This document shows, piece after piece, positions 1 to 64,000 of a stretch of DNA of 64,000 nt. Below the pieces are notes generated by a model that did no database searches, was not told the origin of the DNA, and saw only the letters and a list, made by a program, of their open reading frames with translations. The position numbers were made by a program, and so were the translations under genes. Origin of the DNA: Macrostomum lignano (taxonomy: Eukaryota); contig NIVC01000957.1 of the NCBI GenBank assembly GCA_002269645.1, forward strand, positions 62,001-126,000, read 5' to 3'. Numbering within the stretch: the stretch's first letter is position 1; every line of letters begins with the position of its first letter.

Positions 1-7
1 CTTTGAC

Positions 8-3000
8 ATGGACCTGGTGATTTACCAGTCCAATGGTAATGTGCTGCAATATTTCAAGTGTGACAAGCAGCCTCCCAATGCCACTGTGCGTGTGCTCTTG
101 AGTCACGAGCACTACGAGTCGCTCAGACTTCGACCGTCTCTGCAAGCTTCTTCAGGTGCAGAGTGTCCCAGGCCAATGGCAAGCGGCTCAAAGGCAGTGC
201 CAGTTGACATCCACAGCTCATGTGCCGACATTGGAGCATCGGGTGATCATCGGTGAGTCTTCTTCATTTGTCTTTTTGATTTGAACTGCTGTCCTCACAA
301 CATGTCTTATTCCACTGTACTCACAGGCGTGCCGAGCCATTGCTGCCTGAGGCCCCGGCTCACCAGTGTGGACCAATGAACAACGCCTGCAATGACTGTG
401 GCGCATTGTTTTGGGCCAAAGAGACGCGCAACTTCTGCTGCGCCAAGGGCAAGGTGAAGCTGCCCACCCGTACGATGCCGCAGGTCTTGGTAGATCTTTA
501 CACGGGGCAGCACCGACTCAGTGCAGAGTTCCTGGCCCACATCAGGAGCTACAATGCGGTGCTGCACCTCACATCTCTGGGTGTGAAGCTCAGAATGGTG
601 CCTGGCTATAGTCCCAGCTTCATCATCAGCGGCCAGCTGCATCACAATATGGGGCCGCTGCTTGCCGACCCCTCAGCCGAGCCGCATGGCTGGCAGGTGT
701 ATTTTACTGACCGCGAATTGGAGAGCCGCCTGAGCCTCAGTCAGAGAGTGAAGCCGGAGCTGCTAAAGCTGCTGCAAACTCTGCTGCATCAATCCAACGG
801 CTACGTGCAAAGCCTTCGAGCTGCTGTTCAGCGAATCAGTGGCGACCCTGAGCTGGGAGATGCGCGAATTGTGATTCACCCGGACCGAAGACCAGCAGGG
901 GAACACATTCGGTGAGTTTGTGGTGTCAAAATAAACTATGATGTATATATTGTATATATTCATGATACAATATATAAAAATATAAAAATATAAAAATATG
1001 ATTTTTCCTCAGGCGCTACAATCTTCCTATGGCCAATGAGGTTGGCATTCTTATCGTTGGTGGCACAGAGGACGCAACGACAAATCGTGACGTTGTGATC
1101 CGACTGCGTGGTGGCCAAGTCCAGCGCATAGCCGAGACGTACCGGTCCTATGACCCTCTGGAGTACGTGCTGCTGTTCCCCAATGGCGAGGACGGCTGGC
1201 ACCCGGAGCTGAAGATGGCGAATGGGCGGAAGCTGACGCCCATGAAGTACTACGCCAGCGAAATCATGGTGCGAGCTGGCCAGTTCAATGTGCTGCACCA
1301 CGGCAGGCGTCTGTTCCAGCAGTACCTGGTGGACATGGCTGCCAAGATCGAGTCCGAGAGGCTGCTGTACCTGCGGACTCATCAGGAGGACCTGCGCAGC
1401 GAGACTTACAGCGGCCTGAGAGACGCCCTGTTTGCTGCTGATGGCAGGCACACTGAAGCCGATCCCAATGAGATTGGTAAGCCTGCTCATGTGTATCTGT
1501 CCTCCAGTTTTGTTGGTGGACCCAGGTACCTGATGGAGAGGCTGCAGGACGCAATGTCCTACGTGCACAAGTTTGGTAAGCCAGACCTGTTTGTCACGGC
1601 CACGTGCAACCCGAAGTGGCCAGAGATTACGGTGCAGCTGCTGCCTGGTCAGCGGCCTGAAGACCGTCCGGACATTGTGACCCGGGTGTTTGAATTAAAG
1701 AAAAAAGCTCTGATTGAAGAGCTCAGGAAGCGCTTTGGCAAGGAAGCTGCGCATGTCTGCTCACTGGAGTTCCAGAAGCGCGGTGAGTTGATCCGTTTTC
1801 TCTGTGATGAACTGCAAAAAGTAAAGTCTTATAATTAATGTCTTTTGTCTCATGATTAATTATAAGACATTACTTATTTATAAAACATTCAACACAGGCC
1901 TTCCCCATGTGCACTTTCTGCTGTGGCTGGCAAACGGAAGTCGAGTCACTCCGGATCGCTACGATGCCATCGTGTCTGCGGAGATCCCAGACCCACAGCG
2001 GCAGCCAGTGCTGTACGAGCTGGTCAAGATCCACATGATCCACGGACCGTGTGGCGAGCTGAACCCGGCCTGCCCTTGCATGGAGAACGGCAAGTGCAGC
2101 AAGGCCTTCCCGAAGGACTTTCAGCCGGAGACGCTGACCAGCGACACCGGGTACCCGTTCTACAGGAGGCGCTCTCCTGAGATGGGAGGCTTCACGGTGG
2201 ACAAACTGTTCAAGGGCCGCAGCATCCGAATGGACAACAGGTGAGTCTGCAGATGCTTAGCCATAGCATTTCTGTACTATACAGTTAAATCCTATCTTCC
2301 TATCTTTCCTATCTTCTTCTTCTTCTTCTTTCTCTAGGTGGGTTGTGCCATACAACACTGACCTGCTGCTCCAGTTCGCATGCCACTTGAACGTTGAAGT
2401 TTGTGCCACCGTCAAGTCTGTCAAGTACGTAATCAAGTATTTGATGAAAAGTGGCGATATGGCTGTTTTCAAAGTTGCCGACGCTGGAGCCACTGAAGCT
2501 CAGCCTGTCAAACAGCTAGAGAAGCCACGTGACGAAATCTCAGAGTACCTGTCTGCACGCTACATTGGCCCAATGGAAGCTGTAAACACCATCTTGGCCT
2601 TTGAGGTGAGTAATCAGTTGTGATTACCTGTTTTATCTTATTTCCAATGACACGATCCTTAACATCTTAACACCCAGGTGCACAACAGGTACCCGGCGGT
2701 CATCAGACTCTGCGTGCACAAGTCTGAAGAGCAGCTTGTGTATTTCAACGAGCGGACCGCCAGCGCCAAAGCCAAGGCGCCCAGAGATTCGACACTGACG
2801 GCCTTCTTCAAGCTGTGCCGCACTGACGAGTTTGCTCGGCGTCTACTCTACAACGAGGTGGCCTCCTACTTTGTGTGGCATCCGAGTGCAAGAGAGTGGC
2901 GTCGGGCAAAGCAGGGCGCCGATGTCGAATGGCATCCTGGCGTAAAGCGCAATTCAAACATATCTCGCATGTACACAGTTAGTCCTAGAGCAGGTGACCT

Positions 3001-4930
3001 GTTCTACCTGCGACTGCTGCTGCTGCACGTGCGAGGACCGACCAGCTTCGAGTCGTTGCAGACCGTGGCCGGTGTTTATTTCGTCAGCGCCAAGGCTGCC
3101 TGCATGGCTCTCGGCCTGCTGCAACGCGATGACCACTGGCACCACTGCCTGACTGAGGCTGTCCAGAGCCGAATGCCGCGAGCTCTGAGGCACCTGCTGG
3201 CTGTCGTCCTCATCTGGGGAGAGCCAGACGATGGCGCCAACCTGTGGAGCAGCTTTGCAGAGGATCTCTGCGAAGACCTGCGATTCCACAACCCGGACCT
3301 GAGCGCCGAGGAAGTCAGCGACTTGGCTCTGCGAGAGCTGCAGAGCATGCTGACGTCAATGGGCGGCAGCAGTCTGCCAGAATACGGACTTCCTGCTGCC
3401 TCCGCTATGCCGCAAGTCGGGCCGCAGCAGTTCGACACGGTCGAGCAGGCGGAGATCACAGAGACGCGGCTGCCAATGCTGACGGCTGAGCAGCGGGTCA
3501 TCTATGAGGCCGTGACTGAGGATATTTACAATGGCTCAGGTGGGCTGCATTTCCATGACGCTCTCGCAGGCACCGGCAAGACCTTCTTGCTTGAGGTTCT
3601 GCTGGCGTTTGTGCGTAGTCGAGGGGAAGTCGCACTCGCCGTTGCGTCGTCTGGCATCGCAGCCACCCTGCTGCCGGGTGGACAGACGGCGCATTCGACA
3701 TTCAAGATCCCAGTGCGGCTGGTTCGCACCGACAAGGACGTGTGTTCTGTCCGAGCCCAATCAAGACAGGCCGCAGTGTTTCGCACCGTGCGGCTTATAG
3801 TCTGGGATGAAATCTCCATGACGAATCGGAAGGATCTGGAGGCTGTCGACCGCAGTCTCCGAGACCTACGGAAGCAAGACCGTCCATTCGGCGGCATCGT
3901 TTTGGTCTGCGATGGAGACTTTCGCCAGTTGCTGCCGGTGGTGCAGAATGGCACCAGGGCAAACAACATTTTAGCTTGTGTAAGCAAATCTAATCTGTGG
4001 CCTTTATTCCACAGGCACAGACTTTCTAAGAACATCCGGCTGCAACGCTGTGCTGATGCTGAGCTGTACAATCGCTATATGCAACTGCTCATGCAGGTGA
4101 ATATTTCTCTTGCTGCTTATATGAGCGTGGCAACATGAGATTCTCATGCATTTTCTGCACATCCCGCACAGATCGGCTCAGGGCCGGCTGATCAGTCGGA
4201 TGACACAGTCCGCCTTCCTGCCGAGATCGTCATTCCGGCAGAGGCGCCGCTCTCCGCGCTGATCCAGTTCGTGTACCCTTCGTTCGAGGCGTCAGCGGAG
4301 CGTGACGGCTACTTTTCAAGCCGGGCAATCCTGGCGCCCTACAACGATGCGGTTGACGCGATCAACAGCGAGTGCCTGGCAATGTTCCCAGGCCAACTGC
4401 GAGAGTATCGCTCAGTGGACAGCGTGGCTGACGAGGAAGCGGCCACGCACTTTCCTCCGGAGCTGCTGAACCAGCTGGATGCTCCGAACTTTCCTACTCA
4501 CCTGCTTAAGCTCAAGGTGGGCATGCCGCTGGTTCTGCTGCGGAATCTGAATCCGCCAAGGCTGTGCAACGGCACCCGGCTGATCATCCTGGAGCTGGGC
4601 GAGAACGTGCTGCGCTGCAAGGTCGCTGCCGGCCAGTTCTCTGGTGATGAAATCTTACTGCCGAGGATTCCGCTGCAGCCCAACAATGCTGACCTGCCAG
4701 TCTGCTTCAAGCGGCTGCAGTTCCCAGTTAAGCCGAGCTTTTGCCTGACGATCCACAAGTCACAGGGCCAGTCGCTCGACACCGTGGACATCGACCTGGC
4801 TGTCGGCTGTTTTGCGCACGGCCAGCTGTACACTGCGCTGTCGCGAGCAAAGAATGCGGCCAATGTACGGGTCCGAATCTCTGGAGATAAGACGAGAAAT
4901 GTCGTGTACCCTGAAGTGCTGAGTGTTTGA
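8..4930 (+). CDS. Helitron Rep (HUH) / PIF1-type helicase, 7 exons: join(8..252,327..911,1013..1782,1898..2240,2338..2605,2678..4096,4172..4930), 1462 aa from the ATG at 8 (true start may be upstream)
   Basis: Six GT-AG introns each restore the frame and rebuild conserved motifs across junctions: HIR|RYNLP, EFQKRG|LPHVH (HUH), DNR|WVVPYN, MQ|IGSG. Also present: YVIKYLMK (catalytic Tyr motif), AGTGKTF, IVWDEISM, GDFRQLLPV, TIHKSQGQS, HGQLYTALSR. Confidence 0.93.
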
Positions 4931-5330
4931 ATGGCCATCTAAAAGGATTGCTCACAATTACTATTAAGACGAAATAGTATGCACACTGTCAATCTCTGGG
5001 GTTGGGTGTTGCAGCTGCTCAATCGTGATAAATAAATAAAATGCACACTGTCAACTTACACGCATGTGTAAATACAGAAAAATATATCCTTTCTATCGGA
5101 TTGTCATTGAATAACAAGTTATCGATGGAAAAGCACAAGTGTGTGTGTGTGTGTGTGTGCGTTTGTGCGTGATCTATGATACGCATTCTCGAGCAGAAGA
5201 TCGCAGCTTGTACGTCTATGTTAAAAAAGTACATGTGCCACTTAGGCGTCTATGACGCATACAGGTAAGCCTAAGCGGTTGGGATTAAAGCCCGAAAAAT
5301 AATTCACGCTTCAAATCAAAGTCAAAACTA

Positions 5331-5422
5331 AATCTTTCTTCATCTACAGCAGCCACCGCGTGTCAACAATAAAGATAATCTTTCTTCATCTACAGCAGCC
5401 ACCGCGTGTCAACAATAAAGAT
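5331..5422 (+). repeat. Perfect 46-bp tandem duplication
   Basis: AATCTTTCTTCATCTACAGCAGCCACCGCGTGTCAACAATAAAGAT occurs twice, at 5331-5376 and 5377-5422. Confidence 0.9.
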
Positions 5423-5478
5423 AAGTGCATTACTATTTGTCAATTAAATCAATTATAAACTGTGCTAATCAAATTATA

Positions 5479-6578
5479 ATGGAAGGTTCCTGCACAGTGC
5501 CCAATCAGCAGAGGCTGAACATCGCTGCGCTGGTGTCCGGCATGATGAAGGGCGCAATAATCGGATTGGTGTCAATGCTAACGGACATCAGAAATTATTC
5601 AAACGCAAAGGGAACTGGCCAAGTGTTCTCTTTTAATCTTGCAGACGAAGACAGCGAGATTCGGGTAAGCGTGTTCGGAACAAATTTGAGAACACACCAT
5701 TACTTGTGCAAAAACGCTACGGCCGTGCGCGTATCTGGTGGTTGGTTGAAAGCCTCAAATTCTATGTACAACTCAACCGACAACGAGCTCGAAATGACTC
5801 TGTCAGTGGATAAAGATGGAGTCCTTGTTGCTAGCAACGAAATTGTCCAGCAGCGCAAAGCCCAGTACATAAAAATTGGCGTTCTCTCAACCTTTACACT
5901 GAGAAAGTAAGTTAAAGTCGTACTCGTACCATTCATTCTAAGCAACATTCGTTTTGGATGTGATTAACAATTAATGGCAAAATTCTTCAATGGTCATGTA
6001 GGAAGGTTGACATTCGAGGCGTCATTTCCAGTACTATGGCGCAAAGGGAAATCCAAACAAAACGAGGAACTACCACTAACTTGGCCAATGTGACACTGGT
6101 CGATGACTCGGCATCGTCTGTCTCCTGCACATTCTGGGCCGACAGTGCAAGTCTGGTGAATCACTGGACTGTGGGCGACACCCTAGAGGTTCAAGGAGCC
6201 CAAGTGCAAGAATATGGCAATGATATTTCGCTAAATTGTACCAGGGCCAATGTTCGCCAATATCCTGCCAATGACTCTGACTTGACGGAGTGGTTTGAAA
6301 GGGCTCAGTCGAGTCAGCAAATCTTTGAGCCAGTCCAAAAGACCCAATCGACTGCGAGACCGCCTGATAACCAGAAAGTTCGGAGGGACACATTTGTGTT
6401 CCAGTGCTCTCCTGAAATGTTCGCATCATTCCGCAATGTACAAATAATGCAAGTATGCTGCGGAGACGACGAAATTATTTTTTCGCGAGACAAACGCGGA
6501 GGCGACGTGTCACTGGGCCAAATGGAGTCTACTCCAATCGCTGGACCGTCGCATTCTACTATCAATGAGGACGATTAA
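5479..6578 (+). CDS. RPA70-like tandem OB-fold ssDNA-binding protein carried by the Helitron, join(5479..5906,6002..6578)
   Basis: GQVFSFNLADEDSEIRVSVFG resembles RPA70 DBD-A, and KVDIRGVI...VTLVDDSASSVSCTFWAD resembles DBD-B. A phase-2 GTAAGT...TAG intron (5907-6001) joins the two ORFs in frame. Confidence 0.8.
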
Positions 6579-6863
6579 AAAGAATTGTCATTGATAAAGC
6601 AACACAGTCAATCTCTGGTGTTGGGTGTTGCAGCTGCTAAGTTTAATAACAATAAAGTGCACACTGTCAATCTCCGGGGTTGGGTGTTGCAGAAGCAGCA
6701 ATGTTATTCTGATAATAATTCTGATTGATTGTTGATACTAAAAAAAGATAATACAATAAACGCTGTATGCATCTGATTCAGTAAAAAATAAGAGAATAAT
6801 ACAAAAAAATAACTATTGTTTTCAAATAAATAATATAATCAATTCATTGCTCTGAACCTGAGC

Positions 6864-6894
6864 ATCTCCCCGGAGGGGGGCTAAAATTGCTATA
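6864..6894 (+). terminator. Degenerate second Helitron 3'-end signal (hairpin + CTAT)
   Basis: TCTCCCCGGAGGGGGGCTAAAATTGCTATA closely matches the terminal TCTCCCCGAAGGGGGGTCAACTATTGCTAGT. Confidence 0.65.
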
Positions 6895-7163
6895 ATTGTC
6901 TATAGCCAACATTCTCCTTCTTACTTTTCGATCCTCTATTCTGTAATGGAGATAGCTTGAGTTCTTTCTTTCTGTGGTGTATTGTAGTGTAATAAAATAT
7001 TAATGACTAAATGAATGAGACCTATGAATAAGAATGAATATAAAAATTGATTTATGAATATTCATATTGAATTATTGAGATATTGAATTATAGATACGGT
7101 GAATAAGAGAGATTATTATGAATATTAGTTAATCAATTGCGATAAATAACTGTACTAAATACT

Positions 7164-7192
7164 CTCCCCGAAGGGGGGTCAACTATTGCTAG
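7164..7192 (+). terminator. Helitron 3' terminal hairpin and CTAG
   Basis: GC-rich stem-loop 10 nt upstream of CTAG|T. Confidence 0.85.
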
Positions 7193-8929
7193 TCTAAATA
7201 TACTAAATCTTTAGGGTTTGTATGCTTGCTTGATTGCTTGACTAGTATATTAAAAATGAAACTCTTTTGTATCTAAAATTGACTTCACGATACTGCAAAA
7301 GGTAATAAATTATTTTTCAGCATTCCAGTTATTTCGAATGAAACGAGCAAACCTCAGAGAAAGGTTAAAGGTTAAAGGTCGTTCTCAGCAAAGTGTTACT
7401 TGATGGCGGACTTTGTACGCACCCGTGCATCCAGTTTTACTGGAATATATCTCAAATAAGTGCAGCTAAAAGGGCTCAGATACCATGACACGAGTACCAT
7501 ACGATACCATGACACGAATTTATACGGTAATATAAATTCCGAAATTGCTTGTTGTCATGTGAAAATTCATATAAAAATTATAAATCTGATTTATTACCAA
7601 AAACATCGGTGCAAGAGAAGATACCACGATCTCCACCGTGGTGCATGAATTCGGAGCCGCGCTTAACTGCTGCCAGGGCAGCGAAGCGACGAGCGAGAGC
7701 GAACGTCTTTGAGTTTGAACGTCGGCGTGAGAGAAACCGACGAAAGTCGGCAACGATCTTTCCACCCCCACGTGACTGCAGTTCGCTGTAATCGAGCCCA
7801 GCCGTACCACAAGGCACGCGCGTCGTGTCGGGATGCTGAACTGCCGCACTCTCAAGGCCGCGTAGCCGAGGGCCGGCTGTTGGCGCAGCTAGCGCTCGAC
7901 CTTATAGATGCGATGTCATCTCACTGCAAGCAAGTGTTCATCAGGGCCGACGCGGGAATTCATTGTGAGAAACTTTGCGCCGGTGGACCAAAGAGGCCGT
8001 CGTGAAGTTGGACCGCTGATCGGACCCAGACTGAAGCAGAGCTGTCGCTGCATCTCTCTGTCTGACCGGTGGCTTCAGTTCAACGTCTGCAGTTTCGTGG
8101 CCGAAACGCTCGATCACCTGTTCAGCGCGAACGCGCCTCCTGTCACCCGACCTAACGAGGGTCGAGTCTTCTTCGAACAGCTCTTAGTTGGACCCGCCTG
8201 GCCCAAACACTCGGTTTTCGTCCGGATTTGGTCCAGTATCGTCCGGTTTTAGCGGTTTTTTTCGGATCAAGCTAAATTTCATCCGGATTTTATCCGGATC
8301 AAAATTCAGAGGATCCTCCGGACCAAAACCGGATAAAAAATTTTTTGCAAACGTCTTTCGTCCGGTTTTTCACCCGGAAATTTATCCGGTCGATTTTCTA
8401 ACAATTGGACAAAACCCGGAGCATAATCCGGATGACCTCCTGACGAGAGTAGTTTTTTCGTCCGGAAAATGATCCGGTATTTCTTCCACTCGTTTCTCCA
8501 CTGTTCGAGACGGATCTAACCGGATCAAATACCGGATTAAATTTTACTTATATCCTCCCTACAGTTTTGAGTCAGTGTGGTTTCCCGCTGGGACCTAACT
8601 CCGACATTTTGCAAACTGTAAGTGTAATTTCAGTCCGATTTTTACACGATTTTCGTAATCAAATCGAAATATGCCCGAATTTTCTCCGACTTTCGCTTGG
8701 TCGATGAAATATAGACAAAATTCTGAGTTGTTTTGGCTCGATTTTCGACCGACATTCCCCCGATTTTCACCTAAATTTTTCTGTAAAAAGTCGGCTGAAG
8801 TTCGGCGCAGTTTTGGCACGATTTTTCACCGACATTTTTCCGATTTTCACCTAAATTTGTCTGTAAAGAGTGTAGAGAGCGAAGCCGAGAGAGAGAAAGT
8901 TATGTGTTGTGTGTAGCCGATAAAGCCTC

Positions 8930-9784
8930 TGTGACGTTGCCAGTTAAGGAGGTCCCGCAAAAGGGCCGTTGGACTGTAGTTTCCCTTGCAATTTCTCACT
9001 TAAATTTCTCCAATAGTTTATTTTAACGTTTACTTATAGTAGCGTGCAACTAATCTGTATCAATTGCTAATTCACTGTGTATTTGATAGACCTTGCGTTC
9101 GTCTGTAAAATTTAGCACGATCGATAATTTCAAGTTCTCTCGCCAGCCAATGAAAATTCTCCGCGTGTATATTGCTAGCCCTCTGCGCTCTTTATTAACC
9201 CCCGCCTGGCGGCGGGCTGGGGGGCCCTTCACTTGCACCTCCCTTGGCGTTCTCTTTGCTCCCTTGCGGCCCTTGTGTTTTCGTCTCGTTTTCCTTCTCT
9301 CGCCTGGCTGCCTCGAGCCTCCTTATCTCACGCCACGGCTCCTCTGTCTGGACCCGCCTGTTTACACACCGTTACTCCACTGTGTTCTGCAACGGCGAAC
9401 GCCATTCTCGCCGCTACTTATCCGCCCGTCTACTTGCTACTCACTGCTTCCACTGTGATCATCGCCATCACCCACCACGTTACGTCACCATTGTATCCTT
9501 CGTCTGCTACTCGACTTCATCATTCTAAATTACCTTCAAAACCATTGTTGCAGCCGCCAGTGTCCCAAAGCGCAATAAGTTTTGTATTGACATTAACCAG
9601 TTCTAATATTGATCTCAACAATAAATTAACCACGGCAGTTTCCTGCCCTTATACGCCAAGTGCTTCGCTACACAATCCATTTTGCAAGAATTGACTTCGA
9701 TTCATTTTGGGACTACAACGACTTGCGACAATTCTCGTCAACGGCCCTTTTAAGGGTCCTAGCCACTACGCCGATAAAGTGACA
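8930..9784 (+). mobile_element. 855-bp solo-LTR-like insertion (family L1) inside the Gypsy 1 3' LTR
   Basis: TGTGAC...GTGACA ends flanked by a CCTC 4-bp duplication (8926-8929, 9785-9788). Removing it restores the LTR. Internal CCAAT and TATA-like boxes. Diverged homolog at 32677-33527. Confidence 0.88.
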
Positions 9785-10072
9785 CCTCAATCCATTGTAG
9801 GCTCTGTGCGATCGATTTATATATTTAGCAGCGACCCTGCAGCTGAGACTGCGTACATTAAAAACAGAAAGCCAAGAATATTGGATGTACATCGGAAATG
9901 CACACCAGGACTAAAAACACTTATTATGCAAGCACTGGGCAGCAGGTGCCTACAATTCTCCCCAACCAGAGAGATCCCAGGGGATAAAAAAAACGAGCTC
10001 AATTACTCAGTTACTACCGGCCCAAACCCCAAAGCAATCAAAGCGGCCCGCCCACGCACAAAAACCCTAGGA

Positions 10073-13000
10073 TCACAATTTGTAGCTGAGCACTCTGTTA
10101 CGGGAAGCTCTTGGATGTTCTCGCGTGGCGATGCTACCGCTGGGTAGACCGGCGGGCTCTCCGGCAGGTTGGCCGGCAGGTTGGCCGGCAGGCTCTCCGG
10201 CAGGCTGGCCGTCAGGCTCTCCGGCAGGTTGGCCGGCAGGCTCTCCGGCAGGCTCTCCGGCAGGCTGGCCGGCAGGCTCTCCGGCAGGCTCTCCGGCAGG
10301 CTGGCCGGCAGGCTCTCCGACCAGGGGCCGCAGCTGCGAGACGTGGCGCATGCAGGACTGTTCGCCGCGTTGAAGAACACACGTGTCTCCCTGGACCTGC
10401 TTGACTGTCCAAGGATGTGGCTCGAACGGCAGCTGCAGTTTGTTACGTGGCTGCTTCTTTCGCAGAACTTTGTTGCCGACTCTGACGCCGTGCTCCTTGA
10501 CACCCTTGCGATCATCAAAGCACGCCTTTATGTCTTGGACATAGTTTCTGTGCCAGCTCTGCACCTCTTCATGGTTACGTCGATGAGCTGTGATGGTTTC
10601 ATGGTCGGGATGCCGTCGTTCATCGTCCTGCCCATGAGTAGCTCAGCGGGTGCGCGGGCGGTCGCTCGATGTGGTGTCGTGCGGAACGCCAACAGCCAGT
10701 CCTCGATAGCCTCCCGCCAGTTACGACCTTCGGCCACTGCCGTATGAATCATTTTCCCGATGCTGCGGTTGACTCGCTCCGTCGCTCCATTGGATTCTGG
10801 GTGCAGCGGGCAGATGAGGCGGTGGTGAATGCCGTACGAAGCGAGGAAGCTGCGGAAAGCTGCCGAGCTGAATGGCGGGCCGTTATCGGTGACCACCTCA
10901 ATCGGGACGCCGTATCTGCCGAACAGCCTCCGCAGGTGGGGGATCACGCTCTCCGCCGTCGTCGAGTTGAGAAAATTGACTTCTGGGTACTTTGAATACA
11001 AGTCGGTGGTGACCAGGAGCATCTGGCCCTGCACTGGGCCGTAGAAATCCATACCTAGTAGCAGCCAGGCACCGAAATTTCTGTCGGCCTCAATGGTGTC
11101 TGTCGCAATCCGGTGGCCGCAGCCTGGCAGTGTGCAGCACTGGACGAAGAGCTCGCAGTCGCTGCGCATCCGAGGCCACCACACCTTCGTCTGCAGGCGT
11201 TTAAGGGTGCGATCGGCGCCCAGATGACCGGTGTGCGCCAGTTGAAGGATCGGCCTGCGCAGCGACTCGGGGATGACGATGAGGTCACCGCGGAGTAATA
11301 CTCCGTCGCTTTCCGACAGTTCGCCGCTGATGGACTTAAAGGAGCGCTGGGCTGCCGCTTGCATGTCCCAGCGGCCGGTTTGAATCGCGTTCAGCGCCGC
11401 CTGGACGTCCCTGTCGGTGCGCGATGCTTCCCGAACCTGGTCGAGACTGAAGCCCTTTGGCACGGCCCCGGTCGACACGGCGTTGATGAAGGCGGCGTCG
11501 AGCTCTTCACCTACATTCCGACGCCGCTCTGGCAGTGGCTGCCGACTCAGCAGGTCAGCCGGGTTGGTCGAGCCTGGCCGGTAGAGCAGGTTGAAGCGGA
11601 GATGCTGAATGCGCAGTGCCATTCGCTCGATCCGCGGTGGCGGACGGGAGCCAGGCTTGAAAAGCGGCACGAGCGGTCGGTGGTCCGTCACCACGGTGAA
11701 GTCTGGGTCGCCAGCCAGATAGTGCTCAAACTTGAGACACCCAAATTTGATGGCCAACGCCTCCCGCTCGATCTGCGCGTACCGCTGCTCCACCGGCGAG
11801 AGGGCTCTGCTGGCGTAGGCGACGGGTCTGCTGTTGCCGTCTGGCTGCCGCTGCGTGAGGATGGCGCCGAGGCCGATCGGCGATGCGTCCACCAGGAGCT
11901 CCGTGTGCAGCCTGCGGTCGAAAAAGGCCAGCGTGTCCGCGTCTGAGAATGCCTTCTTGATGCCGTCAAACGCCGCTGTGTGTTTTTCTGTCCACTCCCA
12001 GGCTTGGCCCTTCTTCGTTAGCTGCCGGAGTGGGGCCGCGAGGTCAGCGAAGTTCGGGATGAACTTTGCCAGGAAGTTAGCGGTTCCCAGGAAAGAGCGG
12101 ATGTCGGCCACGTTGGAGGGCTCTCGGAAGTTCTGCATGGCGTCAATTTTCTCGGTGGCCGGTTGCATGCCCCGGGCGGTCAGGCGCATCCCAAGAAACT
12201 CGACAGTCGGCCGGGCGAACCTGCACTTGTCCTGATTGAGGGTGATCCCGAACTCTCGGAGGCGCTTAAGGCAGGCGTCCAGCCTCTCATGGTGCTGCTT
12301 CAGGTCGGAGCCGTATACCACCACGTCGTCGTGCGCCCACCGGACGCCGTCGATGCCGCTGAGGATGCCAAGCATGACTCGTTGAAGGATTTCCGAGACA
12401 TTTGTGAACCCCATGCTGAGCCTCTTGAGCCGCATCAGTCCGAGGGGCGTGCTGAAGGTGAAGAGGTGACAGCTGCTCTCGTGGACTGGGATCTGATAAA
12501 AAGCCTTCCGGATATCGAGTTTGCTGAACAGCTTGGCGTCTGCCATTTCCTCGGTGATTTCATCCAGCGTGGGGATTTGCTGCTTCTCTGGGATGACGAA
12601 AGCGTTGAGATCACGGAGGTCCTGGCAGATTCGAACGCCACCGTCGTCCTTGGGCACCACCAACATGCGTGACACCCAGGCGCTAGGACCTTTGACTGCC
12701 TCAATGATGCCCTGCTCCTCCAAAGCCTTGAGCTCGTCAACTACGGCCTCTTTCAGGTGCGCCGCCACACGTGAGGGCGCCTGGCAGACTGGAACAGCGT
12801 CATCGGACAGCTGGATCTGGACCTCTACACCCTTCATGCAGCCGATGCCGTTGAAGACTTCTTTGTGTCTCTGCAGGATGGCCTTGAGCTGGGGGTCGCT
12901 ACACTGCTCGGAGGGTGTGGTGGCGGCGATGGCGTTTATGTTTTGCGGCTTGGTAGCTTCAGGTCGCTGGATCTTCAGCACTCCTAGCTTGAATGCGGGC

Positions 13001-14183
13001 TGACGCCCCAGTATCGTCAGGCCGTCGCCGTCCATAATGTGGAAGGTCGCGGTTGTTCTGGCAGATCCCACTTGGATGTCGGTAAATTTCGACAGATCGA
13101 CGGTACCCACAATCCTGAGAGGTGTCGGTACCCCGTAGGCGCGAACTTCGGCTCTTGTTGGGCGTGGGCTTGGCAGGCTGAGCGCTCTGAAGGTGCCGAG
13201 ACTCATGATACTGCAGCTGGCTCCGCTGTCAATCATCATGGGAAGCTGCCGGTTTGCCACCTGCACAGTCAGTGAGACGTCGGATGGGTATTTGTCGGGG
13301 TTGTACAGCGCGAACACATCCTCGATGACGGAGCCGTCGGCAGCTGTGAATACAGCATTGGTGCTGATTTGCTGCTGTGGGATCCGGCTGCTGTTTGACT
13401 GCCAAGGCTGACGGCAGGCAAGAGCGAGGTGGTTAGGCTTACCGCAGTTGTGGCAGATCTTGCCCTTGGCAGCGTCGCAGGTAGCGTGGCCTTTCTCGCC
13501 GCAGCGGTAGCAGGTGCGCTGCTGCTGGTCGCCGGGCCTGCTGGTCGTCTGAGCCGGGCCACGCCTGTTCGTTCTCACCTTGTCGCCCTTGGCAACGCTG
13601 GCCACGTGCGAGTCTGTCTTCTCCATCTCGATGGCTTGTTCCTCTGCAGCCTCGAATGCCCTCGCCTTTCGCAAGGCCTCTTCCAGGCTGATGTTCGCCT
13701 CCTGAAGCAGCCGCCTGCGCAGCTTGTCAGAGCTACAGGTTGCCACGAGCTGGTCTCTGATGAGCGAGTCCTTCAGCTGCTCGAAGTCGCACGGCTCTGC
13801 CGCAGTGCGCAGTCTGGCGTACCAGGACTCGATGGACTCTCCGGTGGCCTGGGTGCATAGGCGGAACTGATATCTGGCGAATACTATGTTCTTTCTTCCA
13901 TTGAAGAATGTCTTCAAAGCGTCCAGCGTCTGCTTGAGGGTGACTTGGCCGTCCTCTGTGGCCGCTGCAGGCTTGGCCTCCTCGCGGATGATGTCGGCGA
14001 TTTCCTTGCCTGCTGTGTAGCTGAGTAGTTTGCACTTTTTCTTCTCGTTGGTGATGCCTGATGCATCGATGAAGTCTTCAAAGCGGTCCGCCAATTGACT
14101 CCAGCGCTTGCCCGCGTTGTGTGGGTCTGCTGATACTGAGAATGGCTCAGGGGGGGGGGCAGTGAGAAAAAGTTGGCTGCCAT
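10073..14183 (-). pseudogene. Gypsy 1 gag-pol (zinc knuckles, protease, RT, RNase H, integrase) with frameshifts
   Basis: CYRCGEKGH and CHNCGKPNH knuckles, IDSGAS protease, AHDDVVV RT, VDASPIG RNase H, GMDFYGP/VTDNGPPF/NGATER integrase. Frameshifts at the G10 run 14150-14159 and near 10560, and a compensating pair around 11070-11140. Confidence 0.92.
10150..10322 (-). repeat. 12-bp tandem repeat encoding (PAGE/PAGQ)n in the integrase tail
   Basis: Repeated GGCAGGCTCTCC / GGCAGGTTGGCC units. Confidence 0.9.
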
Positions 14184-15605
14184 GATTTGTTTACCGCGCG
14201 GTAGGCGGCTTGCGACGCCACTGTAGAGAGCGAAGCCGAGAGAGAAAGTTATGTGTTGTGTGTAGCCGATAAAGCCTCAATCCATTGTAGGCTCTGTGCG
14301 ATCGATTTATATATTTAGCAGCGACCCTGCAGTTGAGACTGCGTACATTAAAAACAGAAAGCCAAGAATATTGGATGTACATCGGAAATGCACACCAGGA
14401 CTAAAAACACTTATTATGCAAGCACTGGGCAGCAGGTGCCTACAAAGAGTTGACCCCATCATACGGTGATCCCCTCAGACAATCCCTGGCATCCACCTGG
14501 TCAGTGTCGCAAATTCCTTCCGATCTTGTCCCGCTTTGGGACTGTTTTGTTCTGCATCACATTATTACCCTTTACAGTGACCACATTTAGACCATTTTGT
14601 TCAGGACACAATGCTACCGTTTCGTAAATATCGTACAGTATGTAGTGTAAGCATCTTTTGTGTAATTTCTGAATTCTATTAGTTAGTTAGCTTCTGTATT
14701 ATTGTTGATAATTATTGTATTTTGCTTTAATTTAGTCACGTTTTCGATGTACTTTTTCTTGTTAGTTAGTTTATTTTGCGTAAACAGGTTAGAAGTTAGA
14801 CGCCAATTCTGTGACTCAGCGGAGGGTTGAGTTTTTCTGCGAACCCCAGCTTTGCGCGGCCAGCCAATCAGAATCGGCCTGGACCCTGGCACGCGGCAAA
14901 ATCGCACTCGTGCAATTCAGCTTAGCGAGCGGCCGGCCAGACGACCACCACCCGGCTTGAGGGGGGGTTTTGAGGGTCTGACAGTGACTATATATGAAAG
15001 TGTGTTTGGCGGTCGGATCTCTTCTCTTCTCCCCGGCTTTGGTTTTGTTCCAGCTTCCCGGCCGCTTTGCCCTATTTTTGTGGTTCGCGCTTTGAGGCGC
15101 CTGAGTTCGTCACCCCGGTCCGTGTTTTGCTTCCCTGCCCGACCGCTTCAGTCTTATAGCGTAACGTCTACGGCAAATTTCTGTCTGAAGTCGTCGCTAT
15201 AAGCGCGGTTAGATAGAGACTGTCGGATTTGACCAAGTACGTGGCCTCGACCCAGAGAGCCTCAGTGTCACACTGAAGGGCAGCGCTGATAGAACTTAGT
15301 CAGTGCTCTGTTGAACGGTCAATTCGGCAGGGCTCTCGTTTGAGTGTAGGTTCTGGTTTAGGCCAGGTATTAGGAGTTTTTCTCCGTGGTCCCGTGTTCG
15401 GTTCCTCTTCTTCAGCTGAGATCCACTTGCCAATTGCATTATTAATTATTATTAATTGTTTTATCGTTATTATTGGTTCGTTATCATCAGTTCGAATTAT
15501 CTGCGCCGCGAATTACGTTAAGAATCTTGTAACTTTATTAAATCTAATTAAATCGTCGAGTAAATCAAATTTAGTCATTCTTACTAGGATTATCACTCTC
15601 TAAAT

Positions 15606-16334
15606 CTATGCGACAGGAACCGGTCGATCGAATCCGGAGATTAATGCCAGAATTGGCCAGGCACTATAGTTTGAGGATTGGTAGACGGGCATTCCATCAA
15701 TGCCGATTTTAATGTCCAGTTCAATACCTTGCGAACCTTCCGGAAGTAAAATTGAGTTGTTCAATCTTAGCAGGTTGTTTCGCAGAAGGAAGCCGATATT
15801 TGACGCGATGCCTTAGAAGTAGACAAAGTGCCCTGCTCCCATTGAATATTTCTGCACACTTTCCTTGCCATCCTTCGTTAGAAAGTAGAGCGACTTGGAG
15901 ACAGGCAAACCGCGGCTGTGTAGAGCGTTAAGTAGAAACTGCATGGCTCTGTGAGATAAATTGTAGAGCAGAAAAAGAACCAACAGCTCGTCGTCCAGAC
16001 TTTCCATACTGGGCCTTGCTGCATCAGATTCAACGCTTTCATCTTCGTTGTCCATTTCTTCGGCGTCGTTTTCGTCCGAGATAATCAAAGACTCAAGGCA
16101 CTGAACTAGGTATCGCGAGTCGAATTCACGATTAGCGGTGTGGCTGTCAGACGAATGAGGGAATTCATCGACTGCAGCTTCGAATTGATCGGCAGAAGAC
16201 GATGGAGGCAATTTTTCGGATTTCGCTCCCAACTGTTCAGCGTTCTTGGGACAGGGTAGATTGTTGGAGAGCCAGTTTCTAAACTGCCGGCTTGGATTTG
16301 TGTCGTCGAAAGTTTTCCTTCGTTTGGACGACAT
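15606..16334 (-). pseudogene. EnSpm/CACTA-like DDE transposase, N-terminal fragment
   Basis: Reading through the in-frame TAA at 15813 gives DIKIGIDGMPVYQSSNYSAWPILAL, matching the IDGLPL..SS...WPIL first-Asp motif of animal EnSpm-like transposases. The frame ends at 15606. Confidence 0.65.
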
Positions 16335-16636
16335 GTTTTGAAAATAAAACGTTAGCACAAATTATGATGATACTGTTGACGACGTGCATTAGTGACTAGT
16401 GTTAGTGTGGATGGGGGTGGAAATCGAGGAAGCAGCAAAACGGTGAGTACATGGATGTATGGGATTTGGAGCTGGAGGCTTTTAATTGGCCGACAGCCTT
16501 CTCCCCTGGCCCTATGCTCACAGCGGCCCATTTCATATACATGGGTTTGGTTTATTCTTCAAGCCAGCAACCATACGCCTACGAGTATCAGTCTAGACTC
16601 TCGATTTTCCTAGTTTCAACACCTAATTTTTCTGTT

Positions 16637-17405
16637 ATGGCTACAAACAAGCTCCGATTTATCGTTTACTTCCCAAGCGATAAGCAAATTCTGGAAGTGT
16701 CGGGTTGCAGCATCTCCCCTGGGGAGTACCAGGACTTCGACAGCGAGGACTGGTCTAAACTAGGTGAACAAGACAAGTATTTTTCGGAACCTATGCTGGT
16801 TCAAGCCGAATATGAAGGTAATTGGTTCGAGGCCGTCATTGTTCAAGTTGTTCTTGACGAGAATACCAGTACGGGGCCCACCATAGCTTTCATTAGAGAC
16901 CTAATTAGGGTAAAACGAAAGTCAATTGATGGCATCCTGCGCAGCATCATCCGCATCAACCATAGCAAGCGACGAAACCGATTTCTAGCAATGTCGGTGA
17001 GTAATTTTTAATGTCTTAGTTCTTAGTATCTTAGTTCCAGATCTCAACCTAGACGCCAATTCAAATTAATTCAATTTTTTTATTCTTTTAATTAATTTAA
17101 TTTTAATTCAAATTAAATTACAGTCAGTGAGAAAGTCGGAGGAAGAAAGCGAGGCTGAATCGTGTCTTCGTCGACCAGTCGCTGCGAAGGTGACGACTAG
17201 TGACTCGTCACCCCAGTCATCGCTGCTGCCGCCTTTCAACCCGGCGCTGTTGCTGGCAACTGCGACAACACCGACGCAAAGGCCGCTGACTGAGATTCAA
17301 GCAGCACCGACACCAAGGCCGTCAACTGCTTCAACAGTTCCCAAATCGCCGATGTCGTCGACACAATGGACTTCCTTCCTTCCTTCCTTCCAATCGTGTC
17401 TTTAA
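16637..17405 (+). CDS. Spliced unknown protein divergent from the transposase (probable accessory gene), join(16637..16996,17124..17405)
   Basis: GTGAGT donor at 16997 and AT-rich intron ending TTACAG at 17123 join two ORFs in phase 0. The head-to-head layout is typical of two-gene CACTA-like elements. Confidence 0.5.
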
Positions 17406-17986
17406 CGTACCTTGCTTCCATCATCTATACCATCCTTGTTTTCATTCTTGCTCCCAGCCCGAGGAGGTCAGCTCCGGCAGGAGAACCTGCAGTATAAACA
17501 AACCCTTTTTGAGTGGGCAGCCAACCTGGCAGCTTGATCACTGGCCGGCCAAGAATTCTGCCGCCAATATGCTGAGCTGGTGGCGCCTCGCTTCGCCGCA
17601 CAGCTGGGTTACACTGACTTACCACCGCCGCTCAAGGCCGTTCTCCAGGAGTGACTCTGAAATTTAACAAACGATGCGGCTGATAATTTGATCCCTTGGC
17701 TGGCTGAAGGTACATTGCAGTTAAATAGGACGTCGAAAAATACCGTCTTGACCAAATTGATTGTGTAGATCTCTCAACGAAAGTTTCTTCTTGGAAGGGT
17801 AAACTGCGTCGCTTCTTGATCTTCGTCCATTGGTCTTATCTAGTTCGAAGTTTTCTTTTACTGAAGGCAGGAAAGTCTTAGTTCTCGATTTACTCGGATG
17901 GCTGTTGAAGACATGCAGCAGAGCGATAGCTGCATGGTGTCTGAGACTTCTGTCTAGCGGTGACTCACGCGGTCAGTGGAACCAAT

Positions 17987-18171
17987 TGAAACGACAATTT
18001 ATACGGGTTTTTCCCATATTATCGTTTCCTTCTGCCAACAGTTCAGGAAGACAACGAACAATGGACCTGATGGTAACTTTCTCTGTGTGATCTCTAGAGT
18101 CACATTCTCAAACTTCAGGCGAGGATCTTTCCTCTTCAATCAGTATATTTTATAAGCTAGCACACTGTACG
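17987..18171 (+). repeat. Truncated copy of the L2 element that also sits in the capsid gene
   Basis: About 185 bp nearly identical to 29853-30037, starting at the same TGAAACGAC boundary. Confidence 0.85.
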
Positions 18172-18482
18172 TGTCCTACTCGCTTAAAAAACGTCATCCA
18201 TCCTTAATCCATCCATACTATCAGAGCATAATCCACTAACATCCACCCAGAAACAATCTGAAAATAATCTGTATTCTTCTCCACAAATTCAATTCGCAAT
18301 TCGCAACGCATCCCAAAGACTTTAAATCCCCAAACCCTGGGTCCTTACCCTTTGAAAAAATCTAAATTCTCAATAAAAATGTTTCCAGTTGTCTCTCCAG
18401 GTTCTTATTATACTCAGCCTCATCCATTGTACAAATCCAAGTACCGATGCTATCTTGCGCTACGGTAAAGCAATTAGCAATT

Positions 18483-18650
18483 GCGGTACAGCGGATGCGG
18501 TAAAGCGGATGCGGTAAAGCGGATGCAGTGCGCACTGTGGCAAAGCGGATTGTGCCTAGCACAATTCTTTTAAAGATATATATATGCTGCGGATGGACCA
18601 TAGACAAAAAGCTCAAAGCGGCGGCAGAGGCGGCGGTGCCTAGCACAATC
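18483..18650 (+). repeat. Left subterminal motif array of the YR element
   Basis: GCGGTA(A/C)AGCGGAT x3 in tandem (18483-18524), GTGGCAAAGCGGAT (18537-18550), palindrome ATTGTGC-CTA-GCACAAT (18549-18565) and GTGCCTAGCACAAT (18636-18649). Confidence 0.85.
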
Positions 18651-18810
18651 TTACTAGAGATATATATATTAACCCGGTAGCTATAGTATACGGCTGGGCT
18701 GCTCATTCATTTTTTCTGCATTATTGCCCACGCGCGCGTCCGACCGTTGTTAGCTGCAGCGAGCATCCAGCAGCCAGCGAGCAGCTGATTACGATAATAA
18801 AATATAAAAG

Positions 18811-19936
18811 ATGCAAAGTCCTCCATGGCCCGGCGATAGCCAATACGCAACCGCGGACGAGATGGCGGCCGTCCTCCTGGAAGCCTGCGAGCAGGTTGAC
18901 GCTGCTGAAGCCGCGGCCGCCGCCGCCGCCGCGGCCGCGGCCCCATCGACTGTTCCAAAGCGGCAAGAAGACGCGGAGCGGGCTGCACTAGAGGCCGACC
19001 TCTTCACGCTGGAGGCGGCGGATGAGCAGGCTGATTGCGTCATCACTGGGGTCTTCGTACCAGACAGCGACGAAGACGACGAGGCAAGTGGTCGCCTGCC
19101 ATTATTCAAGACTGAACAGCAGAGTCAGCAGCAGCATCATCAGGAGACAGCGGCTGCAGTCGCTGCAAAGCCGGAACTAAAACGACAGCCGAGAATCGGG
19201 TCAGCTGGCATCAAGCCGGCGATAACGAGTCGCTGCTTCGTATCCCGAAGTGGCACGGCCGCGTCGCTAAGCGCCGCTAAGCAGCAACAAGGGCCGACAC
19301 CGCCAAAGCGCCATTGTCAACGCCCGATAACGGCGGCGAACGCGCTGCCATCGTCGCCCTGCAGTCGCAGCAGTTCGATCCTATCGCCAGGTAGGAGTCG
19401 TTGAATGCTGCTGCTCAGTTGCTGAGCATTCGTTGTTGACCATCGATCCTTACACTTTTAGTTCATAGCTCATTACCCATATTGTGAAATTATTTGTCAT
19501 TGTTCACAACAACCACCACCAATCGTCCACTTTGACGACAGGCTGTTCTATCCCGTCGGACACTCGGTCTTCGCAGCCGCCGCCGCCGCCGCCGCCGCCG
19601 CCGCCTCCGCCGCCACCTTATTACTGCGGCGGATATACCGACGAATGGAGCGCCGCGGCCGCCTCCTACGAGACGGCTGCTGCTCACCAGCATCATCAGC
19701 AGCCGCAGCCGACACGGGACACCACGTCCAGGCTGCTCGTGCCTCGCATTCTGCTGCACCCCGAGGATGCCGTAGACGCCTCCGTTGCAGGCAGCAATGG
19801 ACAGCTGGCGAATCGGCGGGCCTACCGCGGCATGTCTGTGCTCAGGATAGCCTACGTGAAGCAACCTGGCGCGCTCAAGATGATGTTAATGTCAGCCTGG
19901 AGTGAATGGGCGACTCAACTGGCCATCAGTGAGTAG
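18811..19936 (+). CDS. Unknown low-complexity (Ala/Gln/Pro-rich) protein, first gene of the YR element, probably spliced (~18811-19390 + ~19542-19936)
   Basis: ATG in an A-rich context. Candidate CAG|GTAGGA donor near 19391 and GACAG acceptor near 19541. No recognisable domain. Confidence 0.45.
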
Positions 19937-20290
19937 CGTGGGGTTGTTGCCCTTTCCTATTTATCTACTTACTTTATTAAGCATTGCTGTTCTTTTCTTT
20001 TTATATCATTTCTGTGCAGCTCCTATGCGCGATCGACAGCGCTGATTTGCCAAACTATTGCCATAGACTATATGAATATCACAATTAATGATATATCAAT
20101 GCCATTTATTGAATTGCCACGACTGCAACACTGCCATAATCGTATAATCCCTCTTCCCCCACAATCCTCATCTGTCGCGCGCCTCCGCCCCCTCTCTCTC
20201 TCTCTGCATCATCCCATTTCTGAATAATATTGCGCCGTCTTCTTCTTCTGCATCTAATTTCTCAACTCGACGATCAACACACAAAAAACA

Positions 20291-21578
20291 ATGTCAAAAA
20301 ATAGGCGTCACTAAGAATGAGTTCGAGCCATCCAAGACGCACATTGTCGATCCATATGCGCCCCTGACCGACGATGTTAGTCGGGAGACGTCAAGCATTC
20401 ACGCATTTGTCCGCACCGCCGTCCTCCACACTAATTGCGACTTGGTCGGGCAGCTGCGTCCGATTTTCGCGTCAGGCCGCGACGCGGACACCTTTGCTGT
20501 GCGCCGCTGGACGCAAGTCGAGATCAGGAGCGTCCGCAGCGTCGAAGCCGAGCTGCGCCGGATAACTGCGCTTGACCCGGTATGCTGCACAATTAATATC
20601 GATGACAGCTGCTTGTCGCGCACCATCGTACTCTATCGTTGGGCGATGTCGTATCCGGTCGAGGCGGTGCAGCCGGATCTTGACGACCCCGTGCTAAACG
20701 CGGGCAATCCGATGTTGACAAAGCAGTCTTTAGACTACTTCAACAACATTCAACTTCTGCGTCGGATGAGGGCAGAGGCGCTCTCGGGGTTCGTCAGGCT
20801 CGGCGGCCAGCAGCAGAAGGCACTGTGCGGTGTCTGCGAGCGGCCGCCAGTGTCGTTCCGTAGTAGCGCCGCCGCCACTTTCGCCGCCTGTTCCGGTCCT
20901 TCTTCTTCGTCGGAGGACGCGTGTCGCCGCCGCAGCAACGGCGGCAGCCAGAGGGTGTCGCAGCAGCAGCCGCAGCCGCCACCGCCGCTGCCAGACGAAC
21001 TTGTGGTGACGCACCTGGGCAGCGGTCTGTGCGACGTACAGATAGCCGTGTGCCGCGCCATGCAGAGGGAGATGCCGCCGCCCACAATATATTTGTGGGG
21101 GCCTTCCGGAGTTGGCAAGACGGCCATGGTGCACCTGCACTTTGGCAGGGAGCCTGTGTTCGTGCCGGACTTGACAACAAGTTTTCCTTTCGACGGGCTG
21201 CGCTTTAACTTGCATAAGTGCATTTTTGTCGATGAATTCGATGCCAGCCGTCCAATTCCGGGTCAACTGCTGCTACTGTTCAACCGTGATAAGTTCACGA
21301 TCAATGAGAAATATCAAAGCCACAAAAAAGAGCCATGGCCACACGCCATTGTTGTGGCGGGCCACGCGGCCCCAGGGCAGATCAGTCGGGACTTCTTGCG
21401 CAGGATGACTGCAGTCGTGCACATCCCGCATAATCTGTTCGACTGCGACGGGTGCGACGCCAGTCAAGGTCGCAGCGGCAGAGGACGCCAAGATGCGGCG
21501 TCGCAGGCGGCGAAGAAAAATGTGCAGCAGCAGCAGCAGCAGCAGATGCCGCCGCCGCCACCGCCACCGCCGCAGTAG
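20291..21578 (+). CDS. CRESS-DNA-virus-like Rep: degenerate HUH-like N-terminus plus SF3 helicase
   Basis: TIYLWGPSGVGKT (Walker A), FPFDG, CIFVDEFD (Walker B), TINEKY, IVVAGH at the motif C position. The frame is open from 20148. The ATG at 20291 enters it if one A is removed from the A run at 20296-20301 (MSKIGVTKNEF...). Confidence 0.78.
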
Positions 21579-22902
21579 CAGGAGCGGCTGTTTGCCGACG
21601 ATGCCGCCGCCGTCGCCGAAGAAGAAGAAGAAGAAGAACGCGAAGCAGCCTACTATTGTTGAATAGAAACACTGATTGATTGATTGATTGATGGATGGAT
21701 GGATGGATGGAGGACATTATCGTTATTGTGCCGGCGGCGGAGGTGGGCCAGTCGTTAGGGGCTGCAGTACTGCTGCAACAATTTAGTGAGCTGCTGCAGC
21801 ACGTCAGATGCACATTGCCCACACTTCCCTTTGTTTCTTCTCTATCTTCTATCCCTTCTATCCTCTTTCCCCTTCTCTCTCTCTCCCTCTCTCTTTGGCC
21901 CTTACTTCCCCTACTTTGTTGAGGCGATGCGATGCAGGTACCGAGGTTGTGCTGCAGGCAGAAAGGTACACCTGTTCTCGTGTTCCAGTGTTTGTGTGTG
22001 TTTGTTTTTCAGTTTGTTTCGTCGTCGTTTGGAAATCGACGTGATCTCAGCCTGGCTGGCTGAATGCAACTGCAGTGTTGGTTTTGTTTCTAAGGAGTTC
22101 GATGTGCATTTTTTGTCGCTTCTGTGCGCCAGATGGGGCCGCCTAAGCAACCGTTATTTAAATATTTCGCCGCTTCTTCGCTATTGTATACCAAACCAAA
22201 CCAAACAGCTTTTTTTCCATCTCGATCAGCTGCTTCCTATTGAGCAACTTAGTAATGGTGCTGCATCCGTAATTTATATATCTTTAGTCGAAAACATTTT
22301 CTATCTACAGGGCAAATGCGCTTTTTTGGCAACATATTTGGGCCACAATATTCTCTCATTGATATTTACTCTATAATATTATGTCTGTCTACTATATTAG
22401 GGGGGGGGGTAGATATATATATATTCATCAATACGTCTATATCGCTTTGGTGCTTTTTATTGAACAGCAGAAATAGTTGCGTGTATTATTTTCTTTTGCC
22501 TTGCATAATATGCAGTGCCCTATGACCATTCGGCTTTACAGAGGGCGGGGTAGGAAAATCGGGGTGGCTGGCTAAAATTGCTTTTTGGATAGAGGGAGAA
22601 AGAGAGTGTGGGGCACTGATGCATGCGGGGGTGGGGGCTGGGTTAAGGAACACAGTCAAAAAAATCGATAGTCAACATATACAACCATAGACAACAAAAA
22701 TCCATAGACAACAGCAGAGTACATGCCCGGTGAGATTAGTCTATGAGGAGGGGGGATAGCCGGGATTTGGATGGCTAACTCTTCGCTTCTTTGTATAAAG
22801 TCAGTCAACAGTCTATGGCTCTTCCCTTCCATTTTTCACTGTAAACAATTGCAAAGAGTGATCAGGTCCAAAATCCGTTTTCTTTATTTATTCCATCGCC
22901 TG

Positions 22903-25737
22903 ATGATGTCCTTCGGAAAGTACCTCCGGCTCTTGTTCGGCTACGACGAGGAAGAGGCCCAAGACGATAGTTCAAGTAGCAGCGAATTTATGATTTCAGC
23001 ATCGATTGGAGGTGAGGCGAAACTGCGTCATCCGATCCGATATTTAAGACTCTATTCACTACATTGATTGATTGTTTGATTGATTGATTGATGGGTTGCC
23101 ATGCCATCTAACACCCATTGTACACAGTAGCAGCGGCCGCGGACAGTCCAGCGCTGGCCAGCAGCGGCGATGGCGACGGCCCTTTGACTTGCCTGCTGGA
23201 CAGCAGCCCGGCAGCGGCAGCGGCAAGTTCGGCGGCGTCGGCCAGAGGCGCGGAAGCGGCAGCGGCGGGTTCAGCGACAGTCAGAGGCACGAGTGCCGCA
23301 GCAACCGATCGCAACAAAAAATATGCCAAGCAGTGCCCTGTTCCGGGCTGCACCGCCCAGATGCGTGGAGACACGCTGAAGAGGCATTTTGCTGCGCGGC
23401 ATAAAGACTGGATCAAGCAACAGCATATCGACAGTGCCAACGAGGACGGCTGGTCTTTGGAAAGGCGTACGTCCTGGCTTTGGCGACTTTCCACCCTGCG
23501 ACCTGCGGCAGACTCTGTGGCTGTTGAGCAACAGGCAGCAAATCGTGCTCGCCGACGGGAACAGTACTGCGCCGACTGCAAGTGCTTTTATAGAGATACG
23601 ACAAAGCACGCAGCAAAGCACGCTAAAAAGCCAGCAGGTATGAGTCGCTGTCAATCTAAAATTGGAGCACATTGCTTTCAAAAGCTCACCCGTGACTTCA
23701 TTTTCGCACACCATCCATCCATAACTGCATACAGCCGATTCCTTGGCGCCTCTTGCCAAAGGCAGCAGCAGCAGCAGCCGCGACTCGGCGGCCTTGGCGG
23801 CGGATGCCAGCTGCGACTCGGCGGCGGATGCCAGCTGCGACTCGGCGGCGAATGCCAGCTGCGACTCGACGGCCTCGGCGGCGAATGCCAGCTGCGACTC
23901 GACGGCCTCGGCGGCGAATGCCAGCTGCGACTCGGCGGCCTCGGCGGCGAATGCCAGCTGCGACTCGGCGGCCTCGGCGGCGAATGCCAGCTGCGACTCG
24001 GCGGCCTCGGCGGCGAATGCCAGCTGCGACTCGGCGGCCTCGGCGGCGAATGCCAGCTGCGACTCGGCGGCCTCGGCGGCCTCGGCGGCGAATGCCAGCC
24101 GCGACTCGGCGGCCGTGAAGGCAGCGATCGCGGCGGGGGATGCTCTGGCCGTCATCAAGTTGCGCAGCAATTCCGAACTTTTGCGACAGTATCCCATCGA
24201 CGCACCGCTGCTGGCTCAGCTGAAGGTTCTGCAAGAGCTCCATTGGGATGACTCGACTGGCGTCCGCAATCCCGAGTACGACGGCCACACTGAAGCGCTG
24301 ATTGACACCTTGTCACTCGTATTGTCCGTTTGTTCAAAGATGGCAGAGGTGGCTGGTGTTGGCCTCCACGAGCGGGACTTGGTGTTCTGTCTGGCCGACC
24401 CGTCAGCAGCCGTCGCAGAGATTCGCGCCACCAGCAAGAGTTCTGGCACGGTTAGAAATCGGGCACAGGCCCTGATTCGGTGTACCCAGTACATGTTGGC
24501 ATACATCGTGCACGACCGACAACATCTGCAGTCGCTAATCGAACGCCTCGCGCTGCCGCCCGAGATTGCCGCCGACTTTGACAGCCGTTGCAACCTGCTA
24601 CAGAAGCGGTTGAAAACAGTCAGGCAGCGGCACGACTTTGAACGCCGGCTGGACGCTCCGTTGCACCACGACAAGAAGCAATGCAGACTGCTGACCCCCG
24701 TTGAGTGGCGCAAAATTCTCGACGACTACTCCGAGCTGGTCTCCGCCGGCCCCGACGTGCCCGCCGGACGTGGCTGCGCCGCCGGCTTCACTGCGATGCG
24801 CAACCGCTTCGCTCTTCACGCGACCGCGATGCATCCGCTGCGCGTTCGGCCGTGGCGCGGTCTCCGCGTAGCGCACATCCGGCCGGGTAGCGCCTGTCGC
24901 CGAGACAACGCGGAAAATGGCTATTCGACCATCCGGCTTCCCGGTCGCGAGGTGAGCCACAAGAAGATCGCCTCGGTCGGCTGCAGCGTCCTCACACTGC
25001 CGACGTCGTTCATCGACCTGCTGCTAGCCTGGCGCAGCAGTTGCATCGCCGCAGGCGACTTGCCCGCAGTGTCTAGCTCGCCGTTCGTCCTGTGCACTCT
25101 GCGAGGCGAGAAGCTGTCCGTCTCGACGTTTAGCCACTCTGTTGCAGCCTACGCCCAGCACCTGCTAGGTCGAGCCGGAGTCTGCCCGACCATCTTTCGC
25201 AGCTCAAAGCAGGACATAGCGGCGGCTGGCCGACCAGAGATGGCCGATCAGGTGGCCGCGCTTTTCGAGAATTCCGTGCCTATGATGATGAGGCACTACG
25301 CGACGAATGCCATGCTGGTTACCAGGACTAATGTTCAGGCCACAGTCGACCAGCTTGTCGCGCGGCGAGCCGCCTCCTCCTCGACGACTGCCAAGGCCTC
25401 CTCCGCCTCCACCAGCAAAACAACAGCAGCAGCAGCAGCAGCAGTCGTGCCAGCAGCCAAAGCTACACGCAGGTGCACCGCCGTCACCAATGCCGCATCC
25501 GGTCCAGCCGCCAGGACAGCAACTACGCCGACTGAAGTCTGCTTCGTGCCGTCGTTCTCGCAGCCCGTAACGCACGGTGAAGTACAGCTGATGCGATGCA
25601 AATCAAAGCGCAAAGCGGCCGCCGAAGCCAGGCTATCGTTGATGCAGGAGCAGCAGCAGAAGAAGAAAAAGAAGTCGAGTGCGGCGACGTCTGGCCCAGC
25701 CAGATGCACCGGATGTAAGCGGGGGGGGGCTAATTGA
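22903..25737 (+). CDS. Zinc-finger + tyrosine recombinase, join(22903..23011,23128..23637,23735..25737)
   Basis: Two phase-1 GT-AG introns join the ORFs in frame. CPVPGC...LKRHFAARH is C2H2-like. YR catalytic set: HPLRVRP (R), SHKKI (K), CPTIFRS (HxxR box), FENS (H/W position), MMRHYA (Tyr nucleophile). Confidence 0.82.
23780..24110 (+). repeat. 33-bp in-frame tandem repeat encoding ANASCDSAASA in the YR protein linker
   Basis: About eight GCGAATGCCAGCTGCGACTCGGCGGCCTCGGCG units plus shorter 24-bp variants. Confidence 0.92.
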
Positions 25738-25856
25738 CAGAGTGACGCAATAGCAGCAGCGCAATAGCAGAAGCAACAGACCTCTGTGTCGAAATGCGAC
25801 AGGTAGAAAAATTTCAATCAATCAGTTGTCAATTATTTATATCTAGGGCGCGCTTG

Positions 25857-25893
25857 AAATTGTGCCTGGCACCGGAGGTGCCAAGCACAATTT
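25857..25893. other. 17-bp-stem hairpin downstream of the YR stop
   Basis: AAATTGTGCCTGGCACC-GGA-GGTGCCAAGCACAATTT, 16 of 17 pairs perfect, built from the same motif found at the element ends. Confidence 0.85.
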
Positions 25894-26241
25894 CTTGCGC
25901 GACCCTTTGTCATAATAATTGTTTTGCCGCCGCCTATATATAACTATATAGCCATAGTTGATGCTGCAAGCGCGCTACCTGGATTAGCTAAATTGCTGCA
26001 AATTGTTATAGTTAATGCAATAATGTAAACTGAAAACTGAATCCTGTAATGCTTGTCTAATATATATATATTGTGCCACTTTTATTATGCCCATGCTCTG
26101 TTCTCCGTTTTCTCCGCTTTATTTTAACAACAATTTGATAGATTAATTAGGCGATAGGCATGTCTCGTATACTACACAGGCTAGCCAGATATAGCAACAA
26201 ATGAAACTTCCCCATAGCTATATATATCTACTTTTATAGAC

Positions 26242-26490
26242 ATTGTGCTAGGCACCAACAGTGAATTGTGCTACCTAACTTACTAGCTGCCAAATTTCTG
26301 CCACGTATATATTTACAATTCCTTCTATAGTTGCCGTTTTTATCCGCTTTGCCGCAGTTCTGCGCACTTCTATCTCCGCTTTGCCGCACTCATATGTTAC
26401 CAATGTATAGCGCTTTGCCGCAGTTCTGCGCACTTCTATCTCCGCTTTGCCGCACTCATATGTTACCAATGTATAGCGCTTTGCCGCAGT
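26242..26490 (-). repeat. Right subterminal motif array of the YR element, including a 66-bp tandem repeat
   Basis: ATTGTGCTAGGCACC (26242-26256). 66-bp unit starting at 26346, 26412 and 26478 with repeated (T/A)CCGCTTTGCCGC, the reverse complement of the left-end motif. Confidence 0.85.
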
Positions 26491-27526
26491 TATCCGGCCT
26501 GTTTACCGCCGTGAAAGCCAAATGATATGGCAAACTTGAATGCAGCGAGTATATGAGAAAATATTGGCCCGGCGTTGCCGGCGTTGATATCAATGTTCCT
26601 AATATTAATCTAGCTTTCCAAAGACACTGGTTTCATAAGTATGGAGTAACCTACGTAAAAGATTACGACAGCTACTATAACTTTGCAGAAATCATTAGAC
26701 AATTGCGTTCAAAATCTCAAGTCGAAACTTAGTAGTTGTCATGAGGGAAGTTCTGGGACAAAAGAGAATAAATCCCCCACAGATCAACATCTAGTAAAAT
26801 CTATCTATACATAATGCTCTTACATTTAAAATTAGCTATCCCAATGCAATGCTTACAACCAATCATCTAAGGGGATAACATCAGTCTACCACCCTCCCCT
26901 CCCTAGGACAGCCAAAAAAATCAACATAATCTAAGGGCGAAAGGTAGCGGTATTTTCACTTAAGTTACAGGACTTATAATTAATAGTATGCAGCCAAAAA
27001 AACTGAAAGGCCAAAATCCTTTTCATTCTGGCCTTCACTCGAGGCCAAAATCCTTTTCATTTTGGCCTTCACCCGATGCCAAAATCGTTTGCATTCTGGC
27101 CTTGCGCAATGCCGAAATCCTTTGCATTCTAGCCTTCCCTCGAGACGGAATTCTTTCTCGGCTGGGCTCAGTTAAAGTGAAAATCTCTCTCTCCCCCCCA
27201 CACGCACTCTCTCTACCCCCATATCTTTCAAAAGTCTTCCCAATTCCTTGTTAGGAGCGCACAAAATAAACTCTGCTCCCGAGCCTCCGCCCTCTCTCCT
27301 CGTGCACCAGCCCTCTCTCCCTATGCACCCGCCCTCGGCGTCCATTCCCAACCCCAACTTTGTCATACCAAAAATAACCGCCTTGACTAATTTCCTAGCA
27401 ATCGACTCACGAAATCCGCTCGAAGATTGTATGTACAGCTTAGAACTTTCTGGAATTTTCAACTGCTAGCTGTATTTAAAGCCACACTACTAGAAGCTAA
27501 GTCAAGCACAATATAATTTTTAATGC

Positions 27527-28138
27527 ATGGCGTCTAAGGCCTCCGATATAGTTGAAAAATTAAAAGACATGTCGAAGAAAGATTCGCATTCGTTAGCGAT
27601 TGTAATTAACAATTTAGAGGACCGTCAGCGTACTGAGATCCTCCAAACTCTTCAACAAATTGACGAAAATACCTCAGAAAAGAAGAAGGAAAAAGCCGAA
27701 AAAGAGACTAGAAGCAAAGCAGAAGCCGAGGGTCGCTTCATTGGGCGGCTTAAAGCCAAGCTGGAAACGTTTGAGACGATCGTGGTAAAGACGAGATTTA
27801 CGAATGCGCGGGAACTATTAATGAAACCGCTTGACGATGACAATGATGACGATCTGAAGAATTACGTTCACAAGCTCGATATCTTCATTGGCGAGCTTGA
27901 GATTCTGAAATGCCTAGCCAATCGAGCGCAGGGCAATGCTGTGCTCCTGTCAGCAACACGACATGGCACGATTGCGAAGGCCGCCAGCAAGCTCAACATC
28001 AACGTGAAGAAGGCGGAAAGGGTCGCCAACTATGCCAAGTTTACACGACTCTATCCAAGCCTAGTATTTACTGGCTATAGTATGGATACCATACTAAACC
28101 GAAAGGCGGTCATTGAACGCGCAGCTCTAGAAGACTAG
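27527..28138 (+). CDS. Unknown Polinton-associated helical protein (family X, copy 1)
   Basis: 203-aa ORF. The C-terminal YAKFTRLYPSLVFTGYSMDTILNRKAVIERA resembles the C-termini of 36801-37430 and 53221-53855. Confidence 0.6.
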   Translation: MASKASDIVEKLKDMSKKDSHSLAIVINNLEDRQRTEILQTLQQIDENTSEKKKEKAEKETRSKAEAEGRFIGRLKAKLETFETIVVKTRFTNARELLMKPLDDDNDDDLKNYVHKLDIFIGELEILKCLANRAQGNAVLLSATRHGTIAKAASKLNINVKKAERVANYAKFTRLYPSLVFTGYSMDTILNRKAVIERAALED

Positions 28139-28688
28139 AACATGAGAAGCGCGATGGAGCTGGAGCCGGAAGATGTCCAATTTGACTATGAAGAAGAGGA
28201 AGAGGAGATCCTCTATAATGCATACGACGAATTTCTTGAGTGAATGCTTTTATTTTGATTTCGCGCCATTTCCTGTCTTAACAGGAATTCGCACGAATTC
28301 AACTGTGCAAAATAGCATTTTTCTGAGAAAGACTAGTGCGCAGTTGGATTCGCGCCATTTACTGTCTTTAAAGGACTTCGCACGAATTCAACTGTGCAAA
28401 AAAGCTTTTTTCTGAGAAAGACTAGTGACAGACTTGTGTTTGTTATGTGCGAATACTTTCGAAGTTAACCAACTTTTGACATAACAAAACAATAGACTGA
28501 GCACAGACTATCTTTTTGTGTCCGATTTTTTTGTGTTTTCAATCCTTTCACTAAATACTGGTTAGAAAAAAAATAATGCTTGGTCAGTCCAAAAAGCGTG
28601 AGGTTACCTACTAATAAAAAATATGACTAGAAAAAATATCCTAAAAATTCGAAATAGAACTGAAATAAAATATTGAGTTATTTTAACA

Positions 28689-29590
28689 TCACATTCTCTC
28701 AATGATCAACGTCAGTACAAACTCTTCACCGTTGAAATCAACACCCATCCCATCTTCAGTCTCAAACTGTAGCACAATCTCGTGAATCTCCTTATTACTC
28801 AATACAACTCTTTTCACTGGATTTGGTTTCTCTACCAGCATCTGTCCTTCAGCAACAGAGTTGGAGATATTGTACAAAATATTAGTTCGCTTTCCCTTAA
28901 ATACCCAATCAAGACTAAGATTACTTCTGATAAGAATATTTAAACTCTTTACAATATCTGCAATATTGGGTGCTAAGAACAAACCGCTTACACTTTCCCG
29001 GGCCATTCTAACAGTCCCCGACGTTTGAGTGGCGGGTGGGAGATGTGGGATACGGATCTCAGGTGGGAGATGGGGCTGGGTCCGCGCCGCGGATTCTACC
29101 TTATAAACTTTTTTCTCGAATCCCAATTCCCTATACCAAGTGTCATCTTTAAACTCAACCTCCGCATCTTTGTGAACTTGCATGACCACTCTCATTACAG
29201 TGAGGTCATAGGTTAGTTTTACAGGGAACATTTTTTATCTGGCTTACTCGCATCAGGTGTCTCGAAATGGCCTCTTTTAGTAAAGACGTTTTCTAGAAAG
29301 TAATTGTAGGCACTTTGCGTGCTAACATGGAATACCACAGGGTCTGCTGCTGCACCTTTCCATTTGTAATAAAACTTATTATTTGCTGCCGTCACATTGG
29401 GAACGTTTGACCAACCAGTGAAGTCGTTAAGATGGACATGGTAATTAGCACCTGGATCTAGGCGAATCGCCCGCTCTAATTTTTCAACAAATATCCCGTT
29501 TGAGTCATTAATTCGCCCGGTTATTGTAATAGGAATGCTCTCCTTAGAGTGTGAAACAATGTTGTTTAGTCTTTCAGCAATCGCTTCCAT
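28689..29590 (-). pseudogene. Polinton minor capsid (penton) protein, frameshifted near 29225
   Basis: N-terminal half ...AIRLDPGANYHVHLNDFTGWSNVPNVTAANNKFYY. C-terminal ...IVLQFETEDGMGVDFNGEEFVLTLIIE, a typical Polinton penton ending. Directly downstream of the major capsid gene. Confidence 0.78.
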
Positions 29591-29612
29591 TTTTTTCACC
29601 CACAAAAAATAT

Positions 29613-31351
29613 TTAAACTTTACTGGATGAGTTGTTGATCATGTTAAGCTTCACCTTCCTCTCAAATGCATAGATAATGTACAGGTCCACGTGTGTTGCG
29701 GCAGTCCTCTCAATGTTAGTCACGATATTCACAGGGCTGTTATCAGTAGGCATTTGTCTGGCAGACACATCAGCACCAAACATCGGATATAGAGTTCCAT
29801 ATTGAAGAGCAGTGATAGCAATTCCATTGTTCTCTTTCACAGCCAAGTCGACTGAAACGACAATTTATATGGGTTTTTCCCATATTATCGTTTCCTTCTG
29901 TAAACAGTTCAGGAAGACAACGAACAATGGACCTCGATGGTAACTTTCTCTGTGTGATCTCTAGAGTCACATTCTCAAACTTCAGGCGAGGATCTTTCCT
30001 CTTCAATTAGTATATTTTATAAGCTAGCACACTGTACGCGAGCAACGAGGAATGGGAGCAGTAGGGGGAGAGAGTGGGATTTCGAGGCCCAATAGGCAGT
30101 GTCGGTCAGAGGTTGTGCATGCATCACGCGAGGGTCGCATGGCTGGGCTTCTTGCTTGCCGATCATCAGGACTATTTTTAGGCATGCAGATCTTGTGCAT
30201 CTGGGGAGTTGCTGCCAAGGCTGGATGCTTGTTCACGCATCACGCGCGTGTCGGCTGATTTCTCCCATCCTCTTGCTAACGGCGCCTTCGTTTCACTTCA
30301 CGACCAACTCGCTGTAAAATTTGCTAATCTTGTTCTGACTGAAATATCCATTTTGTGGCAGTGCAGGGTAAAGATTATCACTGATTTCATGCTGAATGGA
30401 CCGAACGTCTCCATGCATGTAGCGTATAATGCTATTTGGGTTTCTCATGTTAATAATAATATACCTTGGATTGCTGCATGATCCCTCTTTAATGCAGATG
30501 TTTGTTCTAGTTTCGTTTCGCTCATCTCTACACATGTAGGCTGTGTATGCAACATCAATGTCCTTCTCTATTGCCTTGAGATAATCCGCTTTTAGTGCGG
30601 TCTTTGGCTCAATGACTTCCAAATACAGCTCGATTCCGGTTAGCTTCACCTCCATCCTTGTGTGGTCCGCCCCAGTCCACAACACTCTACTGCGATCATC
30701 TCTAGTCAGTCTAAATGTGTAGCTAAAGTTACTAGTCAGTCGATTAAATGTATTACAGAATCCACTCATGAATCTCAATGGTACAAATACATCAACAGAC
30801 CGATACAGCGGGTTCTTAGCAGCATCATCAGCACCTTGCAATGCATAGTTGTATCTCTTCTTCCTATTTTTATAGCCACTGTCATTGATATCTCCTTCTT
30901 TTTCATCTGCAATAAAACCCGCACCACTTCCCAACTGAATAAAATCAGGATTCTCGATCAAACAATGAGCGTCATAGACAATTCCAAAGTTGGCGATTCG
31001 CTCCAACTCTGTGCTCCCATTCGATACACTAAACTCCTTGAACATGTACGCCCAAAAGTTACTGATCAGAGCCACATCCGCATCATGCTTGTCAACGTTA
31101 GCACGAGCCGCATCCGCACCACCCTTTGTCTTGAATTGAAATGTCATATGGAAGCCGCTCTTAAGACTGTGCACACTAACCAAAGACGAACATCCATTGT
31201 ATGTAAATGTCAGTGTTTGACCAGGACCAAGATTAGTTTCATTCTGATTTTCCTGACTGGGAACTCTTACCTGAGTCGCTTTGATTGTGCTATCATCACT
31301 CAAAATAGGCTTGTTAATTTTGTAGAAAACTGGTGTCAGCGGGTCGTTCAT
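29613..31351 (-). pseudogene. Polinton major capsid protein (double jelly-roll), interrupted by a 448-bp insertion
   Basis: Removing 29853-30300 with one CGAC copy joins ...KFYSELV-DLAVKENNGIAITALQYGTLYPMFGADVS...DLYIIYAFERKV in frame. Size, gene position and the LYPxFxxDVS-type C-terminus fit a Polinton MCP. Confidence 0.8.
29853..30300. mobile_element. 448-bp TG...CA insertion (family L2; solo-LTR- or MITE-like) in the MCP gene
   Basis: Flanked by a CGAC duplication (29849-29852, 30301-30304). Starts TGAAACGA and has the inverted TCGTTTCA at 30288-30295. Confidence 0.82.
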
Positions 31352-31381
31352 TTTTTAACTAAAAATAAAATAAAATAAGAA

Positions 31382-32113
31382 ATGAAGCGAAAAAGTACAC
31401 AGCAGATATCTGAATTGGAGAAGCTAGCACAAGCAGAGAAACGAGTTACCGGGCTAATAAATAAGGAGCAACAATCCTACAATGAGTTTGTCCAGGCAGC
31501 CACAGAGTTTCATAAGCCTGGGTATGGAGAAGCTAAGAAAAATATTGATCAAGTCAAAGAAACTATCGACGACATACAGGAAACCCAGGTGAAAAAGGCT
31601 TTGGGAAAAATTCCAGAAGCACCACAGATACAGCCGCAACCACAGACACAACCGCAACCACAAAAACCACAACCACAACAATCACAACCACAACCACAAC
31701 TAAAAGTGACAGATAACATTTTTGGACCAGTAGAGCGTGTAGAACATGATGGGAAATATGTATTTGGAATAAGTATGTGGAGAAAAAATATTTATAATGA
31801 ACCAGTGGAATATTATATCGACATAAATAAGAAACATATTTCGGTTGTCAAAGGCTCGGAAACTAAGAGCATTCCTTTCACAGAAACGTTACTGAATTTT
31901 ATGACCAAGAACCAAGAGAGAATCTTGGACAAACAGCTAAAGAACTATAGAGATCTAGTGACTTTCGCTATTGCTAGAGATATAGAAATACTAAAGGCCC
32001 TAGAAGTCCTGAAACTTATGTATGATAACGGCGTCAACCTGACTAAATTCAAAAAGTACAAGCACTTTAAACAATGGTTTGATTTGCCAGATCAGGCGGA
32101 AGTCATAAAATAA
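31382..32113 (+). CDS. Unknown Polinton protein with a Gln/Pro-rich linker, divergent from MCP
   Basis: 243-aa ORF with an A-rich ATG context inside the structural module. Confidence 0.55.
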   Translation: MKRKSTQQISELEKLAQAEKRVTGLINKEQQSYNEFVQAATEFHKPGYGEAKKNIDQVKETIDDIQETQVKKALGKIPEAPQIQPQPQTQPQPQKPQPQQSQPQPQLKVTDNIFGPVERVEHDGKYVFGISMWRKNIYNEPVEYYIDINKKHISVVKGSETKSIPFTETLLNFMTKNQERILDKQLKNYRDLVTFAIARDIEILKALEVLKLMYDNGVNLTKFKKYKHFKQWFDLPDQAEVIK

Positions 32114-32627
32114 CTAGAACAACAACAACAACAGCAACAACAACAACCACAACCACAGCAGCAACATTCCACAGAAGAACAAGTACTCAGTCAACTCGAG
32201 CAGTTAGACCCTTTGAAAGTAGCTGAATATAAGAAACAAACCCAACAGACTGGCAACACTTAGAACAACACTCTCCAGATCGAATGAACAGAATCAAGCA
32301 AAGAGTTTTCACACCTCAACAAAGACAGGCACCACATGACAGTTCCATCTCTGAAAGTGAGCAGTCTTTTGCATCACCTCCCAGCAGCTACAAGCCCAAC
32401 CAACTCCACAACCCCAAGACCAACCGCCCTCAACTGGAAAAGGAATTTCTGAAATCTACAAGCGAGTAGCGGTTCTTCTAGGAGCGGCAAAGACCGGAAT
32501 GAAAGACGAGAATTGAGAAGAATTTGTCAACATCCTGGACAAAATGCTTGAGAGAAAATACATCGATAAGAGGGCGAGAGAGCTTCTGCTTCCGCGGTTC
32601 AACAAAAAATAATTTATTTCAAGTAAA

Positions 32628-33868
32628 ATGCCGATTATTTTCGAAAAAGACATTGGCAAATACTATGACAAAGAAGTGTCACGATGTTGGCGTAGCGGCT
32701 AACTATGGCTATGACCCTTAAAAGGGCCGTTTTGACGAGAGTTGTAGCGAGTCGTAGTCTCAAAATAATTTGAAGTCAACTTATTGTAAAGCGGATTTTG
32801 TAGCGGAGCACTTGGCGATAAAGGCAGGAACTGCCGTAGTTGTTTTTATTGTTAATATCAATATTAGGCTTGGTTAGGACTGTCAATGCACAGACTATGG
32901 CTTTCTGGGCACTGGCGGCGGCAACAACGGGTTGAATATAATTTGGATATGAAGTCAAGTGACAGGCGGATGATGCAATGACGACGTAACGTGGTGAGCA
33001 GTGGCAATGAGCACAGTGGAGGCAGTGAGTAGCAGTGGCGAGAGTGGCGTCAGCCGTGGCGTGAGACAGTCAAGTAAGCGTGTGAGTAGGCTGGCCCAGA
33101 CGGAGGGGCCGTGGCGAGAAATAAGGAGGCTCGAGACAGCCAGACAGAGAGAACGAGGCAGGCACAAGGCCAAGGACCAGAACAGACAGGAACAGACAAG
33201 AACCGATAAGTGAGGAGTGCCCGCCGCCAGGCGGGGGGTTAATAAAGGAGGGCAGAGGGGGTAGCGCGAAGCACGAGCGGTTTTCATTGGCTGGCGAGAG
33301 AACTTAAAATTATTGATCGTGCCAATTTTATACGGTCGCGAGAGAGGATAGCAAAATATACAGTAAATTACAAATTGCCACAAAATCGTTGGGCACTACT
33401 ACAAGTAAACGTCGCAATAAACAAATGGAAAAGTTTAGTTGAAACGGTGAAACTGAAGGGTTGAAACTATAGAGAAACAGCAGTCCAACGGCCCTTTTCG
33501 GGGCCACCTCAAACTGGCAACGTCACAAGGAACTTAATCTTATTAAACGCGGATCTGGACTTTTCCCTGCAGGCTACTATCCAAGAAAAGAACGCTCTGG
33601 GAATGGCCTTGCCGATTTGATCGCTCAGGGGGCCAAGATTTTTAAGGTCATTGGAGAGAACAAAGAGAACATCAAGAACTTTGCCGAAGCGGCTGGCAGT
33701 GTAGCCACAGCAGCCAAAAAGATAAAGGATACTGTAACACCTAAACAAGAGATTCAACCGCTGGCCCCGCTGGCTCCACTGGCCCCAAATCCAGACAGTG
33801 TGGACCCTGCAGTCTATGAGAAGATGAGAGCTAGCATTAAAAAAGGAAGTGGTTTCAAATTTGACTAA
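32628..33868 (+). pseudogene. Small core/cement-like virion protein split by an L1 insertion (32628..32676 + 33528..33868)
   Basis: Excision gives MPIIFEKDIGKYYDKEEELNLIKRGSGLF...RSGNGLADLIAQG... in frame. The GSG/GNG motifs resemble adenain-type cleavage sites of Polinton core proteins. Confidence 0.55.
32677..33527 (-). mobile_element. Second, diverged copy of solo-LTR family L1 (851 bp)
   Basis: Reverse complement begins TGTGACGTTGCCAGTT and ends GTGACA, colinear with 8930-9784. No clear TSD. Confidence 0.85.
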
Positions 33869-33917
33869 AGGGTACTTTCCGAGGGTACAAGAAATGTAAA
33901 GGTATAAGACTAGACCC

Positions 33918-34055
33918 AAAATGACACATCCAAGTCCCAAAATGACACATCTAAGTCCCAAAATGACACATCTAAGTCCTGAAACGACACAATTAAGTCC
34001 CGAAACGACACAATTAAGTCCCAAAATGACACATCCAAGTCCCAAAATGACACAT
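33918..34055 (+). repeat. 21-bp minisatellite (~6.5 units) upstream of the ATPase
   Basis: AAAATGACACATCCAAGTCCC and GAAACGACACAATTAAGTCCC variants. Confidence 0.92.
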
Positions 34056-34101
34056 CTTCTAAATGATTTATTATTTAAAAAAAAATTCATCATAGAAAAA
34101 A

Positions 34102-34902
34102 ATGGACTTTTCAAGCGACTTCAATCCTCACTGGACGCGTAATCAGGTTAAGTTTTCTCATCACGAGTCAATCCCGAGTAACTTCAGATGCATTGTTGTT
34201 GGTTCATCAGGTTCAGGTAAAACATTCAGAGTCTTTAACATGCTTCTTAGACCTGGCTTTATCCACTATGACACTCTGCACATCTACTCTCCCACACTGT
34301 ATCAAGATGAGTATAAAATGCTGATTTCTGGATTGCAAAACAAACTGAACAAAGAGGACATTATTCAATGTTTTAATAACCAACAAAACCTTCCCAGTAA
34401 CCCAGAAAATGTTGCTGCCGAATATGCAAAGCACCTCAAAGACAATGAAAAATGGCAGAACATTAAAGTGTTCACCTATGGAGATCCACAGGTTGATCCA
34501 AAGACCAAACTTCTACCCCATCCAGATGAGCTAGAAAAGGGGAGAAAGCATTTAATCGTCTTTGATGATTGTATGACAGGCCCACAGAAGCAGATAGAAA
34601 ACTATTTTACAAGAGGACGACATAACAATTGTAATGTAATTTACATTGCACAGAATTGGTTCGAGCTCCCGAACAAAACAATTCGTGGGAACTGCAATCT
34701 GATTCTCCTGTTTCCAACCATTCCTCAGGACAGAATAAAAAGATTTTACAATGAGGTCATTGCGCCTGCCTATTTTATAAATCCAACAAAAAACTCAAAC
34801 AGAAAGATTTCACAGGAGGAATTCGTTAACCTCTGCTACGAAAAGTGGAACCAGCCTTATCAGTTTGTCATGATCAACAAGGAAAAAAAGATTCTGATTT
34901 AA
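34102..34902 (+). CDS. A32/FtsK-like DNA packaging ATPase (Polinton)
   Basis: CIVVGSSGSGKT (Walker A), LIVFDDC (Walker B), YFTRGRHNNCNVIYIAQNWF signature. Intact, 266 aa. Confidence 0.93.
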   Translation: MDFSSDFNPHWTRNQVKFSHHESIPSNFRCIVVGSSGSGKTFRVFNMLLRPGFIHYDTLHIYSPTLYQDEYKMLISGLQNKLNKEDIIQCFNNQQNLPSNPENVAAEYAKHLKDNEKWQNIKVFTYGDPQVDPKTKLLPHPDELEKGRKHLIVFDDCMTGPQKQIENYFTRGRHNNCNVIYIAQNWFELPNKTIRGNCNLILLFPTIPQDRIKRFYNEVIAPAYFINPTKNSNRKISQEEFVNLCYEKWNQPYQFVMINKEKKILI

Positions 34903-35717
34903 ATTCTGTCAATAAAAATGTCTTTTATTTTGCAGGTGAATCCATTTCTGGCAACAGCGCTCTTACATCAGCTCAAATATTTATCCTTGACAGGAGATAC
35001 ATCAACAGCGACGAAAAGATCACAGAGATCAAACTGAATAAAAACAGACTGAAGCAATTAGAGCGCTCCATGCACCAGTTGCAAATGAACATGGAAGATC
35101 TCAGGCTTAAAGTAGCTAGACAGAAGTTTGAAAGTGATAAGCTTTATGTGCCGTTGTTAAACGCAACTAATGTACTAAGATCAGAAATAACTTCGATAGT
35201 CTCGCTAATCAACAGCTTGAGATCATCAGTTAATCTTCTGGGAAATTCCACTGATAGACGGATGCGTATTCTTGAAGGAGGAGTTTTCACAAACACAGTT
35301 AAAGTCAATAATTTAGAAGAGTTCATGAACCAGTCAACATCGTTGCATAATAGAATTAAAGAAATACTTGAAGCATTGGAGAGAAACGATGTATCACACA
35401 GTAGCTATCTAAACGGAATGTATAGCTCCTGGGGTAAAATACTAAGGAGGCTTAATCGCCTGGAGAGAGCACTCAATCTTCGTGATATTGCTATTGATGA
35501 AGCAGAATCTACTGCTCGTCCGGTCATTTCTGCAGATCGAGTCCGAGCTGACGGTGGAGCTCTGCACCCCGCCGGAGTAATTCGGCGCACTCTCAAACGT
35601 CAGCCGCCCAGCCGCTGCCTGCTGGACTCGCGATCCTCCGGCGTCAAGAGAGCCGCCGAGACAACCAGCGGCGCAGATGAAATTATCAAAAAGAAAACAG
35701 ATCTTTCAACCGGGTAG
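34845..35717 (+). CDS. Unknown coiled-coil-rich Polinton protein
   Basis: 290-aa ORF with heptad-like Leu/Glu/Arg runs. The true start is uncertain. Confidence 0.45.
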   Translation: MEPALSVCHDQQGKKDSDLNSVNKNVFYFAGESISGNSALTSAQIFILDRRYINSDEKITEIKLNKNRLKQLERSMHQLQMNMEDLRLKVARQKFESDKLYVPLLNATNVLRSEITSIVSLINSLRSSVNLLGNSTDRRMRILEGGVFTNTVKVNNLEEFMNQSTSLHNRIKEILEALERNDVSHSSYLNGMYSSWGKILRRLNRLERALNLRDIAIDEAESTARPVISADRVRADGGALHPAGVIRRTLKRQPPSRCLLDSRSSGVKRAAETTSGADEIIKKKTDLSTG

Positions 35718-36266
35718 TTTTGTAATTTTTTTATTTTTTCTAGGGAAAAACTGGCCCAACAAAATTGATTATACGATCAGTCTGAACCTAAAATACCGAC
35801 AGCACCAAACCCAATGGCACCGAATTCGAACACACAAAAGTAGAAGGCATGAGGGGGCTTTTGGGACAAAATTTTTCACATCCTTCATAATCCCATTAAA
35901 TCCATCCATATTATCCCTGACAGAATCAGAGCATAACAGGTGTCCTACTTGCTCCGAAAACTTCGAACATAATCCCATTAAATTCATCCATATTATTCCT
36001 GAATCAGAGCATAACAGGTGTCGCACTCGCTCACAAAACGTCATCCATAATCCTCCTAACCTATCCTCCTTCCTCCACGACAGAATCAGAGCATAACAGG
36101 TGTCCTACATAATCCACTGACATCCACCCATAGCAGCTTTGAAACAATCAGAAAATAATCTGCATTCTTCTCCCCACATTCAATTCGCAACGTGCTACCA
36201 GATCCCAAAGACTTTAAATTATCAACGCAGGGTCCTTACTCTTTGAAAAAAAAATTTTCTCTAAAA

Positions 36267-36683
36267 ATGCTTCCAATCGTTTCTCCAGGTTCTTATTACA
36301 AAGCGCACGAGCCTAATTACAAGAGTAAGTACCGATGCAAACTAGAATGCAGCAAATACATGAGAAAATATTGGCCTGGCGTTGATATCAATGTCCCTAA
36401 TATTAATCTAGCTCCCCAAAGACACTGGTTTCATAAGTATGGAGTAGTTATTAACGATTACGACAACTACTATAACTTTGCAAAGGCAACTTCAGTGTAT
36501 GCTATAGCACTCTTGCATGGTAAATCCAATACAACAACCTCAAAATTCTGGGCAACTACAGAGCCTTGCATTTGCAGAAGACAGAATAACAATATAAAGC
36601 AGCTGGTGTCAGTGTCGATCGCGCGAAAGCTACTGTATCTATTGTATAATACACTGAGAAAAATTCCTAGAGCCATATCTTAG
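36267..36683 (+). CDS. Subterminal small unknown ORF (target gene of the YR element), copy B
   Basis: MLPIVSPGSYY...KYRCKLECSKYMRKYWPGVDINVPNINLAPQRHWFHKYGV. Homologs at 52069-52341 and in copies A and D. Confidence 0.55.
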   Translation: MLPIVSPGSYYKAHEPNYKSKYRCKLECSKYMRKYWPGVDINVPNINLAPQRHWFHKYGVVINDYDNYYNFAKATSVYAIALLHGKSNTTTSKFWATTEPCICRRQNNNIKQLVSVSIARKLLYLLYNTLRKIPRAIS

Positions 36684-36800
36684 AGTAGAGCTTAGTATTG
36701 AGCAGAGCTCTACCTACTAAAGAACTACTGATTCCCGATTCAGTATCCATATACGTGCTAAATATTTTTTTAATCTGCAAGGTAATAGTTATTAATACAT

Positions 36801-37430
36801 TTGCTTATACTAGTTCTGCTTTTTTTGCCTACATTTGAGGATGATTTGGTTGCTCTAGTAAGGAGGATGTGCGAGAGTGATGACATGAAGCAATCGAAGT
36901 ATTGGATTGAGGAATTTAACAAAGTTGCGAGGCGATTCAATAAGTGTGTGATTAATCTACCATCTATCACTGGTAGGGTGAAAGGAATTGACGAACGAAA
37001 GAAGTTGGAGCACATCAATGAGGCTGCAAACTTACTCCGTGATTCACTTGCTCGTGTCATTCCACAACCGGCTGTGGAATTTGTCTCTGGGAGGCACGAC
37101 ATTGCAGATGTTGTGAATGAGCACAACAAAATTGACAAAATGATAAATGAACTACAAAATCAAGGACTTCAATACGGAATAAAGGCTAGAAAAATTCTGA
37201 TCCGCATGAAGCTCGTACTGTCTGCTGAGGAATATAGAGCGTTTGCCATGAAGCTTCAATTTAAGCCGGTTTGGGGGAATTTCTTAATCCGGGTGGCAAG
37301 ACTCAGCAACACTCGCCCTATTCTAAATCGTTGTGGCATCTCGCTGTATCGACTGCGCTCAATAATTAAGTATGCCGATGAGGCATTGAAGATGCTAGAA
37401 GAAGAAGAGGCCAGTGCACTCCTGGGTTAA
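36801..37430 (+). CDS. Unknown Polinton-associated helical protein (family X, copy 2)
   Basis: 209-aa ORF ending ...VARLSNTRPILNRCGISLYRLRSIIKYADEAL. Confidence 0.6.
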   Translation: MLILVLLFLPTFEDDLVALVRRMCESDDMKQSKYWIEEFNKVARRFNKCVINLPSITGRVKGIDERKKLEHINEAANLLRDSLARVIPQPAVEFVSGRHDIADVVNEHNKIDKMINELQNQGLQYGIKARKILIRMKLVLSAEEYRAFAMKLQFKPVWGNFLIRVARLSNTRPILNRCGISLYRLRSIIKYADEALKMLEEEEASALLG

Positions 37431-37711
37431 CTAATCTGCTGTGACTAATGACTCTTGCTGCTATGACTCTTGCTTTTTCACATAAAAAACTTTTCACACT
37501 GAATACTGCAGTATCTGCTGCTTTTCACATTGAATACTTTTCACATTGAATACTGCAGCATCTGCGGCACATTGAGTATAGGATAATGGTTGACAAGAAA
37601 CAGCTGCCATATCCGTTCCGCTCAAAACCCACCCACCACGCGGCAAAATGTCATAAGGAAAATATAGCCGAACTTTACAAGCTTTCTTTCCAACCGCTTG
37701 AGCCACTTGAA

Positions 37712-38182
37712 TCATTCTGCTCTCTCAACCCACAGCTCTTTCAGCAGTCTTCCTAGCTCTTTACTTGGCGTGTGCAATACAAAGCCCACCCCGCCCTCTC
37801 TCCCCGTACACCCACCTTCGCCTTCAACCCCCAACCCCAACTTTACCTTACCAAAAATAACAGCTTTAACTAGCTTCCGAGCGATCGATTCCCTCCACCC
37901 GCTTGAATTCCCTATATTGTCTAATCTCTTAAGCATTTCTTTGTCCCAACGATTCTTCTCCTCAGGAAAATCTCTATATTTAACATCGTGCCACATGCAG
38001 ACAGAGTCTAGCTCATTCACAGGCTCGTGCCCAGGATTTGGATTATTGTTTTTATCTAACTGTATTTCAAGTGGATTCAAAGGCCCGCAATATTTGTACC
38101 CGAGAACTGTCCAGCCTTTGTTTGGATGAGGAAGCTTTTCTATCAGTCCATGTGAATCTAACTTACCACCAGAGCGTTGCAT
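37712..38182 (-). CDS. Parvovirus VP1u-like phospholipase A2 domain protein
   Basis: GYKYCGPLNPL (Ca-binding loop), PVNELDSVCMWHDVKY (catalytic HD), then WD. The frame is intact. Confidence 0.88.
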   Translation of the reverse strand: MQRSGGKLDSHGLIEKLPHPNKGWTVLGYKYCGPLNPLEIQLDKNNNPNPGHEPVNELDSVCMWHDVKYRDFPEEKNRWDKEMLKRLDNIGNSSGWRESIARKLVKAVIFGKVKLGLGVEGEGGCTGREGGVGFVLHTPSKELGRLLKELWVERAE

Positions 38183-38212
38183 TATTTTATTTAAAATTTT
38201 CTTTTTGAAAAA

Positions 38213-39207
38213 ATGACAGATCAGAAACTAAAAAACTCTACTACAGCGACAAAGGATTCTTTTTAGGAAAAAATGCAGTAACCAAACTCGCAGAACTAAG
38301 TAAGGAACCAAAAGCTACAGTAGAAAAGTGGCTCTCTAAGCAGGCTGTCTTTCAAGTCTATTTCCCACCAGTTCAATTTACAAGACCTCATTTTAACATC
38401 TATAAACCTAACGAGGCACAACAAGCAGACCTTTTGTTTCTCCCCAATGACTCAGGCTACAAGTATGCTCTCACAATTATAGACATTGCCTCCAGATATA
38501 AGGAAACAAGACCGCTTAAGACGTAGAAGTCAGAAGCAGTTGCAGCCGCACTCCAAGATATTTATAAAAACTCACCCCTTAGTTACCCTGAAATCTTTAT
38601 GACCGACCCAGGTAAAGAATTCTATGGGGCAGTCAAATCCCTTATGGAAAAGAAAAATACAGAGATTCGCTACGGAAGAACTGAGCTCCACAGAGACCAG
38701 GCTTTTGTGGAAAGATTCAATCTAACTCTAGCCAAGAGACTATTCACTAAGCAGACAGCAGAGGAGCTGAAACTAAAAAGTGGCCAATACTATACAAAAT
38801 GGACAGAACGCCTCCCCACTGTTATAGAGCAACTGAACAATGAAGTCACACACATGACTGGATTGAAACCGTCCCATGCAATTAAACAAGACACTGTCGA
38901 ACTTAAGGCATCTCATAAAACAGACACCTCGAACTACCCTAAGCTTCCAGGAGTTGAATCACCATACATACTGACAAACTCTGAGTTTCTACGCTTTTTA
39001 TATCTACCTGGAGAGCTAGAGAAAGACACCAAAAGAAGAGCTACAGATCCATACTTCAGCCTTGATGTAAATAAAATAGACAGACATTTTACTTCCGACT
39101 CCGGTGACTATTACTTTTTATCTCAGGCTTTTAACCCTAAATCCCCCACGCGATCATTCACTAGAGCTGAACTCCTAGTGATACCAGCTGACACGGAAAT
39201 TAATTAA
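38213..39207 (+). pseudogene. Polinton retroviral-type (rve) integrase, copy B
   Basis: QADLLF / TDPGKEF / VERFNLTL DDE triad and KRRATDPYFS C-terminal motif. TAG at 38524 and an early frameshift in the A run. Confidence 0.9.
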
Positions 39208-39223
39208 ACTATTAAAATAAAAA

Positions 39224-39676
39224 ATGACAAAGATTGAAACTAGAACCATCAATAAAATCAATAAAATCATTGAATCAAAGAGACCAGGTCTTATATCAAT
39301 TAAAGGTGCCAAAGTAAAAGTCGATCCCGTGCAGCAAATAGTTCAGTGTAATGAGCAAACACAGCATCACAGATGAAAGTCAGGAGGAATCCTACCATTA
39401 GCAGCTCTTATCCCAATCATTGCAGGCGCTGTAAGTGCCGCAGGTGGTGTAGCTGGAGGTGTAGCAACTGCTGTTAAAGCTGGTAATGATAGAGCCCACC
39501 AGCTAGAATTGCAAAAGATTGCAAGAGACAAAGGTATAACAATTAAGGCAGGAGAGGGCTGCCCTGATTGTGATGATCGTGATGATTGTGAGCATGAAAA
39601 TTCTGTAAGCAAGTCTGACATTGTCAAAGCCATCATGACACTGCACAATGCTGGGTTTACAATAATGCGCATGTGA
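39224..39676 (+). pseudogene. Membrane-active/cement-type virion protein (KSGGILPLAALIP motif) with in-frame TGA at 39374
   Basis: Translates as MTKIETRTIN...HHR*KSGGILPLAALIPIIAGAVSAAGGVAGGVATAVK. A GG-followed amphipathic hydrophobic helix is typical of Polinton/adintovirus small virion proteins. The ORF track shows only its antisense shadow. Confidence 0.65.
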
Positions 39677-39799
39677 TGAGGTTTAAAACCTCACTTTGTC
39701 CAGCTTCATAAACCTAACGCTACTTATAGGATGTAGAAACAGTTAAACTTATCTATCAGGGTGGTAACCCTCAAAAATTTTTTTTATTTTAGAGAAAAA

Positions 39800-41110
39800 A
39801 TGCCAAAAGCCAATCCAGCAAAAGATTTGGTCAACAAATATTTTTCAAAAGGCGTCTCATTTCAAGACAAAAGTAATTCACTAAGAGAAGCATGTAAACA
39901 AAGGTTTAACACTGACCCTGGTCACCTGGGAAGCTATGAAAAACAGTTGGAAATCATCAATCAATTAGAATCCAACCAGTATGCGCCTATAAAAAATCCT
40001 GCAAAGGAACACCAAGAGAGGAGTCGCAACTTAGTTAACAAATACGAAACTCTCACTGGTGAATAAGCAAAGTACCCACAAAATAAGCAGGAACAAGAGA
40101 AATTAGAGCAATTAGTCCATTAAAAGAGTTGGAGCTTGCCACTGAAGAGATTAATTTTGCACAGAGGAAGTTTACAGAACATTACATAGAGTACACAATC
40201 CCAATTAACGACACCAACGGCACCAACCAAATTACTGACACCAACGGCACCACCGCAAACATCTACGACTATAAAGACAGCATCCAATCAGTTGTTGATC
40301 ACACCACACACTCAAAACACGCAAGACCTTTAAACTACAGATATCATTCAAGATTGCGTTTTATATGCCTGCAAAACCCACAGAGCATCTCGAGTATTAC
40401 ATGACAACAAAGGCGAAGCCATTCACCCCAACAGACACACTGGATCCTTTCCTTCAAGATGTCACTAAGAAAATTGAAGCGTTTACATCCAGAGGTTCCG
40501 GATGGGTCGTAGGAGGGATTCAAAGAGCGACTGTCATGGTCATGAAATATGACCCACTTAAAGCCTCCTCTTATATAGAGATCCCGCATAAGCTAGCTGG
40601 CAAAAAAGCTTGCATAAATGTTAAAAATAAAGACAATTGCTGTGCTCTATGGGCAGTTCTTTCTGCACTTCTTCATGATAGTGTCCCTCACCACCCCGAA
40701 AGAACCTCAAATTATCAAAATTATTTCAACTACTATCTCATCGAATGCGAAAAGAAGGGAATCAGGTTTGACAAAGGAGGCTTGGCGATCTCTCAGATCC
40801 CTAAGCTAGAAGAAGTGTTTAATAACAAAATTAGAATCACAGTCTTTGAGTGGAGTGAGAAAACTGAGAAAGTTCAACCGGTCAGATGTAGCAAAGACGT
40901 TATAGATCCTGAGGGGAAAAGGCGGACTGAAGTGGATCTTCTAGTGGTTGGTAATTTACTAGAGGAGGCTCACTATGTTTGGATTAAAGATCTTTCAAGA
41001 CTCATTCACAAGCAGTTGAATAATCATCACGAGGCTGTTGCCATCTGTCGCTTGTGCCTTAAGCATTACAGTGGACCTGAACGCTTTGAAAAACTAGAAG
41101 AGCATGAATT
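39800..41110 (+). pseudogene. Protein-primed PolB N-terminal region, copy B (broken frames upstream of 40365; truncated at ~41110)
   Basis: RGSGW, YDPLKASSYIEIP, ACINVKNKDNCCALWAVLSAL, HYVWIKDLSRL and CRLCL motifs of the Polinton pPolB N-terminus. Confidence 0.85.
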
Positions 41111-41351
41111 ATCATTCATAGCAGTTTCCGCAGCAGCAGTTTCCACAACCACCACAGTTTATTCCGTACCAGCCGCAGTACCCGCCGCCGCAGTTCCCGC
41201 AGCAGCAGTTCCCGCAGCAGCACCAGAATAAGAATCAGGGAAACGGAGTAGCCGGAAGCGTAGGGGGCAGCGCTCTCCAGAAGTAGACAGTCAGCAGTCT
41301 GTAGCCTCGCAACCTGTAAATAGCAGCGATAGTTTTTCTGTAAATAGTGAA

Positions 41352-44300
41352 TTGAATATGCATGCGCAACCATTTAATCAATCATTTAATCAACCAAATA
41401 TTTATTCTCAGCACTTTTCACACGCACCACAGCAGCAATCTTGTTCTAGTAAGCTGCAAATTAAACCACAAAATTTAAGCGAACCAACTAAGAAGCAAAA
41501 TTACGATCCGTATATTACTGGCAGCATTCTAAATAAGGAGGTAGTTTATCTATTAGACACTGGCAGCAATAGGAAAATTCTAGGACGTGAAACCTGGAAA
41601 CACTTGTTCACTGGCAAGAATAGTCACTTAATTAAACAATGGAACAATAGAATCGTATCGTTCACAGAAGAGCCGATGCCAATAAAGGGCTCCGTAGTTA
41701 TTAAAGCAACATTCGGTGATTTCGAAGAAGAAATCGAGTTTCTCTTATGTGACGCAGAAGTAGACAATGTAATAGGCGTGACGTTTGTCCAACAATATTG
41801 TAATGCTATTGACTTCGAAGCAGGAATGCTAACTATGAAGCAGGGAACTAGAATTCCACTTCGTTCAACCAGAGCTAAGCCTCAGGTTAGGAGAATCTAT
41901 GTTGCAGAAAAGACGACAGTTCCAGCTAATAGTTCAGGATTAGTCAAGGTTAGATTAGCCACAGGTAGTGAAACTAATTTCGGAGTGCCGTCAGTTGTTG
42001 AGCCACTCAGATCAGGTTTGAAGACTAGAACAGAGAAAGTAACTGTAGTACCAAGCTTAGTAACTCTAAGGCAAGGAGAAGCTTATTTAGAGGTCATTAA
42101 CACCAGCTCACAGGAAGCTAAAGTTCCAGCATCAGCACTAGTAGGGATGGCTAAACCGCTTTTAGCTAGCGAATTAAACTATCTTAAAGATCAACCAGAG
42201 AAAGAGCAGTTTTGCCAAAATAGAGACACGCAGTTTTGCGAAAACATCAGACAGGTGCAAGACAAATCAGAAGATTGGATTAGTGAGATTAACATAGGAA
42301 ATGAACTGACTCAGGAGCAGAGACAGAAGGTGATCGAAGTCGTCAAGGAGCATTCAGCAGCTTTCTCGCAGCACGAGTTAGACTTAGGCAGAACGCATTT
42401 AGTCACACATGAGATTATCTTGAAGGACAACAACCCAGTTCAGATACCAGCTAGAAAGATTCCACCTCATTGGATCAAGGAGGTAGATGAGCAGTTAGAT
42501 CTCATGTTGGCTAGAGGCATCATTAGGCCTAGTTACTCGCAGTACTCGACTCCATTAGTTATAGTACCTAAGAAAGATGGTTCGCTGAGATTAGTTAACG
42601 ACTATCGAGCACTAAACAACAAATCGGAGTACTTTCCGTATCCAATAACCAATATCAACGAAACATTCTCGTGTCTCCATGGAGCCAGTCAATTCTCTAC
42701 GTTAGATCTATTCTCAGGATATTATCAGATAGCTCTTAGGGAGGAAGATAAGTGCAAAACTAGTTTTCCAACCTTACATCGAGGCTCGTTTGAATACGAA
42801 GTTTTGCCAATGGGACTGCAAGGAGCCCCAGGAGCTTTTCAAAGGTGCATGAACTTAGTTCTTAAGGACATTGCACAAAAGTTCGCCATAGCTTACTTAG
42901 ACGATGTAATAGTTTATAGTACAGACTTTGAATCTCACTTAGAACACCTGAAAGAAGTGCTCAAAAGACTAATCCAAGCTAACATGAAACTAAAAGCTAA
43001 GAAATGTCACTTTTTCAAATCAGAACTGCAATATTTAGGACACGTCATAGGCAAATCAGGAATTAAGAGAGATGCGTCAAAGTTAGAAGCGATTAGGAAC
43101 TGGCCGAAACCTAAATCTGTGACAGAGCTTCGAAGTTTTCTCGGACTCTGTAATTATTATCGGTAGCAGCACCACTCTGTGAGCTAACGAAGAAGAACAT
43201 CAAGTGTATCCAGGACAAATGGACCAGGATTCATGATGAATGCTTCGAGCTGTTGAAGGAACGGATGTGTTCCGAAGAAGTGCTTGCTTACCCAGAGTTT
43301 AATACAGACCCCCAAGTTTATTTTGTGTTAGACACTGATGCATCAGATGTCAGAATTGGGGCGGTCTTAAATCAAGTACAGAGCGACGGAGTTGAGAAAC
43401 CGATCGCGTATTATAGTCGGAAAATGAGGCAGTCAGAAAGTAGATATCCGATTACGAGGAAGGAGCTTCTAGCGATTGTTGACTCGCTGAAGTACTTCAG
43501 GTTTTACCTCGTAGGGAAACGTTTTAAGGTGCGCACTGATCACAATGCCCTAACCTGGTTGCTTCGCCAGACCGAGCAGACAGGCATTTTAGGTCGTTGG
43601 ATCGAGAGACTTAGTGAATTTGATTTTGAGATTGAGCATAGAAGTGGCCCCAAGCATGTGAATGCTGATGCTCTATCCAGGATCCCGGATCCTCAACAGG
43701 ATGAGTCATCCCCATGTGCCAGGTCGCTTAGCTGTAGGGCAACTGTGGACACAGACCCATCATTAGCTGTTACTGTGAGCTCAGGCAATTCCGCGCAAGC
43801 CGAAACCTGTAGTCTGCACAGTGGAGTTCCGTCATGCTGTTCGCCGCAGAATATGGCGCCGAACCGACACAATACTCCGAGTTTTAGTAGCAGGTTGCTA
43901 AGCAAAGGCAAGAACAGGAGCCTAAGGAAAGGTACCCGCTTTTTGCAATGCACTGCTGAGTGATTACCTTCGTAGCCCTGTGCGTCGCGAAAATTAGCCG
44001 ACCCCGCACTAAGCTATGTCAGGAATCTGATTGAATCTGACTTGCCGAAACCGAATTTTCAAGAAAGACTAGAATTGTCTCACGAGATTAGAAATCTGCT
44101 AGGTTATTTTGAACTCTTCAGGATAGAAGACGGTGTTCTTAGAAGACTTAAATTTAGGGCGGACCGAATCTAAAGTGGTGTTGCCCAAGTCTTCGGATGG
44201 TGAAGTTTTTCACGAATTCCACGATTCACCGTTAGCAGGTCATTTAGGAAGAGATAAAACTTATCAGCGAATTAAAGAAAGATTTTGGAGAGTAGGATTA

Positions 44301-45623
44301 GCTACAGCAGTCGAAAAGTACGTCGCCAAGTGCAAATCCTGTTTAGAAAGTAAATCAAGAAAGCGATACAAGGCACCAGTGCAGAATTTTCCTATTGTCG
44401 AACCGTTTTCACGCCTTCACATTGATTTGATAGGTCCGATTAGTCAGACTAGCAAATCTGGTAACAAATATGTCTTGTCAGTTGTTGACAGTACTAGCAA
44501 ATTTCCATTTGCGTTTGCAATTAAAAATCAGAAGGCGAAGACAGTAATTAAAATTCTGCAGGAGCGAGTTTTCGCCGACTTTGGAATACCTCAGTGGATT
44601 CACACAGATCAGGGAACACAATTTACAGGGAAAGCATTTAGGAAGTTTCTAGACCTCTATGGGATTAGGCACACTAGGACAACAAGCTATCATCCACAAA
44701 GCAATGGGCTAGTAGAGAATTTAAACAAACAAATTAAGTCAATTCTTACCTGTTTGCTCGAGAAAGAACATGCGAACTGAGATGTTCTATTGCCCGGTTG
44801 TATAACCGCATTGCGCACCAGCACGCATACAGCCACAGGTTTCAGCCCGCATTATCTTGTGTTTGGAAGAGAGGCCCGGATGCCGAGTGACAATGTGTTC
44901 CAGCAGCCAAAGGCGTTCGCCGATCTGCCTGCTTACGTTCAAGAGCACTTGACTCACCTGCAAGAGGGGCAAGAACTCGCCAAACGGCGGCTCAAATTAA
45001 TACAACGTAAGCGTGAGCAGCACTATTCTAACAAACCTAAACAACCAGACTTACCTATAGGGAGCTTAGTTTTCATTAACAACCCAGTCATCACACAGAC
45101 AGAAGCCAACAAGTTCCACAGGAAGAGAAGAGCAGTCTACGAGATCATAGAACAGTTATCAGAAGTAGTCTACAGGATTAGATTATTAAACAAAAATACT
45201 AAGGCTAGGAAAGAGGAATTAGTTATGCATAGGGATAATTTACTACCACTACCAACAGCCGATTATGTTAATGAAGAAGAAAAGCCAGAAAGCAGTTGTG
45301 CCAGGCGACCGAAACTTCGAGAAGATGTACCGCTTAATCCGATGTACGACGCAGCCGACAGTGAGAGTGAGCATGAAGACGAAGTGCAGTTTGTGCCAGT
45401 GCAAATTCAAAATAATGTTCCAGTGCCAGTGCAGGTTATGCCAGTGCAGGATATACCAGTGCAAGATATGCCAGTACAAAATAACGAACAGCCAGTAGTC
45501 GAAAATAGACCAGTTAGAGATAGACGGGAGCCGAATAGATTAGTAATAAACCCAGGCCGGAAGAGCTATGTGAAGAAGGTAACGGAGTTGTTTAACCCCT
45601 ACCTGCTCTTCCAGCTCGAATAA
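41352..45623 (+). pseudogene. Gypsy 2 pol (protease, RT, RNase H, integrase), fragmented
   Basis: LLDTGS, YLDDVIV, TDASD, HDSPLAGHLG...CKSC, HIDLIGP, TDQGTQF, NGLVE. Breaks near 43166, 43960 and 44130, and a TGA at 44778 in place of a Trp codon. Confidence 0.93.
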
Positions 45624-45627
45624 CATT

Positions 45628-46419
45628 ATGGCAGACGCCCCCGAGCGCGTATACCCAGTTAAGTCTATTTACTCTGGAAGAAAGAGACGGAGAAACGACT
45701 CCGACGAGAATGAGCCGCCGAGGGTTCGCTCGGCGAGGGTCATCGAAGAGACGGATAAGATCAAGAAGGACCACCCACGTGAAGAAGGTGAAGGCAAATT
45801 GACAATAGATTTGGGAGGCGCAGACCTGGAAGAGGCAACCCGAAGGCGTGAAGAAGAGTTAAGAAAAGAGCAGGAGGAGTTCATGGAGGCATTATTAGGG
45901 GTGGAGCTGCCAGAAATCGAGGAACTGCCCAGCCCCATTGCCGAAGCTCCGACACCGGAGGTACCGCCACAGAAGCAGGTGCCAGCACCCGATACCGAAG
46001 AGACCCTCCTAAATGTTGCCAATCTCTTCCAAGAGGAGCCACCGCAGCTGCAGCGTGCTAACGAACAGACCGGTGCAAGCACCAAGGAGTTTAGACGGAA
46101 CACAAAGGCAATTAAAAAGTGGTTACTACGTACAGGAGAATCTGGCATTTACGACCCCACGGTGCCGCCGGAGTGTTCTCGTTTCCTGGCCAAGGCTACA
46201 GCTGCACAAAAGGTCCAAAGCCTAGAGATCGCTTGTACGTACACCCTGCAGTACGCAGAGGAGAGAGCAAAAGGGCCAATCTCACCCTACCAGGTGAGTA
46301 ATCATCTTATCGCCCTAACGGAACTATTTGACCCAGAACAACGGAGGACGCCGGCAGCCGGGCTACTCTACCAGTGCTCTCAGCGCGCGCCAACTTGCCG
46401 ACCGGTAGGACAACTTTAG
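45628..46419 (+). CDS. Additional 263-aa ORF downstream of Gypsy 2 pol, unknown function
   Basis: Starts 4 nt after the pol stop. Basic RKRRR stretch followed by an acidic region. No obvious signal peptide or transmembrane segment. Confidence 0.55.
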   Translation: MADAPERVYPVKSIYSGRKRRRNDSDENEPPRVRSARVIEETDKIKKDHPREEGEGKLTIDLGGADLEEATRRREEELRKEQEEFMEALLGVELPEIEELPSPIAEAPTPEVPPQKQVPAPDTEETLLNVANLFQEEPPQLQRANEQTGASTKEFRRNTKAIKKWLLRTGESGIYDPTVPPECSRFLAKATAAQKVQSLEIACTYTLQYAEERAKGPISPYQVSNHLIALTELFDPEQRRTPAAGLLYQCSQRAPTCRPVGQL

Positions 46420-47799
46420 TAACTGGTATAATAACTAGAATTAACATTTCAGTTTTAGTAATTTTTCTACACAATTAAAAAGCTTTAATTTTTTTTCTTT
46501 TCGATGTTGTATGCATTTTTTCTACACAGTGCCATAGTGCCATTTATTTTCTTTTTTTCAAATTATTGCACCGCTTCTTTGCCTTACATATATATTTATA
46601 TATCTAAATTAGTAGTAGTTCATTCAGGAAAAGACAGCCTATATGCTTAGTATTTGCTTATTATTAGTCATGCTCTGCTCAACCATTATGTTATTAATCA
46701 TCGCTCAAATTTATTGCTCATTAATCATTGCTTAATATTGTTATGTATTGCTTAATTATTATTACTTATTGCTCATTAATCATCGCTTAATATTGTTATG
46801 CTAAATTATTATTACTTATTGCTCATTAATCATTGCTCAATATTATTGCTCAATTATTATTTGAAATAAACCCGATAATAACTAAATACGCAAAGGGGGT
46901 TTGCACATTTTTTTAGCGGGGGGTAAGTGTAGCAGGGGGTTTAGTTTCAAGCAGTTTTGCTAAGGCGTTTGCCAAAGGTTCTGATTCGCCAAGTCAATTT
47001 ATTTTAGCTTTTCAAAATCGAGAATAAGCACTTTTGCTTTTACACTACTGATAGTAGTTCACCCTCGGGAAAGTAGTCGAAGTTGTGGGAATTCGAGTAT
47101 TAGCGGGTTCCTCTATTAGTAAAAGGCTGTTTAGCCTCGGGAAAAGCATCCGTTCAGGACCGTCCACCAGGACAATATTTATAGAGACAAAATTCTCAAT
47201 CTAAAGCAAAAAATAAGGGAGTCTCCCCTCCAAGAAAATAAATACAGAAATCTTGAAAGAAATCAAGGGTAAGATAAGTAAGGGATAAAAAAATTCTAAG
47301 GGGTAACATAGGGAGGCTAAGAAGGAGTCTACCACTTAGTCACAACGGAGTCTACCGAGAATAGGATTATATATAAATCAAGTAACATAGGAAAAGACTA
47401 AAGGAGTCTACCATTGGTCTAAATAAGAAATCGGAGTCTACCGAAGTGCTAACATAGGGATTAATTGTGTACTTTCTTTGCATATTTGGTTTAATAATAT
47501 TTCTTTTGTTTGTTTAATCTAAATAATCTTATATGAAATTGACTCTTGTCTCACTTATTTTAATTTAACATTAATTATAAGGGGCATTAGTCTGGTGGCA
47601 GCGACCTACCAAATAAAAGAACGTAATAGCAGATTAGTGGAGCAAAGTAACCTAGATCGTAACAACTATTCATTCACTTTAAGGTAGCTTGGAAATCTTC
47701 CAGCTTAATCTAAGCCCGGAGTCTCTCGAGCTGAGATTAATCAAATTAAAAAGAAACCAGTAAACCAGTAGCCTAAACCGCAGCACGCGCCCATATCAT

Positions 47800-49118
47800 A
47801 ATGGATTTTGTAACGTGTCTTGTTGTTTAGATTATGTGTTAGTTTCTCTGTATGTTCTTTTTCTGTTCCTGACAGGTGCCAAGTTCCATTGGGAGTTTCG
47901 ATTATTTTCAGGCATTTGATGTTCTCTGGGAAGGGTGGAAAGTCAGAGAAATAGTCGTGAAGCTCTGGTGGAATGTAAACATCAACTTCATAAATGGCAG
48001 CCAATGAAAAGTCCCACTTTAGTTCTGATGAGGGTAGCCATCGAAAATCTCTAACTGGAAGATCTTGACTCATCGCCCACCCGTAGAGATTATTAGCATC
48101 CAAGTAAGTAATGTAATTTGAGGGCTGCTCCTTATTGTAAGATTCAATGTAGGGATTGTTTGCTTTTGCATACCTGTTAACGCAAATTGAGATCCCCCCT
48201 CGCTTTGACGATTCGACAAAATTGTACATGTCAATGTCTGTAAAAAGTTCAATGTACCAATCTGGATCTTGATCCCATTTCATTTTAAGCAAAGATTCCC
48301 AGCTAGTGGCAGGCAGAGACACATAATGTGCTGGATCGAGGCCATATGCTGTGTACCAGGTGTATCTGAAGGTTTCAAACACATCGGCCAGCAGAAACAC
48401 ATCTGTGAAGAGGTATAAAGCAGGTGATACTGGAAGAAGTTTTGACAATTAAAGTAACTATTGTTAGTTCCTCTAAGTTATTAAGTTCCCTTCTTTTCAC
48501 ATTCGATGAGATAGTAGTTGAAATAATTTTGATAATTTGAGGTTCTTTCGGGGTGGTGAGGGACACTATCGTGAAGAAGTGCAGAAAGAACTGCCCATAG
48601 AGCACAGCAATTGTCTTTATTTTTAACATTTATGCAAGCTTTTTTGCCAGCTAGCTTATGCGGGATCTCTATATAAGAGGAGGCTTTAAGTGGGTCATAT
48701 TTCATGACCATGACAGTCGCTCTTTGAATCCCTCCTACGACCCATCCGGAACCTCTGGATGTAAACGCTTCAATTTTCTTAGTGACATCTTGAAGGAAAG
48801 GATCCAGTGTGTCTGTTGGGGTGAATGGCTTCGCCTTTGTTGTCATGTAATACTCGAGATGCTCTGTGGGTTTTGCAGGCATATAAAACGCAATCTTGAA
48901 TGATATCTGTAGTTTAAAGGTCTTGCGTGTTTTGAGTGTGTGGTGTGATCAACAACTGATTGGATGCTGTCTTTATAGTCGTAGATGTTTGCGGTGGTGC
49001 CGTTGGTGTCAGTAATTTGGTTGGTGCCGTTGGTGTCGTTAATTGGGATTGTGTACTCTATGTAATGTTCTGTAAACTTCCTCTGTGCAAAATTAATCTC
49101 TTCAGTGGCAAGCTCCAA
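47800..49118 (-). pseudogene. pPolB, copy C, with an internal deletion (N-terminus joined to the polymerase core)
   Basis: Core motifs DVFLLADVFETFR, YGLDPAHY, SKRGGISIC, YLDANNLYGWAMSQDLP, KLTHNL. The exonuclease region is missing between ~48450 and 48490, and the frame is truncated at IHY near 47800. Confidence 0.9.
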
Positions 49119-49561
49119 CTCTTTTAATGGACTAATTGCTCTAATTTCTCTTGTTCCTGCTTATTTTGTGGGTACTTTGCTTATTCACCAGTGAGAGTTT
49201 CGTATTTGTTAACTAAGTTGCGACTCCTCTCTTGGTGTTCCTTTGCAGGATTTTTTTAGGCGCATACTGGTTGGATTCTAATTGATTGATGATTTCCAAC
49301 TGTTTTTCATAGCTTCCCAGGTGACCAGGGTCGGTGTTAAACTTTTGCTTGCATGCTTCTCTTAGTGAATTACTTTTGTCTTGAAATGAGACGCCTTTTG
49401 AAAAATATTTGTTGACCAAATCTTTTGCTGGATTGGCTTTTGGCATTTTTTCTCTAAAATAAAAAAATTTTTTGAGGGTTACCACCCTGATAGATAAGTT
49501 TAACTGTTTCTACATCCTATAAGTAGCGTTAGGTTTATGAAGCTGGATAAAGTGGGGTTTT

Positions 49562-49697
49562 AAACCTCATCACATGCGCATTATTGTAAACCCAGCATTG
49601 TGCAGTGTCATGATGGCTTTGACAATGTCAAACCTCATCACATGCGCATTATTGTAAACCCAGCATTGTGCAGTGTCATGATGGCTTTGACAATGTC
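49562..49697. repeat. 68-bp tandem duplication of the 3' end of the membrane-active gene, specific to copy C
   Basis: AAACCTCATCACATGCGC...GACAATGTC occurs twice. There is a single copy in B. Confidence 0.88.
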
Positions 49698-50106
49698 AGA
49701 CTTGCTTACAGAATTTTCATGCTCACAATCATCACGATCATCACAATCAGGGCAGCCCTCTCCTGCCTTAATTGTTATACCTTTGTCTCTTGCAATCTTT
49801 TGCAATTCTAGCTGGTGGGCTCTATCATTACCAGCTTTAACAGCAGTTGCTACACCTCCAGCTACACCACCTGCGGCACTTACAGCGCCTGCAATGATTG
49901 GGATAAGAGCTGCTAATGGTAGGATTCCTCCTGACTTTCATCTGTGATGCTGTGTTTGCTCATTACACTGAACTATTTGCTGCACGGGATCGATTTTTAC
50001 TTTGACACCTTTAATTGATATAAGACCTGGTTTCTTTGATTCAATGATTTTATTGAGTTTATTGATGGTTCTAGTTTCAATCTTTGTCATTTTTTATTTT
50101 AATATT

Positions 50107-51102
50107 TTAATTAATTTCTATGTCGGCTGGTATCACTAGGAGTTCAGCTCTAGTGAATGACCGCGTGGGGGATTTAGGGTTAAAGGCCTGAGATAAAAAG
50201 TAATAATCTCCAGAGTCGGAGGCAAAATGTCTGTCTATTTTATGTACATCAAGGCTGAAGTATGGATCTGTAGCTCTTCTTTTAGTGTCCTTCTCTAGCT
50301 CTCCAGGTAGATATAAAAAGCGTAGAAACTCAGAGTTTGTCAGTATGTATGGTGATTCAACTCCTGGAAGCCTAGGGTAGTTCGAGGTGTCTGTTTTATG
50401 AGATGTCTTAAGTTCGACAGTGTCTTGTTTAATTGCATGGGACGGTTTCAATCCAGTCATGCGTGTGACTTCATTGTTCAGTTGCTCTATAACAGTGGGG
50501 AGGCGGTCTGTCCACTTGGTATAGAATTGGCCACTTTTTAGTTTCAGCTCTTCAGCTGTCTGCTTAGTGAATAGTCTCTTGGCTAGAGTTAGATTGAATC
50601 TTTCCACAAAAGCCTGGTCACTGGGCAGCTTAGTTCTTCCGTAGCGAATCTCTGTATTTTTCTTTTCCATAAGGGATTTGACTGCCCCATAGAATTCTTT
50701 ACCCGGGTCGGTCATAAAGATTTCAGGGTAACTAAGGGGTGAGTTTTTATAAATATCTTGGAGTGCGGCTGCAACTGCTTCTGACTTCTTCGTCTTAAGC
50801 GGTCTCGCTTCCTTATATCTGGAGGCAATGTCTATAATTGTGAGAGCATACTTGTAGCCTGAGTCATTGAGGAGAAACAAAAAGTCTGCTTGTTGTGCCT
50901 CGTTAGGTTTATAGATGTTAAAGTGAGGTCTTGTAAATTGAACAGGTGGGAAAAAGACTTGGTAGACTGCTTGGTTGGAGAGCCACTTTTCTACTGTAGC
51001 TTCTGGTTCCTAACTTAGTTCTGCGAGTTTGGTGACTGCAGTTTTTCCTACAAAGAATCCTTTGTCGCTGTAGTAGAGTTTTTTTAGTTTCTGATCTGTC
51101 AT
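50107..51102 (-). pseudogene. Polinton rve integrase, copy C
   Basis: Same DDE motifs as B. TAG at 51010-51012 where B has AAG. Confidence 0.9.
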
Positions 51103-51125
51103 CAAAGAAAATTTTAAATAAAATA

Positions 51126-51407
51126 ATGCAACGCTCTGGTGGTAAGTTAGATTCACATGGACTGATAGAAAAGCTTCCTCATCCAAACAAAGGCTGGACA
51201 GTTCTCGGGTACAAATATTGCGGGCCTTTGAATCCACTTGAAATTCAGTTAGATAAAAACAATAACCCAAATCCCGGACATGAGCCTGTGAACGAGCTAG
51301 ACTCTGTCTGCATGTGGCATGACGTTCAATATAGAGATTTTCCTGAGGAGAAGAATCGCTGGGACAAAGAAATGCTTAGGAGATTAGACAATATGGTCTA
51401 TTGCTAG
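51126..51407 (+). pseudogene. PLA2 gene, copy C, truncated by a small internal deletion
   Basis: Nearly identical to the B protein up to ..RLDN, then out of frame. Confidence 0.85.
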
Positions 51408-52068
51408 GAAATTAGATAAAAGCTGTTATTTTTGGTAAGACAAAGTTGGGGTTGGGAATTGACTCCGGGGGTGGGTGCACGGGGAGAGAGGGCTGGTGCA
51501 CGAGGAGAGAGGGCGGAGGCTCGGGAGCAGGGTTTATTTTGTGCGCTCCTAACAAGGAATTGGGAAGACTTTTGAAAGATATGGGGGTAGAGAGAGCGCG
51601 CGTGGGGGGGAGAGAGATTTTCACTTTAACTGAGCCCAGCCGAGGAAGAATTCCGTCTCGAGGGAAGGATAGAATGCAAAGGATTTCGGCCTCGCGCAAG
51701 GCCAGAATGCAAACGATTTTGGCATCGGGTGAAGGCCAAAATGAAAAGGATTTTGGCCTCGAGTGAAGGCCAGAATGAAAAGGATTTTGGCCTTTCAGTT
51801 TTTTTGGCTGCATACTATTAATTATAAGTCCTGTAACTTAAGTGAAAATACCGCTACCTTTCGCCCTTAGATTATGTTGATTTTTTGGCTGTCCTAGGGA
51901 GGGGAGGGGTGGTAGACTGATGTTATCCCCTTAGATGATTGGTTGTAAGCATTGCATTGGGATAGCTAATTTTAAATGTAAGAGCATTATGTATAGATAG
52001 ATTTTACTAGATGTTGATCTGTGGGGGATTTATTCTCTTTTGTCCCAGAACTTCCCTCATGACAACTA

Positions 52069-52341
52069 CTAAGTTTCGACTTGAGATTTTGAACGCAATT
52101 GTCTAATGATTTCTGCAAAGTTATAGTAGCTGTCGTAATCTTTTACGTAGGTTACTCCATACTTATGAAACCAGTGTCTTTGGAAAGCTAGATTAATATT
52201 AGGAACATTGATATCAACGCCGGCAACGCCGGGCCAATATTTTCTCATATACTCGCTGCATTCAAGTTTGCATCGGTACTTGGATTTGTACAATGGATGA
52301 GGCTGAGTATAATAAGAACCTGGAGAGACAACTGGAAACAT
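52069..52341 (-). CDS. Subterminal small ORF, copy C (intact empty site for the YR element)
   Basis: 90 aa. Contains GTACCGATGCAAACTTG on the minus strand at ~52264-52280. Confidence 0.55.
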   Translation of the reverse strand: MFPVVSPGSYYTQPHPLYKSKYRCKLECSEYMRKYWPGVAGVDINVPNINLAFQRHWFHKYGVTYVKDYDSYYNFAEIIRQLRSKSQVET

Positions 52342-53220
52342 TTTTATTGAGAATTTAGATTTTTCAAAGGGTAAGGACCCAGGGTTTGGGGATTTAAAGT
52401 CTTTGGGATGCGTTGCGAATTGCGAATTGAATTTGTGGAGAAGAATACAGATTATTTTCAGATTGTTTCTGGGTGGATGTTAGTGGATTATGCTCTGATA
52501 GTATGGATGGATTTAGGATGGATGACGTTTTTTAAGCGAGTAGGACACTTGTTATGCACTGATTCTGTCGGGGATAATATGGATGGATTTAATGGGATTA
52601 TGAAGGACGTTTTCGGAGTAAGTGCGACCCTGTTTTTTTCTTCAGGGATAATATGGATGGATTTAGGTGGATTGTGTTCGAAGTTTTCGGAGCGAGTGCG
52701 ACCCCCTTTTTTCTGATTCTGTCAGGGATATTATGGATAGATTTAATGAGATTATGGGGGACGTGAAAAATTTTGTCACAAAAGCCCCCTCATGCATTCT
52801 ACTTCGACATCTACTAAGATCTATTCATACACAATGCGCTGACATCTAAAATCAACTTTCACAGTGCAACCTACAACTGTCTATCTTAAGGCGATAAAGT
52901 AGACAACAAACAAAAATCCTAATTTCTTTCTTTTTTTGCAATTACCATAATCGATTTTAGCTAGCATGATTTTGCAAATTTTTAGCCACGTCTGAACTGA
53001 ACTGCGCATAACCAAGGCTCAGCAACCACTACCACCTCAAACCCTACATGTGTGGTTAAAACTCCGCAGTGAAAACACAACTGCCTGGGCACGGTGTGCA
53101 GCATTGGCTCTTGTGGGGTGAGCTTATTGGCTAAGAGATTAAAGGCGAACGGAAAAACGGTTTTTAAGTAAAGGCGGAAGCCTTCCAGCCGTCTGCACTC
53201 AATTGCTATTAGAAAACGCA

Positions 53221-53855
53221 ATGGCTGAAAGAATTACAGTTAGAACCGCTCGACTTAACGCATTTGAGAACGATTTGATTAATTTAATACCTTTAGAGCA
53301 GAGAAATGGACTCCAAAATTTGTTTGAAAATTTCAAAGAGGAAATACAACATGATTTGGCTCGCATGGAAGGACAAACCCAACGCGATATTTCCGCCTAC
53401 GAAGCACGAGTAGCTGCTGTTTTCCAGCGCCTTCGTGCTTCGTATGAAGTCGAAGTTCAAGCGCCAACAAGGGAGCTATCAGTGATCGAGGAAAGTATGC
53501 GCGCGTTGAACTTTTGTCATCTACCCACTGTTCTACCCACTGCACAGAACATGCTGGTGGAATTATTTCAGCATGAGACTTTTTACGATAAGCGCACATT
53601 AATTGTGTCTTTTACATCAGCTCCATCATTCAACGACTCAAACGTACACTAAAGTCGGTTCGGAATATAATTCGACGGCTTAATCTACAAGTATCGAGGC
53701 AGACTTTGGACAAGAAGTTGAGAGTGTACGACTTATTGACAGAATTTCCGGCCCTACAGCGCTGCGCCGTACCAGTTAGCTTCGTTCTGGAAAATATGAA
53801 GCTCATTCGGGACGAGGTGCGCTACCAGGCGGATGCGGCGACGTGGAGACAGTGA
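53221..53855 (+). pseudogene. Family X, copy 3 (frameshift near 53590)
   Basis: The second frame reads ...RLNLQVSRQTLDKKLRVYDLLTEFPALQRCAVPVSFVLENMKLIRDEVRY...W*, matching the C-terminal pattern of the other two copies. Confidence 0.55.
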
Positions 53856-54045
53856 CTCGCATTAGCAGTCGAGTTATTTTTAGTAACAAGTCATTTCCCC
53901 TCTCTCTGTATAATCTTATCAACCAATGAGAACGCTTAGAATGGCTACCTGTGGGGCCATTTCACACGCCTCATGTTCTATTGTACACTGAGCTACACTG
54001 AGGGGTGAGAACTGAAGTCTCACCGGGGTGAGACTTCTCTGTACA

Positions 54046-54690
54046 GAGCTATATTAATATTAGGGACATTGATATTAACGCCAGGCCAATATTTTCTCAT
54101 GTACTCGCTGCATCCTAGTTTCCATCGGTACTTACTCTTGTAATTAGGCTCGTGCGCTTTGTAATAAGAACCTGGAGACGATTGGAAGCATTTTTAGAGA
54201 AAATTTAATTTTTTTTAAAAGGGTAAGGACCCTGCGCTGATGATTTAAAGTCTTAGGGATCTGATTTCGCGTTGCGAATTGAATGTGGGGAGAATGCAGA
54301 TTTTTTCTGATTGTTTCGAAGATGCTATGGGTGGATGTCAGTGGATTATGTAGGAAACCTGTTATGCTCTGATTCTGTCAGGGATAATATGGATGGATTT
54401 AGGATTATGTTCGAAGTTTTTGGAGCAAGTGTGACCCCTTTTTCTGATTTGGGGATAATATGGATGGATTTAGGATTATGTTCGAAGTTTTCGGAGCAAG
54501 TAGGACACCTGTTATGCTCTGATTCTGTCAGGGATAATATGGATGGATTTAATGGGATTATGGAGGACGTTTTGTGAGCGAGTGCGACCCCCCTTTTTTC
54601 TGATTCTGTCGGGGATAATATGGATAGATTTAATGGAATTATAGAGGACGTTAAAAAATTTGTCCCAGAAGCCCCCTCATGCATTCTACT
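54046..54690 (-). mobile_element. Polinton copy D: terminus, subterminal repeats and part of the small ORF (B-like variant)
   Basis: Ends GCCCCCTCATGCATTCTACT at 54690. Its reverse complement matches 35839-36410. Confidence 0.85.
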
Positions 54691-54749
54691 GTAAAATTAT
54701 CTGTCGTGATTGTTATGCCAGGCTTGTCGTCGTCGTCGTCGTATGAATC

Positions 54750-54848
54750 AGTAGTAGTGTGATATAAGGGGCTGCGCCACACTTATTGCTCGGGCGCAGT
54801 GCGCGCCAGCTTGCTGGATGACTTAGCCCCTTATATCCCACTACTACT
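54750..54848. mobile_element. 99-bp mini-element with AGTAGTAGT-starting terminal inverted repeats
   Basis: AGTAGTAGTGTGATATAAGGGGCT and the reverse complement of 54825-54848 (AGTAGTAGTGGGATATAAGGGGCT) match at 23 of 24 positions. Confidence 0.7.
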
Positions 54849-55690
54849 ACCGGGAGGTCATAGTTGCAAGGTGGTGTGATGAGTATATAAATATATATTG
54901 TGTGAGGGTGTTGAGGGTGAGGGCATGTGGGGGGCATTGGCATGTGGTATATTTCGCAGAACACAGATTTTTCAGAATTTTTATACTTTTAAAAAAGGGG
55001 TTAAAAAAATAGCTATGCGCCAACTCTATTTTTAGTAATACCAGTAATATCACGCAAACAGCGAGTGACTATACTATTTTCCGAAAAACCTGTTCTCGAC
55101 ATCTTTTTTTAGAACTTCCAAATATGATAAATGTTAACCTGAATGTGACACAAGTCTCGCCCTTTTCAATTAAGAAACCCCACCTGTCAAATAAAAAAAT
55201 CCTTCCGTGAACTCATAAAAAACCGGTTTTGAGCTGTTCGACTCAAGGCCGACAATCGGTGTATAAATACAAACGCACAATCCGAGCTGAAATCTCAGAC
55301 TCGGAGCAGCCTCCAAAGATCTTAAAGCTTGCTGGAGCAGCTAAGCGAGGCTACATCTCTGAGGGAGAAGTTAACCAATTGGTGAGCCTTTGTTTGAGTC
55401 TTTGTTATTTGGATTTAATGAGAGCGATTTTATTGCCAGCCGTTACTGATCAATTGATTTAACTGAGTTGATTGAATTTGAGGCCTCCCATTTTCCTAAG
55501 GGATTAGATAGGATCTGCGGACCGATTCCGATACCCTTAGAGGATTATTGAGTGATTGATTTTGGATTATCCTAGATTAACCGATAGGAGCACACGACTC
55601 CGATTCCGTTAGTTCTAGAAGAAGACGCCCTTTTTGGAGGACCTCGCGTTGTTATAGAAGTTGATTTTGTTATTAGGGCGCATCGTTGAT

Positions 55691-55865
55691 ATTGATTTCT
55701 GCACTCGAGAAATATATTGATTTCTGCACTCGAGGAATACATTGATTTCGGCACTCGAGGAATACATTGATTTCTGCACTCGAGGAATACATTGATTTCG
55801 GCACTCGAGGAATACATTTATTTCGGCACTCGAGGAATATATTGAATTCTGCACTCGAGGAAATA
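55691..55865 (+). repeat. 25-bp minisatellite, 7 units
   Basis: ATTGATTT(C/T)(T/G)GCACTCGAGGAATAC-type units repeated head to tail with no spacers. Confidence 0.92.
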
Positions 55866-58800
55866 CTGCAACGTCGATTTATTGTTGCGCTCTCACTTTC
55901 GGCCGATTTTAGACTTCAAGAAGACCACCCCAGGAGGAACAGATCTGCGAAACGAGCTCTACAGACGCGCGCGACAAAGAAGAGGAATAAAAAAACGAGC
56001 TCGGAAAACCTGCCCGACAAAGATGAGGAGCCGGCAACAGTAAGTGATTACTAAATTCTGTTCCCAGCCTTAGGGTCAAGAAGTGGGAGTTCGAGCGCTT
56101 AGACACTAGACATATTTTATTTCAAGCTCGAGGACCGTCAAGAATTCTGATTCGCTCTCGTTTTGGTCGACCCACAGATAAAGTTAAGGACTCTAAGAGA
56201 CAACAGCTATTCACCGAAACCGACCGCTGCCAACGCTCAGCAAACTAGCCAGCCCTACAACCAACAAGACTCCGTCGACTACAGACCGCAAGAGGATCCG
56301 CTGCAGTAAGAGTTTTTCGATTTTGTATATACCTAGGCACTTGTTTCTCAGTGTCTAGAAGTGGGAGTTTTTGAGTGACTGATCACCGGCTGACTTTGGC
56401 ATGAATTATCTGAGAGGATTGGAAAAGATCCACAGGCCTAACGACCACTAGCTACCAGGCTGTCCTGTCCTTACATTGTGCTTACATTTGAATTATTAGT
56501 TTCAACAGATGCAATGAAACAAAAATATGTGCCAGTTTTGTGCCTAGAATTCCCTTTTAATATCATTGGTAATTAGTTGCACACAGTTTACTTTTATCCG
56601 ACCCAGCTTTTTATTAAAATGATTGACAGGACAGCACAGTGTTGATTAGTGCCTACCGACTCTTAAGACAGGAGTCCAGCCGGGATGGAATTAAGGTAAC
56701 TTTAATATATGATTGTTCATTAGAAGAACATACCTCTAATTATGATTTAAAGTTTGCTTACTGTGTCGTGCACTTTTGCAGTGCGAGTGCACCCCTTTGG
56801 TTAGGGTGCAGTTTGCAGTAGCCTAGGCTTTTGCAAGTCCCCCCTCCCGAGTGCGTGGCTGGCATGCTGGTGTGCTGGCTTTGTGTTTTGTTTGCCGCGT
56901 TGCTGATTGGCTACAGCCAGCTTTGCCCTTTGTTGTTGTATCTGTGGTTGGAGGGCTTGTGGCCTTCCCCCTCCGCAGGCAGTAGCTATTTAGCAGCTCC
57001 CGCCGGGTCTTGGGGCTGTGATGCACTCTTCCTTCTCCTTTGCTCCTTACCCTAGCCCTAGATCAGCTTCGGTCAGACGAGTTTTGTGAACTAAATAAAC
57101 CATTAGCAAGGCCATCACTTACACTGGCTGGGCATCAGCCTCTATCAGTTACCAGGTAAGTGCATTGTCTGTCTTCTATCATTTGGTTGCCTAGGAGAAT
57201 CAAAAGCCCAAGTGTCCTGATGCCAACCTAGGTTAGACCTATCAATAGTATATTGCATCATCTGTATATTAGCCTGTGCATCCTGATGCCTTGATTGGCA
57301 CTCCAGTGCCCTGATGCGGGTGACAGTCACGTGGGTGCACTCTGATGTCCCAGACACAGGGAAATTGTAAGCAAGCACTAGTGTCTCGACAAATTAGCAA
57401 AATGACTAGTATAATGTACTTTTAGTGTACCCTATGTCCCCTACAGACCCTGTAGGCAAGGGATGCAGGGATACAACAGCGCTGAATGCACTGGAATGAA
57501 TTTAGCACATAATTTATTATATTAGATAGCGTTTGACAGTAAGAACATAATCCAATATATATTCAACTTCTAGGTAAATATCTTTAACTATGATTGGATG
57601 ATATTGCCAAAAACACTGGGAATCATTGGTTGATTAGTGTGGTTGATATAAGGCAAGAAAATATTTGTGTGCAACAATGCCCCAAGCGTAAACACTAGTA
57701 GTGCAATTTGCGCATTACAGAACTTTTTTTAAATATAGAACATTGACAGCATTTAATTTCTTGCAGCACACTTAATATTGTCAAGCTAAGTATGCTGCAA
57801 CATATGCTTTTGCCAACCTATTTTGCTACCAAAAGGATATTAATTTTAATTATAAACTTTCTAAATTGTTTTTGGATTTTGTGTTTTTATTTATATTTAG
57901 ATACACTAATTTTTATAAAAATATTAAAATATATAGGTACCACTGCCAATATAGAACATTTAGAATATATTTTCACAACAAAAATCTAATCTAAGGTCTA
58001 TTTCTGCTGTATTTTGAATTCATTTCTTTATTTTTAATGCATGCACATTTTTAAATAGCTTATGGTTTTAAAACAAATTTGGAATTTACTTTTGTTTTTG
58101 CATTGTAGATAGTGATAAATTGTTATTAATTAATTAAAAACATGCCTCCACCTTTTCATCATTCAGGCATTAGATAAGTATTGCTCTGCCAGATTCTTGT
58201 GATAGATCTACCAAACACCCTTACTTCCCTCTTCAAGCAACATTAGTCAAACTTGACTAGGCAGAAGGTCCACCAAGGCTCAGCAATAACCTTTTTGTCC
58301 TTTATTTGTCCTTTTCCTCAGACCCCCCTGCTTACTACTCACAAAAGGCTTTAACTTTAGTCCTGCCAATGCAAATATAAACCTCTTGAAAATATAGTCA
58401 AACACTCTTGAATTCAACCTTTGGCTCTATTAGGTAGACTTTTTCCTTTTTAAGGCCCATACTATATTTCCCCCTGACACCCAGATCACTATAAAAACAT
58501 TCTAGATAAGGCTAACTCCCTCCCAAACATTTCTCCCCATCCTTTCAACCTTATTGCCATTAAGTTTTCTGTCCTAAAAACCTACTCAATGATCCCTACA
58601 TAGTGGTTAGGAGTTCTGACAAGGGCCCACATCATTGACATCATTGATCCACAAGTCAAAGACTACACTTTTGAAGCCTTCACACTTCAGTTTGTTTATG
58701 AGAATAATATCTGGAATGCTTAAAGTTAAAGAACAACGCAAATTGGCACAACATGAAACAAAGCTTAAGTCTTCCCTCAAAGAAGTTGTAATGAAGCAAT

Positions 58801-60002
58801 GAAGCAATTGGAGTATTATAAGTGACTAACTAACACTGAAACCAAACTGGAGAGCAAGAAGAAGGAATGCAACTACTTGGCTACCTTCCTACAAAAATAG
58901 AATATTGCAATGCTTGCTTATGTTGAGGATATTGCTTTGGGTTAGCCACCTGTAGAGCAACTTTACAAATGGGACAATGGCTCTGCTTAGTACCTAGATA
59001 AACTAACTATGGACCTAAGGGTTAATTCAAAGTTAATTCAAAATTAACATATATCTAAGCGACTAAGCAAAAGGAGGGTTACAGTTAAGTCTAAAGTTAA
59101 ATTTTAGTTGATACTAATTTCTAGGCTTAAAAGTCTAGCTTTTAGGGTGGATACAATTTGCTTTAAATGTTTTTTCCTTAAAATAGGCCTACTAACAATG
59201 ATGGCTAATAGATAAAAGTACAAGGTCAAAACCTATACTTAGCAACATCAAAAAGTTGCCATTACAGAAGATTCTGTCTGTGATCACCACTTTTGAAAAT
59301 GGAAGTAAAGCCTTTGAATCTTGTGAGCAATGCAACTTGTTGCTCCACCTCAGACTTGAATTGAGGAATGAAGTAAGGGAGCAATGTGCAAAACAAGGGT
59401 TGGATGGATTAAAGCTACCCTAGGGGGGGGCTATTCAGTTTTCTTGTACCTTTTGGCTTTTATTTATTTTAGCCTAATATTTTAGGTAGGCCTAGTCTAA
59501 GATAAATTCCTCACTGGCGCATAGGGTGGCAACTTTTCAATGTTGCTGAGTTACATGTAGTTTATTCAATAAAATTATTCCTTTTTTATTGCTAGCTTAT
59601 GTATTGCTTCTATATCTATGAAAAATGGAATGCCTTTGCGAAAAAAGCTTCCACATATTAATAAGACATGGTAGAATCAGTCAGACAGAAATCAAACTTA
59701 CCTCCACGTCCACATTGGGTCCATATTAACTAGGCCTAACCTTGTTTAATTTATCTGGGCTTCGCGTGTCAGAGCTGCAGGCTGGCTTCATAGTTTTTAA
59801 CTTGAGCATCGACTTATTTTATTTATCGAGATGATCGCTCGTATACAGCCCTTCGCATTCTGTGCTTCGCACCACCTTTAAGTTAGCACACGCAAAAACT
59901 TCACTAATCGATAATTTTCAAATGGAGTGCCGATAAGTATAGATTGGATGACCAATCGCTGTTAGCGAGGACGGGGTGGTTGCCGCCGCCTGTATATATT
60001 TA

Positions 60003-60622
60003 ATGGCAGTGCTTATCCCCACGGTACTGTAGGAATAATTTCTGTCTTATTTCAACGGTACCATGGGAATAATTTTCTGCTTATCCACACAGCACACTGA
60101 CGAGATAGCTGCCATATCTTCTACATATATATATACATGCTGTACGTGAATAGCAAGGACGACTTAAGTAGGACGGGAAACCTCGTTTCTTAGAAAATTT
60201 TTGAAGGCACTTTTTCCCGAAAAAATACACTGCGGAGATGGGAAATTTTTATTTTTTCAGCACAAAAATTGCTATAACTTTTGATAGGAGGCAGATCCAG
60301 TGCTCATCTTTTGATATGTTGTGCCTTTTTTATTGCTCTATCGATATTTATAAAGCTTTCCGTTCAGAAAATTAGGATTCTATGTTAATTTTTTATTCTA
60401 CGTATATTTTCATGTGCCTTGTGCTTGAAATACATTAGAATGCCACGGCTTGGCTCTTTGGTTTTATGAGTCTATTTTTATCCTTCTTACCTGACTGTAT
60501 AGCAAATAGTCGTAACATAGATGATAAAATAGATTCATAAAACCAAATATTGGAGCTATTTAGACATAATAATTATAAGACAGAAATTATTCCTACGGTA
60601 CCGTGGGGATAAGCACTGCCAT
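60003..60622. mobile_element. 620-bp MITE with 48-bp TIRs
   Basis: ATGGCAGTGCTTATCCCCACGGTACTGTAGGAATAATTTCTGTCTTAT (60003-60050) is inverted at 60575-60622 with one mismatch. Non-coding, AT-rich flanks. Confidence 0.85.
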
Positions 60623-62344
60623 ATTTAATTCATTTAGCCAAAGATGATCTTTTTACAGGCAACGTACATAGGCAAGATCAACAGATCTTTTCCCAGGCTA
60701 GCCTGGAGATATTTTGATCTTTTTTCCAGGCTAGCGTACTGCCGTCGGGTGTTTTGGTGATCTTTTGGCTGGCCCACTTATTTAATTATAACTCACTGTT
60801 TGCGTAAGGATGAGTTTGTCAATGCACTACTGGGTCTCCCTAAAACACGCACCGCACCGCCCCTAACCGCTACACATTATAACATTTTTCGTCAATGCAG
60901 TATTTGACTGCAAAGAAAACTTTTTGTTGTAAGAGAAATGGAATAAATAACTTTGATTATTATTTTTCATATTCTCGTTTTCATTAATAAATTATATTAT
61001 ATATCACTTATATTCACCGAATTTTATACTTCAAAGTAATGATGGGTTCGGCCTTTATTAAGCCTGTGGCTTCGGGCCTCAGAACTCAGAAATGAATCAC
61101 TGAGAGCTCTGGCCTCTCACTCCTGTCAGATGGTCAGCCCCATGGTAGCTAGATTGTGGGCGAGCAGCAAGGTCCTATAGCTAAGAGAAGACAGCGAGAG
61201 ACAAGCAGGGAGAATTTGAGAGGTAGAGATTAGCTAATCCGCAGATTAACTAACACGCTGCCACCAGTCCGTGCGCCCCGGCTCACCAAACCGGAGCTAT
61301 CGAAATCGGACTTCCGACTAGAGGGGCACTGCACTTACCTGCCATCTAGTGTCTTTTAGCTGTCTAAATCTCGAAGTCATATAGCCGAATAGAAGGGACG
61401 CTGCTGGGACTAAGATCGCATTGGCCTTGCAGGGACAGAGAGGACTTCTGCAGGGGATTCTTTCGCTGGCGAGCCTTTATACACACTGACAGTACTATTT
61501 CATTACCAAATTCCCAGAAGTACATGTACAAGTACACGCAACTGCACTCTTTTGGCACTAAATGTGTTAACACGTCGACAGATAGCGATGATGTAGATGC
61601 ATTGTCACTTTCGGAGATCGTTAGACTAATATTTAGCTTACTTTGGCCGCTTAACTGCCTGTGACCGCGCCAAAGCGCCGGTCTGGCTCTTAATTTGCAT
61701 ACTTAACATAATGATTTCTTAGATCGACTGATTGACTGGGAACTGTGCCGCTTCCGGTCCACCGTGACCTCTGCCTCTAGATTTAGCCGCTCATCTCAGC
61801 TGGCATTGCGAAAAAGAAAGAAAACGCTAATTCTTTAACTTCCGGATTTAACTTTCTCACTTAATCCGCAATCCTAAACACTTTAGACTGAGTTAGAGCA
61901 AATGGCTACTTTTAATATTAACTGACACTTCTGCCTCAAGATTGGCACACAAAAGCAAGCAAGCAAAAGTGCAAATCCCATCAGATTGCCTAGGAAGGGG
62001 TCAGGCAAAGAGTGCACCCAGTTAAGCAGGTCAAGAGAGCCTCTCAACAAACCAATCAGAGGACCTATCTGCCGGTAGCCAAGGAATCCACAGAGACCAA
62101 AGCGCTCAGATGGGATGCTGTTGCTGATCTTGACTGACGATTGCCGCCGCTGCTCTTCGCTTTTTGATGGTCGTTGCTGCTCTCAGATCACTGCCAGGAG
62201 ATATTGATGATGCTTCTCAGGGGGAACTTAGCTGTTGGAGCCGAAACTGCCGGGGAAAGGGGGATCAGGTCGGCAGGACCAGAAGAGGAAGCAGCAGGGC
62301 AGGGAAGGTCCCGGAGGAGGCGGGTTACTCGAGCGCGGGTCGAG

Positions 62345-62475
62345 TTGCCGCCTTTTATAGCTCTCACGCGGCCGATTTGTTATAACGCACGACGAATTTT
62401 CCGATTGGCTGAGAGCTTTTGTTAAAATAGGCGCCGAATTTTCTGATTGGTCGAGCCGGGGGCAGTCAGGTCGAC
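62345..62475 (-). promoter_or_regulatory. Pol II-type promoter (three CCAAT boxes + TATAAAA), probably of an LTR-like relic
   Basis: ATTGG at ~62405, 62446 and 62480 and CTTTTATAG at ~62352 on the plus strand, i.e. CCAAT boxes upstream of TATA on the minus strand. Confidence 0.4.
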
Positions 62476-64000
62476 TCTGATTGGCTGAGCTCAAGACCCC
62501 AAAACCCACCCCACCAGGTGGCCTTCAGACCCCAGGGAAGTTGACAGGTGCGGTCATAAATCATTAGCAAAACATAATAAAAATCACTTGTCTAGACATC
62601 CTGACGCCAAAAGTGACAGCAAAACGCCCATAAATCAAAGGAGAAAGCAACAGAGCGAGTGGGGGGAAAGCTGGAAAGACCTCTTTGACCCAGACAGGCT
62701 GGAGCCAAAAGTGACAGCTAGACGGCCATAAATCACTGAAAACAGTAAAAAAGCCACAAATCTGGGGGGTCAGAACGAGGTTGAAAACGCCCCTCCAAGA
62801 CTTAGTGTCGCCTGTCTAGACTGCTAGAGGTCAATCCGTCTCAAACCCAGACAGTCTGACCTTCAAAGATGCGTAAACAATCCAAAATTAGAGTCTTAAG
62901 AGAAGTACATTGAGTATCTAACAGAATCAATAGTAATGGCATAAATTAGTATAGAACTAAGCCTAGATGAGAGAATGGAAAGAAGTTCCTAAGCTAGCCT
63001 ACTGACAGTAGGGGAAAAGCGCATCGAAGCAAAATGTGCGGTTCTGAGATTGAAAACAGGTGCGTCCCCATCAGTAAAAAACTAAATTTAATAAAAACTT
63101 GAAGCTTAACAGAAAACGCATTTTAAAGTGTCTTCAGTTATAGTCCAATTTGTTTTAATGTGTAGCCCTGCGGGGCGGTGTGGTGTGTGTTTTAGGGGGA
63201 CCCTGCACTACTGAGTAATCGAGTTAAGTAGAGTAGAGTATAACGAAAATTGTTGTGAGAAATCTGCAAAATGTGATCGACCTTTGCATTGCATCCCTCT
63301 TTTCTGTCAGAGAAAAAATCTACATAATAATTTGAGCTGTTTTGCTGTCTGTTGATATTTTCGAGAATCGTCTCTAGAATCGCTCTAAAAAGTTTCAGGT
63401 GGTCATGCATAACATTTTTTTCGATGAAAAAATCGATTTAGGAAGCGGGTCAAATATTCGAAGAACGATGCTTCTTAATGCTTTTTGAATAAGCGCTGGA
63501 TGGTCATGATGAGGACGCACTTTTTTCCAAATCCCGCGCTAGCACATGGGTTCTAAACTTGACTAGCCTACAAACAGTGGGCAATGGGCATTTTTATCCT
63601 TTTTCTGCGAATTGTCATAGAATCTATACTAGATATAATGTTTGGTTATACTAGTAGTCATATAACATAGGCGCAGCTTTTTGGGTCATAAATCATCGCT
63701 TTCGAAGCTGGTCTGACAGCCACCTGCGCCTCACTCATGTTGAGGCGGGCGCCAGATGGTCTCAGAGGATGCGAGCGGTAGCTTTTTTCTCATCATTTTG
63801 ACAGGCCATCAAGATTTATGAGGTCAGAGCCTATTGTTCGTGTTCACTCAAGCGTGCGACAGCTTTGACAGCTATGCGTTCTACCCCTAAAAGTACTTTT
63901 GGGATTAGCGATTAGTGATTTCTCTTGATTATCTTCACTTTCTATTTAATAAGAGCTTTCTAATGTATATTTTTTCATTAATTTTTGTCAATTCTACGCG

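Follow-up and report, generated by a model that had tools for sequence, protein, structure and literature searches.

Results

An 8,081-bp insert interrupts an ORF in a Polinton terminal repeat

We analyzed a window of 64,000 nucleotides of Macrostomum lignano DNA (contig NIVC01000957.1, positions 62,001 to 126,000), in which an 8,081-bp insert, at window positions 18451-26531, precisely splits a small ORF in the terminal repeat of a Polinton. The features of the locus are as follows.

18379-18450, plus strand: interrupted Polinton terminal-repeat ORF, copy A, 5' part
18439-18456, plus strand: left junction, made of a 6-bp target arm, a 6-bp target spacer ending in GC and the element left arm TATCTT
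18451-26531, plus strand: complete element of subfamily F1, delimited by flank alignment, with a Rep-derived helicase gene (gene 1) and a zinc-finger/likely tyrosine-recombinase gene (gene 2)
18551-18647, strand not assigned: two palindromes, TGTGC-N3-GCACA, near the left end, candidate protein-binding sites
18811-19390, plus strand: gene 1 exon 1, low-complexity N terminus (GT..AG joint 19391-19541 in runs X16 and X17)
19542-19928, plus strand: gene 1 exon 2, last 70 codons kept in relatives, GTGAGT donor behind
20148-21578, plus strand: Rep ORF, HUH-derived domain followed by SF3 helicase
22903-23011, plus strand: gene 2 exon 1, start codon predicted (GT..AG joint 23012-23127 in run X12 only)
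23128-23637, plus strand: gene 2 exon 2, two Cys/His zinc-finger-like motifs kept in relatives
23725-25737, plus strand: likely tyrosine recombinase ORF
25856-25894, strand not assigned: hairpin of two such palindromes, 3' of the recombinase gene
26244-26256: further palindrome copy of the TGTGC-N3-GCACA type
26345-26491, plus strand: 66-bp tandem repeat that precedes the right end and holds five CTTTGCCGC units
26520-26537, plus strand: right junction, made of the element arm, the element spacer TATGGC and the target arm AAACTT
26532-26732, plus strand: interrupted Polinton ORF, copy A, 3' part
26532-35375, strand not assigned: Polinton arm 3' of the insertion (major capsid 30293-31354, A32 ATPase 34096-34902)
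36329-36343, plus strand: empty site, Polinton copy B, GTACCGATGCAAACT unbroken
52263-52282, minus strand: empty site, Polinton copy C, GTACCGATGCAAACT unbroken

The flanks of the insert (18171-18457, 98.6%, and 26530-27406, 97.4%) align to the unbroken copy C (52548-51396, minus strand) without a target site duplication and, when translated, read ...KSKYRC on the left and KLECSEY... on the right. The first-pass annotation had described a precise insertion of 8,081 bp and two uninterrupted copies, B and C, and both descriptions are borne out. A fourth Polinton piece, D (about 54045-54690), has the site with a one-base variant. The interrupted ORF belongs to the long inverted terminal repeat of one Polinton family. 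Elements that carry pPolB, rve, MCP and A32 ATPase have it at each of their two ends, and all 12 copies read keep the frame open (64-90 aa). Contigs with the empty site are present in the sequencing runs, where their source may be any of hundreds of Polinton copies (600 candidates).

Only GC is common to both junctions, as the same annotation had noted. The element begins with TATC and ends with GATATGGC, so that the GATA/TATC inverted pair, previously taken as the core of a YR-like crossover site, is indeed present at the element ends, and the spacer TATGGC is the same in the copy on contig C1267 (G000). The earlier suggestion of a ..GC/AAA.. target consensus holds in the form GC^WAACTT. The TGTGC-N3-GCACA motif also occurs near the ends of subfamilies F2-F4, and six of its seven matches in the window (2.1 expected per window) fall inside the element.

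No third ORF is conserved, and the other frames scanned matched no family, although a very divergent capsid would escape such a scan. Further, positions 18451-26531 contain no double-jelly-roll capsid, packaging ATPase, PolA/AEP or pPolB replicase, nor any reverse transcriptase match (reverse transcriptase plus RNase H being the DIRS/Ngaro feature). Both genes contain introns, and splice joints were seen for two of these (19391-19541 and 23012-23127); the RNA status of runs X8, X12, X16 and X17 is a software guess. An end-to-start joint, as expected of a circle, was not among the joints listed for seven runs, a listing that covers all joints but one and part of the loose ends; the runs were read as assembled contigs, in which presence is informative and absence is not.

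Gene 1 is predicted to encode a Rep-derived helicase

The predicted product of gene 1 is a CRESS-type Rep in which the HUH metal and tyrosine residues are lost and the SF3 Walker motifs are kept. The reading frame runs from exon 1 on into exon 2, behind which we infer an acceptor in the Rep frame, with 20305 as the candidate position; one X16 contig departs from the element sequence at 19928. A single-sequence homolog search with Rep found nothing. When Rep was aligned with 28 CRESS-like Reps, hhalign gave 99.9% (E 7e-35) over motifs II-III and the helicase, and the profile of the relatives matched PDB entries for the helicases of E1 and AAV Rep at E of about 1e-10. The aligned CRESS-like Reps keep Y..K and mostly HxH; five of five aligned rows from the host genome lack both, and the catalytic Tyr is missing in every row of alignment A1 that covers motif III. 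For motif I in exon 2, hhalign was negative, the likeness being visual only. The SF3 motifs comprise Walker A (GPSGVGKT), Walker B (VDE) and an arginine finger; the Asn of motif C is replaced (AGH), and with this change helicase activity of the Rep derivative is not certain. Rolling-circle transposition by Rep was rejected, as the HUH catalytic residues are absent. Because Rep can still be aligned to CRESS-like Reps, the loss of the HUH residues was likely independent of that in papilloma- and polyomaviruses. Our Rep tree is a quick tree labeled by crude regex.

Gene 2 likely encodes a divergent tyrosine recombinase

The product of gene 2 is likely a zinc-finger protein with a divergent tyrosine recombinase, an assignment based on motifs and weak matches. 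Its intron at 23638-23734 is predicted from GT/AG and frame only. Across the family, an R, a K, a second R and a Y are conserved, and the canonical His positions are replaced. The weak matches are to a PHROG integrase (E 0.0097, in 2 of 11 rows), Pfam Phage_integrase (E 0.048 and 0.12) and XerC (E 0.05); a search against PDB sequences gave no significant match. The structure models were poor (pLDDT 43 and 41), and the fold search with them returned no match at E≤0.001, the top Foldseek row for the recombinase, on the pLDDT-41 model, being Cre at E 0.29. Among eight proteins of the family, none matched DUF3504 or GCR1_C at E≤1, whereas the Cryptons of the same genome do match DUF3504 or QRICH1. 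The two proteins that a profile search with the recombinase found come from the same species; a search of longer proteins gave none.

Copies of the element lie at sites that resemble its left end

End searches found three left and two right ends of F1. The window copy differs from the C1267 copy by four substitutions in 8,080 columns and from the truncated C2240 copy by none in 3,758, and the contig depth of the left and right halves of the element in three DNA-like runs (about 3:2) agrees with three assembled F1 copies. The flanks of these three near-identical copies are the Polinton repeat, a Tc1/mariner terminal repeat (empty in seven of seven copies read) and a site behind an ankyrin gene, for which empty alleles occur on three contigs; the junctions of the C2240 copy are imprecise and allow two readings. 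We conclude that the element is recently mobile.

The family totals about 20-30 loci. Rep and recombinase genes occur together in five subfamilies, in tandem in F1-F4 and convergent in F5, which diverge down to ∼33% identity in Rep and ∼23% in the recombinase, with a third-codon excess between subfamilies (recombinase 85/58/195; Rep 139/115/215). The two genes also occur apart, at Rep-only loci (F6) and at recombinase-only loci, and no Rep was found within the 10-20 kb read at the recombinase-only loci C228, C157 and C4612.

Where an empty allele is known and the junction is clean, the target matches the element's own left-end octamer at 6/8, 7/8, 7/8 and 8/8 positions. The F1 matches are 6/8 (background 0.5%) and 7/8 (background 0.04%); the F5 matches, each with four empty copies, are 7/8 at C150 (background 0.06%) and 8/8 at C3646 (background 0.002%). 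Within the 6-bp spacer, target and element have only the 2 bp of one edge in common (GC in F1, AC in another subfamily), and the spacer register is shifted by one base in F2/F3. The bases shared at both element ends amount to 2-3 bp in F1 and to a 5-bp direct repeat in F5. Overall, the element likely integrates at short sites similar to its left end, and the Polinton terminal repeat happens to contain one.

Most mapped insertions lie outside Polintons

The first-pass annotation had proposed that the element may target the Polinton ORF, and this did not hold for the family. Only 2 of 13 mapped family sites, the ascertained window included, and one of the three near-identical copies are in Polintons; the other 11 family sites have no Polinton match within 300 bp when compared with 46 Polinton loci. 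At a Polinton genome share of 1-3%, which is our own estimate, the chance probability is 0.007-0.056 for 2 of 13 with the window counted and 0.11-0.31 for 1 of 12 without it. The count covers those family sites for which an end could be mapped, and contigs that share a flank enter it once; outside it are loci with no mapped end (F4 at C1024/C1651 and C1267b/C751/C3828, then C255/C1205, C1567, C29, C1023, C414, C2978, C3177 and C1413) and C277, the end of which is truncated. The left flank of C2240 was rejected as Polinton: its 149-bp match, a small repeat of high copy number, is to one Polinton-bearing locus and lies at least 265 bp away from the junction. The two Polinton-borne sites are in unrelated genes of two different Polinton families, and the octamer accounts for both. 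An extended 18-bp target pattern finds the Polinton repeat in 25 of the first 100 sites listed, but the pattern was derived from these two Polinton targets, and its count (760 versus 16) is therefore circular as support for targeting. We rejected Polinton targeting as a habit of the family. Copies at unrelated random targets had been named as the outcome that would speak against the proposal: the targets are indeed unrelated, but their sequence, given the octamer preference, is not random.

Discussion

Rather than a Polinton parasite, the element is likely a transposon of a type not described before, one that copies itself. We think it probable that it belongs to a flatworm family of DNA transposons in which a likely tyrosine recombinase is combined with a CRESS-type Rep stripped of its nicking residues, and that it integrates at sites resembling its left end. 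More tentatively, eukaryotic DNA transposons of this kind may replicate themselves and form a new superfamily, in which a CRESS Rep independently made into an E1-like, origin-binding helicase is joined with a tyrosine recombinase in a capsid-less integrative animal plasmid.

The nick of such a recombinase leaves a 5'-OH and cannot prime synthesis. We propose that the recombinase would excise the element as a double-stranded circle, which host enzymes would copy with the help of the helicase, the Rep derivative acting like papillomavirus E1 or polyomavirus large T in origin binding and as an SF3 helicase. The recombinase would then re-integrate the circle at self-like sites, with a first strand exchange that may need only the 2-bp GC (or AC) at one spacer edge, as with IntDOT. 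For IntDOT, 2-bp identity at one side of the overlap region is described as sufficient (PMC2817482); CTnDOT is a bacterial conjugative transposon, and the analogy is one of mechanism only.

We found no such element in the literature, Repbase lying outside the comparison. As in the Cryptons described in PMC3212892 and PMC9977147, an intron-containing, likely tyrosine recombinase comes without TIRs and the target resembles one terminus, a property that PMC9977147 reports for Crypton targets; further, TATGG, with which most CryptonS are reported to terminate, is present within the F1 right end. Unlike Cryptons, the element has a second conserved gene, the Rep-derived SF3 helicase, linked in five subfamilies (the word "helicase" occurs 0 times in the main text of PMC3212892). 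Its recombinase lacks DUF3504/GCR1_C, in a comparison made without CryptonS and Repbase-only groups; the 2-3 common bases of F1 differ from the 4-6-bp direct repeats described for Cryptons, and F5 has 5 bp. Of the R-H-R-Y tetrad of Crypton recombinases, both R and the Y are conserved, together with a K, the His positions are replaced and the profile matches are weak. Papilloma- and polyomaviruses carry an inactivated HUH domain, fused in E1 and large T to an SF3 helicase (PMC6668415), as in the element, which, unlike them, has no recognized capsid gene, has a recombinase and is integrated. The Polinton-like viruses of PMC11296320 and bioRxiv 10.64898/2026.10.13.758929 similarly have an integration/replication module, with a tyrosine recombinase beside a primase-SF3 helicase, but the element is 8 kb, lacks capsid, ATPase, protease and long TIRs, and has an HUH-derived N-terminal domain in place of the PolA or AEP described there. 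Helitrons and Replitrons (PMC10288648) are likewise eukaryotic transposons built on a Rep protein; there, an active HUH nuclease is the transposase and the helicase is Pif1, whereas the element has lost the catalytic residues and has a recombinase and an SF3 helicase. Viral Rep/NS1-like genes are also described in fungal, planarian and Hydra repeats (the truffle geminivirus-like transposon, PIVE and DENSOV_HM; PMC3198968), of which the truffle transposon differs from the element in its transposases and 37-bp TIRs. Neither "tyrosine" nor "recombinase" occurs in the main text of that paper. DENSOV_HM could be a relative.

It is unlikely that the element is a Crypton-like cut-and-paste transposon, in which the Rep derivative would be an accessory for end binding, ATP-driven target capture or regulation and would copy nothing. 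The low copy number (3 for F1 and the few tens of loci in all), the unseen circle joint, the changed motif C, the recombinase-only relatives and the Crypton-like direct repeat of F5 agree with this reading; the full Rep architecture and Walker motifs, however, survive 33% identity and a change of gene order, and the three near-identical copies amount to a net copy gain, yet CryptonF-1_cRei is reported to gain copies without a helicase (PMC9977147). We consider it very unlikely that a small circular DNA virus, whole or as a segment, has integrated here, its capsid being encoded elsewhere or too diverged to be recognized. The closest relatives with named domains are CRESS-like Reps on 2.3-5.3 kb contigs, tyrosine-less relatives occur in ENA, JGI and Logan assemblies, and the size of the element resembles that of a papillomavirus genome; against this, just two genes are conserved, the other frames being unconserved and without a family match, both genes have spliceosomal introns, and the viral and metagenome contigs scanned contained no relative. 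Hardest to credit is that the element is parasitic on Polintons, whether by targeting them or as a satellite carried in their virions. The missing capsid and the two Polinton sites would agree with this reading; against it, the other 11 sites are elsewhere, identical Polinton sites by the hundred remain empty and the element termini are not Polinton-like.

How recombinase-only eukaryotic transposons gain copies is an open question, and the family of transposons proposed here brings its own candidate replication helicase. Since the family is recently active and transcribed in a flatworm kept in the laboratory, circle formation, replication and target choice are directly testable. If our reading is true, the family would be an independent case of the switch from HUH nuclease to origin binding that papilloma- and polyomaviruses have made, and would parallel, in a living element, the transition by which rolling-circle ssDNA viruses gave rise to small dsDNA viruses.

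Insertion and recent copies of the element

The 8,081-bp insert spans window positions 18451-26531, and its flanks align to one unbroken stretch of copy C, an uninterrupted Polinton copy in the same window, at 97-99% identity; the other such copy, B, matches the flanks at about 80-84%. The first-pass annotation had claimed a precise insertion, and this observation was confirmed; the flank translations read as claimed, and GC are the sole bases common to both junctions. The interrupted ORF, of 90 codons, lies within the inverted terminal repeat of an abundant Polinton family (600 first-look candidates, 40 of these scored). All 12 copies read keep it open, and it occurs close to both ends of elements that carry pPolB, integrase, capsid and ATPase. 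The window is nearly all mobile DNA (280-6600, 9770-14445, 41100-47800, and 26532-54700); it holds a Helitron that carries RPA, two Gypsy elements, of which one lies within the Polinton polymerase region, and four pieces of Polintons, some inverted. An unnamed 1-kb repeat (14634-15612) recurs inside or beside family members on genome contigs C2956, C3789, and C283.

A genome search with both element ends returned three left and two right ends. The copy on contig C1267 is complete, differs from the window insert by 4 substitutions over 8,080 columns, and is precisely inserted in the terminal repeat of a Tc1/mariner family, the homologous sites being empty in 7 of 7 read. The C2240 copy comprises the left 3.76 kb, with 0 substitutions relative to the window, and sits behind an ankyrin-repeat gene, with empty alleles on three contigs; at its junctions, which allow two readings, about 10 target bases were lost. 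In three DNA-like runs, left and right halves had contig depths of ~3:2, which is consistent with the known copies, depth not being equivalent to copy number. At window 20866, 12 bases of a CGC repeat are absent that are present in both other copies and in contigs of the aligned sequencing runs, reflecting either an assembly slip or a private deletion.

Two genes of the element

Features of the insert (window coordinates)
20148-21578, ORF of the Rep-derived helicase
23725-25737, ORF of the likely tyrosine recombinase
19391-19541, GT-AG intron, from contigs of runs X16 and X17 (guessed to be RNA)
23012-23127, GT-AG intron, from contigs of run X12 (guessed to be RNA)
19929, third splice donor, one contig

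A Pfam scan of the insert named only a weak P-loop. Among the Atlas clusters nearest to the Rep ORF are CRESS Reps, and a profile from 13 family Rep rows retrieved 169 proteins at E ≤ 0.001. Of these, 28 long relatives that carry Rep motifs could be aligned to the family with a probability of 99.9%, spanning motifs II and III and the helicase. A profile of these relatives matched papillomavirus E1 and AAV Rep with E values of about 1e-10; geminivirus Rep N-domains followed at 1e-3. Y..K is present in the 28 CRESS-like relatives and HxH in most; both are absent in 5 of 5 host-genome rows aligned. The family Rep retains Walker A, Walker B, and the arginine finger, and its motif C is altered. ENA, JGI, and Logan assemblies contain further relatives without the tyrosine (contigs of 0.9-3.4 kb), which cluster with the flatworm Rep rows in a quick tree (SH-aLRT 98).

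We also noted a large set (P0013-P0152) of CRESS-like Reps on contigs of 2-5 kb; they have papillomavirus/parvovirus-like helicases and mostly lack a Pfam Rep domain, and two scans of viral contigs found none of them. A second family of tyrosine-less Reps, of ~700 amino acids, occupies repeated units of at least 9 kb (C2367:100674-103024, C157:525002-526974, C267:28239-30706 and 47673-50158, and C2362), with no recombinase match found nearby.

The recombinase ORF, preceded by a zinc-finger exon, has a helical N-part and R, K, R, and Y conserved in recombinase order. Its several matches to tyrosine recombinases are weak, none being significant by itself, and PDB profile searches gave no match. 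The acceptor of the third intron and the whole fourth intron are predicted from the reading frame. A third-position excess between subfamilies indicates that both Rep and recombinase are under selection. One run guessed to be RNA omits 59 bases over the hairpin at 25857-25917, probably a library artefact. Loci that pair a zinc finger with a recombinase of this family lie at C228:19411-23080, C157:501281-504509, and C4612, with no Rep within the stretches read; the UniRef name Ras-GEF for their proteins is apparently a misannotation.

Genome protein searches gave 55 recombinase and 48 Rep matches, counted as pieces rather than copies, and linkage was judged in 20-50 kb regions around them. Rep and recombinase are linked in tandem in subfamilies F1 (that of the insert) to F4, which have the palindrome TGTGC-N3-GCACA in common in their end regions, and are convergent in F5 (identity about 33% for Rep and 23% for recombinase); more distant loci also carry either gene alone. 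Family members are clustered, with three to four elements inside 40 kb (C2956:53000-82000 and C3789:53000-93500); on C1267 (158760-170900), just 2 kb separates the F1 copy from an older element of F4 type.

Target choice

The element had been proposed to target the Polinton ORF or to travel as a satellite in Polinton virions. We compared 13 independent sites, each with at least one mapped end, with 46 Polinton-bearing loci at DNA and protein level within 300 bp. Only two of the 13 sites had a Polinton match, namely the window and an F5 end, the latter in a pPolB gene of a different Polinton family; the parasite reading was not supported. From 974 pPolB candidates and an element size of 8-16 kb, Polintons were estimated at ~1-2% of the genome. 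With the window left out, 1 of 12 sites is unremarkable (probability 0.11-0.31 at a 1-3% share); with the window, an ascertained site, counted, the probability is 0.007-0.056. The Polinton library is incomplete, and a Polinton family may thus have been missed. Overall, the element is very probably not Polinton-specific.

The family is associated more with true Cryptons (DUF3504/QRICH1) than with Polintons. Although the 764-Mb genome yields just 362 Crypton candidates, five loci have a Crypton at a family end or no more than about 2.5 kb from it. Nesting occurs in either direction: F5 is inserted 150 bp before a Crypton ORF on C150, and on C283 a Crypton with a 6-bp direct repeat lies within F5. 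Common transposon-dense regions may explain this proximity.

Crypton-adjacent family loci
C150:337068
C283:522752-524582
C491:387977-389831
C1024:126668-127303
C1267:155781-157143

Sequence is the property common to the target sites. The four clean sites for which an empty allele is known agree with the left-end octamer of the element itself at 6/8, 7/8, 7/8, and 8/8 positions (backgrounds 0.5% to 0.002%). Aligned in register, each junction has the layout arm(6)-spacer(6)-arm(6), at best AAG-N12-CTT, with identity limited to the last two spacer bases; the target spacer is retained at the left junction and the element spacer at the right. F2/F3 ends have related arms shifted by one base.

Mechanism and novelty

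Our data establish precise insertion without a TSD, self-like targets, recent movement, two conserved spliced genes, and lost HUH catalytic residues. In the model that we favor with moderate confidence, the recombinase would excise the element as a circle, host enzymes would copy it with the Rep derivative as an origin-binding helicase, and the circle would re-integrate under a 2-bp identity rule. The copying step is modeled on papilloma- and polyomaviruses, in which the HUH domain of the replication proteins is inactivated (PMC6668415), and the last on IntDOT, which follows such a rule (PMC2817482). No circle joint (element end to start) was among the joints listed for contigs of seven runs.

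The element integrates in a manner similar to that described for Cryptons (PMC3212892, PMC9977147) but falls outside them in recombinase type and gene content. Lacking their HUH residues, it is not a Helitron, Replitron, or CRESS member, and, with no capsid gene found, it does not fit the PLVs or viruses. Literature searches found no element with the Rep and recombinase pair, although subscription journals, Repbase Reports, or supplements may describe one. The element is likely a new type of recombinase DNA transposon.

Follow-up and report, generated by a model that had tools for sequence, protein, structure and literature searches.

How did an 8081-bp segment (18451..26531, + strand) come to interrupt a repeat in the genome of Macrostomum lignano, and does it join a tyrosine recombinase (YR) to a replicative helicase of its own? 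We addressed this question in a 64,000-nucleotide stretch of contig NIVC01000957.1, hereafter the window. Little is understood of Cryptons, the YR DNA transposons of eukaryotes: the model predicts their excision, yet active copies rise in number (PMC9977147). If true, a YR element equipped with a replicative helicase of its own would be a ready explanation for Crypton copy-number gain; it would also tie transposons and plasmids to the YR+S3H module found in polinton-like viruses (PLVs). The reading that we favor, although only tentatively, is that of a Crypton-like element that would be moved by a tyrosine recombinase and would carry an accessory ATPase. Neither enzymatic assignment (YR or SF3 helicase) nor the linkage of the two genes is yet established.

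The segment is an element of its own, which inserted recently and left no classical TSD. Its left flank (..AAGTACCGATGC) stops at 18450 and its right flank (AAACTTGAATGC..) begins at 26532; in three paralogs of the flanking repeat that lack the insertion, the two flanks adjoin each other and the sequence runs unbroken through the insertion site in an empty-site alignment (Table 1). These paralogs bear out the exact boundaries that a preliminary description of this DNA had drawn from an empty site, as well as its claim of a GC-only overlap. The ends are ambiguous by 2 bp, an ambiguity that is real in the empty-site alignments, and this GC is the only exact sequence common to the left flank and the right end of the element. 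The overlap may represent either microhomology or a 2-bp duplication of the target. When the end (GC) and the start (TATCTTG) of the element are joined, the resulting junction is like the target GC/AAACTTG at seven of nine positions (GCwAwCTTG). The element has a GC content of 55-64% (58% overall) versus ~40% in the flanks, and a second copy was not found within the window.

Both ends display a marked subterminal architecture. The extreme tips are not inverted repeats, and to that extent the earlier report of no TIRs holds, but it does not extend to the 12-bp motif GCGG[T/C]AAAGCGG, which occurs in inverted subterminal arrays of four copies at the left and five at the right. Nine of the 12 matches to this motif in the window sit in these two arrays, compared with 1.15 expected, and the arrays are roughly symmetric, lying 32-34 and 42-44 bp from the element tips. 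Inward of them, a palindromic TTGTGCYWRGCAC motif is found at both ends, and the hairpin downstream of the last gene is composed of two inverted copies of it. Upstream of the first ORF are two 47-nt modules, each made up of TTGTGCCTAGCACAA followed by a TATATATA-like run, which are possibly promoter or protein-binding modules.

All long open frames of the element are on the + strand and the minus-strand ORFs only overlap these, in agreement with the single-strand layout first described. The product of gene 1 is of low complexity and had no Pfam or PHROG match; a 79-nt GT..AG interval (19390-19468) would link the two parts of the gene in frame. The frames of the ATPase and of the recombinase-like protein are intact, and GC3 periodicity favors both as coding. 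The stated absence of RT, DDE transposase and capsid domains was confirmed with Pfam across 18451-26531. With RT and DDE families absent from all ORFs, the YR-like protein is the only candidate for a recombination enzyme. DIRS, Ngaro and PAT elements, which combine a YR with RT/RNase H and have long repeats in split or inverted arrangement, were rejected on the absence of RT from the element.

The 3' gene had been presented as a spliced zinc-finger/YR gene. Its splice model is plausible: removal of a predicted 96-nt GT..AG intron, read by eye, would bring the zinc-finger and recombinase-like frames together in phase; the zinc-finger exon has no in-frame ATG upstream of the fingers and no Pfam match. 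The YR assignment is weaker. The protein encoded at 23725-25737 had no match in Pfam, PHROGs, NCBIfam or PDB chains at E<=10, with Phage_integrase, DUF3504 and DUF3435 among the families that failed to match it. A single relative (P0001; 25% identity, E=2.6e-4) was found among 1.8 billion representatives. The candidate Arg-I, Lys, Arg-II and Tyr residues are invariant between the two proteins. Each has the Arg of an HP.R..PWR motif, a predicted beta-hairpin that carries His-Lys, and an Arg that precedes the invariant Tyr by 33 residues; position Tyr-8 is Ser in both. In fetched sequences of lambda Int, XerD and Cre, the distance from Arg-II to Tyr is 31-32 residues, as against 33 here, and the third His/Trp is at Tyr-9. 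Two of the six YR signature positions are substituted (window protein/P0001), namely the His of HxxR (Ile/Tyr) and the His/Trp at Tyr-9 (Asn/Thr), so that both catalytic His residues are replaced.

Profile comparisons of this protein were carried out with hhalign against catalytic-domain profiles made from the fetched integrases, and significance was estimated by column shuffles. Full-length hhalign found nothing. Restricted to the domain, hhalign gave scores of 20.6 (reached by 1 of 160 shuffles), 17.1 (Xer-like profile) and 18.8 (reached by 4 of 400 shuffles), with P values of 0.013-0.058 and p≈0.01 versus shuffles. The Tyr was aligned in all runs, Arg-I when the global mode was used and Arg-II when the profile was the Xer-like one. 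AlphaFold models were of low confidence (pLDDT 43 for the recombinase-like protein and 32 for a second model) and the Foldseek result was meaningless; the low-confidence predicted secondary structure, a helix and three strands followed by helices, is in the expected YR order. Together, the colinear motifs, their spacing and the shuffle statistics point weakly to a YR catalytic domain, and no better interpretation of the 3' gene is at hand.

The ATPase gene encodes a P-loop NTPase with Walker A and Walker B motifs. It had been taken for a CRESS-like Rep with an SF3 helicase domain, and the part of that claim that stands is the P-loop with SF3-like spacing, with ~45 residues from Walker A to Walker B and ~40 from Walker B to the sensor strand. 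There is no space for a C-terminal lid domain. PF00910 (RNA_helicase) was the sole family aligned from Walker A beyond Walker B (positions 1-90 of 105), but at 14.6 bits (E=0.047) it did not reach its cut-off of 21.5 bits; better E-values in Pfam came only from AAA matches local to Walker A. The motif-C position is occupied by His rather than the Asn of SF3. The 190 residues upstream of the P-loop matched no Pfam family at E<=10 and hold no detectable HUH/Rep domain, and no ordered motif I / HUH / YxxK pattern was seen by eye in the frames of the element. A CRESS-like Rep identity is not supported by these comparisons.

Table 1. Positions of the element features, empty-site paralogs and neighboring virus-like genes in the window.
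Feature	Position	Strand	Details
Left subterminal array	18483..18548	+	4 copies of GCGG[T/C]AAAGCGG, 3 as 14-bp tandem
Two 47-nt modules	18539..18669	+
Gene 1	18811..19936	+	Poly-Ala/Gln/Pro; ORF 18811-19404 plus open frame 19469-19936
P-loop ATPase gene	20148..21578	+	476-codon open frame, first in-frame ATG 20646; GC3 0.72
Walker A	21099-21122	+	GPSGVGKT
Walker B	21222-21242	+	IFVDEFD
Sensor-like strand	21348-21374	+	IVVAGHAAP
ATPase motif	21393-21407	+	FLRRM
AT-richer spacer	21650..23110		32-53% GC, no coding periodicity, between (GATT)n/(GATG)n microsatellites
Zinc-finger exon	23112..23638	+	Two C2H2-like motifs: 23334-23402 (CX4CX11HX4H), 23568-23621 (CX2CX10HX3H)
Predicted intron	23639..23734	+	96 nt, GTATGAGT...ACAG
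Recombinase-like exon	23735..25737	+	Open frame with GC3 periodicity
11-aa (33-bp) tandem repeat	23775-24113	+	About 10 units, in recombinase-like exon
All-helical N-domain	24130-24756	+	In recombinase-like exon
Candidate YR catalytic domain	24757-25422	+	Followed by low-complexity tail
Candidate Arg-I	24832-24858	+	HPLRVRPWR
Candidate Lys	24955-24966	+	SHKK
Candidate Arg-II	25192-25206	+	IFRSS
Candidate Tyr nucleophile	25291-25299	+	RHY
Hairpin/cruciform	25846..25904		28-nt arms, 86% complementary, 3-nt loop; ~110 bp past recombinase-like stop codon
TTGTGC..GCACAA + TATA-like module	26222..26257	-	Right end, inverted versus left-end copies
Right subterminal array	26344..26487	-	5 copies of GCGGCAAAGCG[G/C], in perfect 66-bp x 2.2 tandem
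DJR capsid-like ORF	30293-31351	-	Right of element
Pox_A32 packaging ATPase	34102-34902		Right of element
Second empty-site paralog	about 36298-36337		Contiguous flanks in alignment
PLA2-like ORF	37712-38182	-	Right of element
Best empty-site paralog of target	52225..52325	-	..CCGATGC/AAACTTG..; junction 52263-52271, 97-99% identical
Third empty-site paralog	about 54162	-	Contiguous flanks in alignment

Searches of protein, IMG/VR, JGI metagenome and GTDB collections returned no relative of the element except a 1.5-kb contig that carries a YR-like ORF only. No relative in those collections carries both the recombinase-like and the ATPase gene, and the pair is known from a single copy. Both proteins are near-orphans (one relative among 1.8 billion representatives) and would thus belong to a protein family wholly overlooked by standard annotation.

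The element shares with Cryptons the lack of RT and DDE, of a classical TSD and of inverted repeats at the tips, as well as a terminus that resembles the target. In active Cryptons the terminus and target are nearly identical (PMC9977147), and the 7/9 likeness of the element junction to its target is of the same kind. Exact terminus-target identity is, however, 2 bp here versus 4-6 bp in described Cryptons (PMC3212892). The right end holds TATGG, the terminus most common in CryptonS, but the left junction has no repeat of it. No DUF3504 or GCR1_C signature was detected with Pfam at E<=10, a search that covers CryptonA and CryptonF, CryptonS having no Pfam model. Further differences from Cryptons are the inverted subterminal motif arrays, the zinc-finger fusion, the P-loop ATPase gene and the substitution of the HxxR His and of His/Trp-III. 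Cryptons can have accessory genes, such as that for a C48 peptidase (CryptonS/F) and, in some Cryptons, Fanzor (PMC3212892, PMC3627910), and a helicase is unmentioned for any Crypton in PMC3212892.

Under the favored Crypton-like reading, this would be an autonomous, recently inserted DNA element of Crypton type in its mechanism. Its zinc-finger-fused, highly divergent YR-like protein would recombine the joined element ends with an end-like target, and the resulting insertion would lack a classical target duplication. The inverted subterminal 12-bp arrays may serve as binding sites that pair both ends. The P-loop ATPase would be accessory, acting either as an SF3-type replicative helicase on an extrachromosomal form or as an ATPase in recombination or target selection. 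The sequence shows the exact insertion, intact and periodic reading frames, the structure of the ends and the P-loop motifs, whereas catalysis by the YR-like protein, passage through a circular form and replication of any kind are inferred.

The same ends could be those of a cut-and-paste type transposon with an unrecognized transposase, in which the likeness to YRs would be fortuitous and GC (or TGC/TGGC) a short TSD. Subterminal inverted arrays of short motifs are typical of DDE transposons, and would be transposase-binding sites here, as in CACTA, hAT or Mutator; with the right boundary shifted 4 bp inward, the tips themselves can be taken for an imperfect TATC(A)TT inverted repeat. The modest hhalign significance and the two missing signature residues also suit this reading. 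Yet DDE, RNase-H-like, HUH and other transposase families were undetected in any frame, a 3-bp duplication requires an extra base, and the invariant Arg...Arg...33 residues...Tyr pattern common to P0001 is left unexplained, and we regard a cut-and-paste origin as rather unlikely. An element of the rolling-circle (HUH Rep) kind, similar to Helitrons or Replitrons or descended from a CRESS virus, with the ATPase ORF as its Rep-helicase, would fit insertion without a clear TSD or terminal inverted repeats, the SF3-like spacing with sub-threshold PF00910, and the strong hairpin. This origin is highly improbable, in that Rep, HUH and Helitron_like_N are absent upstream of the P-loop and elsewhere in the element at E<=10, while a bona fide Helitron of the same window was detected at E=1e-47; moreover, Replitron transposases are without a helicase (PMC10288648).

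The preliminary description had not recognized any family with this gene pair, but PLVs and virophages, the one eukaryotic group known to do so, pair a very divergent Cre-like YR with an S3H (superfamily-3) helicase, as proposed for the element, although together with capsid genes, and standard profiles miss their YRs (PMC12220804, PMC4642659). Those with YREC integrate without a TSD, presumably via a circular form (PMC12220804). The element could therefore be a capsid-less derivative or satellite of such a lineage, of which only a module for YR integration and S3H-type ATPase replication was kept, and packaging would then depend on a helper, such as the neighboring polinton-like element or a giant virus, as for transpovirons or bacterial P4-type satellites. 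PLV genes indeed lie 0.9-11 kb to the right of the element, outside its ends, and the repeat that hosts it is also present within this polinton-like region. Against such a descent, which we consider rather improbable, the empty-site copies show that the 8-kb segment was inserted alone, its GC content of 58% differs sharply from the 38-48% of the capsid region, and neither the YR and ATPase nor the capsid-like ORF and packaging ATPase have sequence similarity to any IMG/VR contig. PLV S3H domains are also usually fused to a primase or polymerase, neither of which is detectable in the element. PLVs and virophages further differ in their size of 14-40 kb, in always having a DJR capsid, penton and packaging ATPase, and in that no sequence relationship to the element was found. 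A PLV or virophage proper was rejected, the DJR major capsid, penton and packaging ATPase being absent inside 18451-26531.

The preliminary description also put forward the hypothesis that the element is like an integrative plasmid. By analogy only, it is like the prokaryotic tycheposons, P4-type satellites and archaeal integrative plasmids, which are compact and combine a YR integrase with their own replicative primase/helicase (10.1101/2020.12.28.424599; PMC8371274). Unlike the element, these belong to another domain of life and use tRNA-gene or att targets with long identical cores. An undescribed class of capsid-less, plasmid-like integrative replicon, which would enter chromosomes through a deeply divergent zinc-finger-fused YR, multiply as an episome with an SF3-type helicase and play in eukaryotes the part of the integrative plasmids and satellites of bacteria and archaea, with a possible evolutionary link to the PLV replication/integration module, is in our estimation distinctly unlikely. 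We know of no YR in transpovirons. These are linear, with long true TIRs and a superfamily-1 helicase fused to an inactivated polymerase (PMC5499653), all unlike the element. They are nonetheless similar to it in being capsid-less, in their size of about 7 kb, and in carrying a helicase, a zinc-finger protein and inverted end repeats (PMC3671162, PMC5499653).

Alignment of the element's flanks with a paralogous copy of the target placed the insertion precisely. At 52548-51396 on the minus strand, counterparts of the left (18171-18457) and right (26530-27406) flanks adjoin each other with 97-99% identity, and in a three-way alignment the break falls after ..CCGATGC and before AAACTTG... Two older target paralogs, near 36.3 kb and 54.1 kb, are likewise uninterrupted at this site. 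Because the three-way alignment and the older paralogs agree, the ends at 18451 and 26531 proposed in the preliminary description are exact, giving an insert of 8081 bp. The sole ambiguity is the dinucleotide GC, which is final in both the left flank and the element and may represent either microhomology or a 2-bp duplication. With three concordant empty sites, an assembly artefact was rejected. The target is one of at least four copies, 74-99% identical, of a dispersed repeat; family members are about 0.65-1.2 kb long and contain short tandem repeats. The element has a GC content of 55-64% in a repeat-rich window of about 40%, and no further copy of any part of it was found within the 64 kb at the DNA or translated level.

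Coordinates of the genes of the element, of neighboring virus-like frames and of the target repeat copies
Feature	Position	Strand	Remark
Gene 1 (ORF1)	18811-19404 + 19469-19936	+	low-complexity; a 79-nt GT..AG interval would fuse the frames
ATPase gene	20148-21578	+	476-codon open frame
Zinc-finger exon of the 3' gene	23112-23638	+	two C2H2-like motifs
DJR capsid-like ORF	30293-31351	-	PF21738, E=2e-4
Pox_A32-type packaging ATPase	34102-34902	+	E=1e-6
Parvovirus-type PLA2-like ORF	37712-38182	-	E=1e-13; just past 27407-37789
Target repeat, interrupted copy	17987-18457 + 26530-27406		
Target repeat	51396-52548	-	
Target repeat	35838-36482		
Target repeat	54046-54690	-	
Target repeat	29853-30038		

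Every long open frame of the element lies on the plus strand. Neither gene 1 nor the zinc-finger exon matched anything in Pfam, PHROGs, NCBIfam or PDB sequence searches, and an exact look-up of ORF1 returned no record. The ATPase gene is followed by a 1.4-kb spacer in which coding periodicity is absent. A predicted 96-nt intron, whose donor (GTATGAGT) is strong and whose acceptor lies at 23734, would bring the zinc-finger exon in frame with a 670-codon frame ending at 25737 (junction 23638/23735). The junction predicted in gene 1 is 19389/19469, and a further possible one is 19928/20305. The 670-codon frame opens with a tandem repeat of 33 bp (11 residues) at 23775-24113, comprising about 10 units that are 88-99% identical; none of the three forward frames is closed within the repeat, so that the frame there was assigned from flanking sequence only. 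The ATPase and recombinase-like frames are considered real coding frames because GC3 > GC1 > GC2 in both, and the main frames are free of in-frame stops. Since both frame offsets each fit a canonical GT..AG interval, the number of definite breaks is zero; any such interval that is not an intron would represent one frameshift. A Rfam scan of the window detected no RNA families. An LTR or DIRS element (no RT), a Helitron or Replitron (no HUH) and a Starship (no DUF3435, wrong size) were rejected as identities for the element.

The ATPase carries a Walker A motif (GPSGVGKT), a Walker B motif (IFVDEFD) about 45 residues on and, about 40 residues further, a sensor-like strand (IVVAGHAAP), followed by FLRRM. 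Its core gave short Walker-A matches to the AAA-type families AFG1, AAA, AAA_16, RuvB, Hda and Orc1/Cdc6. It also aligned to positions 1-90 of 105 of PF00910 (RNA_helicase, the SF3 family of picorna-like 2C and CRESS Rep) with E=0.047 and a score of 14.6 bits, under the 21.5-bit cut-off, and the motif-C Asn of SF3 is replaced by His. An SF3 assignment is favored because of the motif spacing and because there is no room for an AAA+ lid. The 190 residues upstream of the P-loop matched no family at E<=10 and contained no ordered HUH motifs; the true Helitron in the same window was detected at E=1e-47. A PDB sequence search added nothing, tblastn against plasmids gave only noise, and an AlphaFold2 model was unusable (pLDDT 32). 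The defensible designation of this putative protein is "P-loop ATPase, SF3-like". Of the Rep-like SF3 helicase originally proposed, the P-loop ATPase with SF3-like spacing and a sub-threshold PF00910 match is retained, and the Rep part, with neither ordered HUH motifs nor a family match in those 190 residues, is not supported. A rolling-circle Rep element is a highly improbable description of the insert.

The protein encoded by the 670-codon frame had been described as a tyrosine recombinase (YR). Pfam, PHROG, NCBIfam and PDB searches gave no match to it even with E-values up to 10 admitted, and 50,697 phage records searched by tblastn with its YR domain at the same threshold likewise yielded none. 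Exhaustive phmmer of 1.8e9 representative proteins yielded a single relative, P0001 (235 residues, 25% identity, E=2.6e-4), and three word-indexed protein searches, one each for the YR region, the ATPase ORF and a profile of the YR and P0001, found nothing else; the family is otherwise invisible among the 1.8e9 representatives. P0001 is encoded on a metagenome contig of 1482 bp and 41.6% GC (JGI 3300040801, Ga0450804_2871083) that holds a 316-codon open frame, from which the 235-aa gene was called, and is otherwise empty. With the YR, the YR alignment, P0001 or the ATPase as query, no confirmed relative emerged from IMG/VR, JGI metagenome contigs or GTDB genomes. An AlphaFold2 model from the two-row alignment with P0001 was unusable (pLDDT 43), and Foldseek on it returned only helical-repeat noise at E>0.2, with XerH at a non-significant rank 35.

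In order to compare the protein directly with known integrases, a catalytic-domain alignment of natural integrases, drawn from lambda Int, eight lambda-like phage integrases, Cre, XerD and eight Xer-like phage integrases, was aligned with the window protein and P0001 using hhalign. Consensus sequences, such as the Repbase Crypton proteins (PMC3212892), were excluded as comparators. Full-length inputs gave nothing meaningful, only a spurious 41-column match, and a signal appeared only when the inputs were restricted to the domain. The profile of lambda-like integrases, Cre and XerD scored 20.6 (P=0.013) against a null of 12.2±2.3, with 1 of 160 column shuffles reaching the score; the Xer-like profile scored 17.1 (P=0.058), and the 19-sequence profile scored 18.8, reached by 4 of 400 shuffles. 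The register was consistent between runs, with an invariant Tyr on the nucleophile in all of them. In the Xer-like comparison Arg-II fell on Arg-II and the Ser at Tyr-8 on the Ser of GHS, and in the global comparison Arg-I fell on Arg-I. Arg-II and the Tyr are 33 residues apart (lambda Int 31, XerD 32, Cre 32), and the Lys and Arg-II 79 (lambda Int 76, XerD 75, Cre 91). The His of HxxR is replaced by Ile in the window protein and Tyr in P0001, and the His/Trp at Tyr-9 by Asn and Thr, respectively. The 3' protein is best interpreted as containing a YR catalytic domain of putative activity, although the signal is weak (around p≈0.01 for a pre-specified hypothesis). The spliced zinc-finger/YR protein of the preliminary description is plausible, with the in-frame 96-nt GT..AG interval and the weak YR signal in its favor and the replacement of two His positions and the lack of any standard-library match against it.

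The ends of the element had been said to lack TIRs. This holds for the extreme tips, which are not inverted repeats, but not for the subterminal regions. A 12-bp motif, GCGG[T/C]AAAGCGG, occurs in four copies on the plus strand at 18483-18548 and in five on the minus strand at 26344-26487, so that 9 of its 12 matches in 64 kb fall in the two end arrays (1.15 expected), 32-34 bp and 42-44 bp from the tips. Inward of the arrays lies a TTGTGC-N3-GCACAA palindrome followed by a TATA-like run, twice at the left and once, inverted, at the right; a pair of these palindromes forms a hairpin with 28-nt arms just 3' of the 3' gene. Because the motif arrays and palindrome modules recur inverted at both ends, the ends are degenerate, modular and inverted, of about 200-300 bp. 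If the ends were joined, the array sites would form one large dyad centered on the junction, which is compatible with a recombinase synapse or a transposase synapse alike.

The element inserted without a classical duplication, and its end/start, GC / TATCTTG, resembles the target, GC / AAACTTG, at 7 of 9 positions, a likeness expected by chance on the order of 1e-3 by our own binomial estimate, or roughly 1e-2 allowing for window choice. Active Chlamydomonas Cryptons have the terminus CACCG and the target CAYCG (PMC9977147). YR-mediated integration is favored because the absence of a classical duplication and the terminus-target likeness fit the Crypton model, and we hold it tentatively, at somewhat less than an even chance. 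A serious rival, favored by the subterminal arrays, is a transposon that moves by cut-and-paste through an unrecognised transposase and leaves a duplication of 2-3 bp; we regard it as rather unlikely.

The other serious rival is a capsid-less derivative or satellite of a polinton-like virus (PLV), or a PLV as possible evolutionary source, since no eukaryotic group other than PLVs and virophages is known to pair very divergent Cre-like YRs with superfamily-3 helicases (PMC12220804, PMC4642659). Virus-like genes are indeed nearby. A 10.4-kb segment (27407-37789) beginning 0.9 kb right of the element is missing from the inverted paralogous copy at 52548-48486, is flanked by a ~118-nt direct repeat of 76% identity (27307-27424 / 37790-37907) and itself contains the target repeat. 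Region 27407-38182 has the appearance of a polinton/PLV-like remnant in which neither a polymerase nor an integrase could be recognised, and its capsid-like ORF and packaging ATPase had no confirmed relative in IMG/VR, JGI contigs or GTDB. However, the element was inserted on its own, differs greatly from this region in base composition and showed no similarity in the IMG/VR searches, and its derivation from a PLV is likewise of low probability.

The ATPase may act as a replicative helicase on an extrachromosomal form, as first suggested, or as an accessory recombination ATPase; the sequence does not tell the two roles apart. The stronger view of the element as an integrative plasmid is possible but unlikely. 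P4-type satellites are a prokaryotic analogue of the element, as are tycheposons. Described Cryptons share 4-6 exact bases between terminus and target, whereas the element shares only GC; no helicase is mentioned for them in the same source (PMC3212892), and their known accessories are a C48 peptidase or Fanzor (PMC3212892, PMC3627910). By the criteria applied for CryptonA/F, PLVs and CRESS Rep, the element fits none of these groups, and a full-text literature search found no described capsid-less eukaryotic element in which a YR and a helicase occur together. Should the YR reading be correct, the element would be a new YR-transposon variant distinguished by its zinc-finger fusion, its inverted subterminal arrays and its accessory SF3-like ATPase.

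The window holds several other repeats. A Helitron at 340-4930 has Helitron_like_N (E=1e-47), PIF1 helicase (E=1e-62) and Pif1_2B/UvrD_C domains over three separate plus-strand ORFs, which implies that two or more introns or frame changes separate them. A GC-rich (about 60%) Gypsy-type LTR retrotransposon at 9770-14445, with LTRs of 171-186 bp that are 97-99% identical and one unbroken 1188-codon gag-pol frame on the minus strand (zf-CCHC, protease, RT, RNase H, integrase), appears young. A 3-kb inverted duplication (37790-40761 and 48486-51496, 94-99% identical) surrounds a Gypsy-type RT/RNase H/rve gene set (41352-45623), and an rve fragment lies at 50107-50880 on the minus strand; a DIRS reading of this inverted-arm RT element (38230-51084) was rejected, as it is Gypsy-type with an rve integrase and no YR. 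A repeat family of about 870 bp is represented in inverted orientation at 8930-9765 and 32706-33527 (minus strand) with 73% identity. Short tandem arrays occur at 55666-55890 (25 bp x about 8), 33891-34078 (21 bp x about 8) and 49562-49697 (a perfect 68 bp x 2).
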